Assembly: GCA_016209715.1 (NCBI GenBank) | Contig: JACQVP010000063.1 | Coordinates: 1-39,940, forward strand | Length of the DNA: 39,940 nucleotides | Direction: 5' to 3' | Origin: Candidatus Omnitrophota bacterium | Lineage (GTDB): Bacteria; Omnitrophota; Omnitrophia; Omnitrophales; Omnitrophaceae | Part shown: positions 1-39,940 of the stretch, piece by piece | Position numbering within the stretch: the first letter of the stretch is position 1 | How the letters are laid out: every line of letters begins with the position of its first letter | Notes under the pieces: model-generated | What the model saw: only the letters and a program-made list of their open reading frames with translations | Databases searched by the model: none | What the model was told of the DNA's origin: nothing | Translations under genes and position numbers: made by a program

Positions 1-48
1 CAATTGGGCTTAATTTGCTACCCTTTCTGAACCACGGTCCCCGAAACT

Positions 49-906
49 ATGACTTTTGAGCCGCAAAAAAAATCCACGGTCGGACTTCTAACCGCTTTCA
101 CCCCCGAAATTTTCAAAAGCGAATATTTCACCCGGCTCATATCGGGCGTCATCGGCGCTCTCCGGCAGACGACCTATGATTTGAAGCTGATCATGGTCAA
201 GGACGAGGAGTACGCCGACCCCAGCCGGCAAATCCTGCGCGAGCATCAGGTGGACGGGCTCCTGCTCCTGACCTGGCGAATCCACCCCAAGTACATGGAA
301 GAGGCCATGGAGGGTTCGGACCTTCCCATCGTCATCGTCAACGACTTCACCCCCGGCCTCAAGGCCAACATCATCTACTGCGACAATGCCACGGGCACCC
401 ATCTGAGCTTCAATCACCTGCTGAGCCGCGGTTATAAAAAGATCGGCATGCTTCAGGGGCCCGACGAGGCCTCCCTGGACGCGCGGGAACGCTACCACAT
501 CTATCGCCAGCTCCTGAAAGACAACGAGATCCCGTTCGAGCCCGATCACTTCCGGAAGTGCAATTATTTTTTCGAAGAGGACGGCTACCTCAAGATGATG
601 GACATCATCCAGAACTCTCGCTCCCTGCCCCGCGCCCTCATTTGCTTCAACGACGACATCGCCATCGGCGCCATGCGCGCGCTCAAAGAATCCTGGATCA
701 AGTGCCCCGAAGAAGTGGCCATCATCGGTTATGACGGGATCGAAAAGGGCAAGTATGTGGAGCCGCCTCTCACCACCGTCAAGCAACCGCTGGAAGTGAT
801 GGGCCGGGAAATGGTGAACATCCTGATCGGCCTGATCGAAGGGAGCGCCAAGGCCCCGGTTCAAAAGAAGATCTCGCCCGAACTCGTCATCCGGCAGTCG
901 ACCTGA
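49..906 (+). CDS. LacI/GalR-family ligand-binding domain protein lacking the N-terminal HTH
   Basis: Motifs VDGLLL, NHLLSRGYKKIG, CFNDDIAIGAMRAL, IIGYDG, PPLTTVKQP, ELVIRQST; in-frame TGA at 28-30 precedes ATG 49. Confidence 0.85.
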   Translation: MTFEPQKKSTVGLLTAFTPEIFKSEYFTRLISGVIGALRQTTYDLKLIMVKDEEYADPSRQILREHQVDGLLLLTWRIHPKYMEEAMEGSDLPIVIVNDFTPGLKANIIYCDNATGTHLSFNHLLSRGYKKIGMLQGPDEASLDARERYHIYRQLLKDNEIPFEPDHFRKCNYFFEEDGYLKMMDIIQNSRSLPRALICFNDDIAIGAMRALKESWIKCPEEVAIIGYDGIEKGKYVEPPLTTVKQPLEVMGREMVNILIGLIEGSAKAPVQKKISPELVIRQST

Positions 907-907
907 T

Positions 908-1519
908 TCACTGCCGCGCCGCGATGATTTTCCGCGCCCGGAAAATCCGCTGGAAGGCGGTGAAGTGCGTCCCGGCCGCCAGCAAAATCAGCGTCCAGTA
1001 AAAAAGATCTCGGCCGAAAAAAAGGCGCGGAAAAATCTGGCTCAGGAAAAGCCCCCCCACGAAGATCACGCTCCTTTCGGCCCTTTCCAGGAGGTCCGGC
1101 CATTCGGAATTCGAAACGCTGACCTCCATCGCCGCGCGCGCTTTCGCGTAGCTTGTGAGAAGCGACCCGGAGAGCATGGCCGAAGCCGGCCCCCAATATC
1201 CGGTGACATGAGCCACGCTGAAGAGCACGAAGATTTCGTAGTAACGGTCGCACATGGCGTCGAGATAGGACCCGAATTTGGAGGTCTTGCCCGTGAAGCG
1301 AGCCACGGCGCCGTCGAGCCCGTCCAGCAATCCGAAAATCAGCGCCAGCCAGGCGAACACCGCCAGGTTCCGGCTCCAGAGGAGGTAGAGGCAGGAAAAA
1401 ATTCCCAGGGCAAGACCGGCCAACGTCAATTGATTGGGGCTGACGCCGGTCGCGGCGGCGGCTCGGGCGGCTCCGCGCAGGGCCCGATCGAAAACAGGCT
1501 TGTATTTGGATGTGATCAT
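908..1519 (-). CDS. CDP-alcohol phosphatidyltransferase (PgsA/PI-synthase-like)
   Basis: SPNQLT and signature DGLDGAVAR...SKFGSYLDAMCDR; several hydrophobic segments. Confidence 0.9.
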   Translation of the reverse strand: MITSKYKPVFDRALRGAARAAAATGVSPNQLTLAGLALGIFSCLYLLWSRNLAVFAWLALIFGLLDGLDGAVARFTGKTSKFGSYLDAMCDRYYEIFVLFSVAHVTGYWGPASAMLSGSLLTSYAKARAAMEVSVSNSEWPDLLERAERSVIFVGGLFLSQIFPRLFFGRDLFYWTLILLAAGTHFTAFQRIFRARKIIAARQ

Positions 1520-2004
1520 GACGCCAGGAGCGGCTCGACGGCCTCAGAAAAATCGCTTTTCGATTGCTCGCCGACGAACTTTTTCGCGATGCGGCCGTCC
1601 CGCGCGATGAGGAAAGTGGTGGGGATCCCTCGGATCCCCCCGTAGGCCTCGACGACCGCGTCGTCGCCCATCAGCACCGGGTAGGTGATGCCGAATCTCT
1701 CGACGAACGCTTTGACGTCCGCCGGGCCGGATTCATCGAGGGAAATGCCGAGCACGCGGAAGCCGCGGGACTGATATTCCTTGTGGAGGGATTCCAGCGC
1801 GGGGATCTCCGCCTGGCAGGGCGGGCACCAAGTGGCCCAAAAATTCACCAGGAGGACTTGGCCGTCAAATTCAGACGAATGCACCGGCCGGCCGGCCAGA
1901 TCGTTCAAGGTGAATTCCGGCGCCTTCTGGAACACGGGTTTCTGCGCGCAGGAAACGAACAGGAAAAGAATCCCGAGGATCAGTCCCGAACAAGCCTTTC
2001 TCAT
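1516..2004 (-). CDS. TlpA/ResA-family thiol-disulfide oxidoreductase, probable lipoprotein
   Basis: NFWATWCPPC, GIPTTFLI, lipobox-like FVSC; ATG 2004 preceded by GGGGGAGG (ORF track start 2028). Confidence 0.9.
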   Translation of the reverse strand: MRKACSGLILGILFLFVSCAQKPVFQKAPEFTLNDLAGRPVHSSEFDGQVLLVNFWATWCPPCQAEIPALESLHKEYQSRGFRVLGISLDESGPADVKAFVERFGITYPVLMGDDAVVEAYGGIRGIPTTFLIARDGRIAKKFVGEQSKSDFSEAVEPLLAS

Positions 2005-2021
2005 AAGCCTCCCCCAACCAT

Positions 2022-2079
2022 AGCTCAAAACCTCAAGTTTTGAGCTGGATATGACCCTCAGCCACAGGGCTGAGGGTCA
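2022..2079. repeat. Two adjacent perfect inverted repeats (10-bp and 12-bp stems)
   Basis: AGCTCAAAAC-ctcaa-GTTTTGAGCT (2022-2046); TGACCCTCAGCC-acag-GGCTGAGGGTCA (2052-2079). Confidence 0.8.
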
Positions 2080-2805
2080 AATGGAAAACCGGTTCAAAAA
2101 CGACAGCCGGCCGGCCAGGACGGTCAAACGGCCGGAAAAAATCAGGATCCCCACCGCCACCAACAGCAGCCCGCTCACAATCTCGAAAGCGCGGAGCCAA
2201 TGTTTGGCCCGCGCGAAGAAACCGAAAAAGGCCTGGATCCCGAGCGCCGTCACGAGAAACGGGATGCCGAGTCCGAGCGAATAGAATACCAAAAGGACCG
2301 TCCCCTGCAAAACCGTTTCCTGGGTCCCGGCGTAAGCGAGAATCCCGGCCAAAATGGGCCCGATGCAAGGGGTCCAGCCGAACGCAAACGTGGCCCCGAC
2401 CACAAAACTTCCCGCCAGGCCGAACGGTTTCTTGCGCAGGTGGATCTTCTTTTCCCGGAAGAGCGCGTCCCAGCGCAGGATCCCGAGCACGTGCAAGCCG
2501 ACCAGTACGATCAGCACGCCCGCAATTTGATTGAAAATTTTGAGCTGCGATACCAGGAATTGGCCGATGCCGGTCGCCGTCGCGCCGAGGAGGATGAAAA
2601 CGGCGGAGAAGCCGGCCACAAAAAAACAGGCGTTCCCAAAAAGGCGTCCCTTCCCGGTCTCCTCCTTGTGAAGGTCCTCGACCGTGAGCCCGGTGAGAAA
2701 TGAAAGGTATCCGGGGATGAGGGGAAGCACACAAGGGGAGAGAAAAGAAAGAAGCCCGGCCAGGAAGGCGAGGCCCAGCGAAACCGGTTGGTCCATGGCG
2801 CTCAA
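2077..2805 (-). CDS. ccdA: Cytochrome c biogenesis protein CcdA (DsbD transmembrane domain)
   Basis: SFLSPCVLPLIP and WTPCIGPILA motifs; alternative ATG start at 2796. Confidence 0.92.
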   Translation of the reverse strand: MSAMDQPVSLGLAFLAGLLSFLSPCVLPLIPGYLSFLTGLTVEDLHKEETGKGRLFGNACFFVAGFSAVFILLGATATGIGQFLVSQLKIFNQIAGVLIVLVGLHVLGILRWDALFREKKIHLRKKPFGLAGSFVVGATFAFGWTPCIGPILAGILAYAGTQETVLQGTVLLVFYSLGLGIPFLVTALGIQAFFGFFARAKHWLRAFEIVSGLLLVAVGILIFSGRLTVLAGRLSFLNRFSI

Positions 2806-3398
2806 ACGACTTTCAACGACGCCCGGACGAGTTCCTCGACGGAAAGCCTCTTGCCGCCGGCTTCCCCCAGAACTTTTTTGATGGCGTCCTGAGCCGACGG
2901 TTTTTTATAACCCAGCGAGACCAGGACCAGGACCGTGTCCTGCACCAGCTCGTCGTCCGTTCCGGTCTCCTCGGGCCTGCGGCTCGATTTCTCGTCCACC
3001 AGGACCTTTTCCCGGAGTTCGATGATGATTCTTTCGGCGGTTTTCCGTCCGATGCCCGAAATGGCCGTCAGGGCGGCGAGGTCTTCGTGGATAATCGCCC
3101 GCTTGAGATCGGCCACAGCCAGTCCGGACAAGACCGCAAGGGCCATCTTCGGCCCGATGCCCGAAATGGAAAGCAACAGGCGAAAGAGGCTCTTTTCGTC
3201 CTGGGTCAGAAAGCCGAAAATTTGATGCGCGTCTTCGCGGATGTGCACGTGGGTGAGGAGATGCACCGATTGCCCCTCGGCCGGCAGGTGGCTGTACGTG
3301 GAGAGCGGAATCAAGACTTCGTAGCCGATCCCGCCGATGTCCACGACGATTTGAGTGGGGTGTTTGACCGCCAGATTTCCCTTGAGATAACTATACAT
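2802..3398 (-). CDS. ruvA: Holliday junction branch migration protein RuvA
   Basis: GGIGYEV, HIRED, SISGIGPKMAL, GIGRKTAERIIIEL, LVSLGY. Confidence 0.97.
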   Translation of the reverse strand: MYSYLKGNLAVKHPTQIVVDIGGIGYEVLIPLSTYSHLPAEGQSVHLLTHVHIREDAHQIFGFLTQDEKSLFRLLLSISGIGPKMALAVLSGLAVADLKRAIIHEDLAALTAISGIGRKTAERIIIELREKVLVDEKSSRRPEETGTDDELVQDTVLVLVSLGYKKPSAQDAIKKVLGEAGGKRLSVEELVRASLKVV

Positions 3399-3891
3399 GA
3401 GCGGCTTCTATTTTTTCCCGCCGGCATTGACAATGACAGATCGCGACCGCCAGCGCGTCGGCCGCGTCCGGCGGGGGATTCTCCCGCAAACCGAGCAGAT
3501 GGCGCACCATGAATTGGACCTGGTTCTTGGCCGCCCGGCCGTTCCCGGAGATGGCCTGTTTCACGCGCGTGGGAAGATATTCGGCCACCGAAACGCCGTG
3601 ATTCGTCGCGGCCAGGATGGCCACGGCCCGCGCCTCGCCGATCCGGACGGCGGATGAAAAACTCTGGCTGTAAAAGACGTCTTCCAGGGCCATGACATCG
3701 GGCTTGTAAATTTTCAGGACCTCTCCCAGGATGTCGTAAATTTTCTGCAGCCGCTTGGCGAGCGGGACCCCGCCGCGGTTCTTTTGCAGGACCAGGGTCT
3801 CGTAATGGGGCGAGTTCATCTTGCCGTTATCGAGGTCGACGATCCCGATCCCCGCCTTCCAGGTGCCCGGATCGATCCCCAGAACTCGCAT
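3391..3891 (-). CDS. ruvC: Holliday junction resolvase RuvC
   Basis: VLGIDPG, MALEDVFY, GNGRAAK, PPDAADALAVAICH. Confidence 0.97.
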   Translation of the reverse strand: MRVLGIDPGTWKAGIGIVDLDNGKMNSPHYETLVLQKNRGGVPLAKRLQKIYDILGEVLKIYKPDVMALEDVFYSQSFSSAVRIGEARAVAILAATNHGVSVAEYLPTRVKQAISGNGRAAKNQVQFMVRHLLGLRENPPPDAADALAVAICHCQCRREKIEAAHV

Positions 3892-3901
3892 GCGCCCGCG
3901 G

Positions 3902-4216
3902 CTACTCCTGCTTCATCTCTTCCAGGATCTTTTTCTTTTCCTGTTTGAGTGCTTTCAGCCGCCGGACGCCTTCCTTTACTTTCTTGACCTTCTCGCCGAT
4001 TTCGTCGATCACCGGGCCCGGTTCGAAGGACACGTCGCCGTGCGGGATGGAGCTCTTGTCCTGAATGGCTTCGATCAACTCATGCAGTTCTTCTTCCCTT
4101 TTCTTCAGAATATCGACGATGGGACCGCTCTTTTTTTCCTCCGCGAGCGTTTCGTTCATCTCGTGGAGCTCGGTCTGCCAGCGGCGGATTTTTGCAAGGA
4201 TCATGGATTTGTTCAT
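3902..4216 (-). CDS. Hypothetical charged coiled-coil protein
   Basis: 104-aa E/K-rich ORF filling the yebC-ruvC gap, purine-rich AGGGGA upstream of ATG. Confidence 0.7.
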   Translation of the reverse strand: MNKSMILAKIRRWQTELHEMNETLAEEKKSGPIVDILKKREEELHELIEAIQDKSSIPHGDVSFEPGPVIDEIGEKVKKVKEGVRRLKALKQEKKKILEEMKQE

Positions 4217-4260
4217 TATAGTTCCCCTATAAAATTGAAATAAGGACGATAGGCCCGAAC

Positions 4261-5007
4261 TCAGGCCACCTCTTTCATGACTTCTTCCGGAATGTCCACA
4301 TTTGAATAGACGTGCTGCACATCGTCATGGTCTTCGAGCGCTTCGATCAGCGCCAGGACCTGTTTGGCGTGGTCCGCCGTGACTTTCACCAGATTCTTCG
4401 GCAGCATGGTGATTTCCGCCGAGCCCACCGGGACCTTCTTTTCCGCCAGCGCCTTTTTCACCGCCTCGATATCCTGCGGCGCGGTCGTGACTTCATAGGA
4501 AGCGCCTTCTGTCGCTTGGTCCTCCGCCCCGGCCGAAAGCACGATGTCCATCAGCTGGTCCTCGGAGATCGCGGCCGTGTCGATCACAAAAAAACCCTTC
4601 TTTTCGAAAATCCACGCCACGGAACCCGCGCCGGCCATGTTGCCGCCCTTCTTGTCGAAAATGCTCCGGACTTCGGAGGCGGTCCGGTTTTTGTTATCGG
4701 TGAGGCACTGGACGTAAACCGCAACGCCCTGCGGCCCGTAACCTTCGTAACTGACTTCCTCGTACAGCGCGCCCGGAAGCTCTCCGGTCCCTTTCTTGAC
4801 CGCGCGCTCGATATTATCGGCCGGCATGTTGTTTTCTTTCGCCGTGGAAATCGCCACGCGAAGCCGGGGGTTGGTGTCAGGATTGCCGCCGCCGCTTTTC
4901 GCCGCCACGGTGATTTCACGGATCAGCTTGGTGAAGATCTTGCCGCGCTTCGCGTCCGCCGCCGCCTTCTTGTGTTTGATGGTTGCCCACTTGGAATGTC
5001 CTGACAT
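4261..5007 (-). CDS. yebC: YebC/PmpR-family protein
   Basis: MSGHSKWATIKHKK, YEGYGP, TDNKNRT, LEDHDDVQHVYSN. Confidence 0.97.
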   Translation of the reverse strand: MSGHSKWATIKHKKAAADAKRGKIFTKLIREITVAAKSGGGNPDTNPRLRVAISTAKENNMPADNIERAVKKGTGELPGALYEEVSYEGYGPQGVAVYVQCLTDNKNRTASEVRSIFDKKGGNMAGAGSVAWIFEKKGFFVIDTAAISEDQLMDIVLSAGAEDQATEGASYEVTTAPQDIEAVKKALAEKKVPVGSAEITMLPKNLVKVTADHAKQVLALIEALEDHDDVQHVYSNVDIPEEVMKEVA

Positions 5008-5048
5008 GCTCTTCTCCCGATAGCCCCAAAATCAAGTTTGGTGGCTGT

Positions 5049-5885
5049 TTACTTCGCGTTTAAAATGGCCCGGGTCACTTCCACGACGTCTTTCATTTCT
5101 CCGACGTCGTGCACCCGGACGATGCCGGCCCCCCGTTCGACGCTCAGGGCCACGGACGCCGCGCTGCCAAAAACCCGCTCCCTGGGTTCCCGTCCCGTTA
5201 TTTCTCCGAGAAACGATTTGCGCGACAGGCCGACGAGGAGGGGACGACCGAAGGATTTGAAGGATTCCAGATGTTTGATCAAGCTGAGGCTTTGGTCCTT
5301 GGTCTTGGCAAAGCCGATGCCGGGATCAATCACGATTTTGTTATAGGATATTCCAGCGCTTAACGCCATGTCAATACTTTCCTTGAGTTCGGCCACGACT
5401 TCGGCAATCAAATCGACATAACGGGCATGTTGTCTCATGGTTTGGGCGTTTCCCCGGCGGTGCATGAGGACGAGACCGGCGCCGAATTCAGCCGCCACGG
5501 CCGCCATTTCGGGGTCGTCCTTGAGGCCGCTCACGTCGTTGACGATTTCCGCTCCCGCCGCGAGCGCCGCCCGGGCGACGGACGCTTTCGTGGTGTCCAC
5601 TGAAACGGGAAGGGCGGATTCCCGCCGCACCGCCTCCAAAACGGGCAAAAGACGGGCCAGTTCTTCTTCGGCCGAAATCAACGGCGCGCCCGGACGCGTC
5701 GATTCGGCGCCCAGATCGATGAGGTCCGCGCCCGCCGCTTGGAACTCGCGCGCTCGAACCGCCGCGCGGGAGGGATCGAGGCAGTCCCCGCCGTCAGAAA
5801 ACGAATCCGGCGTGGCGTTGATGACGCCCATGACCAGGACGCGTCCGGACAAATCCCATTCCCGCGTCCGGCTGCGAAAAATCAT
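5049..5885 (-). CDS. folP: Dihydropteroate synthase
   Basis: MGVINATPDSFSDGG, GAESTRPGA, DPGIGFAK, SRKSFLG, IVRVHDV; GGAGG 8 nt before ATG 5885 (ORF track start 5900). Confidence 0.97.
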   Translation of the reverse strand: MIFRSRTREWDLSGRVLVMGVINATPDSFSDGGDCLDPSRAAVRAREFQAAGADLIDLGAESTRPGAPLISAEEELARLLPVLEAVRRESALPVSVDTTKASVARAALAAGAEIVNDVSGLKDDPEMAAVAAEFGAGLVLMHRRGNAQTMRQHARYVDLIAEVVAELKESIDMALSAGISYNKIVIDPGIGFAKTKDQSLSLIKHLESFKSFGRPLLVGLSRKSFLGEITGREPRERVFGSAASVALSVERGAGIVRVHDVGEMKDVVEVTRAILNAK

Positions 5886-5903
5886 CCCATTTGCCTCCAT
5901 AAG

Positions 5904-5937
5904 AAAAAAAGGTGAAACAGTTTTTCCGTTTCACCCC
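5904..5937 (-). terminator. Intrinsic terminator downstream of ftsH
   Basis: Minus strand GGTGAAACGG-AAAAA-CTGTTTCACC followed by TTTTTTT. Confidence 0.7.
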
Positions 5938-5961
5938 TAAATAGTGCCGGCCTTTTTTAAA

Positions 5962-7932
<1,971 letters not shown>

Positions 7933-8024
7933 AATTTTTCCTAAGTTCTTTTAAAACAAGGGGATAAAATCAACGACGATTTTAGCAGGAATCCCTTGTG
8001 AGAGCAAGTCTTTTTGGGGCGCCG

Positions 8025-9449
8025 TCAAACCGGCCGGCTGCTGAGCTTGAGAAACCGGCGGGTCTTGTGCGTCACCTTGCAGGGGTCGGAAATCTCGATC
8101 CCGTAAACCCAGAAGATCTCGTTGCCGCTCACGAACAAAGGCACCCGGTCCTTTTCATAACTGGGCACCTTCCGGGCGATGAAGAAATCCTTCAATTTCT
8201 TGGGGTAATGGAGGCCCAGGGGGCGGAAGACATCGCCTTCGCGGCGGTTGCGGATCACCAGGGGAAAATGGATCTTTTCCAGGTCGAAGATGCCGGAGGT
8301 ACGGTCCTTGCGATCGACCTTGTAAACCCTTTGCTCAAAAGCCTCTGCGACAAATTCGAGGCCCAGCTCGCGGACCACGACCCGGTCTCCGAGACGAAGC
8401 TGGTATTCGAAAGGCGGCGCTTCTCCGGCCGCGTGTTTCTTGAGAATAATCTCCTTTCTTTCCAGGGCCACCGACACATCGTTCGGAAGGTGGATTTCGT
8501 AGCGGCCGGCCGATTGCTCGAGGGCGCGGCGAAATTCGTCCCAATGGAAATAGTCCAGTTCGCTTTCCGGCTCGAGGTCCCGGACGGCCTTTTGCAGGAC
8601 GCGGAAGCGCAGGGCCTCGGGCTGCTGCAGAAACTTCTTCTTCTTGAGAATCAGAAGCCCCTCTTTTTTCTTCTTGATCACCTTGGGATACTGCTTCGCC
8701 ATGAGCTCTTCGATGAAAGCGAGGTCCAACGAAACGGTCTCGGCGAGGTTGGCCAGCGCGTTCTTGATCCGGGGATTGTAATACCGCTCCAAATCAGGGA
8801 TCAGCCGCTGGCGGATCCGGTTGCGCATGAATCGGGGGTCCTGGTTCGAAAGATCGACGCAAAACGTGAGCTTCCGGTCTCTGACGTAATCGTTCAGGTC
8901 TTTCTTTTCCAGCTCGATCAGAGGGCGGATCAGGATGAGACCGTTCCAATCGGAAACCGGTTTCATCGCGCCCAATCCTCTCAGCCCCGTCCCGCGAAGG
9001 ATCCGCAGCAACACCGTTTCCGCCTGGTCGTCCCGGTGATGTCCGAGAGCCACTTTTCTGAGGCCCAAACGCCGGGCCTCTTCCTGGAAAAATTGCAGGC
9101 GGCATTCCCTCGCCGCTTCTTCGATGGACATCCGGCGGTCCCGGGCGAATTGGCCGACGTCAACCTTTTTACAGACGATCGGGAATTTCAAATCCCGGGC
9201 AAATTTCTCGGCGAACTGCTGGTCCTTGTCGGAGGCCTCCCCTCTCAATGAATGATTGAGATGGGCGATGTGCAGATCGAGGTGCCAATCCACCCGGATG
9301 CGGTATAGCAAATCGAACAAGGCGATGGAGTCCGGTCCGCCGGACACCGCGACGAGGACAGAGTCGCCTTTTGTGAGCAGGTTAAACTTGCGCACGCTTT
9401 TGAGAAATAGATCAAACGCCTTGTCGGCCTTGTGATCCGTGACGATCAT
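8025..9449 (-). CDS. tilS: tRNA(Ile)-lysidine synthase
   Basis: VSGGPDS, HLNHSLR, GHHRDDQAET, LIRPL, RNRIR, C-terminal KKLKDFF. Confidence 0.97.
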   Translation of the reverse strand: MIVTDHKADKAFDLFLKSVRKFNLLTKGDSVLVAVSGGPDSIALFDLLYRIRVDWHLDLHIAHLNHSLRGEASDKDQQFAEKFARDLKFPIVCKKVDVGQFARDRRMSIEEAARECRLQFFQEEARRLGLRKVALGHHRDDQAETVLLRILRGTGLRGLGAMKPVSDWNGLILIRPLIELEKKDLNDYVRDRKLTFCVDLSNQDPRFMRNRIRQRLIPDLERYYNPRIKNALANLAETVSLDLAFIEELMAKQYPKVIKKKKEGLLILKKKKFLQQPEALRFRVLQKAVRDLEPESELDYFHWDEFRRALEQSAGRYEIHLPNDVSVALERKEIILKKHAAGEAPPFEYQLRLGDRVVVRELGLEFVAEAFEQRVYKVDRKDRTSGIFDLEKIHFPLVIRNRREGDVFRPLGLHYPKKLKDFFIARKVPSYEKDRVPLFVSGNEIFWVYGIEISDPCKVTHKTRRFLKLSSRPV

Positions 9450-9474
9450 GACTCTCTCCTGACAATATGAAATC

Positions 9475-9550
9475 TGGTAGCGGCGGAGGGAATTGCACCC
9501 CCGACCCAGGGCTTATGAGTCCCTTGCTCTGCTAACTGAGCTACGCCGCC
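9475..9550 (-). tRNA. tRNA with CAT anticodon, most like elongator tRNA-Met
   Basis: GGCGGCG/CGCCGCT acceptor stem, GCTC/GAGC D-stem, loop CTCATAA, T-stem GGGGG/CCCTC, encoded CCA; 76 nt. Confidence 0.92.
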
Positions 9551-9733
9551 ACGGAAAATGAACTTTCTGGGGAAGGATGGGAGCAGGGTCCTGACAAAAA
9601 CTGCAACTGCTTGCCGTATCAAGAATTATAGTATTTACAACGTCGTCGGAAAACCTGGCCCCAAGTCCTTCCAAAATCTATGTACGCCTTATTTTATCGT
9701 AACAGGCCGTCCGAGCGCCATCACTTTTTGGAA

Positions 9734-12544
9734 TTATTCTAAAGCGATGTCGTCGAGGTAAATCGTGCCGGAAGAGGAGGGATTGCCCGGGTCGACAAAG
9801 AGGAGGATGTTGTCAATATTAGTCAGGTCGACGCCTGTGGCGCGGGAGAAATCGAAAACGAGACGGGTCCAGCCATTCGTATTGGTCGCTTGAGCCGCGC
9901 CGAGCTCCGCCTCGCCGAGCGTCCGGTCGCGGAGTTTTACCAGGAGGTCCGCGCGGCCGTAGACCCAAACCACCAGCCGGCTGAACCGGCTGAAATCCCG
10001 GAGCGGGTTCGCGGCGGAAAGATTCGCCCCGATGAAAGACCACGCCAGGCCGTCCTTGGTGTATTCGACTTTCATGGCGCCGAAACCGCCGCGGCTGGGG
10101 TCCTTGGATTGCGAGCGCCGGTACACGCGCGTGCCGTCGACATCCCACCACCCCAAAGAAGTGTCCGGCGTCCAGAAGCTCGCGTCCTCAAAGTTATCCA
10201 GCACGACCGGCTTGCGCGTCTCGAGTTTGATTTGGTCGACGTAAACCGTGCCGCTCGCCGTGCCGTTGCCGGGATCGATGAAAAACAGCAGGTTGTCGAT
10301 CGCCTTCTTGTCGATGCCGAGCGCCGTGTAGTCGAACATCAGCCGGTTCCAGCCGTTGGGGTTTTTGGCCCTGAGAGTGGCCACGTCTTGTTCCGCCCTC
10401 GTCTCGTCGCGGAGCTTCAGCAGGATGTCGCAGGCGCCGTAGACGTTCAGGGTCACGAGCTCATGCCGGCTGAAATCTCTCTTCGGATTCGCCGCGGTGA
10501 GATTGCCGCCCAGGATGGACCAGGCGTCGCCGTTCTTCGTGTATTCCAGCCGCATGGCGAGGCTGCCTTCATAAACCGGCGACGTCACCATCGAACGACG
10601 GTACACGTTGGTGCCGGCGCTCTCCCACCAGCCCAGAGTCACGTCCGGGCTCCAGAAATTTCCGTCCTCGAAATCCTCCAGCGTGAGGTCCGGCTCGGCG
10701 CTGTAATAACCCGAGAAACGGGCCCGCGTCAGAGCGCGGACGACGTGCTCGTTCGCCATAAAGGTCCGCCAGATCAACTGGCTTTTCCGGTTCTCGAGCA
10801 TGAGCAGCATGATGCCCTGGTCGATCCCGATGTAGTAATTGTCCACCCAGTTCTTAGCCGGATTGAACGAATCCACGAAACCGTAAGTCTTCCACAAGAG
10901 GTCCCCGCGGGCCGAATATAGATGTTTCAGCGCCGGAAGCGCGATGTCTTCCGCCAAGGCGATGGAACCGCCGACACCGGTCGGAGCGAGAGTCCCGTCC
11001 GAAAACAAATAATAGGACGGCCGCGCGCCGTAGGCCACGTATCCGTCCGGCCCGTCGCAGGCGGTCATGCCCCAAAGCAAGGCGCCGTATCCGAGCCCCG
11101 GATTGTCGATCGCGAAACGCTGGTTCGCGCGGACCCCCTCGATGGAATTCTGCCACCAGTTCACGCCCAATTCATCCTGCGTGGTCCGGAAATCAAACCA
11201 GGCGTGGGGATATTGATAGGTGAAGATTTCCCCGCCCGGCGTAAAAATAAATTCGGGCCCTTTGTAACTGCCCTTCGGACGCGCAAAGCTGTAAAAGGAG
11301 CCGGGAGAGATCGGGTAAGTCGGCGATCCGATCGCCAGCAAATAGGCCAGCAGGGCCTCGGAATAAGAATTGTAATATCCCCGGAACCCGTTCGTTTCCG
11401 TCCAGGATTGACGCAGCTGATTGAGTCCGGGGTCCAGCATCCACGACCATTCGATGCGGCGGTAAATCGTGTCGGCCAAAGTCTTCACTTCCCCGCCGAA
11501 GTACTCGCCGACCTGCAAAGCGCCCGCCGCGAGCAGGGCCGTGTCGATCGAAGACACTTCCTTGAACGGCACGTCCGAAGGGGTCCCGTCCGGTTTAAGG
11601 AAATGGTAGAAGAAGCCGTGGACCGTGGGGGTCCCGTTGAGGTATGTCGTGAGCGCCGTCCGGGACCGGTTATAAGCTTCGGTCCGGTCGATCCAGCCCT
11701 TTTCCGCGCCAACCGTGAGGGCCGAAAGATAGAAACCGCCCGCCGCGACGCTCGCCACACCGTTGACGGATCCGTCGGTGCCCAGACGGTCGAGGGTGAG
11801 GCCGCTCGCGGAAGTCGTGGCGATGAAATAATCGAAGATCCTCCGCTCGAGCAATTCCAGAAATTCCTCGTCCGACAGAACTTTGACCGAAATCACGTTG
11901 CTCCAGGCGCTCGCGAGGCCGCCGTTCTGGGGCAGTTTGTTCCACGACCGCACCCGGTAATAATAGACACCGGGAGTCTTGGGCGGGATATTTTCAAAGT
12001 TGGAGGTCGGCCAGTATTGCGGGCTTCCGGACGTCGTGAAATCGGAGCGGGAGTCTTCGGAAAGCTGATAGATAAAATCGCCCGGATCATTGGTCCACTG
12101 GAGCCGGAAACCGTCCCGGAGCGGGGAGCGTGAAGGCGCGATCAATTGCGGAGCCGCGGGTGTCGGCACCACGACGGAAACCTGGTTGCTCTGCCCCGTC
12201 ACCTGGATCTTGCCGCTCGAGGCGCGCCAGCCGAACACGACCTGATATTTCCAGGTGCCGGGCTTGGTCCGCGTCAACTGCAAGGGAGTCGTCGCGTTTC
12301 CATTATAAAGAATGCGGCTGCACCCCGATTTGGGATAACAGGGGTCAAATTCCAGGAGATATTCGCCGTTGTAGGGATCATTCGCCGGCGACCAGCTCAA
12401 GGTGAAAGTCGTGCTGGTGGCCGAATTGTTCCGGACGTTCGAAACCGAAAGCTGGATATTGGTCAAGGCGGAAGCCGGATCCGGAGCCGCGAGGAAAAAA
12501 AGACTGAGGAGAGCCCCGGAAAAAAGGGCGGATTTGAATTTCAT
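9734..12544 (-). CDS. Secreted glycoamylase-family (GH144-like) glycoside hydrolase with N-terminal Fn3-like and two C-terminal CBM11-like domains
   Basis: Signal peptide; GFFYHF, EVSSIDTALL, YSEALLAYLLAIGSP, FTYQYPHAW, WGMTACDGP, YIGIDQG; duplicated C-terminal domain (LEDFEDG.../LDNFEDA...). Confidence 0.8.
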   Translation of the reverse strand: MKFKSALFSGALLSLFFLAAPDPASALTNIQLSVSNVRNNSATSTTFTLSWSPANDPYNGEYLLEFDPCYPKSGCSRILYNGNATTPLQLTRTKPGTWKYQVVFGWRASSGKIQVTGQSNQVSVVVPTPAAPQLIAPSRSPLRDGFRLQWTNDPGDFIYQLSEDSRSDFTTSGSPQYWPTSNFENIPPKTPGVYYYRVRSWNKLPQNGGLASAWSNVISVKVLSDEEFLELLERRIFDYFIATTSASGLTLDRLGTDGSVNGVASVAAGGFYLSALTVGAEKGWIDRTEAYNRSRTALTTYLNGTPTVHGFFYHFLKPDGTPSDVPFKEVSSIDTALLAAGALQVGEYFGGEVKTLADTIYRRIEWSWMLDPGLNQLRQSWTETNGFRGYYNSYSEALLAYLLAIGSPTYPISPGSFYSFARPKGSYKGPEFIFTPGGEIFTYQYPHAWFDFRTTQDELGVNWWQNSIEGVRANQRFAIDNPGLGYGALLWGMTACDGPDGYVAYGARPSYYLFSDGTLAPTGVGGSIALAEDIALPALKHLYSARGDLLWKTYGFVDSFNPAKNWVDNYYIGIDQGIMLLMLENRKSQLIWRTFMANEHVVRALTRARFSGYYSAEPDLTLEDFEDGNFWSPDVTLGWWESAGTNVYRRSMVTSPVYEGSLAMRLEYTKNGDAWSILGGNLTAANPKRDFSRHELVTLNVYGACDILLKLRDETRAEQDVATLRAKNPNGWNRLMFDYTALGIDKKAIDNLLFFIDPGNGTASGTVYVDQIKLETRKPVVLDNFEDASFWTPDTSLGWWDVDGTRVYRRSQSKDPSRGGFGAMKVEYTKDGLAWSFIGANLSAANPLRDFSRFSRLVVWVYGRADLLVKLRDRTLGEAELGAAQATNTNGWTRLVFDFSRATGVDLTNIDNILLFVDPGNPSSSGTIYLDDIALE

Positions 12545-12556
12545 GGGAAAGATATT

Positions 12557-13339
12557 TTAGGACTTTGACCGCGAGGGGGCAACGTCCAAATCGAATATTT
12601 TCTTGAGCGTTCCGGGCTTCAGAACTTTGCGCCTCGGACCGGCCGCAAAAATCCGGCCCTTCCGGAGCAGGAGGGCGTGCGTGAAAAACGGGCGTATTTC
12701 TTCCAAGTGATGGGTCACCATGAGGATGCAAGGCCCTCCGCGAGCGGCCGCAATTTTTTTTAGTATCCGGTACAAATCGAATCGGGCTCCCATGTCGAGC
12801 GAGGCAAAGGGCTCGTCCAGAATCAAAAGCCGCGGAGACGCGACGCGGGCCCGGGCCAAAGCGACTTTCATCAACTCCCCGGTGGACAGGCTCCCGCAGA
12901 GGCGGTTTTCCAGCTCGAGACAACCGAGAAACGACAGTTGCTTGCGCGCCGCGGCGAGGACAGCGCGGGAGGGCTCACGGCCGGGTTCCACCAGGGCTTC
13001 GGTTCCGGCAGCGATCGCGTCCGAGACCCGCTCCCAAGGACGGAAGCGCTTGAGGATCCAGGGCGCCACCCACCCGAATTTCCGCCGGTGAAACGAGAGA
13101 TCCGTCCGTCCGTAGATTTCTCCCAGGACTTCGACCGTGCCGGAAGTCGCCCAAAGATAACCGGCGACTATTTCGAGAAGCGAGGATTTGCCCGAGCCAT
13201 TGCGACCGAGAACAACCCAGTTTTCGCCGGACCGGACCGTCCAGCTGATTCCAGAAAGAACTTGCCGGCCGTCGCGGACGAGATCGACCGCTTTCAACTC
13301 AAGGATTTTCCGGCCGCCCTCGCTTCCCGCTTGCGGCAT
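12557..13339 (-). CDS. ABC ATP-binding protein (ModF/YlmA-like)
   Basis: GRNGSGKS, LSTGE, LLILDEP, VTHH. Confidence 0.9.
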   Translation of the reverse strand: MPQAGSEGGRKILELKAVDLVRDGRQVLSGISWTVRSGENWVVLGRNGSGKSSLLEIVAGYLWATSGTVEVLGEIYGRTDLSFHRRKFGWVAPWILKRFRPWERVSDAIAAGTEALVEPGREPSRAVLAAARKQLSFLGCLELENRLCGSLSTGELMKVALARARVASPRLLILDEPFASLDMGARFDLYRILKKIAAARGGPCILMVTHHLEEIRPFFTHALLLRKGRIFAAGPRRKVLKPGTLKKIFDLDVAPSRSKS

Positions 13340-13340
13340 G

Positions 13341-15008
13341 TCAGCGCCCCGCGAGGAGGAACAAAAGCACCTGGGCCGAGACCACCCGCAGGATCATGAC
13401 CAGCGGGTAGACGGCGGCGTATGAAACAACTTGTGCGCTGGACGGCGTCATTTGATTGGCGAAAGCCAGCGCCGGAGGGTCGGTCATACTCCCGGCCAAG
13501 AGGCCGCAGAGCGTCAGATAATTCATCTTCGACCAGAGCCGCGCCAGCAGAGCGGCGGCGAGAAGGGGGATCAGGGTGATGGCGGCGCCGCAGGCCATCC
13601 AGAAAAATCCCTGCCCTTCGGTCAAGGTGGAAAAAAACCGGTCCCCCGACCGTAAGCCGACGCAGGCGAGGAACAGCGTGATTCCGACTTCGCGCAGCAT
13701 GAAATTGGCGCCAAGCGGCAAGTACCAAATGAGCCGCCCCACCCGCCCCAGGCTTCCCAGCACAATGGCGGCCACGAGCGGGCCTCCCGCGAGGCCCAAT
13801 TTCACCGGAGCGGCCATGCCCGGCAAATGGATGGGCACGGCCCCCAAGAGAATTCCCAGCGCGATTCCCACGAAAACCGGCACCAGCTCGGGATGGTTCA
13901 ATTCTTTTTCGGAGTCCCCGACCACGCGGCTGAACTTGGCCAGATCGCCTTCTTCCCCCACGATCACCAGCGTGTCGGCAAAATTGATTTCGATTTCCGG
14001 GTCCGCGGCGAATTCGAGTTCGCCCCGGGCGATACGGGTGACGGTCACGCCGTAGAGATAACATTCGATTTCGCCCACCGTGTGCCCCACCAGTTCCCGC
14101 CGGGTCACCAGCATCCGGCGCGAGCGGATCTTGGATTTGGTCTCCGTTTCGGCCATCGCCGCCCGGCTCCCGACCACGCGCTCGAGCTGTTCCAGGGTGT
14201 CGGGTCTTCCCACGGCCCGGATGATGTCCCCGACGTGGAGGAGCGAATGCGGCAGGGCCACCTGGACACTCGCGCCGTGCTGGATCCTCGAGATCACAAC
14301 GTGGCTTTCCTTCAGCGCGGGGATGTTCTCCACCGGGCAGGCCTCGAGGTTCGCGTTCTCCACGCGAAAATCGCGCGCCTCAAGACGCACGCATTGCTGA
14401 AGGTATTTTTCACTGTACCGGCGCGCCTCCCGCTCGGGATCGAGGCGAAACAAGACGCGCGTGAGGATCATGGTCAAAATGATGCCGACGATGCCGAAGG
14501 GATAGGCGAGGGCGTACCCCAGCGCCGGACCTTTGACCAGCTCTGGGTCCATCCGGGGCAGTTCGGCCATGGCCTGCTGGACGGCGGCCAGGCTGGGCGT
14601 GTTCGTGACGCCGCCGGACAAGAGGCCGAGCGTCACCGGAAGCGGCACCCGGGCCCAACCCCACACGGCGACGGCAACCAGGACGCCGCCCAAGACGATT
14701 CCGGCCGCGTAAAGATTGAGCACCAGCCCCATCGACTTGAAAGAACGAAAGAAGCCGGGACCGACCTGGATCCCGATCGAGTAGACGAAAAGGATCAGCC
14801 CGAATTCGCGCACGAATTCCGAAAGGGAGGTCCCGATTTCGATTCCGAAGTGGCCGAAGAGGATTCCGGCGAAAAGAACGCCCGCCGCACCCAGGCGCAC
14901 GCCCCAAAGACGCAGGCTCCCGGCGGCCAGGCCCAGAGCGATCACCGCGGAAAGGATGAAGACGGCCCGCGCCGATTCGGCGCTCAGCAGGGAAAGGAAA
15001 ATGTCCAT
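13341..15008 (-). CDS. YidE/YbjL (AspT-family) transporter with TrkA-C domains
   Basis: GLILFVYSIGIQVGPGFF, GGVTNTPSLAA, KLGLAGGPL, GSMTDPPALAFA; start placed at MDIFLS (ORF track extends to 15083). Confidence 0.9.
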   Translation of the reverse strand: MDIFLSLLSAESARAVFILSAVIALGLAAGSLRLWGVRLGAAGVLFAGILFGHFGIEIGTSLSEFVREFGLILFVYSIGIQVGPGFFRSFKSMGLVLNLYAAGIVLGGVLVAVAVWGWARVPLPVTLGLLSGGVTNTPSLAAVQQAMAELPRMDPELVKGPALGYALAYPFGIVGIILTMILTRVLFRLDPEREARRYSEKYLQQCVRLEARDFRVENANLEACPVENIPALKESHVVISRIQHGASVQVALPHSLLHVGDIIRAVGRPDTLEQLERVVGSRAAMAETETKSKIRSRRMLVTRRELVGHTVGEIECYLYGVTVTRIARGELEFAADPEIEINFADTLVIVGEEGDLAKFSRVVGDSEKELNHPELVPVFVGIALGILLGAVPIHLPGMAAPVKLGLAGGPLVAAIVLGSLGRVGRLIWYLPLGANFMLREVGITLFLACVGLRSGDRFFSTLTEGQGFFWMACGAAITLIPLLAAALLARLWSKMNYLTLCGLLAGSMTDPPALAFANQMTPSSAQVVSYAAVYPLVMILRVVSAQVLLFLLAGR

Positions 15009-15030
15009 CGGCGATTTTAGCACCGCGGAT

Positions 15031-15459
15031 TCAGTCGATAAAGCTGGAATATTTGAACCAGTAGGCGCAAAACGCTCGGGCAAATCTCACCAGTTCGCCG
15101 TAGCCCGAAGGCTTCCGGACGTAGCTGTTGGCCCCCATCCGGTAGGACTCGAGGATGTCGCGGCGATCGGCGGAGTTGGTGAAGACGACGACGGGAACAT
15201 GCTGGAAACGGACGGCGGAACGGAGGCGCTTGAGGACTTCCCGGCCGTCCACCTTCGGCATATTGAGGTCGAGGAGCACAATGGCCGGCAGGACGGCCCC
15301 GTCGGTCTGGTTGAAAAAGTACTCGAGGGCCTCCGCGCCGTCTTTCTTCCAGTCCAGCTCCACCTCCGAGGCGCAGCTCTCTTTGAAGGCGTCGCTCATC
15401 AGCGAGTAATCGTCTTCGTCGTCGTCAACGACCAGGATTTTTTTCCTAAACGGGCTCAT
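15031..15459 (-). CDS. Single-domain response regulator (Rcp1-like)
   Basis: LVVDDDEDD, LLDLNMPKVDG, GANSYVRKP; GGAGG upstream of ATG 15459. Confidence 0.9.
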   Translation of the reverse strand: MSPFRKKILVVDDDEDDYSLMSDAFKESCASEVELDWKKDGAEALEYFFNQTDGAVLPAIVLLDLNMPKVDGREVLKRLRSAVRFQHVPVVVFTNSADRRDILESYRMGANSYVRKPSGYGELVRFARAFCAYWFKYSSFID

Positions 15460-16972
15460 GTCCGCCCTCCCCGGCACCCACGGGAAGCGTCACGATGAAC
15501 GTCGCCCCCCGCCCTTCCGCGCTCTCCGCACGGATTTCGCCGCGATGATAATTCACGATTTTTTGGCAAATCGACAGCCCGATCCCCGTCCCTTCGTATT
15601 CGTTCTTACCGTGCAACCTTTGAAAGGGCTGGAAGACCTTGTCCGCGTATTTTTGGTCGAAACCGATGCCGTTGTCCCGGACGCGGATCTCAAACATGCC
15701 GTCCTTGGCCTGGCTTTGGATGCTGATCTCCGGAGGGGTCCCCTTTTTGGCAAACTTAATGGAATTGAGGATCAAGTTCTGGAAAAGGTGCCGTATCTGC
15801 GCGCCGTTGGCCCTGATCACGGGCAGATCCCCAAGGGTGATCCTGGCGCCGGATTCCGAAATCTTGACGTCGAGGTCCGCGAGCAATTCGATCAGCACCT
15901 GGCGCAGATCGGTCCTTTCGAACACCACCCGCCCGCTCGCCAGCCGCGAAAACTGGAGCAGGTCCTCGATGACTTTCTTCATCCTCTGGCCGGCGGCGTT
16001 GATGCGCTCCAGGTATTCGCGCTCGCTGCCCTTCAGGTCCGCCGAGGACGACACCCTCTCGCTGAACGAAATGATTTTACGGAGCGGCTCCTGAAGGTCG
16101 TGAGAGGAAATATAGGCGAATTGTTCCAATTCTTTATTGGTGTTGGAAAGCTCCTCGTTCCTGAGCCGGAGCTCTTCGGCGTAACGGGCGATGTCCTGCT
16201 CGGCCTTCTTTCGATCGGCAATGTCCACGATCGAGCTCAAAACAAAGACCCCGTCCTGCGTGGTGATGGGATTCAGGCCGATCTCGACCGGGACCTCGGT
16301 CCCGTCCTTTCGCAGCCCGAACAAATCCCGCACGGCACCCATGGGCCGGACTTGCGGAGAAGCGAGAAAGCCGGCCCGGTGGCCGTGATGAGAGCGGCGA
16401 AACCGTTCCGGCACGAGCATCTCGATCGGCTTGCCCAGGAGCTCGCTGCGTTCATACCCGAAAAGCTTCTCCACCTGCGCGTTGGCCAGGACAATATTGC
16501 CTTCACCGTTGACCATGATCATGGCGCTCGGCGCGGCCTCGGCCATCAGAAGCAAGCGCTGCTCGGCTTCGTTCCGGTTCGTCAAATCCCAGGAAATGAC
16601 GAAGAATCCCGGATAACCGCCGGACGGGTCCACCGGCCGGATCACCACGCGGGCCCAAAAGCGGCTTCCGTTTTTTTTCAACCGCCAAGATTCCCCTTCA
16701 TAGCGGCCGTTGTTCCGGGCCTCCCGGAGCGCCTTTCCCGGAACCCCGCTGGCGCGCTCTTCTTCGGGAAAAAAGAGGGAAAAGTGCCGGCCCAACACTT
16801 CCTCCCGCAAATATCCCTTCATTTTGAAAGCCCCCGCATTCCAGCTCCGGATGATGCCCGCTTCATCGACCACATAAACCGACGAATCTTCCCATTCTTC
16901 GATGAGCTTTCGAAAGTGCTCGTCGCCGATCTGGAAATCCAGATTGCTCACAGGGCTTCTGTCGTCCGACAA
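15446..16972 (-). CDS. Cytoplasmic double-PAS sensor histidine kinase
   Basis: Two PAS domains; H-box SHDLQEPLRKI, N-box NLILNSIKF, DNGIG, GTGIGLSIC; TTG start after AAGGAGG. Confidence 0.92.
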   Translation of the reverse strand: MSDDRSPVSNLDFQIGDEHFRKLIEEWEDSSVYVVDEAGIIRSWNAGAFKMKGYLREEVLGRHFSLFFPEEERASGVPGKALREARNNGRYEGESWRLKKNGSRFWARVVIRPVDPSGGYPGFFVISWDLTNRNEAEQRLLLMAEAAPSAMIMVNGEGNIVLANAQVEKLFGYERSELLGKPIEMLVPERFRRSHHGHRAGFLASPQVRPMGAVRDLFGLRKDGTEVPVEIGLNPITTQDGVFVLSSIVDIADRKKAEQDIARYAEELRLRNEELSNTNKELEQFAYISSHDLQEPLRKIISFSERVSSSADLKGSEREYLERINAAGQRMKKVIEDLLQFSRLASGRVVFERTDLRQVLIELLADLDVKISESGARITLGDLPVIRANGAQIRHLFQNLILNSIKFAKKGTPPEISIQSQAKDGMFEIRVRDNGIGFDQKYADKVFQPFQRLHGKNEYEGTGIGLSICQKIVNYHRGEIRAESAEGRGATFIVTLPVGAGEGGHEPV

Positions 16973-17041
16973 GGGCGCCTCCTTGCAATAGAAAGGCCTG
17001 GTTTTAGCCTCTTCTATTTTAATATAAAGACCGGGCCGGGA

Positions 17042-17977
17042 CTATTTGGGCAAATCGCCGGGAGAGAAGGCGGAAAGAAGGGCTTGATTGGTGGGGTACT
17101 TCTGCATGAGTTCGACCAGCACCCGGGCGGCCTCCGGGGCGTCCATCCCGGCCAGGCCTCGGCGCAGGATCCTGATCCTTTGCAGCTCCTCCGGATCGAG
17201 AAGGAGCTCTTCCTTGCGCGTGCCGCTGCGGGAAATGTCGATCGCGGGAAAGATGCGCCGGGAGGAAATATCGCGGGAGAGGACGATTTCCATATTTCCG
17301 GTTCCCTTGAATTCCTCGAAAATCACGTCGTCCATCCGGCTCCCCGTCTGGATGAGAATGGTCGCCAGGATGGTGAGCGACCCGCCGTTCTCGATCTTGC
17401 GGGCCGAGCCGAAAATCCGGCGCGGCACTTCCAGCGCGCGGGAATCCACGCCTCCGGACAGCGTCCGGCCGCTGGAGCGCCTTTCCACGTTGTGCACCCG
17501 CGACAGCCGCGTCAGCGAATCAATGAGGAGCACCACGTTCTCGCCTTTTCCCGCTTCCTGATAGGCTTGGCGCATCAGCCGGTCGGCCGTCTCGATATGG
17601 TGGTCGTAAGTTTCATCCGAAGACGAAGAGCGCACCTCGGCCGGGACGCTACGCTGAAAATCGGTGACTTCTTCCGGCCGCTCGTCCACCAGCAGGAGAT
17701 ACAATTTGGCCGCCGGCGCCGAAGCCGCGATCGCCCGGCTCAAATGCTTCAGGATAGTGGTCTTGCCGGACCCCGGGGGCGCCACGATAAGCCCGCGCTG
17801 GCCCATGCCAATCGGGCAGACGAGGTCGATCGCGCGCATGGTGAATTCGGAAAGCCCCGCCTCCAGCCGGATCCTGGGCGACGGGTCGACGGGAACGCCG
17901 GAGAAAAAAGGGTCCGCCGTCTGCTGCGGCCGCTGGAAATGTTTTCGGGAATGCCCGGGGGAGTCGTGTCGTCTCAT
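17042..17977 (-). CDS. rho: Short Rho-family ATPase lacking the N-terminal RNA-binding domain
   Basis: PIGMGQRGLIVAPPGSGKT, LVDERPEEVTD, DSLTRL, GRTLSGG, EEFKGTGNME, SGTRKEELL; only 311 aa. Confidence 0.85.
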   Translation of the reverse strand: MRRHDSPGHSRKHFQRPQQTADPFFSGVPVDPSPRIRLEAGLSEFTMRAIDLVCPIGMGQRGLIVAPPGSGKTTILKHLSRAIAASAPAAKLYLLLVDERPEEVTDFQRSVPAEVRSSSSDETYDHHIETADRLMRQAYQEAGKGENVVLLIDSLTRLSRVHNVERRSSGRTLSGGVDSRALEVPRRIFGSARKIENGGSLTILATILIQTGSRMDDVIFEEFKGTGNMEIVLSRDISSRRIFPAIDISRSGTRKEELLLDPEELQRIRILRRGLAGMDAPEAARVLVELMQKYPTNQALLSAFSPGDLPK

Positions 17978-18040
17978 TCGGACATATATTAGCTGAACCC
18001 GGGCGTCTGCGCTCGAAAAACTTTTCGATATTTGCCCGCC

Positions 18041-21000
18041 TCAGGCGGCAGTCGAGATCAGCCTTTCGGACTCGGCGAACCGGAGCAGGTCGGCGATCAG
18101 CCCCATGAGCCGGAACGCCAGATCGTCCGGCGCGCGGGGGAAGCCGTTCGAACCCGCGTCGGCGAGTTGCCGGCGAAGCGTGCTGAAAAGAACCGTTTCG
18201 ACGAACCCGACCAAAAGCGGCAAAGGCAGGGCGCGGCTGGCCGCGCGGCCGAGATGGATTCCCCGTTCGCGCAGGACGGATCCGGGCCCCAGCGCCACCG
18301 GCGTTTCCTCGGAGGCGATAAAGAGCCCGGCCTGCTGAATTTTCCTTCCCGTCACGGGCTTACGGTCGGCGTGACCGATCAAGGCCACGGGAACCCGGAG
18401 GGCGCGGATCCAGTCCAGGGCTTCCGGATCGACGACCGGATAAGAAACGAGCAGTCTCGCGGTTTTGGCGATACGTTCCAAATAAGAAGAGGCCTCGCCC
18501 GTGAACGCGGCGCGGAGGATTTCGTAATCAAAACCGTATGCCCGGGATTCTTCCAGAGACACGGGAGAAAATTCCAAGGCCTCGAGGTCGAAACCCTGCG
18601 CGGCGCGGCGGCCGGAAGCGGCCATGAGCCGGCGCGCCTGTTCCAGAATTTGAATCCGCTCCGCGAGATCCCGGCCGAAAAACCAGGCCAGGCGGGCCCG
18701 ATCCTGCGCGGTGAGAGGGGCCTCGGCGGCCGGGCTTTCCCGCGCGGAAGCGGGCAGGCCGATGAAAAGCGCAAATTGGACCGTGAGAATCAATGCTTCG
18801 GCCTCCCGCTTCGGGACGGCCCCGGCGGATTCCGCCGCCAGACGGCGCGCGAGCGCCGGAAAACCTTGCGCTTCGTCTCTCAGCCATTCAAAAAAATCGG
18901 CGCCTTCCCTTGCCTCAAGGCCCCGTTCGAAACCCTCCCGTAAATTCCGGACAAACGTCTCGGCCCGGACTATTTCCGAATCCGTTTCTTTTTTCCATGC
19001 CGCGACGGCCCCGGCAAAAATGCGCCCGGCTTCTTCGTCGAAAAGCCGCGCCGGCAGATCCAGCGACCGCCACAGCGCCCGCGCATCGGCGCCCAGCGAT
19101 TGCGCCATGCGGGCTTCGATCTTCGTAGGAATGCCGCGTTGCTCCAGGGCCTGTTTCAGACGGCCGTTCGCCGGATCGGACGAGCCCAGGACCTCGGCCA
19201 CACGGCGCCGGAGACGGTCCAACTCATCATGAGTGAGGTCCTCGCGGGCGGTCAAGCGTTCGATCGCCGCCAAGGTCCCCCGCTCATCCGACCCCATGAG
19301 CCGCTTGAGGAGGGTGTCTTCGTCCCAGAATTCTTCTTCTTTCTTGAAGGAGCCGGTATCGATGAAGCGCAATTTGCCGGAACGGTCCAGCAGAAAATTG
19401 AGGGGATTCAGGTCCCAGAGGAAATATCCCCTGGCCGCGTACTTCGCGACCAGCTCGCGAATTTGCCGTTCCGCTCCCGCCGCCATCTCGGGATGGAGTA
19501 CCAGCATGTCGGCGGCCGGCCTCTCATCCAGAAATTCCATCATCAGGATAAGCGACCGGCCCGTCTTGTCCCGCACCGTCCCGAGGAGCCAGGGAGCCGC
19601 CTCGATGTCGTTGGCCTGAGCGAATCGCAGACTTTCCAGGTCCGTCTGAAGGTTCCCGGCGGCGACGGCCGCCGATTTCGCCGTCCCGAATTTCTTTCCG
19701 GTCTCCGATTCCGCCGCCGCCGTTTTTCCGCCCACGATTTTGACGGCGGCGACCCGCGTCTCCCGGGTCCAGGGCAGCGAATATTCCACGCGATAGACGT
19801 CTCCGAATCCGCCGTCGCCGGCCCAGCGGAGCGCGCGGACGGTCAGCCCGCCCTTCTCCAAGGCCTGCCGGAGGTAATCTTGCTGGTCTTCGCCGGGACG
19901 GGGGCGCCTGAACCGGATGTCCGTTTCGGCTTGATCGGGACGCACGACGACCAGAGTGATGTCGTCCAGCCGGAGATTCATGTCCGAGAAAATTTCTTCG
20001 AGGTCCGCGTCGGGAAGAGCGGCGATTTCGGACGGCTCGGGCATCCGCTCCGCGAGATCCGCCGGAAGCGCGTTCGGATGGGCCGCGGCCAATTTGCCCC
20101 GGCCCTGCGGCGTCATTTTGAACATTTCCCGGGCGATCCGCCGCGCCACGCGGGGCTTGTCCAGGCTGACCAAAAGATGCGACATCGCGCGGATGAGCGC
20201 GGAGGTCCGGCGGACCAAATGCCGCGCCATTTCTTCAGCCGAAGGAAGCGGCTCTCCGCTCGCGACCCGCTCCTGAACGAAGCCGTCGGCCATCGCATAA
20301 AGAGTGGCCTCCTGCCCGAGTTCAAGCATCCGGCGCAAAGCCTCATAATGCCGGGCAGGCTCTTCGCGGAGCGCCGCGGCCCGTTCCTCTTCGTCCATTT
20401 CATCCATCCGCGCGAAGGCCTGCGCCAAAAGCGTCTCGGTCTGCAAGAGAGAGTCCATCAGCCCGTCCGTGGAATAAATCAGATAAGACGGAAATTCGAA
20501 GGGATTGACGGGGACGGAAACCGGCCGCACGTCGCCGAGAGGGACTTTCTGGGGCAACCCGAGCGGGGCGAAAGTGATTTCCTGCTCTTTTTTCGCCAAA
20601 GAGGCACTCGCGCCGGAGGAAGCCACCAGGCCGATGACGGGATTGCCGCCGGCCTGAAGCAGGGTGAGCCGGCCGTTTCGCCGGTTGATCACGTGCAGGG
20701 ACACCAGGGTCATGAAGTGCATGGCGTCCAGCAGCTCCTTCATCTCCACCCGCTCGGGCCCGTCACCCTTTCGCTGAATTTCCACCGGCGGAAGCGCCTG
20801 GATTTTCGCTACCTGTTCCCGGCTGAGGCCCCGGGCCAGCGCCGTGATCGAACCGGGAAGATCGTCCAGGCCCTTGACGCGGAGCACATCGAGTAAGCGG
20901 GCCAGCCCTTCGCGCGCCGGCTTGAGCCCGCGCAGCTCCGCGAGGTAATAGGCCACGTTCACGGCATCGATCGCATCCATATAAGCGAGGAGCGCGTGAT

Positions 21001-24000
21001 TCAAAAAGAGAATGAATTCAGTCGTGATGGCCGCGATTCTTTCTTCGCCGGCGGCCTGGATCCGGTCGGCCAGTCGGCCCCGGCCGGAAACCGGGCTCTC
21101 GATCCCGGCGGTTTCGTAGATCCGTATGGCCTCATAGAGCACGTGATTGATCCGGGCGGACGTCATGTCATGCCCTGCCGCGTCCATCAAAAGCACGACC
21201 TCGTACTTTCCGTCCGCGCTCAGGGAAAGATAGTGCCCGTCGCCGCCGTAGGCGTCGTTGAGCGGCTTGGAATAAACATGAGAGCCGGCCAGCATGGATT
21301 TGAAGCGCGAGGCCGAACGGCGTATGTCAGGCAAAGAAATCGAATCGAAGAGCGAGACTTCTTCTTTCAGCCGTTCCAGCAGGGCGGCCTGATATTCGGA
21401 TGGGCCCGTCACCTCCGGTTTTTCAACGAGAGCGCCCAGGGAATTGCCGAAGACGCTCTCGAGGTCAAAGCGCCCCTCATAAGTCAGCCAGGAAGTCGTG
21501 CCCCGGCCTTCCGGACCGGACGGGGTGACGGCAAATCCCCAGCGGCTGTCCGCGGAAACGGGGCCCCGCTCTTCCATCAAACGCGCCGCGCTGAGCGCCC
21601 CCAGCACATTGCCGGCGTCCGTCAAAGCCGTGCGACCCTGCGGCGTGACCGCCAGATAATGAAATCCCGCGCTCAGGCCGATCTTGGCCAGCTCCGGCAT
21701 CTCCGCGAAAACCCGAGCCCCGTCCGACGTCCTCCCGGTCAGGCTCATCACGCCGTAGGGAGACAGATTTTCGGCGGCCATATTCGCGGAAATAGCGCTG
21801 CCCGGCGTTCCTTGACTGACGGCCGCGAAGGCAAAATTGGCGAGAGGACCCGCCAGAGCGATCTCCTGAAGCCGTTTCGGGTTTTTAACGGCCCACGCGT
21901 CGAGCGTGGGATATTCCGCGGTGGGAACGAACTGCCGCCCCATGTCCACCCCCGCAAAATGAAGCGGCATCACGAACCGGCCCCGGCTCAATTTTCCGGT
22001 CACGAGGCCGGAGCCCACCCCGAGGGCCAAATTGCCCCAGCCGTAACCGTAAATCCGAGAAACTTCGGGGGCCCGGAAATTGCCGGGCGCGGCCAAATGC
22101 ATTTTTTGGGCATGCGCGAACTCATGAAAATAAAGAGACGGCAGGGGAGCGAGCGCCGCCGTCAAGAGACGCCGGGTGTCGCCGGCAGGCACTCCCCGGC
22201 GGGCCCAGTCCCGGTCCAGGGAATGCAGGGCATAGTTCGCGCCGATCGAAATCGCCAAAGCGGCCGCCCATTTTTCTTTGGCCTGCACGGCCGCTTCGGG
22301 AGCCGCGGAAACCGCGGACAAGAATTGGCCGAAGAACAGGGACACGGCCAAGACTATGGCCGCCGTCCTCCGCCGGAGCGGGGATTCCCGCCGCTCGCCC
22401 AGAGCCGACGCCGCCGGTAAGGATTCGAAGGCGAGTTGCGGCCATCCCGGAACGAAGGATGCCTTTTCGGCCGCGGCGGAAGCGCGGACTTTTTTCATCA
22501 TCGCGTTGTATCCGGCGCGCCGTTTTTTCCGGTATTGAAATCCGTCGTCGAGGTACAAATTTTCGGCGGCCTCGTTGCCGGCTTCGACTTCCAGGACCAG
22601 GCGCGTCCTGCCCTCCTCGCGGGCGACCTGTTCGGTGGCGGCGAGCAACTGGCGCCGGGTCCCGGGATCGGGCCGGACGGCCATCATCTCGATCTCAAGA
22701 TAGCGGTCCCCCGTGTTCGGGATTTCGGATTCCGGATTGTTCACGACATACCCCACGACTTGCCCGTCGGCAATGGCCACCACGCTCCATTCGCCGAGTT
22801 CGTCGCGTTGCATCTCCAGCACAATGTCCTGATTGATCCCCAGGATCTCGCCCTTCAGAAAGGCCTCCGCGGAGGCGAGATCCGAGATCCGGTAAAACCC
22901 GTCTTTCAGGCCCGTGACCGCGCCCAGTGACGACGCCGTGCCTCGGGCCCCCTTGGCCGGGCCCGCCGCGCGATGCCATTCCGCTTCGGCGGCCGCCCGA
23001 AAAGCAGTGAAATCGGCCTGCGCCAGGAATTGATTCACCCGGTCCCGGTAGGCCGCGAATTCCGGGGTTTGGCTGATCGCGGGATGGCGCCCCAGGCGAT
23101 CCACTTCCACTTTGCGGCTGCGCACCGCCCCGGCGAATTCCTCCTCGCCCAGAAGGGCGGCGAATTCCAGCTCGAAGCGCAGGACGGAAAAATCCTGATG
23201 GAGCGTGAACCCGCCGAGCAGGACCTCGTCTCCCGCGATGTTATCCCGGGCGAACTCACTCTCTACGAGTTCGTGAAACAACGCGCTCTTGCCGATGAAA
23301 AATCCATTTTCTCCGAGTTCTTTTTCCCGCTCGATTTGGCCGGTAAACAGATACATGCCGGGGCCGCGGATTTCGGGAGACTCAAACCATTGGGTCCCGG
23401 CAAATTCCTCCGGGGCCCGGAACGAGTCGCCTGCCTTCTCCCTGTCCTCCGCCAGCTGTTGCCGGAGCCGCTCGATTTGCCGGAAGATTTCGTCCGTCAC
23501 CGTGACTAGGGCGTAAACGCCCGGCCCGGCGAGGCCGGCAACTTCAATCATCCCGAACGCGCGGCCGAAGTCCCCGGCGGGAACCTGTCGCAATTCGTCC
23601 AGGGACCGATAGCGGGAGGCGATGTTTTTCCAGACCGCGGCGGCGGCCCTTTCACGACGCGCTTGCATCAGTCCCAGCGCGTCGATGAATCTTCCGGCCA
23701 GGCGGTGTTGGGCGGGATCCCGGGCCTCCGAAAGCCCGGCGTCGCTGACGGCAAAAGCGATTTGATCGCCGGGATACAGGACACTGATCAAATTATAGTC
23801 CGCGCCGTCCACCATCGGCTGGAGGACCCCCAGGCGAATCAAATCTCTGATGTCGGCATCGGTAAAATCGGCGCGGTTGCCGAGCAAAAGCTCCCGGATC
23901 GCCGGGGCAATGGCCTCAAGCGTCCGCGAATCGCCCTGAAGATCGGCAGGGATCGTTTTGGCTCCGTATCGAAGCGTGACGGCCGAACCCAGCGCCGCGG

Positions 24001-25945
24001 CGGCGAGAGGCTCTCCCCGCGGGCGGGCCCGCTTCGGGATCTGCCCGCGCAAAACGTTTTCGAACAAGCCCGGCCCGTCCGCGATCATGTTGTCGAGCGA
24101 AGCGGCCAGCATCGATGCCCGGAACCGCCGCCCCAGTCGGCCCAGCTTCTTCCACGATTGTTCCCGAATGCGGCGGACGGAACGGGCGCGAAAAGCGGCC
24201 CATTCCGGTTCCGCCGCCGCGGACAATTGGTCCTTGGCCCGGCGCGAATCCGAAGATCCGTATTTTTGGGCGTATTCGGCCGCCAGGCGGTCAATGTAAG
24301 GCGTGTATTCCGCCGCTTTATCCAAACGTCCCTGCCGGCCCAAAGCTCCCAGCAGATCCCGGCGCCATTGCCGGAGGATCCGCTTCAGATCGGGCTCATT
24401 CAGGCCGTCCGTCAGGGCCTTCGCGGCATGCTTCAGGAAAGCGTCGTAGGCGGTCGTTTCGAGAAATGATTTATACGACACGTCTCCCATCAGCACCGGC
24501 GCATACCGGTCTGACCCCCGGAGCGAATCGATCCGCGGCGTAATCAGCGCGTAGGAATAGCCCTTCGCTTTGAGGCTCTCGAAAAAACCCCCGGTGTGAA
24601 AGCCCCCCGCCAAGACCACGACGGAGCGCGCCCGGGTCTTTTTGAGCAAACGGCTCAGATTGTTCTCGAGGGCCCCGTCGCGCGCGAGCGCCGTGCGGTA
24701 AAATTCCTCGGCCGGCTCCAGCAAATCCGCGCGGGAGAAAAAGTCGAGAACGGCCCCGCGCTTTTCTTGATAGGCCTTCCAATCCTCGCGGCTCATCTCG
24801 AGCTGGGCCAGGCGCCGGAGCCAGATCAAATATTCATAGCGGGAAGAAATCCGTTCCGCTTCCGGGCCGGAGACCAGTCCGCGCTCAGTCTCCCGGAGAA
24901 GGCTTTCGATCTCGCCGAAAACGCGGCTGCCTTTGATTGCGGCCACCGAAGCGGCCTCGTCGAGCAGCTCTTTTTGCGCGGGCGTCCATGCGGCGGGTAT
25001 CTGCCGGGACAAGGCCAGCCGGGAAAGATATTTCAGATAGGATGCCGTGTCGAGCCGGCCGGTCATGAATTCCTGATGGCGGGCGCGGGCGATTTTTAAT
25101 TGCCGCGCGCTGAACCGGCGCCCGTGCGAGCGAAGGAGTTCCCGGCCCAGCTCTCGCGCGGATGCCGCCAGTTGATCCGCGTCGAGCGCTTCCGTCCGGC
25201 CGAGAGAAGCAAGCAGGCGGGACAATTCCGGATACCGGCCGGTTTTTCCCCGCACCGCCGGAGATTCGCCGAGAAAGCGCAGGAACTCGAGCCAATCCAG
25301 GCGGTCGTTCCGGAAGGCGTCCGCCTTCTCGTGAAAGGCATTGTGGCCGGCCGTGTACACCCGCTTTCTTTCCGCGTCCAACCGTGCGCGCAAATCTTCA
25401 AGCGTGCGGTTGATTTCCTCCTGTCCGGCCGCAGACCGGAGGTAAGCCCGGTAATTTTTTTCGTATAAGCGGGTGTCTTCAAGGCCATAAAAATCAGCCT
25501 CGGGACCGAACACAGCCGCGAGCTGGGCCCCGGTGACTTCTCCCCGTTCGAGATAGCCCCGGAACGCCAGGCGCTTTTTCCTCGACGCGGGAAAGGCGCG
25601 CAAAACCGCCGGATCGATGCGGCCCGCTCCGCCTTCCAGCGCCACGAGCCGGACGCCGCAGGCCCGATTCAAATACCCGATCAAGTCGCGGATATGAATT
25701 TGCGCGTCCACCGTCGCGTGGGCGTCCTGAATAAAAATCACGAAGGGTTGATCGCTTGCCGGCGCGCGGAATTCCCGGAGCGTTCCGAGTTCGGGCGGCA
25801 CGGTCAAACGGCCGGAAAGATAAAAACCTTCCGCGGCCGGGGCGGACGGAACGGTAGCGGCCGGCGCCATCTGAGCGGGGAGGAAACACGCCAATATAAA
25901 TAATGACAAAAATTTTCGAATGGGAACTGACATCTTAATCAACAC
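18041..25945 (-). CDS. Giant secreted multi-module protein (TIKI/EreA-like N-domain, GNAT, M50 protease, PP2C phosphatase, Ser/Thr kinase) with repeated [AG]x[SA]LG linkers
   Basis: 2634-aa ORF, N-terminal hydrophobic signal; motifs IQDAH/ALEG/GGFH, NEAAENLY..GF, HEFAH/AGPLAN/NLSP..SDG, DAAGHD/TDG/DDITL, GDGGFG/VAAVK/DLNPLN/IDTG; alternative ATG at 25933. Confidence 0.85.
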   Translation of the reverse strand: MLIKMSVPIRKFLSLFILACFLPAQMAPAATVPSAPAAEGFYLSGRLTVPPELGTLREFRAPASDQPFVIFIQDAHATVDAQIHIRDLIGYLNRACGVRLVALEGGAGRIDPAVLRAFPASRKKRLAFRGYLERGEVTGAQLAAVFGPEADFYGLEDTRLYEKNYRAYLRSAAGQEEINRTLEDLRARLDAERKRVYTAGHNAFHEKADAFRNDRLDWLEFLRFLGESPAVRGKTGRYPELSRLLASLGRTEALDADQLAASARELGRELLRSHGRRFSARQLKIARARHQEFMTGRLDTASYLKYLSRLALSRQIPAAWTPAQKELLDEAASVAAIKGSRVFGEIESLLRETERGLVSGPEAERISSRYEYLIWLRRLAQLEMSREDWKAYQEKRGAVLDFFSRADLLEPAEEFYRTALARDGALENNLSRLLKKTRARSVVVLAGGFHTGGFFESLKAKGYSYALITPRIDSLRGSDRYAPVLMGDVSYKSFLETTAYDAFLKHAAKALTDGLNEPDLKRILRQWRRDLLGALGRQGRLDKAAEYTPYIDRLAAEYAQKYGSSDSRRAKDQLSAAAEPEWAAFRARSVRRIREQSWKKLGRLGRRFRASMLAASLDNMIADGPGLFENVLRGQIPKRARPRGEPLAAAALGSAVTLRYGAKTIPADLQGDSRTLEAIAPAIRELLLGNRADFTDADIRDLIRLGVLQPMVDGADYNLISVLYPGDQIAFAVSDAGLSEARDPAQHRLAGRFIDALGLMQARRERAAAAVWKNIASRYRSLDELRQVPAGDFGRAFGMIEVAGLAGPGVYALVTVTDEIFRQIERLRQQLAEDREKAGDSFRAPEEFAGTQWFESPEIRGPGMYLFTGQIEREKELGENGFFIGKSALFHELVESEFARDNIAGDEVLLGGFTLHQDFSVLRFELEFAALLGEEEFAGAVRSRKVEVDRLGRHPAISQTPEFAAYRDRVNQFLAQADFTAFRAAAEAEWHRAAGPAKGARGTASSLGAVTGLKDGFYRISDLASAEAFLKGEILGINQDIVLEMQRDELGEWSVVAIADGQVVGYVVNNPESEIPNTGDRYLEIEMMAVRPDPGTRRQLLAATEQVAREEGRTRLVLEVEAGNEAAENLYLDDGFQYRKKRRAGYNAMMKKVRASAAAEKASFVPGWPQLAFESLPAASALGERRESPLRRRTAAIVLAVSLFFGQFLSAVSAAPEAAVQAKEKWAAALAISIGANYALHSLDRDWARRGVPAGDTRRLLTAALAPLPSLYFHEFAHAQKMHLAAPGNFRAPEVSRIYGYGWGNLALGVGSGLVTGKLSRGRFVMPLHFAGVDMGRQFVPTAEYPTLDAWAVKNPKRLQEIALAGPLANFAFAAVSQGTPGSAISANMAAENLSPYGVMSLTGRTSDGARVFAEMPELAKIGLSAGFHYLAVTPQGRTALTDAGNVLGALSAARLMEERGPVSADSRWGFAVTPSGPEGRGTTSWLTYEGRFDLESVFGNSLGALVEKPEVTGPSEYQAALLERLKEEVSLFDSISLPDIRRSASRFKSMLAGSHVYSKPLNDAYGGDGHYLSLSADGKYEVVLLMDAAGHDMTSARINHVLYEAIRIYETAGIESPVSGRGRLADRIQAAGEERIAAITTEFILFLNHALLAYMDAIDAVNVAYYLAELRGLKPAREGLARLLDVLRVKGLDDLPGSITALARGLSREQVAKIQALPPVEIQRKGDGPERVEMKELLDAMHFMTLVSLHVINRRNGRLTLLQAGGNPVIGLVASSGASASLAKKEQEITFAPLGLPQKVPLGDVRPVSVPVNPFEFPSYLIYSTDGLMDSLLQTETLLAQAFARMDEMDEEERAAALREEPARHYEALRRMLELGQEATLYAMADGFVQERVASGEPLPSAEEMARHLVRRTSALIRAMSHLLVSLDKPRVARRIAREMFKMTPQGRGKLAAAHPNALPADLAERMPEPSEIAALPDADLEEIFSDMNLRLDDITLVVVRPDQAETDIRFRRPRPGEDQQDYLRQALEKGGLTVRALRWAGDGGFGDVYRVEYSLPWTRETRVAAVKIVGGKTAAAESETGKKFGTAKSAAVAAGNLQTDLESLRFAQANDIEAAPWLLGTVRDKTGRSLILMMEFLDERPAADMLVLHPEMAAGAERQIRELVAKYAARGYFLWDLNPLNFLLDRSGKLRFIDTGSFKKEEEFWDEDTLLKRLMGSDERGTLAAIERLTAREDLTHDELDRLRRRVAEVLGSSDPANGRLKQALEQRGIPTKIEARMAQSLGADARALWRSLDLPARLFDEEAGRIFAGAVAAWKKETDSEIVRAETFVRNLREGFERGLEAREGADFFEWLRDEAQGFPALARRLAAESAGAVPKREAEALILTVQFALFIGLPASARESPAAEAPLTAQDRARLAWFFGRDLAERIQILEQARRLMAASGRRAAQGFDLEALEFSPVSLEESRAYGFDYEILRAAFTGEASSYLERIAKTARLLVSYPVVDPEALDWIRALRVPVALIGHADRKPVTGRKIQQAGLFIASEETPVALGPGSVLRERGIHLGRAASRALPLPLLVGFVETVLFSTLRRQLADAGSNGFPRAPDDLAFRLMGLIADLLRFAESERLISTAA

Positions 25946-25952
25946 TGAATAA

Positions 25953-25958
25953 AAAGTA
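25953..25958 (-). promoter_or_regulatory. Putative -10 element (TACTTT) of the giant gene
   Basis: TAnnnT hexamer that places the CRP box centre at -41.5. Confidence 0.5.
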
Positions 25959-25978
25959 CCCGCATTTTCGCCAAAAAA

Positions 25979-25996
25979 TTGTGATTGAAGTCACAA
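25979..25996. promoter_or_regulatory. CRP-type binding site
   Basis: TTGTGA-ttgaag-TCACAA, perfect TGTGA-N6-TCACA. Confidence 0.8.
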
Positions 25997-26014
25997 ACGA
26001 GGGAAAAATCAGAA

Positions 26015-26698
26015 TTAATTTTCGCTGGCCGTGAGGAAATGCCTCAAAGCGTCTTTTTGGCGGATAACGATTTGCTTGCGGCGCACCTGAATCAAGCCCG
26101 CTTTTTTCAACTCCAGCAGACAGCGCTGGAAGTTTTCCCGGCTGGTCCCGATTTGGGAAGCGACGTGCTGGCGGGTGCCCGGGAGTTCGATGAGGGTGCC
26201 CTCTCCCGTGGCCAGGCCTTTGGCGTCAGCCAATGCCAGCAAGTGATCGATCACCCGCTGACGGGAGTTTCTCACGGCCAGCCCCTGGACCAGGTTCGAA
26301 TAGGCCCGGGCCTTTTGGGCGAAAATGGACGCGGCCGCCTGGGCCACGGCGGGATATTCTTCCAGGATCCGGCGCAAATGATCCAGAGAGGATTTCCAAA
26401 GAACGGTGTCACGCCCCGCTTCGGCGCTCACGTTGCAGCCGGTTTCAAAGCCGGGATGGCACAGGCAGGTGTCGCCCGGATGCAACATTTGCAGGATCCG
26501 TTCCCGATGCCCTTGCGCGTCGGTCCAGTAAAGCTTGACGCTCCCTTTGCGCACGATGAAGAAATTCCGGCAGCGATCATTCTCGGAAAAAAGCAGTTCT
26601 CCGTATTGGCAGGTCTTTTCCACAAAATAGGGCTTCAGCTTCTCGACCTCGGCCTCTTTGAGGCCGCGGAACAAAGCGGCATCGCGCAATTCAATCAT
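26015..26698 (-). CDS. Crp/Fnr-family transcriptional regulator
   Basis: cNMP-type barrel (FFIVRKGSVKLY, LHPGD) and HTH TRQHVASQIGTSRENFQRCL; start placed at MIELRD (ORF track start 26740). Confidence 0.9.
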   Translation of the reverse strand: MIELRDAALFRGLKEAEVEKLKPYFVEKTCQYGELLFSENDRCRNFFIVRKGSVKLYWTDAQGHRERILQMLHPGDTCLCHPGFETGCNVSAEAGRDTVLWKSSLDHLRRILEEYPAVAQAAASIFAQKARAYSNLVQGLAVRNSRQRVIDHLLALADAKGLATGEGTLIELPGTRQHVASQIGTSRENFQRCLLELKKAGLIQVRRKQIVIRQKDALRHFLTASEN

Positions 26699-26732
26699 GG
26701 CCCAATGATAACCGCGCGGCATCAATTTAGAA

Positions 26733-26748
26733 TGTGACACCGGTCACG
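26733..26748. promoter_or_regulatory. Second CRP-type site upstream of the crp-family gene
   Basis: TGTGA-caccgg-TCACG, one mismatch to consensus. Confidence 0.6.
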
Positions 26749-26891
26749 GCATCTCAGCTATTTTCCTAGGGGCCGCTAATCCTAACCCCTGTGCTTTTCT
26801 CGGCTTGTATGAGCCCTTTTGGGAAGCATTCTGATACCGGTCCCCCCGGAGGCAAGATAGCCTAAAAGTGTGTTTAAAAGGGAGGTGCGCG

Positions 26892-27776
26892 ATGGACCAA
26901 TCAGCAATAGTGAAAGAAGAGCTGACAGCGGAAGGAAGGATCCATTCCCATATCAGTTGGGGGGCCATTGTGGCCGGGTACATCCTTGCCGCGGCATTTG
27001 GGTTTTTGTTCTCGGTTCTCGGGTCGGCTATCGGAATCTCCGGCATTAACCTGTCGGAGGGCCAGATGAGCGCCGGGGGATTGACCCTGGCTTCCGTGTT
27101 CTGGCTTTTCCTGACCTGGGTCGGCTGCATGTTTCTCGGCGGCCTGTTCGCCGGGTTTCTGGCGGGGGAAATCGACCGGCTCACCGGTGCCGTCCACGGG
27201 ATCAGCGTTTGGGCGCTGGCCAATGTGATGGCCCTGTTTTTCGGAACCGCGGGACTGATGACCGTGGGACAGGCGGCGGGGCAAATCGGGTTCGGGCTGG
27301 CCGTCTCGGCGCCGGTTGCCCAGCAAAACGAGCAACGGGGAGAGAGAGAACGCAGCCTCGGAGACCGGGTCCAAACCCAGCTCAAGGAGACGATGGCGCA
27401 AGGCGTGAGCGCGGTGAGCGGCGATGAAGTCCGCCGGGGCGAAGTCCGCGAAGCCATCGACCGGCTGGACAACGCAACCTTGGTCACGATCAGCGGAGAA
27501 TTGGCGCGCGGTGACCAGGATCGCGCGAAAGAAATCCTGCTGGACCGGACCGGCCTTTCCGAAAGCGAAGCTGACGCCATCATGCAAGGCGTGGGCGCGA
27601 AGGTGAGCCGCGGAGCGAAAACGGCGGCGAATTACACCACGGCCGCCTTGTGGACGCTTTTCTTCGGCAGCCTTCTCGGTTTGCTGGCGGCGTATTTCGG
27701 CGGGACCACCGGGACGCAATTTGTCCTGAACCGCCATTTCGCCTATGCTTCCACCTGGAAGCACACAAACTCCTGA
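26892..27776 (+). CDS. Uncharacterised multi-pass membrane protein (ISWGAI..G type)
   Basis: GGAGGT RBS; three N-terminal TM segments, soluble insert, C-terminal TM. Confidence 0.75.
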   Translation: MDQSAIVKEELTAEGRIHSHISWGAIVAGYILAAAFGFLFSVLGSAIGISGINLSEGQMSAGGLTLASVFWLFLTWVGCMFLGGLFAGFLAGEIDRLTGAVHGISVWALANVMALFFGTAGLMTVGQAAGQIGFGLAVSAPVAQQNEQRGERERSLGDRVQTQLKETMAQGVSAVSGDEVRRGEVREAIDRLDNATLVTISGELARGDQDRAKEILLDRTGLSESEADAIMQGVGAKVSRGAKTAANYTTAALWTLFFGSLLGLLAAYFGGTTGTQFVLNRHFAYASTWKHTNS

Positions 27777-27790
27777 CCTGAGTTCTTCTT

Positions 27791-27817
27791 GCCCGGTGCT
27801 CACCGTGAGCACCGGGC
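27791..27817. terminator. 13-bp perfect inverted repeat between convergent genes
   Basis: GCCCGGTGCTCAC-c-GTGAGCACCGGGC; no long T tract. Confidence 0.5.
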
Positions 27818-27841
27818 GGGTGGCGATCCTGATTCTTGTTC

Positions 27842-28324
27842 CTATCTGTACTTGAAGCTCTTCTCCATCGCGGAATGCACGGCTTCCTCTTTTTCCTCCA
27901 CGCCCACGCGGTGGACGTAGACCATCTCGCCGCCGAGCCAGCCGCTAATCGTGAGAATCAAGATCGCGGCCGCCGAAAGGGCGATGGGCAGTTTGTGATC
28001 TCCCGGCAATTGGAGGCGCAAATAAAAATTGACCGCGTAGAGGAGCACCGCCGCGAGGTTGAGCCCCAGGTGAAAGGCGCCGATCTTCTTCACAGACTCG
28101 TTCCTATTCCGGACGTACAGATAATCCATCAGGCCGGGCACCGATGCGGCCAGCGCCGTCACAATCCCGCCGCCCATGGTCAAAAAGGCCGTGATGCGCC
28201 AATCTTCGGCCCCATAAACTTGGTACAGGACATCGCAAATGAAAGAAAAGATCCACAATCCCAAGGGCAGAGCGACCAGCATGGCGTGGACCGGGTGGCT
28301 TTGAATGCTTGCGGGCGTTTTCAT
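27842..28324 (-). CDS. DUF2231-like membrane protein
   Basis: HPVHAMLVALP, PGLMDY, GAFHLGLN, GWLGGEMVYVHRVGV; GAGGTG RBS. Confidence 0.8.
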   Translation of the reverse strand: MKTPASIQSHPVHAMLVALPLGLWIFSFICDVLYQVYGAEDWRITAFLTMGGGIVTALAASVPGLMDYLYVRNRNESVKKIGAFHLGLNLAAVLLYAVNFYLRLQLPGDHKLPIALSAAAILILTISGWLGGEMVYVHRVGVEEKEEAVHSAMEKSFKYR

Positions 28325-28395
28325 GGCAATCACCTCGTGGCCTCTATCATAGGGGGCGCCGCGAGGCTTTGTTAGCAGGGCGCGTCTGACGGTCG

Positions 28396-28659
28396 TTAAG
28401 AGGGAATCCCCGGAGCGCTCGGGGGAACGCTGAGACCGGAATTCTGTTTCTCGAACCAGCCGCGGATCGTTTCGAGCTGGTCTCCCTGGATTTCGATCAC
28501 GCCGTTTTTCACCGTGCCTCCGGCGCCGCAGGCCGCCTTGAATTCGCGCGCCATCGCCTCGAGCCTCCGCTCGCCGTAAGTGTGCAGGCCCGCGACCAGC
28601 GTCACCACCTTGCCGCCGCCCCTTCTTTCGAGATAGATCTTAGGCTTTGGCGGGGCCAA
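28396..28659 (-). CDS. yciH: SUI1/YciH translation initiation factor
   Basis: RRGGGKVVTLVAG, CGAGGTVKNGVIEIQGD; TTG start overlaps the end of the upstream gene. Confidence 0.85.
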   Translation of the reverse strand: MAPPKPKIYLERRGGGKVVTLVAGLHTYGERRLEAMAREFKAACGAGGTVKNGVIEIQGDQLETIRGWFEKQNSGLSVPPSAPGIPS

Positions 28660-29707
28660 GGGATTGAAGGTCGATGACGAAGCGGTACTTCACGTCGCCG
28701 CGCACGGTGCGGGCGTAGGCTTCGTTCACTTTTTGGATGGGGATGAGCTCGATGTCGGAGACAATGCCGCGGCGGGCGGTGTAATCCAGCATCTCCTGCG
28801 TCTCCCGGATCCCGCCGATGAGCGAGCCGCCGAACTTCCGGCGCTTCATGATCAGGTTGAACTGGTCGATTTTCTGCGGCACGCCGGGCGCGCCGACCAC
28901 GCAAAGCGTGCCGTCGCGGCGAAGAAGGCCGAGCAGGCGGTCGAGATCATGCGGGGCCGAGACGGTGTCCAGGATGAAATGAAAATAATTCTCGAACTTG
29001 CCGAAATTTTCCGGGCGGCTCGAGAGCAGGAACTTTTTCGCCCCCATCCGGCGGGCGTCCCTTTCCTTTTCCGCCGAAGTGCTGATCACCGTGACTTCCG
29101 CGCCCAGCGAGGCCGCGATCTTTACGCCCATGTGGCCGAGACCGCCGAGGCCGGCCACCGCCACCTTGTCGGCGCGCTTCACGCCGTAATGGCGGAGCGG
29201 CCCATACGTCGTGATCCCGGCGCAAAGGAGGGGCGCCACCGCGGCCAGATTGGATTTGTGGGAAATCCGGAGAACGTAATTTTGATCCACCACGATATGG
29301 TCCGAATAACCGCCGAAAGTGCCGGTCTTCCGGTCCTGCAGGGTCCCGTTGTAAGTCCAGGAAACGCCCGCGTCGCAATACTGCTCGAGCCCCGCGCGGC
29401 AATGGTCGCATTTCCGGCAGCTGTCCACGAAACAGCCCACGCCGACGATCTGGCCCGGGCGGAAACGCATCACCCTGGCGCCGGTTTCTCTCACCCGGCC
29501 GACGATTTCATGGCCCGGCACCACCGGATAGGCCGTGTTCTGCCATTCGTTCCGCGCGGTGTGGATGTCGGAGTGGCAAATCCCGCAATAAAGGATTTCG
29601 ATGAGGACGTCGTTCGGTCCGACGGCGCGGCGCCGGAACCGGAACGGGCGAAGATTCGATTTCGGGCCGTGGGCCGCGTACGCGTAACAAAGTTTGGATG
29701 ATTTCAT
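28640..29707 (-). CDS. Zn/NADP-dependent alcohol dehydrogenase (CAD/YahK-like)
   Basis: CGICHSD, PGHEIVG, CRKCDHC...C, APLLCAGITTY, GLGGLGH, DVKYRFVID. Confidence 0.95.
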   Translation of the reverse strand: MKSSKLCYAYAAHGPKSNLRPFRFRRRAVGPNDVLIEILYCGICHSDIHTARNEWQNTAYPVVPGHEIVGRVRETGARVMRFRPGQIVGVGCFVDSCRKCDHCRAGLEQYCDAGVSWTYNGTLQDRKTGTFGGYSDHIVVDQNYVLRISHKSNLAAVAPLLCAGITTYGPLRHYGVKRADKVAVAGLGGLGHMGVKIAASLGAEVTVISTSAEKERDARRMGAKKFLLSSRPENFGKFENYFHFILDTVSAPHDLDRLLGLLRRDGTLCVVGAPGVPQKIDQFNLIMKRRKFGGSLIGGIRETQEMLDYTARRGIVSDIELIPIQKVNEAYARTVRGDVKYRFVIDLQSLGPAKA

Positions 29708-29764
29708 GGCCCCCTCCGCGTTTTTTCGGATTGTACCATTTCTTTCCGGTTGAACGAGGGGGAA

Positions 29765-30448
29765 TTAACCATTCGGCTTGGCCGGTTTCACGCAATCGGC
29801 GACGTCATTGCCGGGAGAATTGACGAGGGTCGAGACGGGGAAGGCCTCCATGTATTGAGGCGGGTAAGGTTTCAAATGCTGTTTGAGGATGCTCGTGTCG
29901 GAGTTGCCGGGGAAGAGCCATTCGCCGCGTTCCCCCGCGGGGAGGATCACCGGCATCCGGTCGTGGATGGACCTCATGAGCTCATTGGGGGCCGTGGTGA
30001 TGATGGTGAACGTCCGCACCTCGCTGCCGTTGGGCGCGAGCCAGGCGTCCCACAGGCCCGCGAAGGTGAAGCTTTCCCCGCTCCGGAGCCGCGCGTAATA
30101 CGGCTGTTTTTTTCCGCCCTCCGCCTTCCATTCATAGAATCCGTCCGCCACCACCAGACAGCGGCGGCGGCGGATGAGGCCTCGGTAGGAAGGTTTTTCG
30201 AGCAAGGTCTCCGCGCGCGCGTTGATCATGCGGGCGCCGATGGACGCCTCCTTGGCCCAGGACGGGACGAGTCCCCACCGGAGCAGGTCAAACCGCGGCG
30301 ATTTCTTTTCTTCCTGCAGGATCACGAGGGCCTCTTGCGAGGGCGCGATGTTGTAGCGCGAGCGGAGGAGGGGAATTTTCCCCGCCAGATCCAGATATTC
30401 GTTTTCCAGGTCTTTGGTCTTCGCCGAGAGCGAGTATCGTCCGCACAC
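29765..30448 (-). CDS. SOS response-associated peptidase (SRAP, YedK/HMCES family)
   Basis: GTG start gives N-terminal M-CGRY; YNIAPSQ, WGLVPSW, INARAET, DGFYEW, IHDRMPVIL. Confidence 0.93.
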   Translation of the reverse strand: MCGRYSLSAKTKDLENEYLDLAGKIPLLRSRYNIAPSQEALVILQEEKKSPRFDLLRWGLVPSWAKEASIGARMINARAETLLEKPSYRGLIRRRRCLVVADGFYEWKAEGGKKQPYYARLRSGESFTFAGLWDAWLAPNGSEVRTFTIITTAPNELMRSIHDRMPVILPAGERGEWLFPGNSDTSILKQHLKPYPPQYMEAFPVSTLVNSPGNDVADCVKPAKPNG

Positions 30449-30522
30449 GGCGTCTATTTTACACCATTTGCCTGAGGGCCGGCATTCGTGGTAAATTTGC
30501 CCCATAACGAAAGGAGCGGCCC

Positions 30523-31107
30523 ATGATTGTCTTCCTCGTCCTCGTCGCCATCCTCGCCGTCTTGGCGCTCGCCTTGGCCGCGATTTACAACAATCTCGTC
30601 AGTCTCCGCAACCGCTATAAAAATTCTTACGCGCAAATCGACGTCCAGTTGAAGCGGCGCTATGACCTCGTCCCGAACCTGGTCGAGGCCGCCAAAGGAT
30701 ACTTGAAACACGAGCGCGAAACGCTCGAGGCCGTCATTCAGGCCCGCAATCAGGCGGTTGCCGCGGCCGGACGCGCCGCCGCGTCGCCGGGCGATCCGGG
30801 GGCCATGCAATCCCTGCGGGGTGCCGAGGCCGGGCTGACCGGCGCTTTAACAAAACTCCTGGCCCTTTCCGAGGCCTATCCGGACCTCAAGGCCAACCAA
30901 AACATGATGCGGCTCATGGAAGAGCTCGCCTCCACGGAAAACCGCATCGCCTTCGCGCGCCAGGCCTTCAACGACACCGTTACCGAGTACAACACCGCGA
31001 GGGAAAAATTTCCGGCCGTGCTCGCGGCGGGCCCCCTCGGTTTCGGCCCCGCGGCGCTCCTCGAAGGCGACGACCGCTCGTCCTCCGCCCCGGCCGTCAA
31101 ATTTTAA
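30523..31107 (+). CDS. lemA: LemA family protein
   Basis: N-terminal TM, IDVQLKRRYDLVPNLV, EAYPDLKAN, TENRIAFARQ. Confidence 0.95.
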   Translation: MIVFLVLVAILAVLALALAAIYNNLVSLRNRYKNSYAQIDVQLKRRYDLVPNLVEAAKGYLKHERETLEAVIQARNQAVAAAGRAAASPGDPGAMQSLRGAEAGLTGALTKLLALSEAYPDLKANQNMMRLMEELASTENRIAFARQAFNDTVTEYNTAREKFPAVLAAGPLGFGPAALLEGDDRSSSAPAVKF

Positions 31108-31116
31108 GGGCCCGGC

Positions 31117-33042
31117 GTGAATTTCTTCCGGGAGCAGGAACGCGCCCGCTCGAAGACCCGCTGGCTCGTCCTCTTTTATCTCATCACCGTCGGGCTGATC
31201 ATCCTCGCCGTATACCCCGCCGTCCTTTACGCCCTCACTTTCATTGATCAGGAGCGCGCCTTCCGGTTTCATTCCCTCGCCTTCCCGCAAAATTTTTGGG
31301 ACCCGGCCGTTGGCCTCGGGACATCGCTCGCCGTCCTTGCGATCGTGCTGATCGGGTCCGTGGCCAAAATCATCGAATTGAGCCGGGGAGGCCGCGCCGT
31401 CGCGGAATTTCTCGGGGGCCGGCTCCTCCCGCCGGGAACAACGGACCCGGAAGAGCGGCAGGTCCTGAATATCGTCGAAGAGGTAGCCATCGCGTCGGGG
31501 ACCGGCGTCCCTCCCGTGTACCTGCTCGACGAGGAAAAATCGATCAACGCCTTCGCGGCGGGATTTTCCACGCGCGACGCGGTCATCGGCGTCACCCACG
31601 GGGCCGTCAAGCTCTTGTCGAGGGACGAATTGCAGGGCGTGATCGCCCATGAATTCAGCCATATCCTGAACGGCGACATGCGCCTGAATCTCCGCCTCAT
31701 GGGCATCCTTCACGGCATCCTGATGATGACCGTCATCGGGCGCGGCCTGCTGGATGTCTGCCGGCCCCGGGGCTCCCGCAAACGGGGAGGCGGCGGGGGA
31801 GGCATCCTCGGCGCCGTCGCCATCACCGGTTTCACATTTTGGCTGGTCGGCTGGATCGGAGTTTTTTTCAGCCGGCTCATCAAGAGCGCCATCTCGCGCC
31901 AGCGGGAATCGCTGGCCGACGCCTCGGCCGTCCAATACACCCGCCTCCCGGTCGGCCTTGCCGGCGCGCTCAAGAAAATCGGCGGCCTGTCACACCGCTC
32001 CGTCCTCGAGCATCCCCGGGCCGAAGAGGCGAGCCACCTTTATTTCGCCAAAGGTCTCGCGCTGGCCCGCCTGTTCGACACGCATCCCCCGCTCGAGCAG
32101 CGGATCAAACAGCTGGATCCCGCCTTCGACGGCGCCTGGCCCCTGGTCAGATATCCCGAGAAGCCGCGTCCCGTCATCGAAAAGCCCAAACCCCCGCTCG
32201 CCGTGCCTTCGGCCGCGGCCCTGCAAGTGAACGCCCTCCTCGCCGGGCTCGGCCAATTGAACGAATCCCATCTGGCATGGTCGGCCTCGCTCATCGCCGA
32301 AATCCCGGAATTCATCCGGGAGAATTTAAGGGACGCCGTCGGCGCGCGCGCCGTCTTCTATTCTCTCCTGCTGGAACCGGCCCGCGAAGAAACCAAGAAA
32401 ATTCAGCGCCGGCATCTTTTTCAGCACGGCAACTATCTCGTCTACCAGCGCCTCTTGAAAATCGCCCAGGCCGCATCGGCCCTGCCCGTCCGCCTGCGCT
32501 TGCCGCTCGTGGACCTCGCCCTGCCGTCCCTCTCGACGCTGTCGCCGGCGCAATACGCCATGTTCCGGAACGACACGGAGGTTTTGATCGCCGCGGACGG
32601 CAAAGTCTATCCTTTTGAATTGGCGCTCAAAATCGTGGCCCTGCATCATCTCGACGGCGTATTCGGGAGGGAAATGAAGCGGGAAGCGGCGGCGGGTGAA
32701 AAGGAAATCCTCGAGGCGGGAATGGTTCTTTTCGCGTTTCTCGCGAACACCGGCCATTGCGGAAACCCGGCCAAAGCCGAGGCCGCGTTCCGGGAAGCGG
32801 CCGCCCACTGGGGCGAAGGCGCCCCGGCCGTCGCATTCAAGGCCTCCGACACGGCCGATCCCGGCTCCGTCGAGCAAGCGCTCTCCGTCCTGCAGGGATT
32901 GAAGCCCGCTCAAAAGAAAGTTTTTCTCCGCGCCTGCGCGCGCTCCATCCGAAGCGACAGCGTCTGTCTTCCCGAAGAAATCGAAGTGGTCCGCGCCTTC
33001 GCCGACGTTCTCGACACTCCCGTCGGCCCGGTGTTGGGCTGA
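31117..33042 (+). CDS. M48/HtpX-like membrane zinc protease with long C-terminal extension
   Basis: INAFAAG, IAHEFSH, ISRQRESLAD, THPPLEQRI; follows lemA. Confidence 0.88.
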   Translation: MNFFREQERARSKTRWLVLFYLITVGLIILAVYPAVLYALTFIDQERAFRFHSLAFPQNFWDPAVGLGTSLAVLAIVLIGSVAKIIELSRGGRAVAEFLGGRLLPPGTTDPEERQVLNIVEEVAIASGTGVPPVYLLDEEKSINAFAAGFSTRDAVIGVTHGAVKLLSRDELQGVIAHEFSHILNGDMRLNLRLMGILHGILMMTVIGRGLLDVCRPRGSRKRGGGGGGILGAVAITGFTFWLVGWIGVFFSRLIKSAISRQRESLADASAVQYTRLPVGLAGALKKIGGLSHRSVLEHPRAEEASHLYFAKGLALARLFDTHPPLEQRIKQLDPAFDGAWPLVRYPEKPRPVIEKPKPPLAVPSAAALQVNALLAGLGQLNESHLAWSASLIAEIPEFIRENLRDAVGARAVFYSLLLEPAREETKKIQRRHLFQHGNYLVYQRLLKIAQAASALPVRLRLPLVDLALPSLSTLSPAQYAMFRNDTEVLIAADGKVYPFELALKIVALHHLDGVFGREMKREAAAGEKEILEAGMVLFAFLANTGHCGNPAKAEAAFREAAAHWGEGAPAVAFKASDTADPGSVEQALSVLQGLKPAQKKVFLRACARSIRSDSVCLPEEIEVVRAFADVLDTPVGPVLG

Positions 33043-33050
33043 GTCAGCGC

Positions 33051-34637
33051 TTATTCGTACTTGCCGAAGGCCTGGAGTTCGTGGGTTTTTGCATATCCGC
33101 CGCCGTGGGCATCCACGAGTTTGACTTTGATATACCGCACCGGGACCGGCGCGGCGAAAACATATTCCTGGTAGGCGTTGCCGGCGAAAACCATATTCAT
33201 CGTTTCAAAAGTTCCCAGCGGCTCATAGCCCGAAGTCGGCGAGGTCTTCGACCCGGAGATCTCGATCGTCTTGACGTTGTATTGAGAAGCCTCAAAAATG
33301 GGGACGGCGACTTTCGTGATCACCACCGTCCGGTTATCCCGGAACCCAAAAATACCTTCCTCGTTTCCGTAGGTGACCACGGACTCGCCGGGATGATCGA
33401 AAGTGCCGTCAATCAACTTGGCAAATTCCGGCCGCGCCCCCGCGATAAAAACACCGCCGTTGGCGGCGGCCAGGACATTCATTTCCTGCCGGCCGGTCCG
33501 GCTTTGGGCCTCCTTGAATTCATCCTCCGTCAGATAGCGCCCGTGAGCGCGGAGTTCTCTCGGATAGGATTGACTGCCGCCCGCGCCCGGGCCGAACACC
33601 ACTTTCAGATGACGCACGGCCACAGGCGGATCAAAGGCGAATTCCTGATACACCTCCTGGAACATCACCTGGTTTTTCACTTCGATCTTGCTCAGCGGAA
33701 AAAACGCCTTTTCATCGGCCGTGGCGGCCGATCCCCAAAGTTCCAAAGAACTCGGATTGTATTGATGCGTCTCGAAAACCGGCACGGCAAGGGCCTCTAT
33801 CAACGCTGCCTGGCCGTCCTTAAACGAGAAAACGATATTGTCTCCCTGCCAAACCGCATCTTTCATGGCCTCTTCACTGCCGTCGATCAGGGCGGCAAGC
33901 CCGGGCTTGGTGGAGGAGACGATGCGCGTTCCTTCGGAAGCGGCCAGCAGGTTGGGTTTGGCTTCCTTCTGAGGCACGAGCAGCATTTCCTTTTGCGCCG
34001 CCTCTTCGAGAGACTTTTCCAACTCGCCCACATTGCTCGCTTCCGTGTAACTGCCGCCGCTGACATCGGCGAGTTTTTTCAATTGGGCGCGGGCGGCCTC
34101 GGAGGCGTCAAAGCCGATGGCGTGGATTTTGATGTCAATGCCCTGGGCCTTTAGGTTCTGCATCACCGCGATCGGGTCTTTGCCGCAGGTTTCCTCGCCG
34201 TCGCTGATCAAAATGACCGTTTTTTTGATATCCGGCGAGGGGGTGAAATCCCTGCCCGCCAGCTCAAGAGAATGGCCGAGAGCGGTCATGCCAAACGATT
34301 GGAGCCCCTGCACTTTTTCAAGCATCACGTCCCCGCGAAACGGCGCGATCGGCATGGCCAGCACCGAATCTTCGCAAGACTGCAGCATATTGCCTTGAAT
34401 GGACGTGGTGCCGAAGATCCGCAGGCCTACCCGTGAGCCGGGCTGGATTTGGCCGGCAACCGTGCTCATCGCCTGTTTAGCCAAGGCCAGTTTCGTCCCC
34501 CCTTCAATCGGATCATTCATGCTGCGTGATCCGTCGAATATAATTTCGATTTCGGATTGCGCGAAAGCCGGCGAGACCGTCAAGAAGAACGCGATCATGA
34601 GGAAGCCCAAAAACCGGAACGAAGGATTTCTTAACAT
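33051..34637 (-). CDS. Secreted VWA-domain protein with two discoidin (F5/8 type C)-like repeats
   Basis: Signal peptide ending AFA; MIDAS DGSRS and ISDG; repeats N(L/V)LAA..G...LIDG...VR(H/Y).KV...EL.A.G.Y. Confidence 0.8.
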   Translation of the reverse strand: MLRNPSFRFLGFLMIAFFLTVSPAFAQSEIEIIFDGSRSMNDPIEGGTKLALAKQAMSTVAGQIQPGSRVGLRIFGTTSIQGNMLQSCEDSVLAMPIAPFRGDVMLEKVQGLQSFGMTALGHSLELAGRDFTPSPDIKKTVILISDGEETCGKDPIAVMQNLKAQGIDIKIHAIGFDASEAARAQLKKLADVSGGSYTEASNVGELEKSLEEAAQKEMLLVPQKEAKPNLLAASEGTRIVSSTKPGLAALIDGSEEAMKDAVWQGDNIVFSFKDGQAALIEALAVPVFETHQYNPSSLELWGSAATADEKAFFPLSKIEVKNQVMFQEVYQEFAFDPPVAVRHLKVVFGPGAGGSQSYPRELRAHGRYLTEDEFKEAQSRTGRQEMNVLAAANGGVFIAGARPEFAKLIDGTFDHPGESVVTYGNEEGIFGFRDNRTVVITKVAVPIFEASQYNVKTIEISGSKTSPTSGYEPLGTFETMNMVFAGNAYQEYVFAAPVPVRYIKVKLVDAHGGGYAKTHELQAFGKYE

Positions 34638-34655
34638 GACTTTTCCTTTCTCGAG

Positions 34656-37600
34656 TTATTCAACGGCATCGGCCGCGCGGTCGATGGCCACTTCCATCGG
34701 AGTGATGTTCCCGCCTTCTTGCCGTATCTCCTTCATCAGCGCGTCCCGCTTGGGGCCGGGAGGGGTGTTGCGTATGCGTTCCTGGATTCCCTGCATGCTT
34801 CCGCCGCGATAGGTCGAGATCCTTTCCGCCGCAACCTCCGGATTAGCGCTGAACCGTTCGCCATAGGGCTCCGAGGCGGCCAGGTTGTCCTGCAAATTGC
34901 GCGTCAATTCCCGGCCGCGCGTGACCGATCCCGCCGCGGCTTTCGTCGGATAGGATCTCAGCATGCCGTCCAGTTCGCGAAAACGCGTATCGTCAAACGC
35001 TTGGCCGGATTGCCGCCGCGCCTCTTTGAGATTGCGCTGGAAAATCGATTCGGCCAAATGCGCGCGCACTTCGTTCAGCCGGCCCTTGGTTTCCGGCCCT
35101 TTGAAGCCAGGCTTATTCTGCGCGGCCCAGGACTTTTCGCCTTTATAGGTATGGGCGTATTCATGAACAATGCTGCTGGCGACCGACTCCGGACTGCGCA
35201 GTTTGGCGGTACCGGGATCATAAGGGTTCACTTGAACGTAATTCTTCTTAAAATTGCCGTCGGCGACGCCGTAGCCCTTGAGCGCCGGCTCATAAAAATA
35301 ATCGAACTTGCGGCCCGCGTCCTGGCTTTTGAGATCGTCGAGCACGCGCCTGGCCCACTTGTCACCCTGGCCCGCGGCGTCTTGGAGTGCCTTATGAACT
35401 TGGGCGTCAAAGGCCTCGCGCTGGGCCTGCGGCGTGGACATCCATTCCTTGCGCAGACGGCCCACTTCTTTCAGGTCCTTCTGAAGAATATCTTTACCGA
35501 CGGGCGCCGGGACGCGCTTCGTCCGGTCTTCAGGGACATCGGCATCATCGAGGTCTACTGCCTTCGGGGCCGCCGCCGGCGGTTTCGGGGCTTCCGTGAT
35601 TTCGGTTTTGCGGCCGAGACGCGGCGTTGTTTTCGTGCCCGCGGGATATTCGATCGTCGGCCGCATCTTTGCCGAGACGGCCGGCGGCCCGTCAGGCGCG
35701 TCAATGCGTTTGAGTTGACCGACAGCCGGATCCGGATTCGCGGCGCCGCCCGATGCCGTGCGCCCGGTCCCTACGAAATCATCCGCGCCGGGAAGAACGC
35801 GGCCCGCGAGCCCCCCGAAAACCAGCTCGCCCGCGGCCGACGCCCCGGCTTCGTACACCGCTTCACCGACCGTGAGCTCACGCCCCATGTCCGCGCCGGA
35901 CATGTCCTGCTGAAATGCGAGAGTCATCAACGGGTCCGCGGGATTCATCGAACTGAACCAATCCGTCATCCCATAGGCAATCTCTTTACTGCCCGCCAGG
36001 ATCCCGCTTTGAACATCCTCGCGCGTCGCGATACCGGCCCGCCGCAGCGCGTCGTTTTCCGCGCGGCGAAGAAGATCATCGCTCTCGCCCCGGGCCCCGG
36101 CCAGATCGCTCATATCGAAAGAACGCTTGGCGGCCTGCGCCAGCGGCTCATCGCGGCCCGTGTTGCCGCGCTCAAAGCTTCCGCCCATGAGCTTTGAATA
36201 CTCGCGCGCCGTGTGAAGCTGGGCGAGGTGGTTGGCGCCGTCAACCTTCAGCATTTGGTCCAGGTTGTCGGCAAGCTGGACGCGTCTCCGGGCATCCTGC
36301 AGCTGCTCGGGCGTGGCCGGAATTTTAGTCGCGTTGCCATTCTCGTCCGTCGACGCGATGGCGCCGGTTTCGATGACCCGGCGGTAATAATCGCGGCGTT
36401 TGTGCATTTCTTCCTGAATCATGTCCATTTCAAACTGGCGGACTTCCTGAGGAGTCTGCGGATCGGCCTCCTCCCAGCGGCGGTCGAATTCGGCCTGGCG
36501 CCGGCGCTCCTGCTCTTCCTGAGCGCGCGCCCGGCTTCCCTTTTCGCGCGCGTCCGCGGCGGCTTGTTCAGCCGCGGCCTTTTCGGCGTCGAGCGCGGCC
36601 TGGCGCTCGGCTTGCTCCTGCCGGATCGCTTCCAATTTCCCGCGCTCGGCTTCCTGCCGCACTCTTTCGTCTTCCCCCAGTTTGTCGAGAGAAGCTTCCC
36701 GGCGCGCTTGATCCTTTTCTCTTTGCGCCTCCAGCCGCTCCCGCGATTCCCGGTTCTGATCGATGAATTCCTGATCGCGACGGTACTGTTCCCGGTCCCG
36801 GTCGGAAAGATCTTCCCAGTTCTGCCTCAAACCGAGTTCCCGCTTTTGTTCTTCGAATAGATGGCGCCCGGGCTCGATTTCGCGGCCCTCCGCCTCTCGC
36901 CTCTCCAGAACATCGCCGTTCTGATCGAGCACCAGCTCGCGGGCCGGCCCCTCATCATAGCGGGTGGTGCGGACCGTATTTCCCATGTCATCCGCGCGGT
37001 TTTCAACCAACACCCGTTTCTCCGAGACGAGATTGCCGTCCGGATCATAAACGCGTTCCGTGCCGTAGCCGTCGCGGTCAAATTCCGTGACGGTCGTATG
37101 CTGCCAGGGATCGACGCGCGCCTCCACCGTCCGGCCCTGATCGTCGGTCTCGGTGATCGTGGGATTTCCAAACGAGTCCGTGCGCGTGCGGCTGACCAGC
37201 CGGCCCTGGCTGTCCCGCTGTTCCGTGATACTGCCGCCGGAGCCGGACCCGCTCTCTTCAAATTCCGTGACGGTTTCGCCGGTGGCCGGATCGGTCGTAA
37301 CCGTGCGGCGGGCACCGTCCGGCAGCTCCGTGGTTTCAATGCGCCGCCCGTCTTCACCCGTCCGGGTGGTCTTGACGGTCGTACCCGCTTCCGGAGAGGA
37401 GCTGGTTTCAATCACCGTGCCGTCGGCGCGGGTCTCGACGCGTTCCACGCGCCCATCCTTGTATTCCGTGGTTTCGATTTTGTTTCCGTCCGCGTCCCTC
37501 TCAACCGTGTGTTGATTGCCCTGTTCATCCGTCCATTCCGATTTGCCTTCCGGGCCTTTTTCTTTTTCCTCCGGGCCCTCTTCGGGCAAATCTTCCGGCG

Positions 37601-38183
37601 ATTCGGAGCTCAGGGGGTCGGCAGGCGTGGGCAGTGAAGGCGGCGTCTCGGGAGCCGGCTCATTGGGAATGCCGGTCACGTCTTCAGCGCTTTTCAACAA
37701 GTCGCTATAAGTGACGCGATCGGTGCTTTGGCTGTTTTTCATAGATTCGATCGCACCCGCGAGGGCTTCCCGCTGATAAGGATCGGCCGTCGCGGCCATT
37801 TGCTTTTCCAGCTGCTGAATTTGGTAATCGAAATATTGGCGGCGGGCGTTGAAAACCCGGTCTTCATATCCCGGAAAGACCGGCTGCTCAGACTCCCGGA
37901 AACCCTTCTGCAGGTTCTGATAATAAACCATCATCGATTGAATGGACTGACGTTCCTCGGGGGTGCGGGCCGCCGCCAGCCTCTGCTCGAGCTGATCGAG
38001 CTGGCCCTGCATTTTTTCGTTTAACGCCGCGGACTGGTCGGAAGAAGGCGGTTCCTGTTTCTTTTCTTCCGGGTTATCGGAGGCCCCGCCGAGGATGTCG
38101 GCCAAACCGGCTTGCAGGGAAACCGGAAGGAGCAAAAGCATCGTCAAAAGGAGGAGGCCCGCTGAAGGGGCGGGTTTGGTCAT
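34656..38183 (-). CDS. Large secreted protein with beta-hairpin repeats, coiled coil and C-terminal HExxH domain
   Basis: Signal peptide ending LQA; ~11-aa T/D/G repeats; E/R/A-rich coil; IVHEYAH...NEVRAH. Confidence 0.75.
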   Translation of the reverse strand: MTKPAPSAGLLLLTMLLLLPVSLQAGLADILGGASDNPEEKKQEPPSSDQSAALNEKMQGQLDQLEQRLAAARTPEERQSIQSMMVYYQNLQKGFRESEQPVFPGYEDRVFNARRQYFDYQIQQLEKQMAATADPYQREALAGAIESMKNSQSTDRVTYSDLLKSAEDVTGIPNEPAPETPPSLPTPADPLSSESPEDLPEEGPEEKEKGPEGKSEWTDEQGNQHTVERDADGNKIETTEYKDGRVERVETRADGTVIETSSSPEAGTTVKTTRTGEDGRRIETTELPDGARRTVTTDPATGETVTEFEESGSGSGGSITEQRDSQGRLVSRTRTDSFGNPTITETDDQGRTVEARVDPWQHTTVTEFDRDGYGTERVYDPDGNLVSEKRVLVENRADDMGNTVRTTRYDEGPARELVLDQNGDVLERREAEGREIEPGRHLFEEQKRELGLRQNWEDLSDRDREQYRRDQEFIDQNRESRERLEAQREKDQARREASLDKLGEDERVRQEAERGKLEAIRQEQAERQAALDAEKAAAEQAAADAREKGSRARAQEEQERRRQAEFDRRWEEADPQTPQEVRQFEMDMIQEEMHKRRDYYRRVIETGAIASTDENGNATKIPATPEQLQDARRRVQLADNLDQMLKVDGANHLAQLHTAREYSKLMGGSFERGNTGRDEPLAQAAKRSFDMSDLAGARGESDDLLRRAENDALRRAGIATREDVQSGILAGSKEIAYGMTDWFSSMNPADPLMTLAFQQDMSGADMGRELTVGEAVYEAGASAAGELVFGGLAGRVLPGADDFVGTGRTASGGAANPDPAVGQLKRIDAPDGPPAVSAKMRPTIEYPAGTKTTPRLGRKTEITEAPKPPAAAPKAVDLDDADVPEDRTKRVPAPVGKDILQKDLKEVGRLRKEWMSTPQAQREAFDAQVHKALQDAAGQGDKWARRVLDDLKSQDAGRKFDYFYEPALKGYGVADGNFKKNYVQVNPYDPGTAKLRSPESVASSIVHEYAHTYKGEKSWAAQNKPGFKGPETKGRLNEVRAHLAESIFQRNLKEARRQSGQAFDDTRFRELDGMLRSYPTKAAAGSVTRGRELTRNLQDNLAASEPYGERFSANPEVAAERISTYRGGSMQGIQERIRNTPPGPKRDALMKEIRQEGGNITPMEVAIDRAADAVE

Positions 38184-38252
38184 GGCAGAGGAGAATTATA
38201 AGCGAATTCCTCGGCGATGTACAGGACAAGAGGAGCTGTTGGGACCGGCGCT

Positions 38253-38762
38253 TTAAGCGCCCTTGGATCGAAGGCTCTCCTCAAGATACGGAAGCAAATC
38301 GGTGTGATGGCCGATCATTTTCCATTCGCCGTTTTCTTTCCGGTAAACATTGGTGGCCCGGATAGAAACCTTTTGGAGATTCCCTTCCTGATCATAGTTT
38401 TCGCCGATCTCGGTACCGTAGGTCACCGCCATGTCTTCCCCCAGGGTCATCGCCATGTCAACGGGCGTGACCTTGCCGCCTAATTTCAGGGCCGCCTGCT
38501 CATCCCAAATGGCCGAAACCTTCTCCCAGCCCGTGATCAACCCGCCGCCGGGCCCCATGTACGCCACATCATCCGCGTGCGACCAGACCGCCTTCATCGG
38601 CTCGATCTCTCCGGTAAACATCGAGTTCAAAGCCGCGTAAAACCGCTCCGACGCCGCCAGCAGAGCTTCCTGATCCCCTTCGGCCGCATGAGCGGCGCTC
38701 ACAAATCCGAAGCCCATGCCGGCCACCATCAGTATGAACAACCCAGCCATCGCCTTTTTCAT
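38253..38762 (-). CDS. Secreted SnoaL/NTF2-like protein
   Basis: Signal peptide ending AHA; ERFYAAL, IRATNVYRKENGEWKMIGHH. Confidence 0.8.
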   Translation of the reverse strand: MKKAMAGLFILMVAGMGFGFVSAAHAAEGDQEALLAASERFYAALNSMFTGEIEPMKAVWSHADDVAYMGPGGGLITGWEKVSAIWDEQAALKLGGKVTPVDMAMTLGEDMAVTYGTEIGENYDQEGNLQKVSIRATNVYRKENGEWKMIGHHTDLLPYLEESLRSKGA

Positions 38763-38789
38763 ATGCCGTCCTTTCGCTGATTACGGTTG

Positions 38790-39239
38790 CTATGACGTTA
38801 CCCCGATGTCCTCATTCCAAAGCTCGGGCCTGGCGCGGATGAAGCCGCGCATAAGATTCTTACATTCCTCATTCTGCAGATTGGTGATCCTGACCCCGCG
38901 GCTTTCGGAGTAGCTCTCGGGGCCTTTGAAGGTCTCATTTTCCCCGATCACGACCTGAGGGATCTTATAAAGAAGGATAGTGCCCGTGCACATGTCGCAC
39001 GGTGAAAGCGTGGAATAGATCACGCACCTTTGATAATCCGCGGCTTTGAGGCGGCCCGCATTTTCCAGGCAATCCATTTCGGCGTGAAGGATCGCCGACT
39101 TATTCTGCACGCGGCGGTTGTGCCCCCTCCCGATAATTTCGCCGTCCCTCACCAGGACCGACCCGATCGGGATGCCGCCTTCGGCCAGCCCTTTGCGCGC
39201 TTCTTCCAGCGCGGCTTCCATGAAGCGCTCGTGAAACAT
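38790..39239 (-). CDS. Cytosine/nucleoside deaminase (Fcy1-like)
   Basis: EGGIPIGSVL, LHAEMDCLENAGR, STLSPCDMC, WNEDIG. Confidence 0.9.
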   Translation of the reverse strand: MFHERFMEAALEEARKGLAEGGIPIGSVLVRDGEIIGRGHNRRVQNKSAILHAEMDCLENAGRLKAADYQRCVIYSTLSPCDMCTGTILLYKIPQVVIGENETFKGPESYSESRGVRITNLQNEECKNLMRGFIRARPELWNEDIGVTS

Positions 39240-39274
39240 ATCACAACTTCGGCCGAATAGCCGGAAGCTTGAGC

Positions 39275-39724
39275 TTATTCGGCGGCGCGGGCCACACAGA
39301 GGCCGCGCGCGATCTTCGCGAGGCGGACGGCGTGCCGTTTCTTTCGCGCCACGATTTCTTCCATCAACCGGCGGGTCGCGGGGTCCCCCTTGCCGATCCG
39401 GCGCACCATGCCGCTATAGGAGCGAATGGCGCTCGTCTCCGCCGCGAAATCCGCCGCCACCATCTCCGCCGGGGACAGTTCCTGAGCCGATTCGAGATCG
39501 CTCCACATCACCAGGCTCTCCGAATCGACGCCGGGGTCCCCGCCGAGCTCGGCGATGCGGCGCGCGATACGGCCCGCGAAACACCGGTGCGCGTGCTCCA
39601 GAAATTCCTCCGTGAGCGCGGGATCGCTCATGCGGCGGGCCCGGAAATAATGCCTCTTATGCCGCAAAGCTCCCGTGATTTCCGTGACCAGAGCTTCCTT
39701 CAAAAAACGAAGATTCGCATTCAT
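39275..39724 (-). CDS. Ferritin-like protein with degenerate ferroxidase centre
   Basis: ALVTE...KRHYF, EFLEHA, RIAELGGDP, D..AE..AI..Y, DPATRRLMEEI; GGAGGAGG RBS. Confidence 0.7.
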   Translation of the reverse strand: MNANLRFLKEALVTEITGALRHKRHYFRARRMSDPALTEEFLEHAHRCFAGRIARRIAELGGDPGVDSESLVMWSDLESAQELSPAEMVAADFAAETSAIRSYSGMVRRIGKGDPATRRLMEEIVARKKRHAVRLAKIARGLCVARAAE

Positions 39725-39940
39725 GGCCAGAGCCCTCCTCCGGATTGAACTTCCCGGTCATGAAATAGTCTAAAAGGGGGCCCGGGCGGGCTTTATAGGG
39801 AGAATCCCTGAAAGAGAGTCAGGATTCGGCTTGAATCGTGAAAGCAAATTTTTTCAATTAGATTCGGTCTAGAAGATAATTTTACAAATCTGGTTAAGTT
39901 ATGAGGATAGATTTACAGGGTCAGCGGGAATGGACGGGAC

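Follow-up and report, generated by a model that had tools for sequence, protein, structure and literature searches.

A five-residue motif with lineage-specific dialects at the module joints of giant Omnitrophota proteins, and its possible role as a cleavage code

A 2,634-aa protein of a groundwater Omnitrophota bacterium is divided by five copies of a short motif, [AG]x[SA]LG, and most of the giant relatives of this protein, which run into the thousands, are punctuated either by the same motif (SLG dialect) or by R[AS]ExR (RER dialect). The motif is a genuine signal at the borders between modules and is constrained at the protein level, and the choice of dialect follows the genome, not the N-terminal domain that defines the family. 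The best explanation, which we rate at about an even chance, is a modular polyprotein punctuated by a lineage-specific motif and cut there by an endopeptidase; cleavage, the position of the cut, export and a reader acting in trans are the putative parts of this explanation.

Results

The gene and its start

The gene lies in the window, that is, the whole stretch of 39,940 nt that was analysed, and its parts are listed in Table 1. It was continuous in three public DNA runs from one study, with 0 insertions or deletions. Translation probably begins at the ATG of codon 5 (nt 25931-25933). In the public annotation (P0006) the gene begins at codon 26 and yields 2,609 aa, so the signal peptide would be lost from it. 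Residues 5-31 comprise a basic start, a hydrophobic core and an Ala/Pro-rich stretch, with the hydropathy peak at aa 12-30, and both AF2 models place a helix at 4-22 followed by a disordered stretch. The same N-terminal signal feature was present in 8/8 paralogues of the source genome. When full-length orthologues were sought by a word-index search with aa 640-2634 among proteins of 1,448-4,610 aa, the protein matched itself alone.

Table 1. Parts of the giant gene, with amino acid positions in the open ORF and nucleotide positions in the window
Feature	Residues (aa)	Position (nt)	Strand	Remark
Giant gene		18041..25945	(-)	Open ORF, 2,634 codons + stop
Signal peptide or signal anchor	5-31	25853..25933	(-)	Called by eye
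N-domain (head)	~45-565	24251..25813	(-)	Alpha/beta core, large helical insert, helical extension
Motif 1, AAALG	649-653	23987..24001	(-)	First joint past the N-domain
Module M1	654-1003	22937..23986	(-)	No Pfam match under E 0.03
Motif 2, ASSLG	1004-1008	22922..22936	(-)	Pattern match
Module M2	1009-1178	22412..22921	(-)	GNAT acetyltransferase, PF00583 at aa 1053-1136
Motif 3, ASALG	1179-1183	22397..22411	(-)	Aligns with AGSLG preceding the homologous module in G002:C86
Module M3	1184-1499	21449..22396	(-)	M50-like membrane module
Motif 4, GNSLG	1500-1504	21434..21448	(-)	G002 copies: AQSLG after M3, ASSLG before M4
Module M4	1505-2280	19106..21433	(-)	PP2C/SpoIIE-like phosphatase, then protein-kinase-like part
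Motif 5, AQSLG	2281-2285	19091..19105	(-)	GNSLG at the matching border in G002:C93
C-terminal module	2286-2634	18044..19090	(-)	Two moderately hydrophobic stretches; no Pfam match

Enrichment and codon usage of the motif

Five of the 31 LG dipeptides in the protein fit [AG]x[SA]LG, and a check of each dipeptide found all five exactly at the amino acid and nucleotide positions given in the sequence-only reading that preceded this work. From composition 1.1 matches are expected, and at least five arose in 0.6% of 5,000 shuffles; because the pattern was defined post hoc, this p = 0.006 from a single protein is weak alone. In the source genome (1.37 Mb), giant or family proteins (38,251 aa) contained 12 copies of AA[AS]LG and all other ORFs (423,419 aa) 6 (22-fold); for [AG].[SA]LG the counts were 40 and 110, respectively (4-fold), in both cases on a crude, greedy ORF set. 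All 15 giant proteins sampled from relatives (families f1, f6 and f8) contained 2-15 motifs each vs 0.06-0.30 expected, and across other genomes and the global library the motif exceeded expectation 20-60-fold. No report of it was found in the literature searched.

The codons of the motif point to selection on the protein. At the five sites Ser is encoded by TCA, TCC and TCG, a variation that had been noticed before and read as favouring a constraint at the protein level, although CTGGG[TC] (noted then as CTGGGY) is common to all five. This is now backed by 43 SLG sites of the source genome, at which six codons are used for Ser, four for Leu and four for Gly. The motif is kept in a genome of 37% GC, written there with TTA/TTG and TCT, and the codons differ again in genomes G002 and G020. 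Since the codons of SLG sites vary, the constraint acts on the protein. Those of the RER dialect are strongly biased (CGC-KCC-GAG-GTG-CGG, including a GAGGTG core), so a nucleotide-level role is possible in that dialect, and 3 of the 4 sites in protein L039 of genome G007 are identical at the DNA level.

Position at the joints and geometry of the site

The 81 motifs of 12 proteins all fell outside the best Pfam stretches, vs 10.0 expected inside, and multi-domain enzymes were never split by motifs (PGM I-III, GDH N+C, AlaDH N+C, SecA). The motif lies 2-35 aa from the domain end, in short, hydrophilic linkers of roughly 20 aa, and in the 10 aa that flank it on each side, residues that promote order (W, F, Y, I, L, V, C, M) make up 0.25 vs a background of 0.32 (329 SLG and 352 RER sites). 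The first site is found at a median of aa 641, and successive sites are a median of 432 aa (SLG) or 311 aa (RER) apart. In the AF2 model of aa 5-700 the structure is confident to about residue 560, after which pLDDT is 50-64 across AAALG; this motif also stands past the N-domain in four paralogues of the source genome (C101, C62, C39 and C8). The earlier placement of the motifs at domain junctions is therefore borne out by the Pfam counts, by the low pLDDT and by the module borders in G002 described below.

The five-residue core is sharply bounded in both dialects (396 and 674 sites). At these sites the core is mostly followed by a small or acidic residue, and Pro has a frequency of 0.01 at that position vs 0.05 in the background. 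Pro directly after the cut is not accepted by many endopeptidases. By this rule, the scarcity of Pro next to the core, seen in SLG and RER sites alike, is what one would rather expect of a cut site. A third of the RER sites (R-A-E-x-R) contain neither Ser nor Thr. The idea that modules generally open with a signal or membrane helix of their own was discarded, such helices being found at a minority of SLG sites (5.7% vs 1.9% at random).

Two dialects distributed by genome

Among 109 long family members, drawn from the global library and from loci, 48 carry many [AG]xSLG, R[AS]ExR takes its place in 51, and 10 have neither motif. The SLG dialect is used by the source genome and by families f1 (8/8 proteins), f6 (2/2) and f8 (5/5), and the RER dialect by families f3 (5/5), f7 (4/4), f9 (8/9) and f5 (22/26). 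In a sample of 62 proteins from 29 genomes, 54 had at least two motif copies, each in the dialect of its family, and 8 had fewer than two or none. On the N-domain tree the two dialects are mixed, 7 changes being counted over 99 labelled tips: head paralogues of one genome all use the same dialect even when divergent, and heads that are closely related but come from different genomes use different ones. No column of the head alignment tracked the dialect (largest class-frequency difference 0.56; 5 independent contrasts, most of them unchanged), so the N-domain is not supported as the element that sets specificity.

Exceptions were also observed. Protein L028 has 3 AAALG beside 8 RER motifs. Family members without a motif also occur in genomes G003 and G006 and in the source genome (C91 and C4), and a third dialect, sought in the motif-free genomes G006, G003 and G011, was not evident. 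In addition, two complete giant ORFs of the source genome that have no head (C110 and C63) contain no motif.

The head domain

The family is defined by a signal peptide and an N-terminal domain of ~560 aa and comprises 10,027 cluster representatives. It is present in 41/41 genomes of the order, and the domain is N-terminal in 150/150 representatives among the matches listed. A related-locus search with a single head-domain sequence found no relative. Two AF2 models of the head reached pLDDT 86 and 82 and have an alpha/beta core that is split by a helical insert of ~280 aa. A VIA-align search of 48,161 chains gave as its six best rows EreC 6xcq (Z 9.0; rmsd 3.6 over 159 aa), HopBA1 5t09 (8.6), 2qgm (8.3), ChaN 2g5g (8.0), 2rad (8.0) and one unrelated methyltransferase (Z 8.2), the Z values of the head being in the range that VIA-align calls middling. 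These models suggest, with moderate confidence, that the head shares the alpha/beta fold of the erythromycin esterase/ChaN-like superfamily. At the sequence and fold-search level, no match to the PDB was obtained with Foldseek at E <= 0.001, no related PDB chain with a profile of 8 paralogues, and 0 Pfam families at E <= 10 with aa 1-653 (including the TraB, erythromycin esterase and ChaN families).

The erythromycin esterase/ChaN/HopBA1 fold is grouped with the TIKI and TraB/PrgY proteases, and we take the best fold matches of the head to belong to the same superfamily as the TIKI metalloproteases. Invariant head residues are H72, Q78, E100, G135, G150, E152, G443, G444 and H446 (ATG numbering; +4 for the ORF), of which H72, E100 and H446 showed no variation across alignments of 40 and 42 sequences. 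Complex prediction for the head (aa 40-487 of A2) and a 44-aa AQSLG linker gave no answer (score 0.01).

Cargo modules and their exchange

The modules between the motifs had been read as unrelated enzyme cargos, which is confirmed for M2 and supported less firmly for M3 and M4. M2 is a GNAT (PF00583, E 6.7e-9, 36.5 bits vs a cut-off of 20.7). The PP2C/SpoIIE assignment of M4 is borderline (PF07228, E 1.1e-5, 25.9 bits vs a cut-off of 25; 17.6 bits for the G002 homologue), and the kinase-like part of M4 (ABC1, E 0.17; also matching C39 of the source genome) and the M50-like M3 were assigned from weak hits and from motifs seen by eye. The first residues of M3 form a basic stretch and a strongly hydrophobic helix (aa 1194-1212), and the module owes its M50-like appearance to HEFAH and IALAGPLANF, of which HEFAH and LAGPLAN are conserved in the G002 copy; its match to PF02163 is 10.1 bits (E 0.52), and that of the G002 copy 11.9 bits (E 0.14), vs a gathering score of 27.2. 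ESM Atlas scores, which are leads only, reached at most 0.88 for M1 and 0.80 for the C-module.

M3 has 38-47% identity to aa 419-859 of G002:C86, and M4 28-33% identity to aa 663-1463 of G002:C93. The two modules thus reside in separate giant proteins of a different genus, each beside other neighbours, and the motif stands at all four M3/M4 borders in both species. These alignments support the previous suggestion that cargo may be swapped between giant proteins. M3-type modules were found in 2 of the 41 genomes and were absent from five other SLG-using genomes. Of the conserved chassis that had been proposed for both ends, the N-terminal part stands, as the head counts above show, but the C-terminal part does not: the C-module was a singleton in the C-terminal clustering and had no homologue among 150 library representatives or the 20 loci compared. 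The proposed search for paralogues returned 8 from the source genome with the head and none with the C-module.

Cargo is made up of whole enzymes of the cytoplasmic type, and some of these form oligomers when free (e.g., glutamate dehydrogenase). ATP-, NAD- and acetyl-CoA-dependent cargo sits behind a signal peptide.

Discussion

A putative cleavage code would account for these observations as follows. The head, with its Sec-type signal peptide, would be followed by a string of complete, mutually unrelated enzymes, and a site-specific endopeptidase would recognise the motif and cut directly behind its five residues. The polyprotein would then release the head, M1, the GNAT, the membrane M50-like module, the phosphatase-kinase and the C-module as separate enzymes. 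Most likely a single trans-acting factor per genome would read the motif in all such proteins; the embedded M50-like module or a privately specific head is less likely to do so. As the cargo consists of whole, partly oligomeric enzymes, release would let them assemble. Several observations speak against cleavage. Some family members have no motif (10/109, together with those in G003, G006, C91 and C4), L028 mixes the two dialects, and a signal peptide preceding cargo that depends on ATP, NAD or acetyl-CoA calls for an explanation.

A wider picture can be drawn, though only tentatively, and we think it rather unlikely to hold in full. Whole 'operons' would exist as single ORFs, that is, as thousands of signal-peptide polyproteins with a shared esterase/TIKI-fold head and a five-residue cleavage code; the reader would be encoded once per genome, the code would have been switched several times genome-wide, and the enzymes would act outside the cytoplasm of the producer, possibly in host or prey.

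The main rival, a real but minority possibility, is that the motif is a linear linker signal that is bound and not cut, by a chaperone, a translocon or targeting factor, a scaffold or a modifying enzyme, the protein working as one chain. Placement in linkers fits binding as well as cutting, and a genome-wide dialect fits any single trans-acting reader. Multi-enzyme giants are also read as membrane-anchored single proteins in the text passages of a recent preprint (bioRxiv 10.64898/2026.06.07.730766). However, Ser-directed modification is ruled out as the common function, because a third of the RER sites have no Ser or Thr. The scarcity of Pro after the core and the whole oligomeric enzymes that form the units argue for a cut and for release, respectively.

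Self-processing, which the sequence-only reading had proposed, seems improbable, whether by the embedded M50-like module or by the protein's own esterase/TIKI-like head. The HEFAH and LAGPLAN of M3, read by eye, are suggestive of such a protease, but its restriction to 2/41 genomes and its absence from five other SLG genomes speak against it. In favour of the head, it is the sole part common to all punctuated proteins, has invariant His, Glu and His residues, presumably shares a superfamily with the TIKI metalloproteases, and is missing from the motif-less giants C110 and C63. Yet one dialect is shared by divergent heads in a genome and differs between close heads across genomes, no head column follows it, and AF2 of aa 5-700 gave no confident placement of AAALG anywhere, including on the head (pLDDT about 50).

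It is very improbable that the motif works only at the nucleotide level, as an in-frame element such as a cassette recombination joint or an RNA signal, with no protein meaning. The shared CTGGG[TC] of this gene, the GAGGTG core of the RER dialect and the repeated DNA of L039 would fit such an element; the diversity of Ser, Leu and Gly codons (6/4/4) in the source genome and the further codons of G002 and G020 would not. An origin by chance or from the low-complexity make-up of a protein rich in Ala, Leu and Gly, compatible with the post-hoc p value of the single protein, is refuted by the enrichment, the replication in other genomes and the position outside domains, and its probability is negligible.

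If cleavage is true, these proteins would represent a widespread cellular counterpart of viral polyproteins, with a recognition code that evolves in concert at hundreds of sites of one genome. The passages of the literature consulted treat it as an open question whether Omnitrophota giants function as a single chain or are processed into pieces, and name the lack of known cut points as the obstacle. The motif provides the first concrete candidate cut points, five here and hundreds per genome, and the two dialects can be used as mutual controls, so the question becomes directly testable. The motif is also a rule for splitting giants into units for structure prediction and annotation.

The closest known proteins are from the same phylum, namely the 'Archaeovorins' (West-Roberts et al., 2023; bioRxiv 10.1101/2023.11.21.568195) and the 'multi-enzyme metabolic clusters' (bioRxiv 10.64898/2026.06.07.730766), whose text passages describe signal peptides and/or TM helices. 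ROK, response regulator, PGM, methyltransferase, SecA and GNAT units are tiled both in those giants and here. The giants of the preprints have at least 10,000 aa vs 2,634 aa here; our protein fits class 1 of the 2026 preprint (distinct enzyme families tiled, with signal peptide/TM), though it is far below the 10,000-aa threshold. In the searched text passages of the two preprints, the head family, the joint motif and the dialects are not described, and the text of the 2026 preprint contains 0 occurrences of 'cleav', 'motif' and 'polyprotein'.

Among better-known systems, MARTX toxins are large secreted bacterial proteins in which unrelated effectors lie between linkers and are freed by cuts after Leu at short sites. 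In the protein described here, by contrast, Pfam showed neither a cysteine protease domain nor RTX repeats nor a type I secretion signal (no CPD, C39 or S8 domain was found in its 2,634 aa), its cargo is of the housekeeping type, its motif is longer and has lineage dialects, and the reader is apparently not embedded. The head also differs from the EreC/ChaN/HopBA1 fold, having no sequence-level match in Pfam or the PDB and carrying the ~280-aa helical insert. Viral polyproteins (3C/NIa-type sites) consist of one ORF with whole proteins separated by a short junction site that differs between lineages. Conserved short sites at unit junctions are likewise found here, but an embedded protease common to the family is not, and dozens of paralogous putative polyproteins per genome are encoded on a cellular chromosome. 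Finally, the P97/P102 adhesins of Mycoplasma hyopneumoniae and the gingipain polyproteins are large surface proteins cut at short motifs in disordered stretches; those are adhesins and proteases with another motif and no dialects, whereas the proteins described here are strings of metabolic enzymes.

The giant gene and its genome

The giant gene is supported by DNA reads, with unitigs of three groundwater runs from one study spanning it with no insertions, deletions or joints. The contig (C52) belongs to a genome assembly of 1.37 Mb in 115 contigs that is 69% complete, and the adjoining YebC gene shares 73-63% identity with its best 12 matches, 8 of them in records titled Candidatus Omnitrophota or Omnitrophica. 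Alignment of paralogues places the likely gene start at the ATG of codon 5. The public gene call (P0006) begins at codon 26 of the listed ORF, 21 codons past this conserved ATG, leaving out 25871-25945, and it lacks the signal-like helix common to all paralogues.

Main features of the window
Feature	Position	Strand	Remarks
Giant ORF	18041-25945	-	Open over 2,634 codons
Rho-like ATPase-only protein, 311 aa	17042-17977	-	Pfam ATP-synt_ab, E 2e-20; Rho-type motifs by eye
Antisense ORF, 844 aa	15458-17992	+	Opposite annotated genes; no Pfam matches
Antisense ORF, 598 aa	19100-20896	+	Opposite annotated genes
Region 5-12 kb from the giant gene	31117-38183		M48 peptidase with long extension (641 aa, +); VWA protein (528 aa); 1,175-aa ORF with no Pfam matches

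The Rho-like protein, encoded 64 nt downstream from the giant gene, is without the RNA-binding N-terminus; a partial copy (42% identity) opens contig C5 of the same genome. The antisense ORFs are probably by-products of the 60-64% GC content.

Searches with the whole protein (Pfam, NCBIfam, PDB sequence) returned the GNAT domain only. In a second search, the protein was cut at the motifs and each piece was run separately, giving GNAT at E 6.7e-9, a borderline SpoIIE/PP2C match (25.9 bits against a cut-off of 25), and very weak matches to ABC1-kinase (E 0.17) and peptidase M50 (E 0.52). The N-terminal head, the following module M1 (654-1003) and the C-terminal module had no domain match as separate pieces. 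Read by eye, the M50-like module M3 (1184-1499) contains HEFAH and IALAGPLANF within hydrophobic surroundings, and the PP2C/kinase-like module M4 (1505-2280) a glycine loop of kinase type. Hydropathy indicated a signal-like helix at residues 12-30 and a strong helix at 1194-1212, immediately past the third motif.

A recurring motif and its two dialects

Five of the 31 LG dipeptides in the giant protein match [AG]x[SA]LG (AAALG 649-653, ASSLG 1004-1008, ASALG 1179-1183, GNSLG 1500-1504 and AQSLG 2281-2285), and the sequence-only reading had placed all five at exactly these residues and the corresponding nucleotides. Composition predicts 1.1 matches, and five were reached in 0.6% of 5,000 shuffles, a figure that is weak alone because the pattern was defined post hoc; replication was therefore sought elsewhere. 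In the same genome, AA[AS]LG occurs 12 times per 38,251 aa of giant and family proteins versus 6 times in the other ORFs (423,419 aa), and [AG].[SA]LG 40 versus 110 times, the ORF set being crude, greedy and inclusive of spurious frames. The strict pattern has 3-8 sites apiece in the giants of contigs C10, C96, C53, C50 and C103, and AAALG stands directly past the head in C52, C101, C62, C39 and C8. No motif occurs in C110 and C63, two giant ORFs that are complete and lack the head.

The giants of this genome also contain other repeats. In C50 and C53, most xSLG motifs are preceded at a distance of 3-8 residues by an LW[LMF] element, which may be the conserved terminus of a module type that is repeated. 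A further repeat, SKTGVNWDDLEAL, is present in C75 and C103 among others; NWDDL was counted 47 times in the giants of this genome and not once outside them, and C75 has a repeat of about 100 aa containing DKVLNALGYDKK.

Two or more SLG-type motifs, typically 20-60 times above expectation, are present in 48 of 109 head-bearing proteins of at least 1,400 aa, a set made up of library representatives and 20 loci. R[AS]E[VLAMI]R (the RER dialect) takes the place of SLG in 51, neither motif is present in 10, and the two almost never share a protein. The motifs were also counted in 62 giant proteins sampled from 29 related genomes. At least two SLG motifs were present in all proteins of families f1 (8/8), f6 (2/2) and f8 (5/5), none of which had two or more RER motifs; at least two RER motifs were present in f3 (5/5), f7 (4/4) and f9 (8/9), with no protein reaching two SLG motifs. 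In f5, 22 of 26 proteins had at least two RER motifs and one had at least two SLG motifs, the mixed locus L028 (8 RER and 3 AAALG). The sampled giant proteins of genomes G003 and G006 had neither, and local variants were RSETR in G030 and G[AR]SLG in G007. Five RER-dialect proteins (L034, P0069, P0100, P0114, P0135) end with the motif and a conserved tail of 5-9 residues, in four of them R[AS]E[LI]R plus a five-residue tail ending in SA; the motif can thus occupy the extreme C-terminus.

Motifs at the borders of whole units

Twelve SLG-dialect proteins contained complete enzymes by Pfam: glutamate dehydrogenase, phosphoglucomutase I-III, ROK kinase, alanine dehydrogenase, transaldolase, SecA, APH, CheR, methyltransferases, a receiver domain, galactokinase and GNAT. 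None of their 81 motifs fell inside a Pfam best stretch, against 10.0 expected at 12.4% coverage; multi-domain enzymes were never split, and for several motifs a domain end lay 2-35 aa away. Within 10 aa on either side, the share of order-promoting residues (W, F, Y, I, L, V, C, M) is about 0.25, versus a background of 0.32. Median spacing was 432 aa for SLG (n=255) and 311 aa for RER (n=297), with the first motif at a median of aa 641 and the last about 300 aa before the C-terminus. An AF2 model of residues 5-700 of the giant protein was confident to about residue 560 and then fell to pLDDT 50-64 across AAALG.

Cargo homologues were found in a single one of 41 genomes, G002, which has M3 at 38-47% identity in a 4,185-aa frame (contig C86) and M4 at 28-33% in a 1,883-aa frame (C93). 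Their neighbours differ from those in the giant protein, and xSLG stands at all four M3/M4 borders in both species with unequal linker lengths. The proposed placement at domain junctions thus agrees with the Pfam count, the low-confidence linker and the G002 borders.

The C-terminal module (2286-2634) had no homologue in its own genome, nor among the 150 library representatives, 20 loci and own-genome ORFs compared, and grouped with no other sequence in a clustering of the C-terminal 330 aa of 109 members, in which other members shared three recurrent domains (clusters of 22, 19 and 16). The conserved C-terminal chassis suggested from sequence alone was therefore not recovered.

The head domain family

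Seven head paralogues, matching residues of about 10-580, were found in the incomplete genome, each opening a frame of 574 to 3,970 aa. Head copies were present in all 41 sampled genomes of the order, where they open frames as long as 12,270 aa. Searched against 1.84 billion proteins, a profile of the eight paralogues matched 10,027 cluster representatives at E <= 0.001. In every one of the 150 matches listed (536-7,722 aa), the head match begins within the first 67 residues. Nine positions are invariant in 40 head sequences (H72, Q78, E100, G135, G150, E152, G443, G444 and H446, numbered from the ATG).

In the AF2 model of the head (pLDDT 86, pTM 0.76), a long helical insert splits an alpha/beta core. 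A Foldseek search had no hit at E <= 0.001. The top-ranked chains of an exhaustive structural alignment were the erythromycin esterase EreC (Z 9.0), HopBA1 (8.6), Ere-like 2qgm and 2rad (8.3 and 8.0), ChaN (8.0) and one chain of an unrelated methyltransferase (8.2), values that are middling on the aligner's own scale, so an erythromycin esterase/ChaN-like fold is moderately supported. The TIKI and TraB/PrgY proteases belong to the erythromycin esterase/ChaN fold class as well.

Discussion

A code of short motifs punctuates these giant proteins at the borders of whole units. Of the readings considered, a polyprotein bearing a lineage-specific cleavage code has the best support; its parts would be cut apart by an enzyme, exported and possibly delivered to other cells. 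Geometry is alike in both dialects (396 and 674 sites), with a sharply bounded five-residue core, a small position 2 and an aliphatic position 4; the residue after the core is mostly small or acidic, and Pro is avoided there (0.01 vs 0.05). Core geometry and Pro avoidance suggest that a cut may fall directly C-terminal to the core. Chief among the rivals is a signal in the linkers that would be bound rather than cut. For every reading, a signal peptide ahead of cofactor-dependent, cytoplasmic-type enzymes is a difficulty.

Self-processing, as proposed by the sequence-only reading, ranks below the bound linker. A two-sequence profile found the embedded M50-like module M3 in 2 of 41 genomes, and it was absent from the SLG-dialect genomes G001, G007, G009, G015 and G020, which excludes it as a general reader. 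The head is the sole part common to punctuated proteins, and dialect tracks genome rather than head lineage: a tree of 109 heads needed 7 dialect changes versus 26-40 in the 10 listed of 200 shuffles, paralogues from one genome fall in separate head clades and share one dialect, and one clade holds both dialects, split by genome. In a comparison of low power, the largest separation of dialects by a head alignment column was 0.56, and most of five independent contrasts were unchanged. Taken together, the rarity of M3, the tracking of dialect by genome and the lack of a head column following it make one trans-acting reader per genome the favoured option.

A DNA-level element also ranks below the bound linker. 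The 43 SLG sites of the genome use six Ser, four Leu and four Gly codons, and G002 and the 37%-GC genome G020 use different codons again, indicating that the motif is constrained as protein, as first proposed. However, the RER dialect, unlike SLG, prefers CGC-KCC-GAG-GTG-CGG (77 sites; L023, L028, L029, L035 and other loci), leaving some room for a nucleotide-level role there. Chance, likewise ranked lower, is countered by replication of the motif in the same genome, in 48 of the 109 long family members and in relatives f1, f6 and f8.

The closest functional analogues of a cleaved giant protein are MARTX toxins and viral polyproteins. The embedded protease that defines them was sought here and not found as a part common to the giant-protein family. 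Full-text literature searches returned no paper pairing "bacterial polyprotein" with "cleavage" or "Omnitrophota" with "polyprotein", and a broader query nothing relevant; in these searches, neither the head family nor the punctuation motif with its dialects turned up as previously described. The strings "cleav", "motif" and "polyprotein" do not occur in the text of one preprint on giant Omnitrophota proteins (10.64898/2026.06.07.730766). Both this preprint and an earlier one (10.1101/2023.11.21.568195) describe giant proteins of Omnitrophota in which numerous unrelated enzyme domains occur together with signal peptides and membrane helices.

What the first reader, a model, noticed from the sequence alone, without database searches (positions are those of the whole stretch)
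21449..22396. Cargo 3: M50 intramembrane protease with its own internal signal peptide right after the linker
Seen: immediately after ASALG comes ERRESPLRRR-TAAIVLAVSLFFGQFL-SAVSA|APE (aa 1184-1214), with basic, hydrophobic and small-x-A regions. It is followed by the M50 motif set HEFAH (H1274), LAGPLAN and NLSP...SDG. Inference: a signal peptide at residue ~1190 would normally work only if cleavage at the linker exposes it, which supports processing. Alternatively it is a relic of whole-gene capture.
Basis: partly seen in the sequence, partly recalled or inferred. Interest (0 to 1): 0.72.

Follow-up and report, generated by a model that had tools for sequence, protein, structure and literature searches.

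The report
Exported M50-like cassette inside giant protein
One cassette of a 2,634-residue Omnitrophota protein is a zinc protease related to membrane site-2 proteases that has lost their membrane helices but has its own export signal just after a recurring junction motif, hinting that such giant proteins are cut into separately targeted pieces.

Summary
Residues 1184-1499 of the 2,634-aa ORF (18041-25945, minus) start with a basic stretch, a 16-residue hydrophobic core and V-S-A|A, then HEFAH, LAGPLAN and ENLSPY...SDG.

- **Rarity:** only four copies of this module were found anywhere, all inside giant ORFs. All four keep the motifs and the signal-like segment.
- **M50 relationship:** profile-profile alignment puts the module in line with the whole core of small M50 proteases (78.6-92.5% probability; controls at most 0.5%). 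Pfam M50 scores stay far below cut-off.
- **Not intramembrane:** the motif-bearing helices are not hydrophobic. This looks like an M50-derived, probably soluble, domain.
- **The signal:** it lies outside the M50 core, has N-in/C-out charge bias in 4 of 4 copies, is under purifying selection, and sits 8-10 residues after the junction in 3 of 4.
- **The junction:** (A/G)(A/S/Q)SLG is strongly enriched in this genome's giants and coincides with module boundaries.
- **Topology:** two in-to-out signals in series, with no helix between them, cannot both work in one uncut chain. That favours polyprotein processing, but cleavage is not shown.

This scan has already noted internal export signals and a TIKI-like head in other Omnitrophota giants, with another junction motif (R-S/A-E-x-R).

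The parts
18041..25945 (-). Giant ORF, 2,634 aa from the GTG start (an ATG at codon 5 is the likelier start). It has an N-terminal signal, a head domain and cassettes separated by [AS]LG junctions.
   Evidence: The public gene call P0002 (2,609 aa) starts at M26 and omits the signal. The upstream DNA is AT-rich and intergenic-looking.
22397..22411 (-). Upstream junction A-S-A-L-G (aa 1179-1183), which ends the GNAT cassette.
   Evidence: The junction consensus [A/G][A/S/Q]SLG comes from 40 sites in the genome's giants.
22367..22396 (-). n-region ERRESPLRRR (aa 1184-1193). Net charge of the 15-residue N-flank is +3.
   Evidence: There is no ATG, GTG or TTG codon ahead of the hydrophobic core.
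22319..22366 (-). h-region TAAIVLAVSLFFGQFL (aa 1194-1209). It is the only membrane-like segment of the module.
   Evidence: Kyte-Doolittle mean 1.99-2.16. The LAxxL core is invariant in 4 of 4 copies; it reads LAVSL or LAVTL in 3 and LAATL in L005.
22304..22318 (-). c-region SAVSA (aa 1210-1214), with a signal-peptidase-I-type V-x-A site. The predicted cut is A1214|A1215.
   Evidence: V-x-A followed by A or E in 4 of 4 copies: AVSA|A, AVAA|E (twice) and RVDA|E. The cut is inferred from the -3/-1 rule; no predictor was available.
22112..22126 (-). HEFAH (H1274, E1275, H1278), the zinc-binding and catalytic motif.
   Evidence: HE[FY]xH is invariant in 4 of 4 copies and aligns to the HExxH of small M50 proteins.
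21836..21856 (-). LAGPLAN (aa 1364-1370), the M50 'AGPxxN' motif, preceded by NPKR.
   Evidence: Invariant as LAGPxxN. It is the Pfam M50 partial match at profile positions 70-95 and aligns to AGPlaN of small M50 proteins.
21719..21772 (-). ENLSPY ... SDG (aa 1392-1409), the counterpart of the M50 NxxPxxxxDG motif. The loop between P and DG is 10 residues here, 7 in P0003 and 18 in G178/L005.
   Evidence: ENLSPY and SDG are invariant in 4 of 4 copies and the loop length varies. In the permissive hhalign run it aligns to NLiPiPPLDG.
21449..21718 (-). C-terminal extension of the module (aa 1410-1499). It ends in the conserved G(R/K)FD...F just before the next junction.
21434..21448 (-). Downstream junction G-N-S-L-G (aa 1500-1504).
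   Evidence: The BLAST match to P0003 ends 2 residues from it.
22397..22921 (-). Upstream cassette: a GNAT acetyltransferase fold (aa 1009-1183), bounded by SSLG and SALG.
   Evidence: PF00583, E=6.7e-9.
19091..21433 (-). Downstream cassette (aa 1505-2285) with a SpoIIE/PP2C-type phosphatase region.
   Evidence: PF07228, E=1.1e-5, 25.9 bits against a cut-off of 25.
23987..25855 (-). Head domain (aa 31-653) with an EreA/ChaN/TIKI-like fold. It ends in AAALG.
   Evidence: AF2 mean pLDDT 82.1. VIA-align: EreC Z 7.7, HopBA1 7.2, 2qgm 7.0, 2rad 6.7, ChaN 6.7. Found in 96 of 96 genomes of the order.
25856..25933 (-). N-terminal signal of the giant (MSVPIRK-FLSLFILACFLPA-QMAPA).
   Evidence: 28 of 28 evaluable homologous heads have a basic plus hydrophobic N-terminus.

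Best explanation
Residues 1184-1499 are a self-contained, export-type cassette in a modular giant protein of an uncultured Omnitrophota bacterium. The cassette has three parts. First comes a Sec-type signal: a 10-residue basic n-region, a 16-residue hydrophobic core and a V-S-A|A site. Next is a short spacer. Last is a zinc metalloprotease domain descended from the M50 (site-2 protease) family. That domain keeps HExxH, AGPxxN and NxxP...DG in the M50 order. It has lost the hydrophobicity of the helices that carry them, so it is probably a soluble or peripheral enzyme on the far side of the membrane, not an intramembrane protease.

The most likely mechanism is as follows. The giant is cut at or next to the (A/G)(A/S/Q)SLG junction on the cytoplasmic side. 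The basic stretch then becomes the n-region of an ordinary N-terminal signal. The M50-like domain is exported on its own, while neighbours of cytoplasmic type (GNAT, PP2C phosphatase) stay inside.

Shown here: the motifs, their conservation in all four copies, collinearity with M50, the loss of hydrophobicity, the N-in/C-out charge bias, the constraint on the signal, the enrichment and boundary position of the junction motif, and the serial-signal topology conflict. Inferred: cleavage at the junction, which protease does it (the TIKI/EreA-like head is a candidate), export, signal-peptidase cleavage and protease activity.
For: M50 descent:
- hhalign gives 92.5% (116 columns) and 78.6% against small M50 profiles. 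Reversed and column-shuffled controls give at most 0.5%.
- All three motifs are in register over 205 columns.
- Weak Pfam M50 partial matches occur in two copies.
- The motif residues are invariant in 4 of 4 copies at 39-48% identity.

Not intramembrane:
- There is 1 membrane-like segment per module, against 3-7 in 22 small M50 proteins.
- The pre-HExxH stretch scores 0.44-0.67 (Kyte-Doolittle) against 1.82-2.84.

The signal:
- N-flank charge is +2 to +4 and C-flank charge 0 to -1 in 4 of 4 copies.
- V-x-A is followed by A or E in 4 of 4 copies, then by a spacer of variable length.
- Between the G178 and L005 copies the h and c regions show 3 synonymous and 1 non-synonymous change. The n-region changed at 6 of 8 residues but kept its positive charge.
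- The signal lies 8-10 residues after the junction in 3 of 4 copies.
- No internal start codon is present.

The junction:
- SLG occurs 43 times in the 8 giants, against 11.9 +/- 3.4 in shuffles; 0 of 2,000 shuffles reach 43. The other five orders of S, L and G occur 12-18 times.
- Ser and Leu codons are mixed, so selection acts on the peptide.
- 14 of 45 BLAST match ends lie within 20 residues of a junction, against 6.4 expected; 11 of 5,000 random draws reach 14.
- An SLG-bounded cassette sits at different places in two related giants.

Topology:
- In P0001 and P0003, and by inference in L005, an N-terminal in-to-out signal and this in-to-out signal follow each other with no clear helix between them.

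Literature:
Against: - No cleavage product, proteome or RNA data were available.
- Pfam M50 scores are far below the cut-off (10.5 and 14.7 bits against 27.2).
- An HMM of 22 small M50 proteins does not find the module at E<=10 among 7,601 ORFs.
- The profile against RseP-type M50 gives only 1.4%.
- The AF2 model of the module was unusable (pLDDT 34.8), so the fold is unconfirmed.
- The third motif has a loop of 7-18 residues where M50 has 3-4.
- V-x-A sites are easy to find in alanine-rich sequence, and no signal-peptide predictor could be run.
- Internal signal-anchors do function without cleavage in polytopic proteins.
- The candidate protease (the head) has its own export signal, which fits poorly with cutting on the cytoplasmic side.
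- Only 1 of the roughly 43 SLG sites in this genome's giants is followed by such a signal, so this is not a general cassette feature.
- P0003 mostly uses another linker (SGEAAADAAG), and its signal lies about 30 residues after an ALG.
Confidence: 0.5

Rival explanations
1. The chain is never cut. The hydrophobic segment is an internal signal-anchor (start-transfer) helix of one giant membrane protein. It places the M50-like domain, and whatever follows up to the next helix, on the opposite side of the membrane from the GNAT cassette.
For: Internal start-transfer helices are ordinary in polytopic proteins (textbook knowledge). The giant has further hydrophobic segments near aa 2384 and 2572. 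Related giants have multi-helix blocks downstream of the module. Published topology surveys treat Omnitrophota giants as membrane-anchored single chains (10.64898/2026.06.07.730766; passages read).
Against: The giant also begins with a signal, as do 28 of 28 evaluable homologous heads. No helix lies between that signal and this one. Two in-to-out segments in series are therefore incompatible in one chain. P0003 shows the same conflict within 100 residues. An uncut chain would put either the GNAT cassette or the PP2C cassette outside the cell. A helix-only role also leaves unexplained the conserved V-x-A site and the constant 8-10-residue distance from the junction.
Confidence: 0.27
2. The signal is a functionless relic. 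A once-separate secreted protease gene was fused into the giant together with its signal peptide, and the signal no longer acts.
For: The cassettes look like captured genes (GNAT, PP2C). An earlier scan note (e1-1100817) read internal lipoprotein signals in another giant as leftovers of separate genes.
Against: No standalone homologue exists in 1.84 billion representative proteins, 401 genomes of the phylum, or the two contig collections. The signal is kept in all 4 copies at 39-48% identity, with its charge bias and V-x-A site. The h and c regions show 3 synonymous and 1 non-synonymous change between two copies.
Confidence: 0.08
3. The cassette is made separately from an internal translation start, so the signal is N-terminal from the outset and no proteolysis is needed.
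For: The G178 copy reads ...PRMKRMIAPV..., with ATG codons just before the hydrophobic core. P0003 has an M directly before its internal RRxFLK motif.
Against: In the window there is no ATG, GTG or TTG between the junction and the hydrophobic core. L005 and P0003 also lack an M ahead of this signal. An internal start is therefore not conserved.
Confidence: 0.05
4. The domain is not derived from M50 at all. It is an unrelated HExxH zincin whose other two motifs resemble M50 by chance.
For: Pfam and HMM-to-sequence searches fail. PDB sequence searches find nothing. No membrane helices are present. There is no usable model.
Against: All three motifs occur in the M50 order and spacing and are invariant in 4 of 4 copies. 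Profile-profile probability is 78.6-92.5%, against at most 0.5% for controls, and the module is collinear with nearly the whole small-M50 profile, positions 2-225 of 228.
Confidence: 0.15

Closest known systems
Small M50 / site-2 proteases (Pfam PF02163; about 200-aa forms in the same Omnitrophota order; SpoIVFB, RseP and M. jannaschii S2P are the studied members, named from memory)
   Same: HExxH, AGPxxN and NxxP...DG occur in the same order and spacing. The profiles are collinear over 205 columns.
   Different: The motif-bearing helices are not hydrophobic: 1 membrane-like segment against 3-7. There is an extra N-terminal signal and spacer, a loop of 7-18 residues inside the third motif and a C-terminal extension of about 90 residues. 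Pfam scores are far below the cut-off. The module is always embedded in a giant ORF.
Canonical M50 cassettes inside other Omnitrophota giants (G092 two copies, G122, G017)
   Same: They are M50-type HExxH cassettes inside giant frames. In G092 each lies after an SLG junction.
   Different: Those cassettes are hydrophobic (pre-HExxH Kyte-Doolittle mean 1.15-2.40), with a membrane helix before the HExxH helix and no V-x-A site. BLAST finds no similarity between them and this module.
Viral polyproteins with internal signals (alphavirus capsid autoprotease exposing the PE2 signal; flavivirus internal signals). Recalled textbook knowledge.
   Same: One reading frame, protein-sized units, a recurring junction, and an export signal that starts right behind a junction.
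   Different: This is a bacterial chromosomal gene. The protease and the cleavage are unproven, and the junction motif is different.
MARTX-type multi-effector toxins cut between modules by a built-in cysteine protease after Leu (recalled)
   Same: Unrelated enzyme cassettes in one chain, with junctions that contain Leu followed by a small residue.
   Different: Pfam finds no C80-type cysteine protease domain and no RTX repeats. The conserved head here is EreA/TIKI-like.
Omnitrophota giant genes (West-Roberts et al. 2023, bioRxiv 10.1101/2023.11.21.568195; 2026 preprint 10.64898/2026.06.07.730766). Passages read.
   Same: Same phylum and same kind of long modular membrane-associated proteins. 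Cleavage is suspected in print.
   Different: The papers name no cleavage points. The 2026 preprint discards internal signal-peptide calls as chunking artefacts. Neither text contains 'M50' or 'linker' (term counts). Supplements were not seen.

Membership tests
Peptidase M50 (site-2 protease) | HExxH zinc-binding motif | tested here: met
   HEFAH at aa 1274-1278. HE[FY]xH is invariant in 4 of 4 copies.
Peptidase M50 (site-2 protease) | Third ligand in an NxxPxxxxDG motif downstream of AGPxxN | tested here: inconclusive
   LAGPxxN, ENLSPY and SDG are invariant and in the right order, and they align to NLiPiPPLDG. However, P and DG are 7-18 residues apart instead of 3-4.
Peptidase M50 (site-2 protease) | Score above the Pfam PF02163 gathering threshold | tested here: not met
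   10.5 bits (window) and 14.7 bits (P0003) against a cut-off of 27.2. The six-frame search of the genome found no match.
Peptidase M50 (site-2 protease) | Profile-profile homology to bona fide members | tested here: met
   hhalign gives 92.5% and 78.6%, with controls at most 0.5%. The RseP-type profile gives only 1.4%.
Peptidase M50 (site-2 protease) | Catalytic motifs lie within membrane-spanning helices of a polytopic core | tested here: not met
   Kyte-Doolittle mean 0.44-0.67 before HExxH and -0.20 to 0.49 before NxxP. In 22 canonical members the values are 1.82-2.84 and 1.01-2.03.
Sec-type cleavable signal peptide (signal peptidase I) | Positive n-region, hydrophobic core, small residues at -3 and -1 | tested here: met
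   N-flank charge +3, a 16-residue core and V-S-A|A. The same pattern holds in 4 of 4 copies.
Sec-type cleavable signal peptide (signal peptidase I) | Located at the N-terminus of the translated chain | tested here: not met
   It starts at residue 1184 and no start codon precedes it. It would become N-terminal only after a cut at the junction.
Sec-type cleavable signal peptide (signal peptidase I) | Call by a trained predictor (SignalP or DeepTMHMM), or experimental export | not testable with these tools
   No such predictor or assay was available.
Polyprotein | Recurring junction motif at module boundaries | tested here: met
   43 SLG against 11.9 expected, with 0 of 2,000 shuffles reaching 43. 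14 of 45 match ends lie within 20 residues of a junction, against 6.4 expected.
Polyprotein | A protease that cuts the junctions, and separate products | not testable with these tools
   The head has an EreA/ChaN/TIKI-like fold at middling Z (6.7-7.7). There are no activity or product data.

The most novel reading that the evidence does not exclude
These Omnitrophota giants are true bacterial polyproteins. The conserved exported-type head, a TIKI/EreA-like hydrolase, or another protease cuts at a lineage-specific junction code: SLG in this family, R-(S/A)-E-x-R in most sister families. Cutting unmasks cassette-specific targeting signals. The cassette studied here is then exported as the first known soluble descendant of the intramembrane site-2 protease family.
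Probability: 0.3. Interest if true: 0.9.

Novelty: new variant of a known kind. Interest (0 to 1): 0.66.

Why it matters
Whether the giant genes of Omnitrophota give one protein or many is an open question in print. West-Roberts et al. 2023 state that no cleavage points are known (passages read). This cassette gives a sharp, cheap test. A defined junction (ASALG) lies 10 residues in front of a conserved export signal, in a chain that already has an N-terminal signal, so both signals can work only if the chain is cut. Separately, an M50-type active site on helices that are no longer hydrophobic would be an unusual evolutionary exit of an intramembrane protease into solution. My two literature searches found no description of either point.

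Tried and rejected
- **Module structure:** AF2 on a 2-sequence alignment gave pLDDT 34.8, unusable. Both AF2 jobs were then spent, so the 4-sequence alignment could not be folded.
- **PDB sequence searches:** a single-sequence search and a profile search found nothing relevant.
- **ESM Atlas on the module:** best score 0.82 with no family. An M50B-carrying cluster appeared only at rank 12 (0.79, 36% of members), which is a lead at most.
- **HMM search:** an HMM of 22 small M50 proteins against 7,601 ORFs did not find the module at E<=10.
- **Other hhalign templates:** RseP-type M50 gave 1.4% and the giants' canonical M50 cassettes gave 4.1%.
- **Word-based homologue searches:** they returned only the protein itself or P0003.
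- **Metagenome loci L007-L010:** these are 45-residue matches. L007 was inspected and is an out-of-frame chance match. The other three show the same match range and were not inspected.
- **Foldseek on the head model:** no match at E<=0.001.
- **Pfam TraB (PF01963) and ChaN (PF04187) HMMs:** no match in this genome at E<=10.
- **Internal start codon:** none before the signal.
- **R[SA]ExR junctions:** 0-1 per giant in this genome.
- **Tat model on P0003's internal RRxFLK:** TIGR01409 E=0.23, below the cut-off.
- **RNA evidence:** no RNA holder was listed for this stretch.
- **Scan notes:** look-ups by place (near) and by sequence returned nothing.
Full report
**What is there.** The window carries one 2,634-codon ORF on the minus strand (18041-25945). 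The finding covers residues 1184-1499. After ...PAASALG come ERRESPLRRR, TAAIVLAVSLFFGQFL, SAVSA and then APE. HEFAH follows at 1274-1278, LAGPLAN at 1364-1370, ENLSPY at 1392-1397 and SDG at 1407-1409. The next junction, GNSLG, is at 1500-1504. Pfam on the whole protein sees only a GNAT domain at 1054-1136. Scanned cassette by cassette, it also sees a SpoIIE/PP2C phosphatase in the cassette after the finding. The neighbouring genes are housekeeping genes such as FtsH, TilS, RuvABC and a PAS histidine kinase. The junction and signal stretch is identical in contigs of two further runs of the same study.

**How rare the module is.**
- An exhaustive phmmer search of 1.84 billion representative proteins found 2 proteins at E<=0.001. 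One is the protein itself. The other is P0003 (1,915 aa, 40% identity).
- Word-based searches added nothing.
- A six-frame search of 401 genomes of the phylum found it in 2: this genome and G178, of the same family, in an open frame of at least 4,185 aa.
- The metagenome scan gave two real loci. L005 is an open frame of at least 5,301 aa. L006 is the gene of P0003. It also gave four 45-residue chance matches; I inspected L007 only.
- The genome-contig scan returned the G178 contig, whose title reads Candidatus Omnitrophota.

So four copies are known. All sit inside giant ORFs and none stands alone. The taxon of P0003 is not known to me.

**Is it M50?** The evidence in favour:
- Pfam gives only partial, sub-threshold matches: 10.5 bits here and 14.7 bits in P0003, against a cut-off of 27.2.
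- HE[FY]xH, LAGPxxN, ENLSPY and SDG are invariant in all four copies at 39-48% identity.
- I built profiles of canonical M50 proteins from genomes of the same order. hhalign of the 4-sequence module profile gave 92.5% against a 2-sequence small-M50 template (116 columns, from HExxH to AGPxxN). It gave 78.6% against a 22-sequence template.
- One reversed template and ten column-shuffled templates for each gave at most 0.5%.
- With a permissive alignment setting the module is collinear with positions 2-225 of the 228-column small-M50 profile, and all three motifs are in register.

The evidence against:
- An HMM of the 22 proteins does not find the module at E<=10.
- The RseP-type profile gives 1.4%.
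- PDB sequence searches are empty.
- The only AF2 model of the module was useless (pLDDT 34.8).

I read it as M50-derived, at about 0.8.

**It is not an intramembrane enzyme.** The 22 small M50 proteins have 3-7 membrane-like segments each. The 18 residues before their HExxH average 1.82-2.84 on the Kyte-Doolittle scale. The four modules have exactly one such segment each, the N-terminal one. Their motif-bearing helices score 0.44-0.67 before HExxH and -0.20 to 0.49 before NxxP. Other Omnitrophota giants do hold hydrophobic, canonical M50 cassettes. The M50 model hits four places inside giant frames in three genomes, one of them above the cut-off. In G092 two such cassettes each follow an SLG. 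The present module is therefore a de-hydrophobised offshoot.

**The signal-like segment.**
- It lies outside the M50 core. The small M50 proteins start at the HExxH helix, and the template's N-terminus aligns behind the signal.
- All four copies have a positive N-flank (+2 to +4) and a neutral or negative C-flank (0 to -1). That predicts an N-in/C-out orientation.
- All four have a hydrophobic core of 14-17 residues around a shared LAxxL core (LAV[ST]L in 3 copies, LAATL in L005).
- All four have a V-x-A site followed by A or E, and then a spacer of very different length.
- Between the G178 and L005 copies (89% identical) the h and c regions carry 3 synonymous changes and 1 non-synonymous change. 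The 8-residue n-region changed at 6 positions but stayed positive.
- In 3 of 4 copies the n-region begins directly after the junction, so the hydrophobic core starts 8-10 residues behind SLG or ALG. In P0003 the gap is about 30 residues.
- No ATG, GTG or TTG precedes the core in the window.

I could not run a signal-peptide predictor.

**The junction and the family.**
- This genome has 8 ORFs of 1,900 residues or more, leaving out one tandem-repeat ORF.
- SLG occurs 43 times in them, against 11.9 +/- 3.4 in shuffles; 0 of 2,000 shuffles reach 43. The other five orders of the three letters occur 12-18 times.
- The density is 18.3 per 10,000 residues, against 3.4 in the other ORFs of 600 residues or more.
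- Forty sites give the consensus [A/G][A/S/Q]SLG[Q/A/E/G/R], with mixed TCN/AGY and CTN/TTG codons. Selection is therefore on the peptide.
- Match ends between giants fall within 20 residues of a junction in 14 of 45 cases, against 6.4 expected; 11 of 5,000 random draws reach 14. The ends are not independent.
- One SLG-bounded cassette sits at different positions in G178 and L005.
- Only 4 of 73 [AS]LG sites in the 9 longest ORFs are followed by a strongly hydrophobic stretch. Only this one has the in-to-out charge pattern. Own signals are therefore cassette-specific, not general.

**The head.** Residues 31-653 are shared with L005 and with a second giant of this genome. A profile of the head finds it in 96 of 96 genomes of the order, mostly 10-20 matches per genome. 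Almost all matches lie at the start of frames of about 570-11,476 residues.
- 28 of 28 evaluable heads have a basic plus hydrophobic N-terminus.
- AF2 on 34 sequences gave pLDDT 82.1. Foldseek found nothing at E<=0.001.
- VIA-align put erythromycin esterase EreC (Z 7.7), HopBA1 (7.2), 2qgm (7.0), 2rad (6.7) and ChaN (6.7) among the top seven rows. These Z values are middling. That the five chains belong to one superfamily, which also holds TIKI, is recalled, not tested.
- QDAH, EG and GGFH are nearly invariant.
- Pfam TraB and ChaN models do not match in this genome.

After reading earlier notes of this scan I counted junction motifs. R[SA]ExR occurs 0-1 times per giant here and in G178 and L005. 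It occurs 1-4 times in 22 of the 27 sampled head-bearing segments from other genomes of the order, which mostly have 0-1 SLG. The junction code is thus lineage-specific.

**Mechanism.** The giant starts with an in-to-out signal. The next clear hydrophobic segment, 1,160 residues later, is again in-to-out. P0003 shows the same pattern within 100 residues. L005 shows it over 3,300 residues, with only one marginal, acid-flanked hydrophobic stretch between. One uncut chain cannot obey both signals. A cut at the junction resolves the conflict and would also place each cassette where its chemistry fits: GNAT and PP2C inside, the head and the M50-like domain outside. That is the best reading (0.5). 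Cleavage, the responsible protease, export and activity are all inferred. The main rival is an uncut multi-domain membrane protein in which this segment is a signal-anchor (0.27).

**Literature.** West-Roberts et al. 2023 propose cleavage of Omnitrophota giants but state that information on cleavage points is lacking (passages). The 2026 preprint downgrades internal signal-peptide calls as chunking artefacts (passages). Neither text contains 'M50' or 'linker' (term counts in the same calls). Two full-text searches found no soluble M50 and no bacterial polyprotein with internal signal peptides. Supplements were not seen.

**Earlier notes of this scan.** Internal export signals after R-S-E-x-R junctions, and a TIKI-like head, were already noted on other Omnitrophota DNA. 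New here are the SLG code and the de-hydrophobised M50 cassette.

Noticed in passing
window 23987-25855 (minus); loci L066-L095: The giant's N-terminal head domain occurs in 96 of 96 genomes of the order, mostly 10-20 matches per genome, almost always at the start of long ORFs. The AF2 model (pLDDT 82) is nearest to erythromycin esterase, ChaN and HopBA1 folds (Z 6.7-7.7). QDAH, EG and GGFH are nearly invariant. It is a candidate junction hydrolase.
   Followed up: partly
G000 giants (contigs C10, C50, C53, C62, C96, C103) compared with loci L069-L095: There are two nearly exclusive junction codes within one order. SLG is used in this family and in G092. R-(S/A)-E-x-R is used in most other families. 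The end of the head carries a KP(S/A)(A/T)L-type motif across the order.
   Followed up: partly
L006 9560-15307 (P0003), aa 847: P0003 uses a third linker, SGEAAADAAG (two exact copies plus one variant, TGEADAVGG). About 35 residues after the second exact copy it has an internal S-M-R-R-R-T-F-L-K twin-arginine-like motif plus a hydrophobic core. TIGR01409 gives E=0.23, below its cut-off.
   Followed up: partly
L042 (G092:C18), aa 572-1400 of a 3,011-aa frame: Two tandem canonical, hydrophobic M50 cassettes lie inside a giant, each after a (G/A)KSLG junction. The giant frames of G122 (2,254 aa) and G017 (62,866 aa) also give M50-type HExxH hits.
   Followed up: partly
G000 contig C53, ORF aa 5 and 617: Two SLG junctions are followed directly by membrane helices with positive charges on the C-side, the opposite orientation to the signal studied here.
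   Followed up: no
G000 contig C75: A 1,946-aa ORF is built of tandem repeats of about 100 residues: FDVRGDKVLN(A/S)LGYDKKG...YWED..TAR.EDK(Y/F)LRKI.
   Followed up: no
window 25868-25945: The public gene call (P0002, 2,609 aa) starts at M26 and so drops the N-terminal signal. The ATG at codon 5 follows an AT-rich intergenic stretch and matches the signal-bearing N-termini of homologous heads.
   Followed up: partly
window 17042-17977 and 15446-16972 (minus): Directly downstream of the giant lie an ATP-synthase alpha/beta-like (RecA-type) P-loop ATPase gene and a PAS histidine kinase gene. A 641-aa M48 peptidase gene lies at 31117-33042 (plus).
   Followed up: no

Follow-up and report, generated by a model that had tools for sequence, protein, structure and literature searches.

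Omnitrophota have giant genes for multi-enzyme proteins, and these genes are a recognised puzzle. Two preprints (10.1101/2023.11.21.568195 and 10.64898/2026.06.07.730766) ask, in the portions available, whether the products of such genes are cut, and one of the two calls the cleavage points unknown. The stretch of DNA analysed here (the window, 39,940 nucleotides from a Candidatus Omnitrophota bacterium) contains a giant ORF, and the question raised by this locus is what the domain at the head of its product does. In the original prediction, this domain was placed in the EreA/ChaN/TIKI superfamily and was suggested to cleave the xSLG linkers of its own chain.

The layout of the giant ORF is given in Table 1. 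The gene-caller version (P0002) starts at M26. Helix 7-26 of the AlphaFold2 (AF2) model lies in the signal-peptide-like segment, and the same type of N-terminus is found in all 8 paralogues of the ORF in its own genome. A peptidase-like module with the motifs HEFAH and AGPLANF is present in the ORF as well. The downstream ATPase gene was considered as a conserved partner and rejected (one paralogue only in the genome).

Table 1. Features of the giant ORF, with residue numbers and positions in the window
Feature	Residues	Positions	Strand	Basis or remark
Giant ORF, 2,634 aa		18041..25945	-	GTG at codon 1, ATG at codons 5 and 26
Signal-peptide-like N-terminus	5-30	25856..25933	-	K/R, hydrophobic 12-30, then APAA; hydrophobicity scan
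N-terminal Tiki/TraB/EreA-like head domain	45-610	24116..25813	-	AF2, fold searches, homologues, conservation
H76 (QDAH)	76	25718..25720	-	D74 two residues earlier
E104 (LVALEG)	104	25634..25636	-	H76 + 28 residues
E156 (FYGLED)	156	25478..25480	-	
All-helical insert, 280 residues	158-437	24635..25474	-	From core strand 3 to the Arg helix; AF2
R422 (ALARD)	422	24680..24682	-	H450 minus 28 residues
H450 (GGFH)	450	24596..24598	-	
Disordered linker	611-674	23924..24115	-	AF2 of aa 1-700: 615-674 pLDDT <50
AAALG, first punctuation motif	649-653	23987-24001	-	Inside linker 611-674
ASSLG	1004-1008	22922..22936	-	Best match to consensus [GA][AS]SLG; just before GNAT unit
GNAT acetyltransferase match	1054-1136	22538..22786	-	PF00583, E 7.2e-9; within unit 1009-1178
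ASALG, variant motif	1179-1183	22397..22411	-	After GNAT unit, directly before TM 1194-1212
Likely membrane helix	1194-1212	22310..22366	-	Strongest internal hydrophobic segment; Kyte-Doolittle 1.99
NSLGA	1501-1505	21431..21445	-	After membrane/M50-like segment
PP2C/SpoIIE phosphatase match	1735-1862	20360..20743	-	PF07228, E 6.2e-7, 30 bits vs cut-off 25
QSLGA	2282-2286	19088..19102	-	Precedes C-terminal unit

The AF2 model of the head domain (pLDDT 86.3, pTM 0.76) has an α/β core that is split into residues 45-157 and 438-485, followed by a helical tail to about residue 618. Residues 158-437 are all helical, in agreement with the long helical insert described from the sequence. The five motifs of the original prediction lie exactly where it had placed them (VIFIQDAH at 69-76, LVALEG at 100-105, FYGLED at 152-157, ALARD at 419-423 and VVVLAGGFH at 442-450). 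They had been described as strand-ending, and strands 68-74, 100-103, 151-155 and 441-447 of the model stop just before the motif residues. A further core strand (464-470) and flanking helices are present, and R422 is located in helix 406-437, which precedes the last catalytic strand. The positions of H76, E104, E156, R422 and H450 relative to the C-terminal ends of the parallel strands suggest that these residues cluster.

The conservation of these five residues is far beyond chance. They are invariant in 177/177 rows of a MAFFT alignment, which contains the query and 176 homologues (241 matches were fetched, and 65 partial or fragmentary rows were dropped). Y416, G447, G448, P470 and Y481 are also invariant in the 177/177 rows, and D74 is kept in 171/177. 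The catalytic set is kept in 7/7 alignable paralogues from the same genome.

The head domain (residues ~45-610) is very probably a member of the Tiki/TraB/EreA/ChaN hydrolase superfamily. This part of the original prediction is borne out by the top structural matches (EreC, ChaN, HopBA1 and Bcr135), by an R...GxxH element in the TraB register, by matching spacings and by the invariant residues. A search against 48,161 chains with VIA-align places EreC first (6xcq, Z 7.5, 150 residues aligned), and the top 11 also has ChaN (2g5g, 7.3), 2qgm (7.0), HopBA1 (5t09, 7.0) and 2rad (6.9). In a second fold search, the top 6 of 925 chains are all EreC, ChaN, HopBA1 or Bcr135. The matches to the superfamily have Z scores of 6.9-7.5 over 145-184 aligned residues; all are below 8, a range in which the tool warns of a merely common arrangement, and Rossmann-like folds are interleaved among the matches in the 48,161-chain search. 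Foldseek, the check proposed at the outset, gave nothing at E ≤ 1e-3 for the whole model against the PDB; EreC appears only at ranks 29 and 47 of a list dominated by helical proteins. No RRSP chain is found in the fold-search lists.

The spacings H76-28-E104 and R422-28-H450 match those of Bcr135 and RRSP (PMC6254334, available in part). According to the same part of that source, H85 and E113 of Bcr135 are 28 residues apart, and RRSP has E3900-x-H3902, with E3930 28 residues later and R4001 29 residues before H4030. Together with the strand ends, the spacings point to a residue-by-residue equivalence with the superfamily. Profile comparison with hhalign provides a register for the second half of the core. 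Residues 400-500 of the 177-row alignment match 120 TraB proteins (Prob 64%, P 6.6e-5), with R422 on R269 of TraB and H450 on H295 of its GAGH motif. The signal needed TraB alignments of 30 and then 120 rows, with Prob 0.3% against a single TraB protein and 34% (E 4.2e-4) against 30 rows. Residues 50-125 gave P 0.067 over only 9 columns against the N-terminal half of TraB, and residues 40-175 gave P 1e-3 against full TraB, mis-registered onto the E193 region.

No Pfam or NCBIfam match is found for the query domain even at E ≤ 10, PF04187 and PF01963 give nothing across the whole genome at E ≤ 10, and no match to PF01963, PF04187 or PF05139 is above the gathering score. Sub-threshold matches are found in family members, to ChaN PF04187 in P0105 (5.2e-5) and P0091 (0.018) and to TraB PF01963 in P0154 and P0218 (0.016-0.017), all on the R...GxxH part (~400-500). 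For PF04187 and PF01963, respectively, they number 3 and 2 of 40 at E ≤ 0.1, and were located in 2 and 2 of 39 at E ≤ 0.05. A sequence search against solved structures has a best E of 0.55 with the single protein and 0.2 with the profile, and the ESM Atlas returns Omnitrophota clusters only, none carrying a name. As the matches to curated models are only sub-threshold, the head domain is a new family within the Tiki superfamily, outside the existing Pfam families. It is very divergent, and its catalytic residues appear intact.

A detailed comparison can be made with three groups of relatives. RRSP, the DUF5 effector domain of MARTX toxins, is a Tiki-family site-specific endopeptidase, and vertebrate Tiki itself is a site-specific protease (PMC6254334, available in part). 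Like the head domain, RRSP has a parallel-sheet core with an acidic-x-His motif, a Glu at +28 and an Arg ~28-29 residues before the second His. It also needs a large helical lobe beside the core and is part of a giant multi-domain secreted protein (same source, in part). There are clear differences, however. The head domain stands at the N-terminus, its core is interrupted by the helical lobe, and D74 takes the place of E3900. RRSP, moreover, is itself cargo: its targets are host Ras and Rap1, and the linkers of the toxin are cut by a separate cysteine protease domain.

EreA/B/C and Bcr135/136 are the best structural matches (6xcq, 7.5; 6xcs, 7.1; 2qgm, 7.0; 2rad and 3b55, 6.9), and they share with the head domain a His-Glu pair at 28-residue spacing (PMC6254334, in the available part). 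In contrast to the head domain, they are soluble, stand-alone esterases of ~400 aa with macrolides as substrates; they share 12-15% sequence identity with it, and PF05139 gives no match. The TraB/PrgY/GumN/YbaP proteins (PF01963) have the same order of invariant residues as the head domain (H68, E94, E193, R269 and H295 in TraB alignment A3), with E193, a third invariant Glu, as the counterpart in order of E156. The TraB family and Tiki1/2 are also exported or membrane-tethered, as the head domain is predicted to be. Unlike the head domain, TraB proteins have ~300 aa, a short insert and no fusion to cargo, and their N-terminal half is not alignable by profile. A canonical TraB was found in 1/151 genomes searched of the phylum of the query.

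The family headed by this domain has 7,178 clusters at 50% identity, in Omnitrophota and Elusimicrobiota. These giants have a single module in common, the head domain, which is found in 241/241 family members, with any other segment of the query in 0-1 of them. It is always N-terminal, behind a signal-peptide-like segment (median offset 3). Four members (P0022, P0023, P0056 and P0079) have a Peptidase_M48 match in Pfam.

The linker sites named in the original prediction, AAALG 649-653 and ASSLG 1004-1008, were both found, and its notion of xSLG linkers is supported by a wider comparison. [AS]SLG is enriched ~11-fold in the giant ORFs of the genome only (27 occurrences versus 2.4 expected across the 11 ORFs that reach 1,500 aa, and 27 versus 31.8 expected in the other 1,105 ORFs); it is located in a disordered linker, and relatives have RSExR-type counterparts. 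In this genome, 22 ORFs that reach 1,000 aa have a complete N-terminus but lack the domain, and they hold 0 strict motifs; both complete ORFs with at least two motifs carry the head domain. The motifs are lineage-specific, with [GA][AS]SLG in the query and R[SA]ExR in most other giants. Over 221 tails, RSELR occurs 237 times (1.7 expected), RSEVR 181 times (1.0 expected) and GASLG 41 times (1.8 expected). The two classes are nearly exclusive, as 147 proteins have at least two RSExR, 35 have at least two SLG and 4 have both. There are at least four unrelated words (SLG, RSExR, GAR[LM] and GFGA), one per genome.

The motifs have median spacings of 314 and 357 aa, the size of domains, and only 1/83 sites is inside a Pfam match (5.4 expected). 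The distance from the catalytic His to the first site has a median of 192 aa in the SLG class (n=13) and 247 aa in the RSE class (n=115), and is 199 aa in the query. The motifs are thus short sites that recur between functional units, enriched from 11-fold to more than 100-fold, positioned in disordered linkers and avoiding Pfam domains. At the motifs, codons of both Ser families occur, CTN as well as TTG encodes Leu, and every one of the four Gly codons is found; this free synonymous variation indicates selection on the protein and rules out a DNA-level signal for recombination or RNA. An internal ASLG at 246-249 is considered coincidental, as it lies within predicted helix 239-253 and has no G/A at -2.

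The best explanation of these observations, which we put forward tentatively, is that the head domain is a leader endopeptidase that cuts the giant precursor at its linkers. The precursor would begin with a Sec-type signal sequence and, behind it, the head domain, with D74-x-H76, E104, E156, R422 and H450 carried by the parallel-sheet core and the 280-residue helical insert that splits this core probably forming a lid or a lobe for the substrate. The His-Glu pair would activate a water molecule, on the model of RRSP and the Ere enzymes. The precursor would be cut, in cis or in trans, in the disordered inter-domain linkers bearing the punctuation motif of the genome, and the motifs would be the cleavage sites. 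In the query, the cuts would fall at 649-653, 1004-1008, 1179-1183, 1501-1505 and 2282-2286, and the products would be the head domain, an unknown domain, the GNAT, a membrane/M50-like unit, a PP2C plus kinase-like region and the C-terminal unit. The leader proteases of viral polyproteins and the MARTX autoprocessing domain offer functional analogues only, with one protease module per giant precursor and short recurring sites. Their folds are unrelated to that of the head domain, the co-variation of protease and site that would be expected is not found here, and cleavage in the present family is predicted.

The proposal that the domain cuts the xSLG linkers is the part of the original prediction with a mixed outcome: the superfamily and the linkers as motifs are supported, whereas the comparative tests of cutting are divided. 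The AF2 model of aa 1-700 leaves the first linker disordered, with no docking into the active site, and a complex prediction of head domain 40-610 with linker peptide 985-1025 scored 0.02 against a mark of 0.32, which gives no answer either way. Esterases (Ere) and a haem binder (ChaN) also belong to the superfamily, and the fold alone does not imply a protease. A linker-cutting role for the head domain is plausible, with a chance that we place somewhat below even.

The head domain may instead be an exported Tiki-type hydrolase with another substrate, the motifs being read by a separate, genome-specific protease acting in trans. We regard this reading as possible and somewhat doubtful. Envelope or prey-surface proteins, signalling peptides, an ester or the domain's own junction are candidate substrates, and signalling peptides have been proposed as substrate for PrgY and TraB. 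The comparison of motif classes is in favour of such a substrate. Between the RSE and SLG classes, no conserved position of the domain tracks the motif class beyond chance, in a comparison of low power with 2-3 independent contrasts; replacing the charged R-S-E-x-R by the small A-S-S-L-G site should call for remodelled binding pockets. Of 94 columns conserved in at least 75% of the RSE class, a single one, 426, is changed (F to L) in each of the three SLG lineages; it was rejected as a specificity switch, as this count is at chance level and Leu is also found in 18 RSE members. One more column, 446, goes from A to L in the main SLG clade alone. Which motif class a giant has goes with its genome and not with the lineage of its head domain. 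The query, C39/P0108 and C62 have head domains of three distant lineages and are all SLG, and C62, with only 3-4 sites, is SLG yet sister to an RSE-type protein (97*). The domain is also kept in giants with few or no detectable motifs, 53/187 giants of at least 2,000 aa having fewer than three sites of any class and ~29 showing no repeated 5-mer above shuffles.

Topology also favours another substrate. The predicted signal peptide would put the domain outside the cytoplasm, the likely membrane helix 1194-1212 separates it from two of the five sites (1501 and 2282), and the GNAT, PP2C and kinase-like cargo is of a cytoplasmic type. In a crude hydrophobicity scan, however, 107/187 giants are free of strong membrane segments beyond residue 100, and 277/1,041 sites in the remaining giants are beyond the first such segment, so that most sites would be in the compartment of the head domain. 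Other peptidase-like modules exist (HEFAH and AGPLANF in the query, Peptidase_M48 in the four members above), but these embedded M50/M48-like modules are not universal. Against a separate reader, no candidate protease acting in trans was identified, all punctuated giants have just the head domain in common, and the first motif is at a fixed distance after it.

It is unlikely that the motifs are uncut and conserved as linkers or docking points, for example in folding, translocation or assembly, in a giant that works as one chain with the head domain as exported anchor or enzyme. Proteolysis of the giants is predicted only, their cutting in Omnitrophota is left open in the available part of 10.1101/2023.11.21.568195, and the spacing and disorder of the motifs would suit any inter-domain linker. 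Flexible linkers, however, need no strict word of 4-5 residues over hundreds of sites with free synonymous codons, and the use of a single word in each genome, out of four or more unrelated ones, is what a sequence-specific reader would be expected to leave. Moreover, the units bounded by motifs match whole stand-alone enzymes, for example GNAT 1009-1178. Lastly, it is highly improbable that the domain is a non-catalytic ligand binder such as ChaN, which binds haem, or C1/C2 of PMT, which is inactive: ChaN is among the best structural matches and its family is the best Pfam near-match, but the two His, the Glu residues and the Arg do not vary in any of the 177 aligned rows, and PMT is without the 2His/2Glu set (PMC6254334, in the available part).

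Neither a Tiki/TraB-like head domain nor recurring linker words are mentioned in the available parts of the two preprints. No paper connecting the motifs, or Tiki, TraB or Ere, with Omnitrophota or Elusimicrobiota was found in a literature search, and a search for the motif words gave unrelated software names only. What is new here is a name and a candidate active site for the module common to all these giants, and concrete candidate cleavage sites.

The linker-cutting reading has a broader form, in which a sizeable share of the enzymes of Omnitrophota and Elusimicrobiota is made as Sec-targeted polyproteins, cut by a Tiki-type leader protease at a genome-specific word ([GA][AS]SLG, R[SA]ExR, GAR[LM] or GFGA). 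This generalisation is a doubtful one at present. If true, cells would here have their own counterpart to the polyprotein strategy of viruses, and the many giant genes in such small genomes would be explained. A processing role for the head domain would mean a new protease family and a new bacterial way to organise gene expression; if that role proves false, the domain would still represent a hydrolase family of very large size, as yet uncharacterised, and a marker of this distinctive protein architecture.

The head domain (approximately residues 45-610) is located in the first 648 codons of an ORF for a giant protein of 2,634 residues (window 18041-25945, reverse strand), referred to here as the query. 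The motifs named in the original prediction were checked in the translation of this ORF, and all of them are found at the residues assigned to them.

Motifs of the head domain and linker words of the query, in residues of the ORF
Feature	Residues	Strand and ORF	Remark
VIFIQDAH	69-76	(-) ORF 18041-25945	H76 motif
LVALEG	100-105	(-) ORF 18041-25945	E104 motif
FYGLED	152-157	(-) ORF 18041-25945	E156 motif
ALARD	419-423	(-) ORF 18041-25945	R422 motif
VVVLAGGFH	442-450	(-) ORF 18041-25945	H450 motif
AAALG linker word	649-653	(-) ORF 18041-25945
ASSLG linker word	1004-1008	(-) ORF 18041-25945

The N-terminus of the query consists of basic residues and then a hydrophobic stretch (residues 12-30 in a hydrophobicity scan). 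The public gene call (P0002, 2,609 aa) begins at Met26, and this signal-peptide-like segment is lost from it (window 25868-25945, reverse strand). Upstream starts are available at codon 1 (GTG) and codon 5 (ATG), and homologues retain the segment. Because all eight paralogues (8/8) in the same genome begin with a segment of the same kind, the true start is more likely upstream of Met26, for example at the ATG.

Pfam and NCBIfam recognise only the cargo, the units downstream of the head domain: a GNAT domain (1054-1136), a PP2C/SpoIIE domain (1735-1862), and weak kinase-like and M50-like signals. Residues 1-648 have no match in either library even at E<=10. The hydrophobic segment after TM 1194-1212 contains HEFAH (1274-1278) and AGPLANF (1365-1371; window 21833-22126, reverse strand), a pair similar to the HExxH and GPxxN motifs found in membrane metalloproteases of the site-2/M50 type (Pfam M50 match only at E 0.5), a second protease-like module in the giant protein. 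The giant ORF is followed on the same strand, after 63 bases, by the ORF of a P-loop ATPase (ATP-synt_ab family, 311 aa; window 17042-17977), which has a single paralogue in this genome, located on contig C5. At E<=1e-3, Pfam matches none of three other reverse-strand ORFs in the window: 34656-38183 (1,175 aa), 30847-31935 (362 aa) and 26744-27583 (279 aa).

Conservation was examined in an alignment of the query and 176 homologues that span query residues <=70 to >=500, with 65 of the 241 matches left out as partial. His76, Glu104, Glu156, Tyr416, Arg422, Gly447, Gly448, His450, Pro470 and Tyr481 are invariant in all 177 rows, and position 74 is Asp in 171 of them. His76, Glu104, Glu156, Tyr416, Arg422 and His450 are also kept in all seven alignable paralogues of the same genome (7/7).

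An AlphaFold2 model of the head domain, from a 40-row alignment, has a pLDDT of 86.3 and a pTM of 0.76. It contains strands at 68-74, 100-103, 151-155, 441-447 and 464-470, with a conserved residue right after the end of each. Residues 158-437 form an all-helical insert, and Arg422 is located in its helix 406-437. Helices run on to about residue 618, and residues 611-648 are disordered in the model. Judged from their positions, His76, Glu104, Glu156, Arg422 and His450 would form one cluster in three dimensions.

A Foldseek search with the whole model finds no match at E<=1e-3. With VIA-align, the top rank among 48,161 representative chains is EreC (6xcq; Z 7.5, rmsd 3.3, 150 aligned residues), and ChaN (2g5g) is third (7.3), 2qgm seventh (7.0), HopBA1 (5t09) eighth (7.0) and 2rad eleventh (6.9), with Rossmann-like folds interspersed among the top ranks; all these Z scores are below 8, a range where common arrangements can produce matches. 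When the best 925 chains from Foldseek are re-ranked, the top six are all EreC, ChaN, HopBA1 or Bcr135, each covering model residues of about 42-483. What gives the fold evidence its weight is that the matches agree among themselves and with the sequence data.

Sequence comparisons also link the domain to the superfamily. Among 40 family members, the ChaN model PF04187 matches three at E<=0.1 (best 5.2e-5) and TraB PF01963 matches two (0.016-0.017), all below the gathering score; the four matches listed with coordinates all fall on the part equivalent to about 400-490, and within each Pfam model they fall at its C-terminal end. A single canonical TraB gene was found among 151 genomes of the phylum, and it was compared together with 120 homologues. 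His68, Glu94, Glu193, Arg269, Asn270, Gly292, Gly294 and His295 are invariant in the 30 of these that were aligned, and the H-E-E-R-GxxH order is identical to that in the head domain. With hhalign, query residues 400-500 (177 rows) align to 120 TraB rows (Prob 64%, P 6.6e-5), placing Arg422 on Arg269 and His450 on His295; profiles from smaller alignments give Prob 34% and E 4.2e-4. The N-terminal half has no significant alignment to the TraB profile in hhalign.

According to the portions of PMC6254334 consulted, the Tiki fold has a core of parallel strands that carries a 2His/2Glu set; in RRSP this set is E3900, H3902, E3930 and H4030, with R4001 required for activity, and in Bcr135 the pair is H85-E113. 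Tiki is metal-dependent, and RRSP is not. The spacings in RRSP and Bcr135 are repeated in the query, as Asp74-x-His76, Glu104 (+28), Arg422 and His450 (+28). Based on the fold matches, the profile alignment of the R...GxxH region and these spacings, the head domain very probably belongs to the Tiki/TraB/EreA/ChaN superfamily. The observation in the original prediction is confirmed, and its fold assignment is supported.

Within this known superfamily, the head domain represents a new family of very large size, outside the existing Pfam families. When 1.84 billion representatives were scanned in full with HMMER, 7,178 clusters matched at E<=1e-3; 5,325 of them also pass E<=1e-10, and 669 pass E<=1e-30. 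A word-indexed search, restricted to proteins of 1,448-4,610 aa, gives 106 matches, and those with a named source are from Candidatus Omnitrophota or Elusimicrobiota. Most members have 1,500-8,000 residues, and among the matches listed the head domain is N-terminal (median offset 3 residues, range -68 to +66). The other Pfam domains vary between members, and include methyltransferases, PEP-utilising enzymes, glycogen synthase, RNase III, HD, amylase, LpxC and SecA-like domains. The query head domain matches all 241 fetched members (241/241), and its six other segments match 0, 0, 0, 0, 1 and 1; as these members had been retrieved through the head domain, the counts demonstrate variable cargo and not the necessity of the head domain. 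At E<=1e-10 the profile has a match in 115 of 151 genomes sampled from the phylum (90 of 124 high-quality genomes); a genome had as many as 77 first-look candidates, and only seven of these were scored. The genome of the window (1.37 Mb, 69% complete) has at least eight ORFs with the head domain.

In one member, P0224, the head domain is followed further along the chain by an intein/HINT splicing domain (residues 1094-1218; PF14890, E 3.2e-10), a different self-processing module in the same giant architecture. On contig C4 of the window's genome, a complete ORF of 574 aa (8682-10403, forward strand) has a shortened head domain and little or no cargo. It retains QIQDLH and R..GFH, much of the helical insert is absent, and it may be a stand-alone form of the domain.

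The giant proteins are punctuated by short recurring linker words. In the window's genome, the 11 ORFs with 1,500 aa or more contain 27 copies of [AS]SLG (2.4 expected), and the remaining 1,105 ORFs together also contain 27 (31.8 expected); codon choice at the sites is free. Of the 35 ORFs with 1,000 aa or more, 22 are N-terminally complete and have no head domain, and these contain no strict motifs. Seven ORFs have at least two motifs; two have the head domain and five lack their N-termini at contig ends. Five SLG-rich giant ORFs (2,254-4,090 aa; C103, C96, C10, C50 and C53) lose their N-termini and four head-domain ORFs (C39, C8, C42 and C101) their C-termini in this way, and giant genes seem to break the assembly. 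In C50_30712_37923 and C53_1_6762, several SLG sites are preceded by a second conserved element, in the pattern xLW(L/M/F)x(3-8)[AS]SLG (for example PLWLAGPQSSSLG and ELWMAGGGSAASLG), and the recognition element of some giants may therefore be longer.

Across the family, words were counted after residue 620 in 221 members (605,162 aa). RSELR is observed 237 times (1.7 expected), RSEVR 181 (1.0), RSEMR 72 (0.3) and GASLG 41 (1.8). The consensus is [G44%/A38%]-[A37%/S19%]-S-L-G for the SLG class and R-[S80%/A20%]-E-[V/L/A/M]-R for the RSE class. The two classes are almost mutually exclusive: among 242 proteins, 147 have at least two R[SA]ExR words, 35 at least two SLG-type words, four both and 64 neither. 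Of the 187 members with 2,000 aa or more, 110 are RSE, 19 SLG, three GAR and two GFGA proteins, and 53 have fewer than three sites; about 29 have no repeated 5-mer exceeding shuffled controls. The distant members P0101, P0095, P0102, P0063 and P0025 carry GAR[LM][AS] or GFGA instead, at 4-8 sites per protein, the first directly behind the head domain.

The median site spacing is 357 aa (SLG) or 314 aa (RSE), and one of 83 sites is inside a Pfam match (5.4 expected). In the query the words delimit recognisable units; the unit 1009-1178, for example, contains the entire RimI-like GNAT domain. The median distance from the catalytic His to the first site is 192 aa for the SLG class (n=13) and 247 aa for the RSE class (n=115); in the query it is 199 aa. 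Residues 615-674, including AAALG, have pLDDT values of 29-50 in an AlphaFold2 model of residues 1-700.

The original prediction also held that the domain may cleave the xSLG linkers. The linker words are real, but their cutting by the domain has mixed comparative support. As a leader protease, the head domain would cut the giant precursor at these words, and this is the single likeliest reading, although a tentative one. In its favour, the superfamily includes site-specific endopeptidases. The head domain is the one module common to the giants, it is itself demarcated by the first motif, and 107 of 187 giants have no strong membrane segment between domain and sites. Its catalytic-type set is intact in all aligned members, and a role as a non-catalytic binder is very improbable.

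Several observations argue against cutting by the head domain. Of 94 columns at least 75% conserved in the RSE class, a single one (426) changes in each of the three SLG lineages, as many as chance would give, and with looser limits only 446 separates the main SLG clade, in a comparison that holds just 2-3 independent contrasts. In a FastTree phylogeny of head domains, the SLG class splits into a well-supported clade, another clade distant from it, and the query on its own. Paralogues of the same genome occupy three distant lineages, and one of them, on C62 (only 3-4 sites), is sister to an RSE-type protein, though the giants of this genome use SLG words. This suggests that the motif reader is set by the genome rather than by each head domain. 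The head domain is also retained in giants with no detectable motif, and in the query the signal peptide and TM 1194-1212 would place it across the membrane from sites 1501 and 2282. A close rival, only somewhat less likely, is that a separate protease reads the motifs in trans and the head domain has another role. That the linkers stay uncut is unlikely.

In the portions of the literature consulted on Omnitrophota giants, motif words, polyproteins in these phyla and Tiki/TraB/Ere proteins, no description of the head domain or the motifs was found. Part of one report (10.1101/2023.11.21.568195) proposes that C39 or S8 peptidase domains cleave Omnitrophota giants, and states that cleavage-point information is lacking. 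Another (10.64898/2026.06.07.730766) describes giants of a 'multi-enzyme metabolic cluster' type that have signal peptides and membrane helices; the part covered makes no mention of linkers or processing. Domain tables belonging to either paper could bear on this. A processing role for the head domain is an attractive hypothesis with mixed comparative support, and the punctuated giant architecture headed by this domain appears, from the literature covered, to be previously undescribed.
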